Assembly: GCA_009602735.1 (NCBI GenBank)
Contig: WELA01003597.1
Coordinates: 465,265 to 503,432 of the forward strand
Direction: 5' to 3'
Length of the DNA: 38,168 bases
Source of the DNA: Mesotaenium endlicherianum
Lineage: Eukaryota
Position numbers and translations under genes: made by a program. Below are positions 1-38,168 of this stretch, piece after piece; the first letter of the stretch is position 1, and each line of letters starts with the position of its first letter. The notes beneath the pieces were generated by a model that saw only the letters and a program-made list of their open reading frames with translations, did not search any database and was not told the DNA's origin.

Positions 1-16
1 ATCCTCACAGGCCTCG

Positions 17-1276
17 TGTAATGAATCAGTTCATTATATATTTAATTTATTTCATGTATAAATACAACAATAAATAAGTATTATATCAATATACTCACAG
101 GCGCGAATTCATTTAAATGAATGTATGTCGATGTAATGCGAGTTTACTTACTTTGTCAAAAAGGTCAGCAGGATGACTTTTGTATCACAGTGTAGTTTGC
201 TCACTTTGTTGAGAAGGTCTGCAAGATGACTTTTGTATCATAGTATAATTTGCTGAGATTTATATATCAGTTATATGTAGGATGTAATATCAGCAGGATG
301 ACATATAGTAAGCTCGCTTGATATTAGTCAGTATACTTAGCTTCAGTATGCTGAGGGTAGATATATTCATTTAGATTACTATTTGTAGATTGGCAAATGT
401 AATCGTAGTATACTGAAAGTCGGAAGGTCAACTGAGATTCGATAAACCGATGTCCTACCAGTGTGGTTAACTCCTGGGTAGGCGGAGCCGTGGTCAGTCA
501 ACTGAACAATTAGGACTTCAGTCAACCGACCAATTAATACGATCGTTATACCTAGATCCGTGGGTCCCAACTTAACGGGTTTCCCACGAAACGGCGCACC
601 CTGCGCCGTGGTCAACCAGGTGGTCACTAGGTACATAGCAGGCTGGGATCTCGTGGTCCCTCATTCTGGACAGTCGGCTTTACAGTCGGATTTCTACTTG
701 CAAGTCATGTGTGCACTTTTGGGTTCGTTCTAATGACCAGCCTTCACGGAAATTGACATGGCTGCTTCGTCTGCGCTCCAAATGGAGCGAACTAGGACTT
801 TTTGAAAAGGTCTCGTCAAGATGCATCCATTTTTGTTAAGTTTGCTCAATTTAGAGGAAATATTGGCAGATTTAGGCCCTGTGACATTTCGGGGTCACAC
901 AGCGGATAGATTCCATGGTTTTGCACCTAAGTCATTGGGATGTGTTTTAGCTACATCATGGTCACCTGAATGGGAGCGCCTTTGCTATACAGTCCCCTGT
1001 GTTGTGCATGTGCTATACATGCTTGCATGCCTGGTAGGCAAGAGGCCATGAGTTTCTAAAGGAGAACCTCAAGTCCTCAAGCTTGCCTCTTACTTGTGCC
1101 TCGTGTTAGTGTGCAACTATGGCACATTACGGTAAGTGAGTCAAGGGGTGTAGATGAGTTGATGGAATTCATTATAAGGTCGAAGATCGCTCCTTGACTT
1201 CACACGCTTCCACCTGTCTCTGATCTTATATATTCAAATGAAATATATTAATCTTGAATAAGCAAGATTCATTTCA
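17..1276. mobile_element. Solo LTR, family A, copy 1 (~1.26 kb)
   Basis: Starts TGTAATGAATC and ends GATTCATTTCA (TG...CA, 10/11 terminal inverted repeat). Reverse complement of 24619-25864 along its length. No matching 5-bp TSD (CCTCG vs CTGGC). Confidence 0.8.
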
Positions 1277-1387
1277 CTGGCACGGAAGCATCACTTCCTT
1301 CTTTCATCCTCACAGGCATCGCTTCGCTATAGCTGGCCGTGTGCAGCGCCGATTTAGATCGCCGGACGTTCAAAGCCTGGCAGTTGT

Positions 1388-1598
1388 GTGCACCCCGACG
1401 AAGGGTGCAGAGACGAAGGGTGCAAAGAAAACCTTACTCATTTTTTCCCCCTCAAAAGTGCAGAGAAATTCCAACCTTAGTCGAGTGCACCCCAACGAAG
1501 GGTGCAGAGACGAAGGGTGTTGAGAAAAACCTTACTCAGTTTTTCCCCCTCACAAGTGCAGAGAAAAAAACCTACTCCTTTTTTTTCCCCCTCACAAG
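1388..1598. repeat. Imperfect tandem duplication, 97-bp period, plus a partial third unit
   Basis: GTGCACCCC.ACGAAGGGTGCAGAGACGAAGGGTG...AAAACCTTACTCA.TTTTTCCCCCTCA.AAGTGCAGAGAAA starts at 1388 and again at 1485. Confidence 0.85.
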
Positions 1599-3080
1599 CT
1601 CGCCTCCCTGGCCCGCGAGAAGAGCTCGTGACATCGAGTCAGTCCACACGCGCGTCTTGCATGCATGCATGCAACTCAACGTCCTCGGAGGGCCGGGCCA
1701 GCCCAGCCCAGCCAAAGCGAGGCCCGAGTGTCACGCGACCCCGGCCCTTCCTTCACCCGTTACCCTAATTCATTCGTCTCCCCTCCGAGTCGAAATGCAC
1801 AACCTACTCATGAGTGTCTTTAAATCCGCTTCGCCCAGCTCGATCCTCCCCCATCATGCACCACCATTTTGTTAATTTTTCACCTCCCGAACCCGTTTGC
1901 TTGGACCCCTCCCTCTCTATCTCGCTCCTCTTAATCTAATCTTCAATCCCCGTCCTCGCAATTCAGTGGGTGGGTTGTGTGAGGGACGGCGCCCATGCGC
2001 ATGGTTGCCGCCAGTCAGTCGTGGCCTTGTGGCTGAACTACGAGCACACAGTTTAATCAGCCCTCGCATGTGCGCCCAACATCGCATAAGTACAAAACAA
2101 AATCGAGCTTGATTGATCGGGATCGCGTGCACCCCTATCTGCACACAACAGCATGCTGCAGGATTGGCCGCAAGCTCGACACACCATCTAGGTGGATGTC
2201 AACTGGCATCTTCATCCCAGCCATGGCGCCATCCCATAACGCACCCTCTGGAAGAAGCGGGATTGGGTGAAGCGTGATTGGGTGGAGGAGGTACACCACT
2301 GTTGCGATGTGGTTGTGTGTTATCGCGGACTGCCCGATTCAACTCTTGCTCCCTCGATGTTGTCACAATCACGGACTGAGTGTAGCAACCTAAAAGCAAT
2401 CTAGCACACTACAGCAACCAACAATCTATTTATTGTCTACATTTCTTGTCTCCACCATTCGTCAGGGCTGTCTGTACCAATCTCTCCCTCTCTGTTGTTT
2501 TCTTCCTCTTGTGCCTTTGTTCTATCTAAGAATTTTCCCCGCCTTGCCTTTGATATGTGACATGTTGTTTTAAGCACATCATCTTTGTATTATTGCCCCG
2601 GTGTCTCTCTTCCAGACTTCAGCTTTGCTTCACATTGTGGCGTTTTTGTGTCTCTGGCCGTTACATCCTCCTGCACGTCGGAATCAAAATCTTAATCTCT
2701 TCTAGGTTCTTACAAAACAAGGTGTAATAAAGTATTCTGCATCTTTCTCTGTGTCCTTGAACTTCTTGTATCTCAAGAGAAGCATAGACCCCCCAGCTTG
2801 TTAGGCTCGCATTTAGATACAATAGTTGAATAAGTTCAACCTGCTGAACTTCAGTTAATATTTAGTTTGCTGGATTTAAGCCTGCTGGATACTTAATACT
2901 TAGTTAAATGACTCAACCAAGAGCAGCAGGCTTAAGTCCCTTAGGTCAGCCTGTTAATGCGTGTCAGCTTGCTGACACATTCTTTGACAGTCAGCTGGCT
3001 GCCGTACTCGGCAGCAGCGAACTGCCTAGCTATGCATCTAAGTGTGGTGTGCTAGATGAGTGGCTAGATGACACCCTTAT

Positions 3081-5336
3081 TGTAACGATCTAAGCTTTTG
3101 GACGTATTTGGGACGTTTTCCCGATCACCTAAAATACGTTATACTAATTATCATACATTTTTTGATAAATGATTGCATCACATTGAAATATTCACACGCA
3201 TGTGCCGATTAATTCCCGGTCGATTGGCGAAACGACCGAGATACTATTACAAAAAGCGTCGTAACGTAATTCGACTACTTCGCAATAGTACAACATAATT
3301 ATTCGGAAAAGTTACTTTGATTAATTATGAGATGATAACTTAATTAATCATTGTTATTTTGATTGTCATTATTTCGGATAATGCACAATCACAGATTTCG
3401 GATTTACGACCAATCGTTAATACGAACAAACAGTCGTTAAAGTCAAACGACACATAATATGCAGAGCGACTTTGCATCCGAGCGGATTCGAACCCACGAG
3501 TTGTTGGACTAGTGGCTGCTGAGAAGACGAAGCACCATGCTAAGGATGAGAGGAGGCACCTGGTGGCTGCTCTACAGCTGCTGGAGGAGGAGCTGCTGGC
3601 CCAGGGTACTCAGAGGACCCTATGGGCAAGGGAATCAATTCTGGTTCTAGTGCTAAGAACTGAGGCATCACTCTGAGATCGATTTGGACCAAAACGACAA
3701 AAAACGCCCCAGGTGTCGATCTCCGGCCATCTTTGACTGGATAATTTCAATGGTAAGCCAGGATAAGTGGAGAAAATGTTCGCTCCACGGCAGCAAAAGA
3801 CGCTATTTTTTGGTATTTCTATGCTAAATGCCAAAGAAATTGCATGGAAATGATCTCCGCCTGATCTCCACATCTAACGCGTAGACATTTGCATCGCCTC
3901 GAAGATGTTCACCACCATGCAATTTTGGACTAAGTATGGGCACCGTCTTCTGATTGGTCGTTGTTTAGTTCGAATGTGGCGATAACGTTATCATGGACGA
4001 GTTGGTCACAAAAGTCCAAAAGCAAAATTGCGAACACAAACTCAACTTTAGTTCATTTTTGGAAGCTACCGGGTGGCAGGGTGGCCTGACGGGGTGGCCT
4101 TACAGGCCCGCTTCTTGTTTCCCAGTTGCTTTGTCAATAGGCGACGGGCCAAAGTTGCCAACTGGAGAGGGTGGCCGCAGAGGCCCGCTCCCCGTTGCCC
4201 GATTAATTTGTGAGCCGGCGACGCGCCAAAGTCGCCGTGTGGCGGGAGGACCTCTGACCAGCAGCCTAGTCCCTTCTGTTAGCGGAGGGGGTCTTGCCTC
4301 CCGTACACGTGTGTGATTGGTCGAGGCCCGTGGGTCGTAATCCCGCGGCTTATTTGTCAGACAAAAAGTCACCTTGACGTAAATTCGCGTCTGAAATTAA
4401 AGTTATTATTCATTGCATCGGCCTGGCAGCTTTGCCCTGGCCAATAAGGTCGCTTGCTGCTGGCGCATTGGCGTGAGCGGTGGCGGGGTTGGCCAAATTG
4501 TGTCGAGGTTTTTTGGCCCAAATCGGGTAGAGGAGGTGGCCCTCATAGGGCCGTCTCCCCCATTCGACCAATCACATTGCGCTAATTACACCAGAAAGAA
4601 GTGTCGTAGCAAACTCTCTTCCTCAACGACTACCGCAAAAACACTACAGAAACTTTCTATCAGCAGCGCCTCAGGCAATTGCTAAGCTAAGGGCAAAGTC
4701 CCTCATGGCTTAGACCCTTTGGAGTTATTGTTTCGAGCCTTCGGAGTTTGAGCCTGACGGAGATTCAAATCTCCGTGGGGGTTGGGCCCTCGAGGTTCCG
4801 GCCTCCTCGGTAAAACCCAACAAGTGGTCATGATCCGCTTTTGTAACATGCTGTGTTTCTTGCTGCTCACGTGGCGGGAAGTCCACTTACCCATCGTGTC
4901 GGTGGCCGCATCTTGACGCCGTCGGAGCAGCCAATCAAATAAAGCCCAATTTGGATTCTTATTGTCAGGTTGCCGACAAGTGAAAACGATTTTTATGTTA
5001 ATAGTCAATAGGTTTCCGCTTTCGAAAACGGTCGGCAGACGACTTACTTTGAAACTTAACGGTCAAACAAGTGTGTTCTGATTGGTTACATCGTTTCTTT
5101 GATTGCATTTCAGAGTTTGCACTGATTGGCCCTTCAATGTCGTAGATGCATGTAATTTTTGAATACTATGCTCCGATTGGTCCTTCAATGCCGTAGATGC
5201 ATGTAACGTCTTCGCTTACAATCTGCAAGCGGGGGAGTCCATTGAAGGCAATAAGCAAGCCAAACGCGAAAAAATGGTAATTCTCCGCTATTCTCCGGTC
5301 GTGACGTTTTGCCGTTTCCCCATTTGACCGGTCTCA
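3081..5336. mobile_element. Candidate large LTR-like insertion that truncates the copia element
   Basis: Non-coding block starting TGTAACG and ending GTCTCA, about where the copia integrase-downstream sequence stops. Internal ~32-bp direct repeat at ~5124 and ~5175. No TSD (CTTAT vs TAGTG) and no second copy in the window. Confidence 0.3.
3474..3549 (-). other. Degenerate tRNA-like / Pol III promoter relic
   Basis: Minus strand has a perfect B box GGTTCGAATCC (3484-3494), an A-box-like TAGCATGG, and CATCC/GGATG acceptor-like ends spanning ~76 nt. The anticodon arm does not fold convincingly. Confidence 0.35.
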
Positions 5337-7729
5337 TAGTGATGGCAGCTGAAGAGAACAAAGGGGATTTCTCATCTATGAAGGTAACATCTATACTGTG
5401 GAGGACCTGCTTATTGAGTGGATTGAATAGCTTGTGGCCGTTTTGGTTTTCACTAGAGCCAATAAAATGGATGGATAGCTGACAGGAGCAAGTTTGCTGG
5501 AACGAAGCTTCTTGGAAAGGAGAGCATAGCACTTACTGCCAAATACTCTAAGGTGAGTAATGATAAGCTTTTTCCTTGTCCAGGACTCATAAGGTCTCTT
5601 GCCCTTGATTGCATGGCATGGCTGTCTAAATTTAGGTAGGTAATTGTTGCTATTACTTCTTGGGAGTTGCTTGTGGAGTAGCAGAGCTCTGGTCATCTTC
5701 AACAGGGTCTTGTTCTTTCTCTCAACTTTGCCATTCTACTCTGGTGTGTATGTCATAGTCCATTCTTGATGGAAACCTGCCGCTGCACACAACTGTTGGA
5801 AAGCATTTGATTTGTACTCACTACCATTATCATTGCGCAACCGCTTGATTTTTCTAGACAACTGAATTTCCACAAGAGCTTTGTACTGCTAAAACTTTTG
5901 ATAGCCCTGGCTTTTGTTCTGCATGAAGTTTGTGTATATGTAATCTGTAGCATCATCAATGAAGGTCACAAAATAGTCAACTCCAGCTAAAGAGAGAGTG
6001 GAAATTGGCCTGCAGATGTCTGAGTGAACCAGCTCCAAAGGAACAGATCCTCTAGTGGAGACATGGCTTGCTGGGAAGGGAGCTCAAGTCTGTTTGGCTT
6101 GCACCCAGACCTCACATGAGTATGAAGACGCAGCCGGTAAGATCTGAACCTCCTCCACCATGAGTTCTTTGACTAGAGTAGAAAATTGAGTTTGAGAGAT
6201 GTGGCTAAGCCTAAAATGCCAAGGTATTTGCTGAAACATGGTGGGCTTGATGACTGTCAGCTGGGATGCTACTTGCTATCATGGCCCGTCTTATGACACT
6301 ATTGGTTGGGTAATTTTGTCTGCAATTTTGAGTTTAAAGAGATTTCCTGCTGGAATGCCTTCTCATATGAGCTTCAACTAGGGATTGAGTATATAGATGG
6401 AGTCAAGAAAGAATTGGGGTGACCAGCCTTGTTTGTCGGCGTGCTTTACACTAAAAGGATTCTTTGCTAGCTTAGGCAAACAAAGTACTTTCTGAAGCTT
6501 AGACTTAATGGGTTTGACATCAGCAACAAGAGTGATCTGAATGCTGCCTACTCCTGTGGCTTTGAGGATTGAATTGCCCCCTATAAAAATGTCTACAGGT
6601 TTTTTGAAAGGCTCAAATGTGCTGAACCAATCTCTGTGAATGGACATGTGGCAGGATGCTCTAGAGTTGATGAGCTAAGCTCTATCATCTGAGACTGTAG
6701 CGGAGAGAGTTGGGCTACCAGGAATTCTTCTCGACTGTCATCAGAGTCTCCTTCATCATCTTCTTCAGCAAAGTTGGCCTGATAGGTTCTCTTCTTCCTC
6801 CCCTTACCATAGTCTCTTGGTGCATGTCTGCTGGTGTATGAGCCTTCTCTCTTGCAGGACTCAAGCTCTCCTCTTCTCTGGCTGGAGCCACCTTGTCTGC
6901 TGGAGTCAAAGTCTCCTCTTCTCTTTTGCTCCTGTGGTCTCCCCTCCTGCTGAAGCTCTTCTTGCTCTTGTCTAGGGAGGGAGGATACCAACACTCCAAA
7001 GTGTGGCCTCTCTTGTCACAGTAGTTGCGGTACTTTGTCTGGTCCAGCTGTCGATGAGGTCTTCCTTGCCTCTGTGATGTTTCTCCAGCATTAGATACAA
7101 GGGCATAGGATGCATCCCTGGCTGCCACAACCTTTCTTTCTCTTGCAGAAGTGCACTCTGGACATGCTTCAAGGTCAGATCTGCTTTCTTCATCTAATTG
7201 AAGGTCACATGGAGTGTAATTATGTACTGTATTAAGATGGAAGTCCTCTCCACAGGTAGATAAACATCTTTTGTCCTTGACTGGCTCCTGGAGGGTGACT
7301 AGCTTTTGGGCGAGCTGATTTGCTCTAACCTGATATGCTGTCATAGACTTTGTTGGCTCCTTTTTGATAAACATTAGTTGCTCTATGACTAGCAGATGCT
7401 CTTGAAATCTTTTATGATCATGTAGAGTGTGGAGCATGTCCCACACAGCTTTGCTTGTGGTGTAATTTATGGGAAATTTGATTGTCTTTGAGTGCAAGCA
7501 CTAGAATTACTTTTGCCTCCTCATCTTTTTCTTCCTACATCCCTAGGGCCTGGCCAATAGCTGCAGGCTTCTCTTCAGCTCCACTAACTACTTTCCATAG
7601 CTAGTTTGTGTTCAGGACAAGCTCCATTTTGTGCTTCCACAAGGGGAATCCATCAGTGTCAGCCATTTTTCAACCTGCTCAAAGAGATGCTTGGTGACCC
7701 GAGGAGATCCGCCACCGGCTCCGATACCA
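5337..7729 (-). mobile_element. Decayed Ty1/copia retrotransposon: gag, protease and integrase; RT, RNase H and 3' LTR missing
   Basis: Fragments across frames in copia order: gag (FPLWKHKMELVL...LWKVVSG; TSKAVWDML), degenerate zinc knuckle (NYCDKRGHTLECW), protease (ASCHMSIHRDWFSTFEP...GGNSILKATGVGSI), pre-integrase (WHFRLSH), integrase (LELVHSDIC...YFVTFIDD...RLRNDNGSEY), then PYESWT...HLRVFGSKCY. Many stops and frameshifts. Confidence 0.92.
7717..7729 (-). promoter_or_regulatory. Primer-binding site (tRNA-iMet type) of the copia element
   Basis: Minus strand TGGTATCGGAGCC, one mismatch from the canonical plant TGGTATCAGAGCC. It lies 3 nt after a CA (putative LTR end at 7733) and just upstream of gag. 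Confidence 0.7.
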
Positions 7730-8379
7730 TTTTGTACTGGGTCAGCCATTGCTGAAGTCTGAAGGACTCAGTTAAGGTCTACTTTAAAATTGTAGTCAAA
7801 CATAGTAGCTTTTTTTGAAACATATTTTTCCCTCTCCCTCTCCACCCTCTCCACTCCCCCCCCCCCTTGACCCCCCATTTCTTGAGCTTTTCTTGCAACC
7901 ACAGATTTGAGAACCTATACATTTGAAAGCTTCCACCCCCCGCCTCCTTCCGTCCCTCTCTTTGCCTCCCGTCCCCGCTCTCGTGTAGCTTCTCCCTTGC
8001 ATGCGTGCAAATCGACAGGAAGCTGCTGATGGATGTCATGGGCTTTGTGTTTGTGGTCGAGCGTGTCCTCCCTCTCAAGAAGCGTATCACTATTCCTTTT
8101 TCTGGCAAGCCCTTGGGCCCTAAGCGTCGCATTGCCGCTAGATGGAGGCCATGATGTGACAAGAGCACCAAATTCTACGCGCGCGCACGGCGGCCAACTC
8201 TTTGTCTACCCAGGGCGGCTAATTTGCATTTAAGGTGCCACTCGACGGCACCAATGCTTCCTCTTCCTGAGTAAGTAGGCCTGATTAGTTAGCCAAAGAG
8301 CATCAATCCCGCCATCCACTCATTGCACGCCTGCCGGGGACCCCCTCCGTATGCTTGTCTTTGCTTTTCGACCTGCCTT

Positions 8380-8600
8380 GGGTGCCTCTTTGCATGCCTG
8401 CCTACCTGCCTGCCTTCCTGTTTGCTTGTCCGACCACCAGCCAACCCGTTTGCATGCCTCTCTCCGCCTGTTTGCCTGCGAGCCTGCTTGCCTGCTTGCT
8501 GCCTTCCCCCTTCCTTGCTTGCTTGCTTGCATGCCGGCCTGCCCCCGATTACTTGCCCGCCCTCCCACCCGTTCATCTGCCCTTTTGACTGGCTGCCTGT
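8380..8600. repeat. Degenerate (CCTG/CTTG)n tetranucleotide-rich region
   Basis: Recurrent GCCT/GCTT units such as GCCTGCTTGCCTGCTTGCT and TTGCTTGCTTGCTTGC. Confidence 0.8.
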
Positions 8601-10318
8601 CTCGAGATTTTAAGCTTGGAGGGCCACCTGCACTTATGTGTGTGCAAGGGGGGTGGGGGATGGGAGAGCTCGACAAGTGATTGGACCACAAGTCGAGGGC
8701 TGAGTCGCCTTCATTGCTACTTCCACACCGGGTGGATGTACCGCGTACGTGCATGTGCCAGGCCAGGAGCAGTCGAACCTGCTGTTCACGATAGTCATCA
8801 GTCACATGGTATTGGCTGCAAGTCCTAGCACGCCGCCCGGAAGGCTAAGCCAGCAGCTGTTTGAGAGACATGAGAGGATAGAAGTTAGGGACGAGGGGAG
8901 CCAACTGTAAGTGGCATGCAAGGGTGTAACCAGGAGCGACATGCAGCGGCCACATGCAGTGTAGCAANAGAAGGTCGCAGACAGACGCGCGCGCGGCCCC
9001 GTCTGCATTGCTGCCGCATTGAAAACGTCGCAAGATGGCTGTTTGTCGCGGCGCAAGCATGAGATTCATGTTGCGCAGGATGAGCGCACGGCATCAGTGC
9101 GGATGTGCAAGGTTCTCTTTGTTTTGGTGGTGGGCTTCAGCCGTCTGAAACAACTCCTCCCCTCGCTTGGGTTGGAGGACCACTTTCGCAGCCACTTTCC
9201 GAGTGGCAAAGGTCTTTGTGTGCGTAGGCAACGACGCGGCGGGAAGCCCGCGCCTAGCACACAGATGATTGGCATACGTGCCCCTCTAAGTGTAGGTCAA
9301 AGAAACCTTCGGGGGTGGCGCCCAGCCCCTCATTGCCGCCCGTGGTGTTCTTTGCCCGCTAGTGACTGGTTGCAAGGTCTTCGTTACTCCTTGGAGGCGC
9401 TGCACGTGTTTTTGACTGCGCTCATTGTTTTCCTCACTCGTCACTTTTGCTGACAAGGAAAATGAGCGCGGTCAATAATACGGGGAGTATCTCCATGAAG
9501 CGTACGAAGCGACCCCAAGCAGTCATAAGTGGGTAAAAATACACCACCTAGACTTATTTTATGGAACTTTCGTTGCAAACTTTTGAGCCCCTTTTTGACA
9601 ATGAGTGTTACTTCATACAGTAGTATCCATCCACTTCCATTTTTGTTGAAGTGATCATGTTTCGTACTTAATTAGGCAAAAAAGATTTCAAACTTTTTAC
9701 TTGTCGCACAACAAGATCTTAAAGGCACTGCACCAATTTTGTATTCCATATGTATTTTCTATGATTTTTTTCTGTAGTACATTAAATGCATATTCTTTAG
9801 TACATTAAATGCATAATTGCTAGGACACGGTTCTTATGCAATATATATTAAGAATTGAAACTTCGAGTGTCGACATGTTCAACAAATTGATCACTCACGG
9901 CATCTCATGCACACTACTAATCTTCTTTGTATGAATCAGATATTACTCAGCCCATTACTGATTTTCTACTTGAGACATTTGAAGGTCTGGTATAAGGTCG
10001 TTGATAAAGTCTATGGCACGAATTGAGTTGTTCATTTCTTTTGAATTGAGCTAGGTTGATCAAAATATAAGTTGGGCATGCTTATTGTGCATAGTCATTC
10101 ACAACGGGCACCTTTTTTGCCACAAGTATTTAAATATATGACATCAAATGGTGGGAGGAACACTAGTGGCTACGCAATGTCTACTTTGAATAATTGACAT
10201 TGTAGCATCAAGTCAAGATTTGTAGAAAAGAAGGTAGCCCGACAACAACATTTGTTTAACACAGAGTAAACATTTACCACGGAGAAAAAGCTTGAGCTTT
10301 AGATTGGCCCAAGCTCCA

Positions 10319-11317
10319 TCACAGGTTATTTTCTGGATCCCCGTCATCATCCTTGGGGGTTGAAGGATTCCTAGTCGATCTGGTCCGAAATAACCTAAAT
10401 ATGTCGGTACCTGACGCATACACGTGCCCGTGGTCGGGAGGAATCACGTTGTAGATGACCGCCTGAGCCACGCACGCAAGGAACGGCCCAACCCAAAAGA
10501 CCCAATTGTCGTCCCACAAGTCGCCCCCGTGCACAACCGCAGGTCCGAAACACCGCGCGGGGTTCATGCCGGCTCCCACGTATCCCGGGCCCATCAAGAG
10601 CCCGGAGATGAATATCAATAATCCTAAAACGCCCCCGATCATGACGGGCGCCACGATGGGCCCAAAAACCTGCTGCTGCTTGGGATTGAGCGCAATCCCA
10701 AACGCGAGGAAAAGGTTCACCAGTGTGAACGCAAACTCCGAGAGCAGGCCGGCCGAGGCAGAGAGGCCGGTGGTGGTGAGTGTCGTCGCCGTCGTCGTCG
10801 TCGTCGTTGTCGCACCTGCAGAAGCAGCCGTGGTGGCGGTGGGGAGGGTTTGTCGCAGCAGGCAGCCCGCCAACTGGTACTTGTCGGCCTTCTGCGCCGA
10901 GATGATGCCATTGACAGTGGCGGCGCCAGCTGTCGCCCCGAGGCTCTGGGCGAGTATGTACAGGACCCCCCGCGGTAGGGAGGTCAGCCCGGTCAGCATG
11001 GTAGCCAGCGTGATGGACGGGTTCAGGTGCCCTCCCGAGGCGGGGGCGGAGGCCAGGATGAAGAAGGCGAGGATCGCCACGTGGAGCAGCCCGATGGCCT
11101 GGCTCGGGCGTGCGAAGCCGCCCTCCAAGCATGCGATGGTGCCAGTCACCGAAGTGAACACGAGCCCCCCCGTGGCAACGGCCTCGATTGCAGCAGCTCT
11201 CCAGATCTGCACCCCAGCGAGCGGCACCAAAGGTGAGGGGCAGGCGGAGGCGGAAGCCTGCTCAGATGCTGAGAAGGTTTCTAACTCTTTAGAATGGCGA
11301 TCCGCGAGGCGCGGCAA
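10319..11317 (-). CDS. XIP: Major intrinsic protein (aquaporin), X intrinsic protein subfamily; probably the last exon, true 5' end unresolved
   Basis: Six hydrophobic segments, GGHLNPS (variant first NPA), GAGMNPARCFGPA (XIP NPARC signature), loop C LAGC, N-terminal IWRAAAIE and WVFWVGP. The ORF has only a TTG start and an in-frame upstream stop at ~11360. A CAG acceptor directly before IWRA (exon start 11206) suggests an upstream exon. Confidence 0.92.
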   Translation of the reverse strand: MPRLADRHSKELETFSASEQASASACPSPLVPLAGVQIWRAAAIEAVATGGLVFTSVTGTIACLEGGFARPSQAIGLLHVAILAFFILASAPASGGHLNPSITLATMLTGLTSLPRGVLYILAQSLGATAGAATVNGIISAQKADKYQLAGCLLRQTLPTATTAASAGATTTTTTTATTLTTTGLSASAGLLSEFAFTLVNLFLAFGIALNPKQQQVFGPIVAPVMIGGVLGLLIFISGLLMGPGYVGAGMNPARCFGPAVVHGGDLWDDNWVFWVGPFLACVAQAVIYNVIPPDHGHVYASGTDIFRLFRTRSTRNPSTPKDDDGDPENNL

Positions 11318-12021
11318 GGGGCGGCGGGGGGATAGGGCTTGGGAGACAGCTTCTGGAGTCTAGGTTTGGGGATTGGACCTGAGGCTGAGGCGCTTTCGGC
11401 TTGGAGACGCATACTACTGGAGAGTGGGATGGATCCCTGGGGAGGGCGTGGCAACCTGGGGTTTGAGGGCGGGTGGGAAGGAGGGCCCAGATGCTGAATG
11501 CATGAGGAGTGCGTCAGAACTTGGCAAATAGCAACAATAGGGAGTGCGGTTCTGGAGCAGAGGGGAGACTGGCCATCAGTCAGTGAAAGATTGGCAAGAG
11601 ATGGGGGTTTCAGGGGAGCTTCTGGAGACGGAGTGAGCTTGGGGAGTGATATCATGAAAGGGGAATTGAGGGTGGGTGTGGAAAGAGGCCGGGTGTCCTT
11701 GTCACAACCAAGATAAAAGGACGAAAGTAGTCTTGGTGACCGTATGAACGGTCTGTCCGACAGAAGTAAGAAGTTACTCGGGTGGCGTTTGGCACCTTGG
11801 GAGGCAAGGGCAGAGCCTGACACTCTGATGAGGAGGAACCAGCAATGCGATAAATGAGAAGGAAGCAGTAACACGTGGAATATAAAAACTTCCCCAAGAG
11901 CAAGACTGCCGAGAGGCATGCATCAAGTGTGCGCACACAAGTGACATGAATCCTCGCTATTTTGCAGATACATGAACGTCGTCTTCAGATTATGCAAGTG
12001 TATATGTGCACGCGAGCAGGC

Positions 12022-12024
<3 letters not shown>

Positions 12025-12068
<44 letters not shown>

Positions 12069-12072
12069 TGTG
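12025..12072. repeat. (TG)n microsatellite
   Basis: About 20 perfect TG units, then one interruption. Confidence 0.97.
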
Positions 12073-14229
12073 CATATGAGCGTGCGCGGGCCCACACGTG
12101 TTTGGCCATGCCTGCAGGTTTACTTTCTCTCCCTTCTACGACGTCGCAGAAGAAGCTCATACACACGAAGTCGTACGAGCCCCCCACCAGCCCTCCCCCA
12201 CAGTCGCCCTTTTGCCGCTCGTGCATACGGGTGTGAATGGGGAGCCGCTAGCTGTTGCTTCCGTCCGCAGGCCCGCTGGCTGGAGGGAGGGAGAGAGACC
12301 GCACTGGCCACATACCTCGCTGTAAGTGAAGTCGTTGAGAGACAGAAGCTCAGCCAGGCGGCCCTTGAAGAGCGCTGCAGTCCTCCGCCGCCTGGGGCTA
12401 CCGGGGTACTTCACAAGGGCCCCCTCGAAGAGGGAGGGCATGGGCATCGTCTCCCTCGAGGACGAAGCATCACGCCTGCCAACAGCAGCCGACAGCAGGA
12501 GGAGATGGGAGGAGACTTGCTGTTGATTGCAGCTGACCAGGATGGTTCAGCGTGGACTACTGACCAAAGTTGACCTCAGTTGACCGCTGACTGAAGAGTG
12601 ACCGACGTTGACCAAGGCTGGCAGGCCTAACAAGCGTGTGATTGGCCAAAATTTGGACGAGGAGGTCAATATGCCCACAGAAGTGGAGAGAGGAGCACGA
12701 GCTTTGAGCTTCTTGGTGAACTGCTGACAGGACAAGAGAGCAGGCAGAAGTAGAGAATCGGCATCAGGTTCAGAAAAGGAAGGCAGAACAGTGCGAGGTG
12801 GTGAGGGGCAGATGCCAACATCAATCAATGGGTGAACCTTTGGCAGTCACGTTGCACACCCTGTCATGATGATTTTACCCTTCTTTCCTCTTGTGCAGCG
12901 CAGTAGTTGCTCACTGACTCCTCCTTCGTTGACTCACTGAAATTGCCGCGGGGTTCCACTGCCTAGAATACACAGCTCGAATTTGACATCGCTCATACTA
13001 CAGACTCTCCATGATCACCCGGACCCATCTCAACCTCCATCATACCCCCCAGCCTTTTTCTACAGTGCTGGTTTTTAAGTACCATGCTTGGACAGATTTT
13101 CCTCCTGACCAGAGCTTGGAAATGAGAAGCATCCCTCGAGGTTCTGATGGCACTTGGTCGAGTTTACAAGCTGTTGGCATATATGACAAGGAGCAGGTCC
13201 CAGCAGGTTCTTGCTGCCACTCCTCCGATTTACGACGTGCATTTGAATACCAGCGCTTGATGTACAGCAACATATGGCTAGCATGGTGGAGGCAGTTTTC
13301 AACGCAGAAGCTGCAGTCGTCGACATTAGCAAAAGGACTTGGCACTTTGACGAAAAAAAAGACAGGAGTTAGCTATCACCATATAATCATTCACTACAAG
13401 CATAGAATGAACTCATATTGCTGAATGGCCATGGATTTGCACAGACCCATCCCTGTAGCTGCCACGGTATCCCAAACTGCCTGTCCTTTTTTTGCAAATG
13501 TGCAAGCGTGGATGCAGCCTTCTCCTGTCATTAAGTTTATCAGTCACTGATATTTTTATACAAGACTGGAGGTTTCCCTTCGTGCACTTAGTTCCACAAT
13601 CTCAAAATATAGTTCGTACGGGCAGGTAAGTCTAAACAATGAGAGACATTGTCTCACCCTGACGAGGGACGACTGCGAATGGCTGAAGTTTCGTTAGTCA
13701 GCCCGTTTTCTCGAATTTCTGATGCATCTTCTTCTTTTGTCTCCATAGAAGACGCCTGTTATAGAAGCTCCTAGGAAAGGTACGGCAATTGTTGCGACGG
13801 ACTGAGACCGGAAGTTTTCATGATCTACAGAAAGTAATGCCTATCAGCTTCGTAGGACGCGACAGAAATGAAGACGAGCTCAATGCCAGGACGTATTCTT
13901 CCAAGAAAAAGCCACATCTACCGAAAATCCTCGCATGTTTCTTGGCCTTTCACCTTTGTTGAAGTAGAGTAAGAAGCAGCTTAACACCACGGCTTCTTCG
14001 CCACCGTGCGGCTCTAACAATGTAGTGCAGTATGATACTTGCAATGTCGAGCGATTGCAATTAACAAGCTGTATATGATGAATTCTGGGCAGTGCTTACT
14101 GCCAAATGCTCGTCGACTTCAGACTCCAGAGGTTGCTGCCTGGGTCGTCTCGAAACGTCAGTGGCGTTGATTGGCGTCGACGAGCGTGTGACTTTGAAAG
14201 CTTGCATGCGTGAACCAGCGTGACCGCTG

Positions 14230-14327
14230 CAACTGGCTGCAACCGGCTGCAAGCCTGCAACCAGGCTGCAAATAACTGGTTTAAATTGGTTTAGATCGGT
14301 TCAGATCAGTTCAGATCGGTTCAGATT
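14230..14327. repeat. Short tandem repeats (GGCTGCAA-like units, then 10-bp GGTTCAGATC-like units)
   Basis: ACTGGCTGCAACCGGCTGCAAGCCTGCAACCAGGCTGCAA followed by GGTTTAAATTGGTTTAGATCGGTTCAGATCAGTTCAGATCGGTTCAGATT. Confidence 0.75.
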
Positions 14328-14760
14328 ATGATTATAGTCAGCGGAGGTCTATTGGCCCCAAGTCCGACACTGCCCGTGCGACCGGGTCCCTGCGACGCGA
14401 CCGACAAGGCCCCGGACATCCCGCGTTCCTCCGAATCTCCGGCTTCTGGGCTTGAGCTGCCTTCTACGTTCCGGTTTCGTGTACGAGCAATTATGTGTAC
14501 GACCCATTATTGCAGTTTCAATTTATTTGCTTTGAGCACTGTCGCGACTGCTATCCACTTGACGGTGCCGCACGCGCAGCGCAAGTCACGGCCGCCCAGG
14601 TACGGGAAGTCAGCATTGACTCACCGACCAGAGGACCGAGTCAGCAGTCATGTTGAAGTCGTTGTCACTGTCAAAGTGGTCACGACACGTAACACCCACA
14701 CCCAGGACGGGATGGGGATGTGGACCGAGTGGTCAGCCGAAAGGCTAGGGGCACGGAACC

Positions 14761-15759
14761 AGCAATGAGCCAGCCCAGCGAGTGCCAAGAAAGGTACTGA
14801 TCAATCGGCTATCCAAGCCAAGTACAGCGGGGATATTGCAAAGGGCGTTGTGTGCCGCCTCGGCTAGGCCCTCAGGGGACTGGTCACGGCCTGAGCGTTC
14901 ATCCTAATCGCTGCCAGCCAGCCACATAGGCGTGATTGTCAATGGAAGGCTAAGTGGTCACGCGCAACAATCCCAATGCATGCATGCATGCTGAATGACG
15001 ACTTCTAAGCCGTGTGAGAGCTGCTGGGTAAGGACGGCATGCAAGCTAAGCGCTGTGACTAAGCACTAGTATTCTCGAAAGAGGACAGTGTGTGGTGCTT
15101 GTGAAAGGCACGAGTCGTGCCTGAAGCTGCCTCATTCTTGCTCGCATCGTTGTCAAAGGAAGCTGAAGAAGCAGAAGGAGCGCGAAGGAGAAGGAGTTCC
15201 CAAGGCCATAGAAGAGCCGGGGCGCCACGCTTCTACCGACGCTGGAAGATTTCTTCCTAAGTGTATTATAAAAAGGTTAGGCCTCAGGAGTTCCCAAGAG
15301 AGGATCTCGCTGGTGGAAAGTAGAGAGTTGCAGAATAGAATCTGTTAGGAGATTAGCGCAGATTGAGGTCAAACGCCGCAAGCGTGCGAGGGTCACTTAA
15401 AATGGTGAGTGCTGTGGTACTCTCCAAGTTCTCAAAAGTCTCAATTGTCGAATTGCTGATAGCAAGAGTAGTATTAACAAGTAAAGCTCTCAGTGAAGAG
15501 TGAGCCCAGCCAAGCAGTGAAATGCTGTTAAGGCGCGGGGTTGAGCGAAGAGCTCAGACCAGGCCAGCATAGATGTGCAGTTCAGAGTTTTGTAAGCTGT
15601 GACTTGTGGAAGTTAAGCAAAGCCTTGAAGGGCGATTTTCTCGGAACTTGACATTGCCTGTTAAGCTGCTTAGACGTGATTTTTGCAAACTACAAACTTG
15701 TTCATTATGTAAACCCTCAACTTGGGTGAAAGCCTGTGTGGAAGTAAGACGCTTCTGTC
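14761..15759 (+). repeat. 5' LTR, family B (shared portion; true start may be upstream, e.g. TGTCAAAG at 14669)
   Basis: Matches 18552-19557 from AGCAATGAGCCAGCC to GACGCTTCTGTC. TATA-like TATTATAAAA at ~15264. Confidence 0.85.
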
Positions 15760-15883
15760 ATACTTCTGAGAACTTCGTTGATGGGTTCCGGTGAGCAAGA
15801 ATTCCCAAGTCAGTTGGGGATTGAGGCCTGTGAAGGCTGCCGGTGTTCAACCTGGAAGGGGACCCGGAGAAATTCAACTATAT

Positions 15884-18553
15884 ATGCCGTTGAGGAGTGG
15901 AAGACTCTACCACTCTGTGGAGCCTGCAGAAGGTTCTGATTCTAGCCAGAGTCCACGAGAAAGTGAGACGTCTGAGCATACTGACAACCGGTGGAGTGAG
16001 CAACCGTCGAGAGACGAGTCTTGTCATAACTCCGCAAGCGGTGAGAACCCAGATGATACACGAGCCTTTGTACCTGATTTGGGCAGAGAGCAAGACGTGT
16101 GGGGAAGAGTCAGTGAGTCCTGTTCACCGTTCAAAATGGCCGGTGATGATCGGGATGAAAATCCTAAGTTCAAGCTGTCTGCAAAGTGTTCTAGCGGGCG
16201 AACCAGCGGAAATGGTCTCACTTTCGAAAAGTTTGATGAGATCTATTGGGCAGAATTCTTTGAGAAGATTCGGAAGGATTCTTCTTATACGCAATCTGTC
16301 GCATTTATAGGCTTGGTGCAGTACTTGGACAAGGATGCCCTGCTGTTATATCGCCAATTCCGGAAGGATGACGATCTCACCCACGAATGGGCGTTTGAAG
16401 AACCGAAAAGGGCTAGGGATTTAAAAATCCAGAAAGAGGCTGCAAAAGCCCGAATGTCCGCTTTATCTTTAGGAAGAACAGTGACAACTGCACCCGTTGA
16501 GAGCATAGACCTAGCTGCACTAACACAAGACTTAACAGAGGCCATGAGGCAACTCACTGAGGGCCAGCGGAAGGCGGCCACTCAAGATGATGATGCCGGC
16601 TCTGTCGTAGAATTGCAAAAGGTGTGTGCACAATTGTCTGAAAAGATTGCTAAAGCTCAGGAACGAGTAGCCATCGTCAACTTGGCGAAGCTCAACACAG
16701 ATAATGAAGGAGAACCGCCACCACCCGGAGCGGAGAAATCAGTTGAAGATGAGGCAGAGATGCCAGACCTTCCAGGGTTCGACCTACCGTCAGCCACCAA
16801 TGAAGAGGAGATTTAGCAAGCAATTCCACGTTTTCCTACCCAAGAGCTGGACCTATTGGAGCTACAAGAACTTTGAACGAATGATTGGGTGAACGACCAA
16901 TTGATGATGGAAGGACCCAGTCTGGCCGATCTTTACAACGATCTAAGGTCGCCTACATCTAGCACTCCAACCGCCAGTTTTCCAGCACCACAAGCTACCC
17001 CACATCAGCTACAACAGCCGCAGGAGGTGGCTGCCTGCACCGCTAAGGTGGAACCAACACAAGGAAATCCTCACGGTCGCGCAAGCAAACCAAGAAAGGT
17101 TGTTCGGGAAGGGAATGCACCTTTCCGACGGATGCTGATGCGTTATTTCAAGTACAGGGGAACAGCTTAGAGAGAAGGGGTTCCGAAAGGAACCACGGCT
17201 TCTCCTCCGCAACCTATGCTAGAGATGTTGCAGAGAGAGGGAGAGGATGGCTTAATTCGCAAAGCCATGACATTGGAAATTCACATTCCCATGGTGCGCC
17301 CCTCATCCACTGGAACGTGGGAGAAGGACAGTTCAGCTCCTAGGACACCTGCAGTGTCTGAAAGGGAACTGGTAGAGCTGAGATGCACCATAAGCCGCTT
17401 GACAACAAAAAATGCTATATACGCACAACTAGCTGCGGCTCAAAGATCGCAGACTATGACACAAACATGGACGGTTACGCCACCAGCCAGGGAGGAGTTT
17501 GGCACAATCGTTGCGCGCATAGCTACCATTGAGCGCAAATGGGGTGGGACAATCGACCCCAGAGCAGATTCAGGAGGGTGGCCTTTGCCAAACCCACCCC
17601 CACCACGTGAAGAAGGAGGAACAGGGACCAGTTGGACTGCGGCCGATGAAGAAAGATTCTTGAGGCAGCCCATCCGGAGGCGTCTAACCTACACCACGCA
17701 ACCAGAAAGGCGACAATCTATCGGAAAAGGTAAGAGGCCTAAGAAGCAAGCCACCGAGCCTGAGACAGCGGAGGAGCAAGCTGCAAAGCTTGCCACTCCA
17801 CCGCCTAACAATCAGGCAGAAAAGCCTGAAGGCCAGGATGAGGGCGGAAAGCCCCCACCTGGACCCAAAGAGTAGCAACTACTAAATGCCTGTGTTGGGG
17901 AAAAGCAGCCAGCAACTGAGGTTTTCACCATTGGAAACATAGTCGCAGCCCAACAGAGAGCATTAGTAGAAAGGCTGCTGAAAAAGCACCGCAAGGTGTT
18001 TGCCTTTACCAAAGAGGAGATTGGTAGACTCACTGCCAATGTGTGTGAGATCACACTAACTAATGATAACCTAGTCAGACTTGGGCCGCATAAGCTCATT
18101 CAGACCAAATGGGACTGTGTGGAGAAAACTTGCCAGGAGCTGCACAAGCTCGGTATGATCGAGAAATCAACTTCAATACATGGAGCTCCCACGGTAGTAG
18201 TTGCCAAGAAGGACAAGGATGGCAATTATACAGCCACTCGTATGTGTGGAGACTACAGACGACTGAATCTTCACACGGAGCCAGACAGCTAAGTGATGCC
18301 TACATCAGAGCGAATTTTTGCGATTGCTACCACCGGGAAGGTGTTCAGCATCATTGATCTACGCCAAGGGTTCAACAAGATTCCTGTGAAAACAGAAGAT
18401 CGAGGTAAGACCGCTTTCTGGGCCCAAAGGGAACTTTGGCAATGGACGGTAATGCCGTTTGTGCTGAAAAATGCCCCAGCCATCTTTCAGAGGACTATGG
18501 ATAAAGTGCTGGAGGGGCTGGATTTTGCAAAACCATACATTGATGACATATAG
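15884..18553 (+). pseudogene. gag-linker-RT pseudogene in a single frame; RT truncated at YIDDI
   Basis: Starts MPLRSGR (gag-like). ORFs at 15791, 16889, 17216, 17996 and 18293 share one frame, separated by stops. RT motifs RMCGDYRRLN, FSIIDLRQGFNKI, KTAFW, MPFVLKNAPAIFQR, YIDDI. No protease, RNase H or integrase seen. Confidence 0.88.
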
Positions 18554-19557
18554 CAATGAGCCAGCCCAGCGAGTGCCAAGAAAGGTACTGATCAATTGGC
18601 TATCCAAGCCAAGTACAGCGGGGATGTTGCAAAGGGCGTTGTGTGCCGCCTCGGCTAGGCCCTCAGGTGACTGGTCACGACCTGAGCGTTCATCCGAAGC
18701 GTTGCCAGCCAGCCACATAGGCGTGATTGTCAGCTGGAAGGCTAAGTGGTCACGCGCAACAATCCCAATGCATGCATGCATGCTGAATGACAACTTCTAA
18801 GCCGTGTGAGAGCTGCTGGGTAAGGACGGCATGCAAGCTAAGCGCTGTGACTAAGCACTGGTATTCTCGAAAGAGGACAGTGTGTGGTGCTTGTGAAAGG
18901 CACGAGTCCTGCCTGAAGCTGCCTCATCCTTGCTCGCATTGTTGTCAAAGGAAGCTGAAGAAGCATAGGGAGCGCAAAGAAGAAGGAGTTCCCAAGGCCA
19001 TAGAAGGGCCGAGGTGCCACGCTTCTACCGACGTTGAAAGATTTCTTCCTAAGTGTATCATAGAAAGGTTAGGCCTCAGGAGTTCCCAAGAGAGGATCTC
19101 GCTGGTGGAAAGTAGAGAGTTGCAGAATAGAATCTGTTAGGAGATTAGCGCAGATTGAGGTCAAACGCCGCAAGCGTGCGAGGGTCACTTAAAATGGTGA
19201 GTGTTGTGGTAGTCTCCAAGTTCTCAGAAGTCTCAATTGTCGAATTGCTAATAGCAAGAGTAGTATTAACAAGTAAAGCTCTCAGTGAAGAACTGAGTGA
19301 GCCCAGCCAAGCAGTGAAGAGCTGTTAAGGCGCGGTGTTGAGCGAAGAGCTCAGACCAGGCCAGCATAGATGTGCAATTCAGAGTTTTGTAAGTTGTGAC
19401 TCGTGGAAGTTAAGCAAAAGCCTTGAAGGGCGATTTTCTTGGAACTTGACATTGCCTGTTAAGTTTCTTAGATGTGATTTCTGCAAACTACAAACTTGTT
19501 CATTCTGTAAACCCTCAACTTGGGCGAAAGCCTGTGTGGAAGTAAGACGCTTCTGTC
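18552..19557 (+). repeat. 3' LTR, family B (probably 5'-truncated by the deletion that removed RNase H and integrase)
   Basis: Second copy of 14761-15759, fused directly to the RT YIDDI codons with no polypurine tract. Confidence 0.85.
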
Positions 19558-20611
19558 CTTGTAAGGGAAACTAAAGATAAGCTCTCTTTTCGAAAATTTC
19601 TGCTAAGGGTTGAATGAGGAACTGGTTGAACATGGGAAGCACTGAGTGTGGGATGCCTTACCACATGATGCAAGTGCAAGAAGACCAAGAATGGGTCAAA
19701 CCCCAACCAGTCTGTCACCGACACACGTGCAAGGAACGGTCGATCCCCACTTACAGCGACGCACCGACACGTCAACCAAGTCGAAGGCACACGTGCAGAG
19801 AAGCCACGCACGCGCCAGGGGTCCGACGTTGTTAGGCACGACAGCACATGCATGTACATCAGTACGTAAATGTACATAGCCGGCGGGTGACTTGTGGAGG
19901 TCTCCTTGCTTGCCTTAGGGCAAATCCCGAGGAAGTTATTCCTGCCTCGCAAACGATCATGCTTCCTTCCTCAATCACCACGCTTTTCCTTTGTCTGGAG
20001 CAAACCTTTGTCAATAGTGAATAAAAGATGGAACAAAAACCGACGACGAATGCGGATGTCGAACTTACAGACAAGCTTAGCGAGTTGAGGTCTGGATTGT
20101 CACTCGCATGTGACAAGGAGATGGAGAGGTTTCTGAAGGGAGTGTCGGAGCTGATGAACGAGCTCAAGAAGAACTTGAGAGAGACTTGTGAGGAATCGGT
20201 CCGAGAATTCCAGCGGGAGTCTCTTCAGTCCATGATTGGGTATTTGAACAGCGAGAAGGGTGATGTCAGGTCCAAAGCAAGGATGTCTCTGCGTCTTTTC
20301 TCAGGGAAAGCGTGGGTGGACGGTCAACATCAGGGGGGACCGAAGAAGGTGAATTCCAAACGATCTCATGGGCCGCTGTTGCTGAAACCACACGGTGCTT
20401 GCATCTTCTTAAATTGAACGTGGAATCACAAGCACGTGCTCACTGCATCCCATGCCTGCTTTCTGTGTGCTGCTTTTTCTGCGCTCATGACGTATATGCT
20501 AGATGTGTGAGGGAGGTAGGCCTGGTAGCAGGTCAATATATGCACCTTTCTTTCATTGCACACCTAGCCCATATGGATGCACAGCAAACATCGAAGTGAT
20601 CCACGGAATCC

Positions 20612-22620
20612 ATGTCGCCTTCCCCACCTTTGTGTCGATGTGGTCAGGCACAACCCGAGAGGCTCGGGGATGAACGGGGCATCCTGGACTTGCAAAATGA
20701 GATTCTGGGGCGTATATTGAAGGCCGTCTGCGTTGAGCATGGGACGAAGGAGCACCACATCACCAGGACAGTCGAGGCAGCATCCCCTACCTTACTGCGT
20801 TCCATGTGCAATGTACACACCAGGTGGCATGACGTGCTGCGGTCCCCCTTCATTGGCGTCAGACTCATCCAGCATTTCCATGGGGGCGTGGACGCTGAGG
20901 CAGCTATCCGCAAGCTGCGCAACGCCAGGAACGTCACGCACGCAACTATAGACAAGGTTATGGATGCAGGGGACCAGGAGAGGCTGTTCAGGAGGCTCTC
21001 TGCCGCGTTCCCTCTCCTCACGTCTTTGCGCCTGACGATAGACAGGAACGCGAGGGCCTTGCAGAACCTGTCCCTCTTCCTCTCCCTCAAGACAAACATT
21101 AGGCAGTTGTACCTGGACTTCAGGGCCCCAGGTGACACCTCTGGCAAGTCCGATCCTGGCAGCTCCTCTGGCTCTGATCTTGGCAGCTCCTACGGGGAAG
21201 CTCTGGAGGCGCTGGACTTCTCCCTGCAGGAGCACCTGCAAAAACTTGCGCTCGAGTACTGGGACCTGGGCTTCCCTCATAACGATCCACGCGCGTGCTT
21301 TGCCCCTGTCAACGCGGCAATTGCACGGGTGACAAGCCTTCAAAAGGTTTGCATCACGCTGCGGCCGTCCACGGTCTACGCAGCTCTACCCCATTGGGTG
21401 GTCAAGTTCCCCGCCTTTGCCAGCTTTGCTGCAAATGCCGGAGGTGGGAAGTCTCCCAGCACTCGGCTGCTGGACTCTGCGCGTCTTGCGACGGGCCTGA
21501 AGAAGCTCCACATACAATGCTGATCGGTGAGTGCCCGCTCTACTACACCCGGTCGGGTGAGACCAGATCGCTGCCCCATTGTGGACATGTGGGGCTGTTC
21601 TCGTGGCTGGTACCCTTGATTTTTCTTTTAAAGCAATAGGGAGAGCCACCCTACTGCGCTCGATTGGTGCAAACGACACCTCCCCCACTACGCTGATGGT
21701 TCCTACCCTTTCGCATAGTCTTCTTGGTCCTGCAGCTCGAGGAGTCCAGGTTTATGTCAATCGTTGGCAACATGACCTGCCTCACGTTGCTGAGGCTCCG
21801 TTGCGCCCTCAACAACATCCGGGGATCCGTCACCGATCTTTTCATGCCCCTCTCTCCGCAAGCTGGCCATCGAACGCTGACACCATCCCCGACATGAAGA
21901 TCACTTTTCCCCTGCTGGACAAGCTCACCCTGGAGCCCTTCGAAGCCGATCCCGTCGATCCCACCTGCTTTGCATTCACGCCGTGCAATCGCTGCACGTA
22001 GCGCTCTGCGAGGAGGTGGCGTGGCCCCATCTGCAGTACCTAACCCGACTGACCTCCCTGTCTGTGAGGCCGTACATCACGAACTACGACAACAATCCGG
22101 AGCGCGAGCCCAGGTGGCACGTATGCGAGTTGCACACGCGCTCGCTGCAGGCTCTCAGGCTGCACTCCTACATACTTCTGTACCTTGTCGACGGCCTGCT
22201 CACCCTAGAACACCATGTCGCGGTCTCTCTATGTTGCACTTGCGTCGAGGATCTCAAGGTTTGGTACGACAGCTACGCTGAGTACGCTGCCAAGGGGAGC
22301 CTTTGTATCGAGCTGGCGGTCGACGACGATGCCAGGCAGTTGTTTAAGGACACCAGGCGCGGCACGGAGAGACCTACTGGGCAGTGCGTCGTGTGCTCCT
22401 CCTATTGTTACAGGGGCAGGAATGGCGGGTGGTGACTTACGCGGGGAAGGACACCGTAGGTAAGAGCACTGCCGCTATAGACGTGCCTCGCATGTATCTT
22501 GTCGCTGTCCACTCCCCCTGTAGCCCTCCCCACCCCCTTGTGGTGAATGATTGGGAGGGTGCATGCGTGCACGTGGATGGGGTGGTGAGCATGACGCACA
22601 GCGGGGCGGATACTCCGTAG
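20612..22620 (+). pseudogene. F-box / leucine-rich-repeat-like gene, probably pseudogenised
   Basis: F-box-like ILDLQNEILGRILKAV...CNVHTRWHDVL, then LRR-like units (FPLLTSLRL, LQKLALEY, LKKLHI, FPLLDKLTL, LQYLTRLTSLSV). A TGA at 21521-21523 lies just before a GTGAGT donor, and frame changes are apparent near 21980 and 22380. Confidence 0.6.
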
Positions 22621-22959
22621 GCGCTTTCAACGTGTAAGTGTTCTTCCATCCCCCCCCTCGCCGCCATTCCCCTCTGCCTCCTTTGCCTTTCTTCGTCAAC
22701 TCCCACGCCTTTTGACCATCAGTCTACACCCTGCTGTCACCAACTCAATTATAGAAGTCAGAGAAGTGAAGCTTCTTTTTGCTGCGCACCGTGCATTAAT
22801 TATGGTTGATACTAGTGCAGCAGGCATAAGAGAGCATGAGAAGGGATAGAGGAGGGGGATGGCGGGGGGGGTGCAGGTACAACCTGGAAAGGGGTGCAGG
22901 CGATTGTGGCAGCGACAGAAGACACGTGCAGTGTTGTGCTCATCTAGGTCCCACTCCCC

Positions 22960-23235
22960 TCCACTCCCCTCCTTTCCTCCCCTCCCCTCTTTTCTCCTTT
23001 GATGTGCAGAGGCTGATGCCACTACTACTGCTGCACGTGAATTCTCTGAGTCGTCCTCCTCCTTACCTCCTCCTTTCCTTCTTTTTCTGCTCCTCTCTTA
23101 CCTTCTCGTCCCTCCCCGCCCCTCCTCTTTCCTCTTGCTACTCTTGCTCCTCTTCTTCCTCCTCCCCCCCCAACCTATCCTTGCTCATCGGCACTCTTTC
23201 CTCTCTCTGCTGCTCCTGCATATCTTTCCTTCCCG
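22960..23235. repeat. Pyrimidine (C/T)-rich low-complexity tract
   Basis: Runs of CCT, CTT and CTC, with purines mostly confined to a short central stretch. Confidence 0.75.
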
Positions 23236-24216
23236 TTTTTCTGCCAGCCATCTTGCGCCGACGTTTAGAGATACATATGCTCTTGGTGCTTCCTCTCTGA
23301 TTTTTTCTTCATGGGTTCGTGCGTGCGTGCTGGGGGCAAGCGGATCTCAGCACGCAAATCTCGGGCTCAAAATCAAAACCTGCCAGGGAGGCGCTGAAGC
23401 AGCACGTGCCCAAGCACCTCTCGCCAGGGAGACCCCGTGCGTAACTGATGAAAAATGGCTTAAAAGATTGCAGTGAAATGTTTGCAGTAGAGATCTGAGT
23501 TCAGTACATTTATGCGGACATGTTACAGTCGCATGATCGAGGGAATAAAGGCAAATGCGGGGCAACAGACTGGTGCTCGAAAAGGTATGGCAGGTTATAG
23601 TCCTTCGAATCTATTGCACGTAAAATGTTTGAATTGTCCTAAAGCTTTCCATTGAAATTGATGTTTGAACCGACGACAATTGAAATCTGGTCTCCGAAAG
23701 TTGCAGCACGCATTTTAGTACCTCCGCGCTTTTGTGTATCCAGCTGTCGGCCATGCATGGGCTGTGGCATCACTGTAGCGTGCATGATTCACCGGATGCG
23801 GTCCTCCAAGTGCATGAGGTGGGCCTTTTCATAACCATTGCCGCTCTCTTCAGACGACCGATATTTAATTCAGCAGCAGGAGTAAGCATTAACATCAGCA
23901 GTTCACGGCGCAGCAGCTTAGCTCACAAGAAGAGAGTTACGTGCAAGCAACGTGCAAGCGCAAAGGAACCCTCGGGCACGTAAAAAGATTGGCGACGTGC
24001 AACAACAGTTGTTTAGGGGCTACATCAGGGTCATTCACGACTCGCGTACCTCCCCAGAACGGGTTCTTCCGGCCTGCAAAGGCAGCTAAAACTGTATCCC
24101 ATTCACTATGACTCGGCCACACACCTAAACAGCTAGGCTCCCATGTTCTCGCCTAGGTCTTGGTGTAGTACCCGAAGAGCTGGTACTTGGCCTACGGCGA
24201 CAAACTCACTCTCTAA

Positions 24217-24600
24217 CACACACACACACACACATACCCCAGAGGAAGACACTCATACGCACACACGCACACTCAAACACTCGCACACACACACACATAC
24301 ACACCCCAAAGGAGGACACCTCCACGCACGCACGCTCACACGCACTTCCACACACACACACACACCCTCAAAAGGAGGACCCCCCCACGCATACACGTGG
24401 ACAGACGATCACACGCACATCCACACACACGGACACCCTCGAAATGAGGTCACCCCCACGCACACACACGCACACACACACACGCGCGCACACACTCAAA
24501 AGGAAGACACCCCCGCGCACACACGCACACACGCGTACGCTTGCCCGACCACCCGGATGGAAGACACCCTCGCGCACAATCACGCGCACACGCACGTCCA
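24217..24600. repeat. Compound (CA)n/(CACG) microsatellite punctuated by a recurrent AAAGGA(G/A)GACACCC-like motif
   Basis: CA-rich runs separated by AGAGGAAGACAC, AAAGGAGGACACC, AAAGGAGGACCCC, AAAGGAAGACACCCC and GGAAGACACCC. Confidence 0.85.
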
Positions 24601-24618
24601 TGCCCACTGCTGCTGCTG

Positions 24619-25864
24619 TGAAATGAATCTTGCTTATTGAAGATTAATTATTTCATTTAAATATATAAGATCAGAGATAGGTGGAAGCGTGTGAAATCAG
24701 GGAGCAATCTTCGCCCTTATAATGAATTCCATTTACTTATCTACACGCCTTGACTCATTTACCGTAGTTGCACACTAACACGAGGCACAAGCAAGAGGCG
24801 AGCTTGAGGACTTGAGCTCTCCTTTAGAAACTCATGGCCTCTTGCCTACCAGGCTTGCCAGCATGTATAGCACATGCACAACATCAGGGGACTGAATAGC
24901 AAAGGTGCTCTCATTCGAGTGACCATAATGTAGCTAAAACACATCCCACTGACTTAGGTGCAAACCATGGAATCTGTCCGCTGTGTGACCCCGAAATGTC
25001 AGAGGGCCTAAATCTGCCAATACTTCCTTAAATTGAGCAAACTTAATGGCAACGGATGCATCTTAACGAGAACTTTTCGAAAAGTCCTAGTTCGCTCCAT
25101 TTGGAGCGCAGACAAAGCAGCCATGTTAATTTTCGTGAAGGCTGGTCATTAGAACGAACCCAAAAGTGCACACATGACTTGCAAGTAGAAATCCAACTAT
25201 AAAGCCAACTGTCCAGAATGAGGGACCACGAGATCCCAGCCTGCTATGTACCTAGTGACCACCTGGTTGACCATGGCGCAAGGTGCGCCGTTTCGTGCGA
25301 AACCTGTTAAGTTGGGACCCACGGATCTAGGTGTAACGACCATATTAATTGGTCGGTTGACTGAAGTCCTAATTGTTCAGTTGACTGACAACGGCTCCGC
25401 CCACCCAGGAGTTAACCACACTGGTAGGACATCGATTTACCGAATCTCAGTCGACCTTCCGACTTTCAGTATACTACGGTCACATGTGCCAATCTACAAA
25501 TAATAATCAAAATGAATGTATCTATCCTCAGCGTACTGAAGCTAAGTATACTGACTAATATGAGGAGAGCTTCCTATACGTCAACCTACTGATATTACAT
25601 CCTATATATAACGGATATACAAATCTCAACTAACTATACTATGATACAAAAGTCATCTTGTTGACCTTCTCAACAAGTCAGCAAACTACACTGTTATACA
25701 AAAGTCATCCTGCTGACATTTTTGACGAAGTAAGTAAACTCGCATTACATCGACATACATTTATTTAGATGAACTTGCACATGTGAGTATATTGACATAA
25801 TACTTATTTAGTGTTATAGTTATATATGCAATTAATTTAATAAATTATGAACTGATTTGATACA
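24619..25864. mobile_element. Solo LTR, family A, copy 2 (inverted relative to copy 1)
   Basis: TGAAATGAATC...GATTTGATACA, the reverse complement of 17-1276. Flanked by a 5-bp TSD TGCTG (24614-24618 and 25865-25869), although this sits in a (TGC)n context. Confidence 0.85.
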
Positions 25865-26267
25865 TGCTGCTACTGCTGTCGCGCTCTTCCCTGAACCCTA
25901 TGCACCGGGCTCGTACACCTTGTTGAGGTAGGCGCGAGGATGCTTCTTCGCCCTAGCCCACCTGAGTCCCTGGGGGCCCACCAGGTCACTGACGTGGTTG
26001 GTGTTGCACACGTGCCGCTTTGTGCTCGTCGAGTTGTCGTCAGCCGGCCAGCCAAGCGTTGAAACGGACCACGAGCTCCGCACAGCCAAGCGCCCCGTAT
26101 CCGCCACGTGTGTTTCCACAAAGTGCCCAACGTCCATGGCGCAGTGCAGGTACTTGCTCCTGCCATTGACGCGTCCGTGATCACCCCTCCCCATGGGCAG
26201 CAGTGCGCCCCACTCCTCCCTCGTCAGCGCCGTCCGCCTGTCCCCGGCCCTCGTGCCGGCCGCCGTC

Positions 26268-26770
26268 TCTAGTGATTTGAGTTATTATATATTAATTTGC
26301 ATATAATCTAATGTTTTCAATTATATTTGGAGTAGTATTGTGTGGATTCAAGTGTGAATAGGTACTCTAGTGACTTGGTTCATGTCCTTTGAACCTTCTT
26401 GGGCATTTTCGAAGTTAGAGGAAAGACCTAGAAGAACTCCACGTTGCAAAAGTCAAATGTGCCATTTTTAGGTCAAAAGGACATGTGTACATTATTCTAG
26501 AAAGAGGTGGCAAGTTTTGGGATGTGTTGGGTGCCAACACATCAACATACACCGGCCTAGAAATTACTTATGTAGCAAGTATATAAACAAGAGCTAGAAC
26601 ATAGAAAGACATTCCAGAATCACTCTTGTACTTGCCAAATTCCAAAAATATATTAACTATCAAGAAGCCATCTCTCTTTCAAGAAGCTACCACTTGTATT
26701 CAAAGATCCTTGTCTTGAATAGATGAAGTATTATATTTCACTAAGTACTTTATCTATTTGTTTCACTACA
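26268..26770 (+). repeat. 5' LTR of the chromovirus (503 bp)
   Basis: TCTAGTGA...TCACTACA (7/8 inverted repeat; TG start apparently mutated to TC). Sharp GC-to-AT switch at 26268, TATATAAA at ~26580, and a PBS-like GTTTTATCGGAGC immediately after. Confidence 0.65.
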
Positions 26771-26807
26771 GTTTTATCGGAGCTAGGCACTTTGGTAGCA
26801 CAAGAAG

Positions 26808-28079
26808 ATGGCCGATCCTCAAGACCAACAGCAAGCTTTCAAAGGAAGCCCTTCTTCTCCAAGACACTCTCCTCCAGCGCCGATGGGAGAGCCCACTCAA
26901 GAAAATCTGCAACAACAAGAAGCACCACAAGGAGGAGCATACCCTCCTCCAGCGCCGATGGGAGAGCCTACTCAAGGAAATCTGCGACAACAAGAGGCAC
27001 CACAAGAGGGAGCACCGGCAAATCCCGTGGCAGCCGATATAGCAAAGTTGACCCCACCACAAGGAGTTCCCGCAAATGAGTGGGCAGCCTTCCTAATGAC
27101 CGTCCACAACCAAGTGGGCTTGGCCACCTATGAAGCAACCGTGCAAGCATCAAGAGAAGCTATGGCTGCCATGGCTGCCCCTATTGCGAGCAATGCTCAA
27201 AATCCAGCCCCGGCTCAAGCGCCTCCACAAGAGCCAACGAGAGCAAGGAAACTCATCAAGCCCGGCAAACCCGACACTTTCAACCCCGGGAAAGGTGCCA
27301 ACCTGAATTTATGGCTCTACCAAGTGGAGACGTACCTCGCGTTCCTTGAAGTACCCGAGGAGGACTACGTTCCCTTTGCCGTTACCTTACTTAGAGGAGC
27401 AGCAACATCATGGTGGCGTAACTATCAAGCGGCTATATATCAAGCTATGGCGCACCCCATGCTCGGCCAAGAGCCCCCACCATCATATGCAAGATGGGCA
27501 GATTTTCGTGAGGCCCTCAAGAAGCAATTCATGCCCATCAATGCGGAGAAGATTGCCCGAGGAAAGCTCCACCATCTCAAGCAAACGACGTCCGTTCAAG
27601 AGTATACATCCAGATTTCACGCCCTCACTCTTGAGATCCCCAACATGTCTCTCGAGGAGAAGATTGACCGCTACATCTTTGGCCTCAAGCCCAAGGTGGC
27701 AAAGGAAGTGGAGTTACGCGATTTGACGGACTTCTCAAGGATCATTGAAGTGGCCCAAAAGGTGGATTTCAAGCACTCCGTGCCTCCATCTTCACGGGTT
27801 CCGGCGACGCGGGTGTACGCAGCCCCTTCCACATCCGAATCTGGACCCACACCCATGGAAATTGGAGTTATTAAAAGGGACCCCGCGGCTGCCCGGAAGA
27901 GTGGAAGACCCTCCAATGACACTTATGATGCAAGAAACCAGCAAGGAGTGAAAGCAAGACTCTCCCCGGCTGAAAAAGAAGCTCTCATGACGGCTGGACT
28001 ATGCTTCTATTGCAAGGAAAAGGGCCATCGTGCACTTTCATGCCCCAAAAAGTTGTCAAAAAACGGACAGCGCCGGTAG
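26808..28079 (+). CDS. gag: Ty3/gypsy Gag (423 aa) with CCHC zinc knuckle
   Basis: KPDTFNPG...WLYQVETYL, LLRGAATSWW, LKQTTSVQEYTSRF, GPTPMEIG, CFYCKEKGHRALSC. N-terminal duplicated PPAPMGEPTQ.NL.QQEAPQ.GA repeat. Confidence 0.95.
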   Translation: MADPQDQQQAFKGSPSSPRHSPPAPMGEPTQENLQQQEAPQGGAYPPPAPMGEPTQGNLRQQEAPQEGAPANPVAADIAKLTPPQGVPANEWAAFLMTVHNQVGLATYEATVQASREAMAAMAAPIASNAQNPAPAQAPPQEPTRARKLIKPGKPDTFNPGKGANLNLWLYQVETYLAFLEVPEEDYVPFAVTLLRGAATSWWRNYQAAIYQAMAHPMLGQEPPPSYARWADFREALKKQFMPINAEKIARGKLHHLKQTTSVQEYTSRFHALTLEIPNMSLEEKIDRYIFGLKPKVAKEVELRDLTDFSRIIEVAQKVDFKHSVPPSSRVPATRVYAAPSTSESGPTPMEIGVIKRDPAAARKSGRPSNDTYDARNQQGVKARLSPAEKEALMTAGLCFYCKEKGHRALSCPKKLSKNGQRR

Positions 28080-28093
28080 GCCAGGAGCCTACC
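28058..28093 (+). promoter_or_regulatory. -1 programmed ribosomal frameshift signal
   Basis: Slippery heptamer A AAA AAC (28058-28064) in gag phase; pol is in the -1 frame. Downstream hairpin GGTAGGC-cagga-GCCTACC (28075-28093). Confidence 0.8.
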
Positions 28094-31000
28094 ACCCCAA
28101 GACCCACTTCACGAGAAGGCAACACGCCAAGTGAGGTGGAGACCCCCGTTGAAGACGACGTTCCAGCCCCAATGAGTTTGAGAGGTTACCTTGGAGGAGA
28201 GAAGGTCCACATCTTGGTGGATAGCGGAGCTCAAGGCAACTTCATTGCTGCAGATTTTGCCACCAAGCACGGTATTACTATGCGAACTCTTGACCACGAC
28301 GAGGAGATTATGATGCCCGATGGATTCTCCTATACTACCCCTTCCAAGAAGACGTACCCCTTGGCACTCTCTATCAAGTCCTTCAAGGATAGAGTAGTGT
28401 TCTCCCCCATGCAATTGGGCAAGTACGACGTCATCCTAGGGACGCCTTGGTTGACCAAGCACAACCCCCAAGTTGATTGGAGGACCGGTACTATCAAGAT
28501 CAAGAATGACATCACTTCAAGAATCTGTATTTTGCGCGCAATCCAGAATATCGAGACCCAAGACATCAAGAAGCCGGCACACGAGATACTATTGTCTGCC
28601 CTCTAACTCAAGAGACTTGTGAGGAAGGGACACGAGGTTCTGTTGGCCCTGATCACGCCAAAAGACATCAAGAAAGACATCGAGAGTCAAGAAGGCAGGC
28701 CCGTTCCCAAGGAGATCCAAGAAGTCTTGAAGAACTACAAAGAAGTATTCTCCCCGAAATTGCCCCAGGGCCTACCTTCCAAAAGGTTCGTGGACCACAA
28801 GATAGAGTTGGAGCCCGGAAGCAAGCCCATCTCTCGGCCTACGTTCAAAATGTCATACACGGAGCTAGACGAAGTCAAGAAGCAAATCAAGGAGCTACTG
28901 GAGCATGGCTTCATTCGACCTAGCGAGTCGCCATTTGGAGCCCCGGTGCTATTTGTCAAGAAGAAAGATGGTACCTTGAGGATGTGTGAGGACTATCGCG
29001 CCCTCAACAAGATCACCATCAAGAATCGATACCCGTTGCCGCGCATGGATAAGCTCATGGACCGGCTGGTTGGAGCCAAGTACTTCACGAAGATTGACTT
29101 ACGGAGCGGCTACCACCAGATTCGCATCGCAGAACCGGACATAGAGAAGACGGCATTCAGGACAAGATATGGACATTTTGAGTTCACGGTCCTGCCATTT
29201 GGACTCACCAACGCGCCAGCAACTTTCATGACTATGATGAACACCATATTTCAGCCCATGTTGGACAGATTTGTGGTGGTATTCATCGATGACATCCTTA
29301 TCTACAGCAAGACCCTTGAAGAGCATGCGAGACACTTGAAAGAAGTCCTTGAAGTATTGAAGCAAAACAAGCTATTTGCGAAGGAGTCAAAGTGCGAGTT
29401 TGCCAAACAAGAAGTGGAGTTCCTAGGTCTCCACGTGACTGCTGATGGCATCAAGATGGACCCCAAGAAGACCACGGTGGTGGAGGAATGGCCAACCCCC
29501 ACGACCAAGAAAGAACTCCAGTCATTCTTGAAATTTGCCAATTGGTACAGGAAATTCATCCAAGGCTTCTCGCACGTAGCAGTCCCCCTGACAGATCTAC
29601 TCAAGAAGGACATACATGGACCGAGAAAGAGGAAGAGGCATTTCCAAAGTTAAAGCAAAGATTGACCACTTCCCCAGTGCTCACACTCCCAAGTCCAAAC
29701 CCAAATTGGCCCTTCCACGTCATCACTGTTGCATCTTCCTATGCAATAGGAGCAAACTTGCTTCAAGACTAAGGCAAGGGACTGCAGCCCATTGCCTACG
29801 AGTCAAGGAAGCTAAATCTGGCCGAGCAAAATTATACAACCACGGAGCGAGAGGCATTGGCGATTGTACATGCCTTGAAGGTTTGGCGCTGCTACGTTGA
29901 AGGACGCAAGGTACTGGTCACCACGGACCACGAGGCGTTAAAGCACCTCCAGACGCAGCCGTATCTCTCAAGGAGACAAGCAAGATGGAGCGGATACTTG
30001 CAACAATACAACATCACGATTCAGTACCAGCCCGGCAAGACAAACCCGGCTGACCCCCTCTCAATACTGCAATTAAATGCAGTGATGACATCCCTGAAGA
30101 CAGATCTGGAAGCTCGATATTCAGCCGCCTATGAAAGAGACCCTTACTACAAGAACGGAGAAGCAGCCTTGGACCCATACAAGAAGCAAGAAGGCAATTA
30201 TTGGGTGAGGCAAGACACGGGCCAGAGATGTGTTCCTAATGACTTAGACCTCCGGCTCTTGCTTCTACGAGAAGCTCACGACAACCCTCTTGGAGGACAT
30301 TTTAAAATCCTAAGGACCACGGGCGTTCTAGCCAGGACTTATTGCTGGCCAGGCATGTCTAAGCAAGTCAAGGAGTACTGCAGGAGCTGTGACACATGCC
30401 AAAGAATCAAGGTTTCATCGCAAAAGGCAGGAGGACTCCTCCAACCACTACCAATCTCCAAAAGACAATGGACGGACATCTCAATGGACCTTATCGTGGA
30501 CTTGCCCGTGACACTTCGAGGCCATAATGCAATACTCACGGTGGTGGACAGACTTACCAAGATGGCTCATTTTATTTCCACGACGACGAAGGCTACCGCA
30601 CCACAACTTGCAAGACTCATCTTTGACAACATCTTTTGACTCCATGGATTACCATCAAGAATTGTGTCGGATAGAGATCCAAGATTCACAAGCCATTTCT
30701 GGAAAAATCTCTTCAAGAACTTGGGTACATCGCTGGATATGTCCACTGCCTACCACCCGCAATCAGATGGGCAAACGGAGCGTATGAATTGTACTCTAAA
30801 GACCTCCCTAAAGGCCTACATGTCTACTCTGGAGCAAGATTGGGACATGTACTTGACCCCCATGGAGTTTGCCTACAACAACACAACGCAGGCCTCTACC
30901 CAAGAGTCCCCATTCTTCCTCAACTATGGCTTCCATCCAACCACGCCGCTGAGCTTCACGGCTGGCCATGATGAAGTACCTGCAGCAACAGATTTTATGG

Positions 31001-31587
31001 AGACATTAGAAGGAGCCCTTACAGCAGCAAAGAAAGCTCTACAACAGGCGCAAGATGCTCAAGCAAGAGTGGCAAACAGGTCCAGAAGAGAAATTACGTA
31101 CAGAGTGGGTGACAACGTGTTACTACTATCCAAGAATATTTCCCTGAACAACAGGCCTGGCGGCAGCAAGTTCTCTCCCAAGTATTTGGGACCCTTCAAG
31201 ATTATCCAGCAAGTCAACCCCGTTGCTTTCAAGCTAGAACTTCCCCAGACTATGCACATCGACCCCGTATTCCACGCTTCCCTCTTCAAGCCGTATGTGC
31301 AACCCAACAACAAGTTCCCAGGACGTGTGACAACCCCACCAGCCCCAACAATAGTGGATGATCATTTGGAGTACGAAGTGGAAGACATAGTGGCTATGAG
31401 AAATTTCAGGAGACAGCAGCAATACTTGATCAAGTGGAAAGGATATCCAGATTCGGAGAATAGTTGGGTGGCGGCGCACTACCTTGACAAAGTTCAGAGA
31501 AAGTTGAAGCGCTTCCATGCCGCCAACCCCCATCTTGGACCAGCCCCAAGTCTCTCTACTAGAAGCCCGACAACTTCAGGGAGGTAG
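28064..31587 (+). pseudogene. pol: Chromovirus pol (protease, RT, RNase H, integrase, chromodomain) with inactivating lesions
   Basis: ILVDSGA protease; [28 protein letters not shown]; RNase H (TDAS motif altered to TVAS); integrase HHCC, SMDLI, SDRDPRF, SDGQTER; GPF; chromodomain EYEVEDIV...YLIKWKGYPDSENSWV (~31369-31470). Stops at 28604, 29770 and 30637; frameshift near 29615. Confidence 0.95.
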
Positions 31588-31807
31588 CCTGCCACCATCA
31601 AGAAGCAGCAAAAGACCCCTTGGAGGCAGCCTGCAAGAACAAGAAAGAGGGAAAATTGACATTAGACACTCTTGTCGTGCGTTAGGAGATCGGGTGCGCC
31701 TTGTCGGCATAAGCAACACACCATAGACAAGCAGGCTTTGCTGCAATGAAGTCTATAATACAAATGGCTTTATAGCCAAAAAGGGAGTCAAGCGTCAAAT
31801 GTTTTAA

Positions 31808-31817
31808 TTCCCCCCCC
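31808..31817 (-). promoter_or_regulatory. Polypurine tract of the DNMT-carrying gypsy
   Basis: Minus strand GGGGGGGGAA, 5 nt downstream of the polyprotein stop at 31823. Confidence 0.65.
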
Positions 31818-31870
31818 AGCTCTCAGCCTCTAGCTGATGGGCTGTGTACGCTGCCTAAGGCTAGCTCAGT

Positions 31871-32005
31871 GCAGTCTTCGCAGAACCAGTCGTCAGCGGG
31901 CACGCGGGCCAGCGGCGGGTCGAGGCAGCTGATGTGGAAGCCGAGGTTGCAGCTGTCGCAAAGCAGCATCTTGGCCTCCTGGCCAATGCTGTGACAGATC
32001 TGGCA
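31871..32005 (-). other. PHD finger (C4HC3) fused to the integrase C-terminus
   Basis: CQIC...LLCDSCNLGFHISCLDPPLARVPADDWFCEDC with all eight zinc ligands. Confidence 0.95.
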
Positions 32006-32049
32006 CGCCCAGTCCTTGGGCGGCCGCGCGTCGCGAGGACGGACCTGCA

Positions 32050-33110
32050 AGTCCAGGTTAGGAAGGTGGCACGGTCCACAGTTCTTTGTGTGGTCCTTGT
32101 GAAGACGGCCATCTGCGCCTTCCAGCTCCAGGACTCCTGATGCCAAGGCACGCTTGACGCGCAGGATGACCGGCGAGCTGCTGGTGTTGAGGGTGTTCTT
32201 CGTCTGGCGTCGCAGGTACACGAAGTCACCTGCGGAAAACTGCAACACCCGCGGATGATAGGCTCCTCCACGAGTCATGGCGTACCTCAGTGTGTCGCGG
32301 TGCTGTGAGATGCTGAGGTTATCCATGGCCATGGGCATCAGGCGCCGAAAGAGCTGAGCACGCTGCCCAATAAGAGCACTCCATGTGTCGGGACTGTCCA
32401 AGTCCAAGACGTTCTCGGCCACAGTCTTGGCTGCTGCTGGCAGGATGGGCTGTCGGCCGTAGAGAAGGAAGTAGGGAGAGTGCGAGGCCAGGGAGGCCTG
32501 CTTACTGAACCTGTACCCCATCGCCAGCCAAGAGAGGGCATCGTCCCAGTAGGTACGGTCGTGGGCAAGGCAGTACTTCCGCAACCCTAGCTTGACGGTC
32601 TGCACCATGCGCTCGGCGAGGCCGTCAGCCTGAGGATGATCGCGGGAGGTGGTGCGGTGGTCGATCATAGAGCGCTCCAGCAGCTTCTAAAAGCTGCCTT
32701 GGAACTCCTTGCCCTGGTCGGTCAGCACCTCAGCGCAGCCGCCAAAACGGCTAAGGACCTGATTGAAGAAGGCCTGAGCGATCCCCTCACTGGCCTTGCT
32801 GGGCAAGGGCACGAGCTCGATCCACTTGGACATGTGCTCAATCATCACCAAGACGTAGAGGTTGCCCTGGCGAGACTTGGGCAGCTCTCCAGCCAAGTCA
32901 AGCGACCACCAGTAGAACAGCCCCTGAATAGGAAGGGGGCTGAGGGCAACGGTGCGCGCTGTGAAGGTCGAGCGCACACGGTCGCAGAGAGTGCAGCTGC
33001 TGACGACAGCGGCGACGACCTTAGTCATGCCGTGCCACCAGTACTTGGCCTGGAGAAGACTGAGGGTGCGCTTGACACCGAAGTGCCCGAGGGACTCGTG
33101 CACTCGGCGC
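32050..33110 (-). pseudogene. Integrase of the DNMT-gypsy
   Basis: HHCC (VHESLGHFG...CTLC) and DDE residues (WSLDLAG, VLTDQGKEF, ADGLAERMVQ); stop at 32687-32689; SPYFLLYGR; FSAGDFVYL. Confidence 0.92.
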
Positions 33111-33397
33111 ACCAGCTGGCTACGTATGGCAGGTTCAGGGACCACTAGGACAGAGCCGTCCGCCATTACGCGCCGCACGCGCCCCTCCATGAAAATGAAG
33201 TCGCGGCTGCGCATGAGGATGCGGTCGCGCTCGCGTGCGCTGGCATCAGGTGCCAACTCCTTGGCCGTGACGTACTGCAGCACTGGGGCGTCGTCCCACA
33301 CGTCCTCGGGACCGCGCTGCCAGCTGTCCTGATCCTCTGCCGCTGCCAGGGCCAATCGCCGTGTGGTGATGGTCACCATGTCCAGGCTAGTGAGCCC

Positions 33398-34540
33398 TGC
33401 GTAGGCCACCACATGCTCGAAGCCGTCATGCTCCTGTACCAGCACAGCGCCCAGCCCTGCCTGCGACCAATCGGTGTGGAGGATGAAGGGCTTCGCGTAG
33501 TCAGGACGTCGCAGCACAGGAGCGCTCACCAGCAGCTCCTTGAGCTTATCAAATGCCGCCTGCTGCTCTGGTCCCCACACGTAAGTAACGCCCTTGCGGA
33601 GCAAGTTGTTGAGCGGCTTGGCTAGCTCGCTGAACCCTGGCACGAAGCGGCGGTAGTAGTTGGCAATGCCGAGGAAGGCCCGCAGCTGCGAGAGATCTGT
33701 AGGAGGTGGGATGCCTGTGATGGCCGAGATCTTCGCCAGCTGGGGTGCCAAGCCGCTGGAGGAGAGCAGGTCGCCAAGGTACTCCACCTCGCGGGTCCCA
33801 AAAGTGCACTTGCCTGGATGGCACTTAAGCCCAGCGGCCTCCAAGCGGTCCAGGACGGCAGTGATGTGCACCACGTGCTCCTCAAACGTCTGACTGAAGA
33901 CGAGCACGTCATCGAGCTAGCATTGGGCAAAGGATAGCCCGACCAGCTCCTTATCCATCACCCTCTGAAAGGTAGCTGGCGCATTCTTCAACCCGAACGG
34001 CATCACCACCCACTCATAGAGCCGCTGTGCTCCCCAGAACGCCGTCTTATGCTGGTCCTCCTCGGCGATGGGAATCTGGTTGAAGCCCTGACGCAGATCC
34101 AGCACCGAGAACCAAGTCCACGTGCCAATGTCGTCAAAGATCTCGTCAGGCGTCGGCATAGGATATCTGTCCTGCTCGGTGACCTCGTTCAGCCTACGAT
34201 AGTCACCGCACATCCTCTTCTCGGATCAGTTGCCCAAGGCATCCTTCTTGGCTGGCATGACCGTGGGTGCGGCATAGCGAGAGGAGGACTCTCGAATGAG
34301 CCGGCTGTCCTCCAGCTTGCCTGTCTGCGCGCTGATCAAGCCATCCTCAAAGTGGCTGTAGCGATAACGCTTCAGGAAAATGGGCTCCTGCGACGTGAGA
34401 GTAATCCGCATGGGGTCCCCCCGATAGCGCCCGAGATCGTGCATGCCGCTGTCAAAGCTGGTGCTGCGCCTCCCGTCCAGCAGTGCCGTCAACTGTGTAG
34501 CCTGCGCCGTGGTGAGTGTCCCCCCCAGCTTCCATGTCGG
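33398..34540 (-). pseudogene. pol: Reverse transcriptase and N-terminal part of RNase H of the DNMT-gypsy
   Basis: RMCGDYRRLN, FSVLDLRQGFNQI, MPFGLKNAPATFQR, C*LDDVLVFS (YLDD Tyr codon is now TAG, 33917-33919), TGA at 34226-34228, FLGIANYYRRFV, PFILHTDWSQAGLGAVL...VVAYA, then a deletion. Confidence 0.93.
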
Positions 34541-34989
34541 TGGAGCTGGTGGCGTCGCCTGGCCTGCAACTAGAGTCTCTTCTCTTGCCGCTGGGGTAGA
34601 CCGTGGTGTTGCAGATTTCACCTGCCCTGCAGTGGTTGGCGCTCGGCCTGCCCTAGGTACCTGCACTGTGGCAGCTGCGGCCAGCTGCCTGGCACCGTCT
34701 GCCTGCGAGCGAGGATAAAGAAAAGGTGACTGGGACTCCCTGGGTCCCTGTGAGGACTCCTCTCTCCGCCGTCCCCCCCCCAGCGAACCAGAGTCCTCCC
34801 CGCGCGGCTGCGGGGAGGGGGGGCGGGTGCGCGCTTGCGGTGCAGGCCCTGCGCGCTGAGGATGCCACGTCGTGCCGGGCAAGGCCTGATTGTCATCGTC
34901 GGTGGAGTCATCGTCCATATCATCGGCAGGCCGAGGGAGCTCGGGATGCCGGGCTGTGGCGTAGAGAGGCGCCAAGGCCTGCGTCTGCA

Positions 34990-35936
34990 GCAGAATCCAC
35001 GTGAGGACGTTGGCGTCGATCGCCTGCCCCAAGAGGCGAATGCGGTTCACCTCAGTGAGACCGTCCACCTGTGTGGGATGTGGCGGGAAGCCCATGGCAC
35101 GCTCCATCTCCGCAGGACGCGGCCTGTCAAACATGCCAGTCTCTAGGTCGATGACCATCCCGCGCTGATCTCCGACGAAGGCGTCGCTGTCGTAGCGGCT
35201 GACAAAAGTCGGCAGCGCGCGTGCGACGTCATGCAGGACCTCACACTGCGCCATGGAGGGGTGTGGTAGCGCCGTCACACGCTGGGTCAGACGAGGGGCA
35301 TCGAGGATGGAGTCAACGGTGCGTGGGTGACGTGGATGAGAGGCGGCCAACGCCTCGAGAGTACCTGGCATGGCCAGGTTCGTGAAGTAGGCGCGGACGC
35401 GGTGCGCGAAGGAACCAATCTGGGCAGCGTCGATGACGGCCTCGCGGCCGACGTAACTGCTGCAGAGAGCAAAGTCGGCGCTAACGTCGGGTCGGCGATC
35501 GTGGCGCGCGGCCACGTTCTCCAGGACCCACGCGAGAGTGTGTGGCGGCTGGCGATCCTCAACAATGTTGAGGACGCGGAGCAAGTGCCAGAAGAGGGCC
35601 GTGCCGGGGATCGCTGAGCGCCCTGCCACGCCCGATTTTGGAGAAGCCCTGGCACTCCCAACCGGCGATGACGAGGTCAATGGGCCCAAGTCGGCTGACA
35701 TGCTCGACGGTGATGTCGCGGATGTCCATGGGCCAGTCTGTCTGAGCGCGGCGGAATGCGTGCGCAGGAAGGAGGTCAGGGAACTGCTCGTGACCCAACG
35801 CCATCTGCCGACGGGCCACCTGCTGGGCCTCAGGATCGGGATCGACGTAGACGTAGCGGCGCACCGGAATGCCGGCCTGTAAGGTCGCGAGTAACCCGGT
35901 GGCGATGCCGGCAAAGAGCTCGACGAGGACGATGCC
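34990..35936 (-). pseudogene. C5-cytosine DNA methyltransferase domain, DNMT3-like, split by a frameshift
   Basis: Motif I VLVELFAGI; II YVYVD; III DIRDI; IV GPIDLVIAGWECQGFS (35649-35663 encodes GWECQ); VI WVLENV (ENV at 35513-35521); VIII IDAAQIGSFAHRVRAYFTNL; IX-X EMERAMGFP...RIRLLGQAIDANVL. Confidence 0.93.
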
Positions 35937-38168
35937 GTTGGGCCGCTTGTCTAGAGCGTCTGCGCAGATTGGAGTCGGAAGTGGGCGACACCCCATTGCA
36001 GGGGCGCCGGGCTGAGCGGGCGGCGGGAAGGTACGCTCAGCGCTGTGCTGATGTGGCGCCATGCGGAGGGCGGCCACCGCACGGTCTGCGTAGTCACGCG
36101 TAAGGTTGGGGATGCGGTCAGTGAGCGGCTGCGGACGCACCCCCCGTGTGTGGTCCTGGTAGGTGCGCCACCGTAGGCGCGCATCCTGCAGGGCTGTGGG
36201 AGAGACAGCGCGTGCCTGACGTCGGGCCGAGGCCACGCACAGTAGCTGCCACCTGTCGCGTTGGTCGCGGTCAGTCTGGTGCGAGGCTGCGTGGGCCAGC
36301 TGGTCGAGAACGGGACGCGGAGTCAAGTAGGGGTGCGGGTTGAAGTAGGCTCGCTGGCGTGCGCGCATGTCTGCAGAGGGGACTGTGCAGACGGAGCGCT
36401 CGGAGCTGTCGACCTCCTGCGAAGATCGAACTAGCCGGCGAGGGGCTTGGTGGACTCGCGGCCGGGGCTGCCCTCGTGGGACGGGCGCGTCCCGGGGCTG
36501 CCGAAGACTAGACATGAGCCGTGTGCGTGCGGCGGCTGTAAATGGGTGACGACTGGGCAGCCTGCTGTTGGTGCGGGCCACCTTGGGAGGAGGTGACCCG
36601 GAGGGACTGTCGCCAGCGATGTGGCTGCGAGGGACGCTGGCGCGCGGAGCTGTAGGGGCCAGCATCACAAAATGCGCCTTGGAGGAAGACTGAGCGTCGT
36701 CGCCAGCTGAGAGGGGCCGGAAGGGCGGAGTGCGGCGTCGGTCTCGAGTGTCGTCGTATGGCGGCGTGTCCCCGCGGGTCCGCGTGTCGTCGTAAGGAGG
36801 TGTGCGGTCCCTGTCGTTGTAGGGCGGCGTGACGGAGCGGGCGCGCGTCTCGCGGAGGGGAGTCACCTCTCGCGTCTCGCAAAGGGGTGTGAGCGATCGG
36901 GAGCGGCTCGACTCGCGGAGAGGAGTGGTCTCTCGAGCGGGTCCCATGGTCGGCCAAGTGCAATGTGCGTAGGTCAGATGGGCGCAGATAGACGGGGTCG
37001 TGCGGTGTGGCTCGCGGACGCTGAGCCTGGGCGCTGGCTGCTGTATGGGGTGTGTGCCAGCGCTAGAGGAGGCCGCGGCAGCCCGGCTCGTCGCAAACAA
37101 ATGCGCGATGCGGCGACACTCGTGGCTCGTCGAGCAATCGTGTGACACTGGTCGGCTGGGTCCAGCGACGTCGGTGCGAGCCCTGCTGGGCCAGTCGTGA
37201 GCCATGGGCTGGCTAAGTGCGCTGAAGCCGGGCGGACCAGTAGGTGTGCGTTGCCTGCGTGCCGTAGGCGCAGCTGGCGGGGGCTCCTCCGGTGGCGCCG
37301 CGCTGAGGACCTCGACGGAAGCCTCTGGCAATCGTTCCCACTGCGTCTCCTCCTCACTTTTGAGGGACTGGTCGTCGGATCTGTCAGGATAAGCTGCCTG
37401 CCGCATGGCCTCGTCTTCGGATGCCGTGAGGCAAGGCCTGGTCTCGCCGGTCTGATGCGAGGTGTCGTGCGGGGGCGGCTGAGAGTCCATACTGTACTGA
37501 ATGGCCACGCCAACAGGCACGTCGTGGCGAACGCGGACGTCGGTCCTCGCGGACGGTTCGCCTCGAGAGGCCGAGACCCCCCCCTGATGAGTCGTAGGCG
37601 CTGCGACTGCACCGCGGGCAAGGGCGGCGGCAGCGATGGCTGTGCTGGCCGTGGCGAGGGCCTCAGTGGCGTCATCCGCCATCTGTCGCATCATCGCGCT
37701 GTGGGCAGTGCAGATGCGGATCTGCTCCCTGGCCTGGGCTGCCAGGACATCCGCCTGGTGCTGCGGCGTGAGATGGAGCTCGGCACTAGGTAGGTCCGGC
37801 TCCTCGTCCTGTGACTCGAGCAGGTCCACCCCCATAGAGATCTCCTCGTCCTCGGGCCTGTCCTTATCGGTCTTGACCACTGGCCAGCCATCGTCCAGCC
37901 CCATGAAGCCATAAAGAGCGGACACTGCTGGGCGGCGATCGACAATGTCAAGGGGCAAGGATGCGGTGCGCGTCCCCCCTGTCCTCCATTTGGGACGATA
38001 GAAGACGCGCTCTGCCCAGTTGTCGACCGCGGCGCCAATGGGAAAGAGCACGTCACGCCCTAGGAGCACATCAAAGGACTCGGAAGGAGTGACGAGTGCG
38101 TGCCGATGGATGGTTGTCTCGTCTGCCGTGCCTGGGCGCAGAGTGAACAGTAGCGCCAACCTCGTGCG

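Follow-up and report, generated by a model that had tools for sequence, protein, structure and literature searches.

Why would a transposon carry an enzyme of the kind that silences transposons? The question is raised by a 38,168-nucleotide stretch of DNA (the window) from Mesotaenium endlicherianum, a zygnematophyte green alga close to land plants (assembly GCA_009602735.1, contig WELA01003597.1, positions 465,265 to 503,432). A sequence-only reading had proposed that a Ty3/gypsy retrotransposon here carries a DNMT3-like cytosine methyltransferase inside its pol polyprotein, between the aspartic protease and reverse transcriptase (RT). That position holds. Read in order, the minus strand gives the C-terminal stretch of a protease, then a C5 methyltransferase of DNMT3-like type followed by RT, RNase H and integrase, with a PHD finger last (Table 1). 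Both the protease-RT-RNase H-DDE integrase order and the polypurine tract of Ty3/gypsy elements are present.

Table 1. Features of the methyltransferase element and of its neighbor, numbered from the first letter of the window
Feature	Positions	Strand	Evidence or remarks
Aspartic protease, C-terminal part	37881..38168	-	E 3e-8 to protease region of Klebsormidium protein P0100
Linker, GC-rich, low-complexity, open, ~645 residues	35950..37880	-	No known domain
DNMT3-like C5 cytosine methyltransferase	34990..35936	-	Motifs unpermuted; one-base frameshift near 35604
Methyltransferase-RT linker	34420..34989	-	In frame, stop-free in this copy
Reverse transcriptase	33600..34419	-	PF00078, E 6e-17 and 1.9e-7; in-frame stops 34228, 33919
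RNase H, first half only	33395..33577	-	PF17919 positions 1-61 of 100
Integrase: H2C2 zinc finger, DDE core, C-terminal part	32006..33133	-	PF17921 E 3.7e-17, PF00665 E 2.8e-10; stop 32689
PHD finger, integrase C-terminus	31871..32005	-	PF00628 E 2.4e-12
Polypurine tract, run of eight G, directly after stop codon	31810..31824	-	Sequence; relatives share layout
3' terminal repeat "A", ending in family-conserved CACGACA; insertion end	31673..31809	-	Loose ends at 31673
Separate decayed chromodomain Ty3/gypsy element, methyltransferase-free	26799..31672	+	gag, protease, RT, RNase H, integrase, SH3, chromo domains

Of the proposed protease the window has only the C-terminal part, identified by similarity to the Klebsormidium protein. 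This fragment has no Pfam match in the domain search, and the catalytic motif lies outside the window, together with gag and the 5' end of the element; in relatives, PF13975 is found immediately upstream of the methyltransferase. The sequence-only reading also took the frame to continue through RT, RNase H and integrase once a single frameshift is corrected. This was too simple: in-frame stops occur at 34228, 33919 and 32689, and RNase H has lost its second half to a deletion at about 33400 (at 33399, 12 contigs of run X1 and two of run X5 continue with different sequence). Given the frameshift, the three stops and the deletion, the minus-strand element is a dead member of a Ty3/gypsy family that exists in multiple copies. 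Of its terminal repeats, only the 3' A repeat is seen in this copy, and its terminal CACGACA recurs in relatives. One host contig of run X5 contains an A-B repeat junction at 31673. Two relatives, L041 and L060, exhibit a B-coding-A-B-A layout of DIRS-like split direct repeats, and in L041 the ends are TG...CA, with a target-site duplication of 4 bp.

The methyltransferase motifs named in the sequence-only reading are all present on the minus strand, with ELFAG at 35921-35907, GWECQ at 35663-35649, LENV at 35524-35513, AHRVRAYFTN at 35407-35378, EMERAMGF at 35110-35087 and RLLGQAID at 35038-35015. The two checks that it had suggested for the corrected translation, a PF00145 search and structure prediction, both agree with its assignment. 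With an X placed at the frameshift, the translated domain has 343 residues and reaches 35.5 bits against PF00145, above the cut-off of 22 (E 1e-8), and its predicted fold (pLDDT 95.8, pTM 0.94) superposes best on DNMT3A/B (Foldseek E 3.8e-20). By profile and modeled fold, then, the domain belongs to the C5 cytosine methyltransferases. Among solved structures its best sequence match is DNMT3A (E 4.5e-17, versus 2e-6 for DRM and 0.003 for HhaI), and profile comparison gives the same order (1.7e-24, 5e-11 and 5e-8, respectively); as judged by these similarities, it is DNMT3-like, not DRM, DNMT1, DNMT2 or bacterial. It shares motif order and motif VIII-X signatures with the human DNMT3A/3B catalytic domain (PDB 6w89, 2qrv), its best match in sequence and fold, but at about 25% identity, and the human motif I-IV span is shorter. 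The target-recognition region does not align, and specificity therefore cannot be transferred from the human enzymes.

The catalytic Cys, the Glu of ENV and the motif VIII Arg pair are all present in the window's domain. Across 167 family domains, the motif IV Cys is found in 166, the motif VI Glu in all 167 and each motif VIII Arg in 165. Where DNMT3A has Pro before the catalytic Cys, the window's domain and 89 of 180 relatives have Glu. A viral origin is unsupported; 20 viral loci are weakly similar, the best with E 1e-8.

Could the methyltransferase be a host gene captured just once, in this copy, or an error of assembly? In favor, the upstream linker is unusually long: the spacer between protease and methyltransferase is ~645 residues, versus 33 to 136 in 23 relatives. 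It contains a 36-bp tandem repeat (36724-36807) and matches no Pfam family; 36954-37880 has no usable match in an atlas search, and 35991-36452 matched only unnamed bacterial clusters with low recognition, which we counted as nothing. Also, no single contig examined spans the entire element. Against such an explanation, contigs of three DNA runs cover the methyltransferase and both flanks, a single 1843-base contig spans it and the upstream linker, and contigs from other host copies likewise cover the long linker. The domain has no introns and lies in the Pol frame. The frameshift is absent from copies in three of four runs in each of two read comparisons (the RNA runs lacked depth there). The sequence-only reading had asked about other copies, and these do carry the methyltransferase: it is followed by RT in 41 of 80 related loci, and Klebsormidium, Closterium, Mesostigma and liverworts all have named proteins with the same order. 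A one-off capture or artefact is refuted by these copies and loci, and we assign it almost no probability.

The dN/dS values proposed as a further check are far from 1 in intact relatives: three pairs give 0.124, 0.104 and 0.122 for the methyltransferase and 0.046, 0.029 and 0.045 for RT. In two decayed pairs, the methyltransferase gives 0.80-0.81. Within the host family, variants shared between copies are 15 synonymous to 4 non-synonymous, and single-copy variants 7 to 11 (p 0.02 by Fisher's test, with 37 of the 82 variant rows classified). The methyltransferase is under purifying selection, based on the low dN/dS of intact relatives and the 15:4 ratio of host variants. No reads from RNA run X23, of which about 6% was read, fell on the methyltransferase or linker.

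Relatives also occur in Scenedesmus. In chlorophytes the methyltransferase lies behind RNase H and before the integrase, an arrangement found in full or in part in 93 of 180 proteins. A methyltransferase tree, midpoint-rooted with host DNMT3 sequences left out, places the window's domain with Mesostigma and Closterium proteins (support 0.86), apart from the Klebsormidium protein P0100. The branch between the 40-row side with the window and the rest has support 0.99, and the deepest splits are weak (0.28-0.50). Both this tree and an RT tree with a single outgroup split the two domain orders, and the methyltransferase has therefore long traveled with the element. The zygnematophyte copy and its relatives in Mesostigma, Closterium, liverworts and Scenedesmus turn what was a single-species oddity into an old, widespread lineage.

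Of 41 related loci, 33 have a readthrough-type in-frame stop, TAG-CAR-YY, directly after the methyltransferase and before RT; the sequence CARYYA is known to promote readthrough (PMC3441728). These loci would produce the enzyme in bulk, as part of the Gag side, and the conserved stop makes a direct prediction on enzyme amount. Neither the window's own family nor three Closterium proteins have this stop after the methyltransferase. The window's frames do contain three sense codons that are one change from a stop and followed by CAR-YY (37043, 36251 and 35789), none of which is a stop among the 40 listed of 402 copy differences.

It is possible, although we rate the chance somewhat below even, that one ancient DNMT3 capture founded a Gypsy lineage spanning the green lineage, with the PHD finger kept on the integrase, the enzyme relocated, and a leaky TAG-CAR-YYA stop in a bryophyte-like branch. 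If so, the enzyme would stand before RT in streptophytes but follow RNase H in chlorophytes, and its place on the Gag side of the stop would give the bryophyte-like branch many copies per particle. Animal DNMT3 joins the reading of unmethylated H3K4 to de novo methylation, and the element would have rebuilt that logic from two separate parts of its polyprotein. The only direct hint of one capture is an insertion between motifs I and IV that both element types share, where the distance from the motif I Gly to the motif IV Cys has medians of 85 and 89 residues in the two element types, compared with 68 in DNMT3A.

Elements of this kind are already known, because the main text of de Mendoza et al. 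(2018, PMC5890265) describes KnitGypsy-Dnmt3 of Klebsormidium nitens, a Gypsy element with a Dnmt3-like domain in Pol; the sequence-only reading was right to point to that report. The likeness extends to an intronless, unpermuted domain and purifying selection. The text of that report also gives DIRS-like split repeats, which on the side of the window's family are seen in the relatives L041 and L060. The two differ in host class, in Pro-Cys there versus Glu-Cys here, and in the ~645-residue linker before the window's methyltransferase. We take the K. nitens protein GAQ93235.1 (P0100) to be an element of the KnitGypsy-Dnmt3 kind; it too has protease then methyltransferase, with 34% identity to the window's domain over 327 columns. 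The main text of PMC5890265 makes no mention of PHD fingers, readthrough, liverworts or chlorophytes; its figures may show more. In literature other than subscription journals and theses, we found Gypsy-DNMT3 elements described only for Klebsormidium. The guess that the host may be undescribed holds. That search found no work joining Mesotaenium, DNMT3, retrotransposons and methylation, no description of the relatives in Mesostigma, Closterium, liverworts or chlorophytes (with the enzyme behind RNase H), and none of a PHD finger, readthrough or the Glu-Cys variant in this kind of element.

Other retrotransposons offer partial parallels. SymbioDIRS-Dnmt3 of Symbiodinium also has a DNMT3-like domain in Pol, but is a tyrosine-recombinase DIRS element of dinoflagellates and, according to the text of PMC5890265, an independent capture; the same text reports that dinoflagellate retrotransposon DNMT3s, this one included, methylate CG de novo in yeast. 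Gypsy-7a_cRei of Chlamydomonas, likened here by description only, is a green-algal Gypsy element with a PHD finger in Gag-Pol and an intergenic insertion bias, but the domains listed in that description include no methyltransferase (PMC9940879). EpiLTRs and DAM-LTRs are Gypsy-like and combine methyltransferases with a chromatin reader. As outlined in the preprint (bioRxiv 10.64898/2026.05.21.726589), they differ in having an adenine methyltransferase, a DNMT sister to DNMT4 and a chromodomain, and their authors consider the capture distinct from that of streptophyte Gypsy-DNMT3.

The PHD finger at the integrase C-terminus was missing from the sequence-only reading. Its solved-structure matches include KMT2D/C, CHD4, UHRF1, KDM5, PHF21A, AIRE and BAZ2, and the top 60 of the 90 solved matches include no ING, BPTF or TAF3 finger. 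A Trp occurs in 1 of 53 family PHD fingers at the position scored, which we take to be the aromatic-cage position of H3K4me3 readers.

What, then, might the enzyme do? We lean slightly toward a model for working copies in which the methyltransferase is packaged in the particle and cut free there by the protease. Being catalytically active, it would methylate new cDNA, presumably at CG by analogy with the dinoflagellate enzymes. The predicted role of the PHD finger is to tether the integrase to chromatin with unmethylated H3K4. The likely gain is a new copy premarked like silent host chromatin and inserted away from active promoters, and premarking and placement together would lessen harm to the host. 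Several observations count against this model. The Klebsormidium enzyme gave no de novo methylation in yeast, a result that its authors, in the text of PMC5890265, call inconclusive because DNMT3B failed too. Others are the Glu-Cys in place of Pro-Cys and the missing readthrough stop in the window's family and three Closterium proteins. In addition, heritable CG self-methylation over many cycles might be expected to deplete CpG, but the element is not depleted (observed/expected 0.73-1.12, versus 0.61 in the neighboring methyltransferase-free element). The methylation scars of this copy cut both ways. In favor of the model, 20 of its 24 listed C-to-T-type differences fall at CG or CHG sites, against an expectation of 53% (p 0.002); on the other side, 12 of the 24 are CHG. 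This half share indicates a host enzyme, and later silencing of this copy was probably the work of the host.

An option raised in the text of de Mendoza et al. (PMC5890265) is that the methyltransferase limits the element itself: it would act in trans or once integration is over, its targets being chromosomal copies or the insertion site, with particle cDNA not its main substrate. The conserved catalytic residues and the selection fit this equally, and if the readthrough stop leads to bulk expression, free enzyme would be available as well. We nevertheless consider it unlikely, as the enzyme sits in a protease-processed polyprotein, in chlorophytes between RNase H and integrase, and a position among replication enzymes suits co-packaging. 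Doubtful, too, is retention of the domain as a DNA- or RNA-binding module or RNA methylator with little DNA catalysis: inactivity of the Klebsormidium domain in yeast (text of PMC5890265), Glu-Cys in about half of the family and the lack of CpG depletion would all be accommodated, but the Cys, Glu and both Arg are almost invariant across very distant members, and the domain has the fold and motifs of DNMT3 rather than DNMT2. The family offers many naturally intact enzymes, with two types of catalytic motif, for asking why a transposon carries a transposon-silencing enzyme.

The window contains no tRNA gene, and the 5' LTR of the neighboring chromodomain element could not be paired with that element's 3' end, so that nesting of the methyltransferase element within the neighbor's LTR is at most a possibility. 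The neighbor directly abuts the 3' end of the methyltransferase element.

The element is real and belongs to the Gypsy-Dnmt3 kind already described. The sequence-only reading had called a Ty3/gypsy element with a methyltransferase in its polyprotein rare, not unprecedented, and this is borne out by KnitGypsy-Dnmt3 of Klebsormidium (de Mendoza et al. 2018, PMC5890265), whose published description places Dnmt3 in Pol and gives DIRS-like repeats and a Ka/Ks below 0.2. In the passages concerned, PMC6338049, PMC12344493 and bioRxiv 10.64898/2026.05.21.726589 cite this kind without extending it, and fusions of PHD fingers to retrotransposons are on record (bioRxiv 10.1101/2021.11.30.470311, PMC9940879). 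The suggestion that the host might be undescribed also holds: the window adds a new host, together with a very long linker and a Glu-Cys variant of motif IV. Our survey extends the kind across green plants and brings in a second domain order and a readthrough signal; these additions most merit follow-up. Supplementary figures of the earlier work may already show the PHD finger or wider hosts.

As predicted, the methyltransferase lies within a single Ty3/gypsy polyprotein, which occupies the minus strand in five pieces between the end of the window and 31823. The protease is upstream, its tail alone falling inside the window, and reverse transcriptase (RT) is downstream. Pfam detects RT, RNase H, the integrase zinc finger and core, and a C-terminal PHD finger. 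The frame had been thought continuous once one frameshift was corrected. The one-base frameshift is present, near 35604 in the methyltransferase, but continuity fails, because three in-frame stops follow and RNase H lacks its second half (see table).

Coordinates of features in the window and in related loci
Feature	Position	Strand	Location
In-frame stops	34228, 33919, 32689	-	window copy
RNase H second half missing	about 33400	-	window copy
Readthrough-type stop	4509		related locus L002
Readthrough-type stop	5083		related locus L008
Readthrough-type stop	4661		related locus L014
Full B-coding-A-B-A layout	1680-10806		related locus L041
Full B-coding-A-B-A layout	5861-15075		related locus L060
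Decayed chromodomain Ty3/gypsy element	26799-31672	+	window
Aquaporin (PF00230), single open frame	10319-11359	-	window
Inverted repeat arms	17-1245 / 24649-25864		window
Direct repeats	14761-15759 / 18552-19557		window
Open frames between direct repeats	15782-16816, 17171-17875		window
CpG-depleted region	6001-8000		window
Open frame in CpG-depleted region	6715-7500	-	window

Identification of the domain as a DNMT3-like C5 methyltransferase is upheld. The stretch 35990-34961, with the frameshift read as X, matches PF00145 at 35.5 bits, and among solved structures it is closest to DNMT3A/B/C (E 4.5e-17; 1.7e-24 in a profile search), followed by DRM (2e-6) and HhaI (0.003). Structure prediction, which had been proposed as a check, gave a model with pLDDT 95.8 from a 55-sequence alignment, and this model superposes best on DNMT3A. 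Catalytic Cys, Glu and Arg hardly vary across the domains of the family. Of 180 proteins, 89 have Glu-Cys at motif IV and 76 have Pro-Cys, so GWECQ of the window reflects natural variation, not decay.

Mesotaenium endlicherianum is a zygnematophyte. Part of the element is present in 20 of the 24 sequencing runs listed, and none contains half of its words. When three DNA runs and one RNA run were placed on the element, DNA depth was found in 30 of 30 bins, those of the methyltransferase among them, and the frameshift was absent from other host copies. Other genomic copies carry the methyltransferase, as the earlier reading required. The codons of stops 32689 and 33919 differ in these copies (the 40 differences listed, out of 402, do not include 34228), which also read on through the RNase H gap. 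Frameshift, stops and gap are therefore features of the window copy. Most differences are losses of C, on either strand, by the window copy (148 places versus 51 for the reverse in run X1), and 20 of 24 such losses listed lie in CG or CHG context. Such a pattern marks a methylated copy in decay, with the proportion of CHG sites pointing to enzymes of the host. RNA run X23, of which about 6% was read, placed no reads on 34048-38168.

Within region 35400-35950, we classified the best-supported 40 of 82 host variant rows, less three at the frameshift; some rows near 35594-35622 derive from a gapped, divergent contig. Synonymous and non-synonymous variants numbered 15 and 4 among those common to several host copies, 5 and 5 among those private to the window copy, and 2 and 6 among those of single other copies (Fisher p 0.02 for the first class against the other two combined). 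With 18 stop-free methyltransferase segments from related loci compared, dN was below 0.25 in six pairs. The proposed dN/dS check gave 0.10-0.12, not about 1, in three pairs of intact relatives (RT, 0.03-0.05) and 0.80-0.81 in two decayed pairs; the remaining pair had zero synonymous changes.

A search of 50%-identity representatives returned 145 proteins at E 1e-30 or better. The methyltransferase follows the protease or precedes RT, as in the window, in 27 of 180 proteins (first order), and follows RNase H or precedes integrase in 93 (second order); it precedes the protease in one, and 59 are too short for its position to be determined. Among 30 representatives looked up, named first-order members are Mesostigma, Klebsormidium (GAQ93235.1), Closterium and Calypogeia, and the single named second-order eukaryote is Scenedesmus. 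A Marchantia protein falls in the branch of first-order members. In 80 related loci, the methyltransferase is followed by RT in 41, the other order occurs in 9, and 30 are indeterminable. The full arrangement RT-RNase H-methyltransferase-integrase-PHD is found in 37 of 180 proteins (for example, P0012, P0015 and P0067, the last from Scenedesmus) and in loci such as L034 and L037. One protein with this arrangement, P0016, is labelled as from a bacterial metagenome bin and is probably algal DNA inside that bin. Locus L056 has an in-frame TAG at 3365; the methyltransferase-RT-RNase H-integrase frame behind it is 1795 residues long, and its RT is divergent.

The two orders split apart in both the methyltransferase and RT trees; in the RT tree, a branch with SH-aLRT 95 sets the second order apart. 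Proteins of both orders have about 17-21 residues inserted between motifs I and IV, an insertion absent from DNMT3A, and a C-terminal PHD finger. These shared characters favour a single capture of the methyltransferase, which would later have been relocated within the polyprotein.

Between methyltransferase and RT, 33 of 41 loci have an in-frame stop, TAG or TAA, followed by CAR-YY; most of the 33 are near-copies of one family, but the signal is present in each of two groups between which the linkers cannot be aligned. The exact CARYYA, already known as a readthrough signal (PMC3441728), occurs in intact L002, L007, L008, L014 and L053, and CAR-YY stops are also found in moss- or liverwort-like loci (for example, L004, L021 and L041). 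The methyltransferase-RT linkers of the window and of three Closterium proteins contain no stop, and the readthrough-type stop is therefore a property of relatives. Where it is present, it suggests that Gag-protease-methyltransferase would be the major product and RT-integrase would be made via readthrough. Klebsormidium-like sequences (L069, P0100 and P0129) end about 12-17 residues past the methyltransferase; at this point L069 carries an in-frame TGA, beyond which its sequence continues towards RT.

At the 3' end of the element, a polypurine tract comes after the stop codon, and then a repeat of about 135 bases. The repeat ends in CACGACA at 31673, the point at which contigs and reads from other host copies diverge. 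This terminal motif occurs in 10 of 23 PHD-bearing loci. L041 and L060 have full split direct repeats, with the polypurine tract before A-B-A, TG...CA ends and a two-base A/B junction, and L041 has a 4-bp target duplication; the layout agrees with the figure legend for KnitGypsy-Dnmt3 (PMC5890265). L011, L032, L058 and the window copy end after the first A.

In the model that we propose, the protease would release the methyltransferase. In or near the particle, this enzyme would methylate newly made cDNA, and the PHD finger would guide integration into chromatin without methylated H3K4. What the analysis demonstrates is anatomy, fold, conservation and selection; the remainder of the model is our best reading. 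Among solved matches, the PHD finger resembles those of UHRF1, KDM5 PHD1, PHF21A and AIRE, which are readers of the unmodified H3 tail, and the cage Trp is absent from 52 of 53 fingers of the family; we predict the same role for the finger of the element. The model is weakened by the lack of CpG depletion in the element and by the Klebsormidium enzyme, reported as inactive in yeast (PMC5890265).

The window has further features outside the methyltransferase element. The chromodomain element lies tail to tail with it, and its 3' end is covered by X23 reads, mostly as partial matches. The aquaporin has 100% identity over 94% of the query to eukprot Mesen1 ME000052S08158, and its land-plant matches include one named X intrinsic protein. 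The inverted arms are each about 1.2 kb long, show 88-97% complementarity and lie about 23.4 kb apart; they would belong to a large terminal-inverted-repeat element or be a single repeat present in two opposed copies. The direct repeats share 95-96% identity over about 1 kb, at a distance of 3.8 kb; with the open frames between them, they look like a non-autonomous LTR element. The strongly CpG-depleted region (observed/expected 0.18) contains an open frame that resembles a copia gag.
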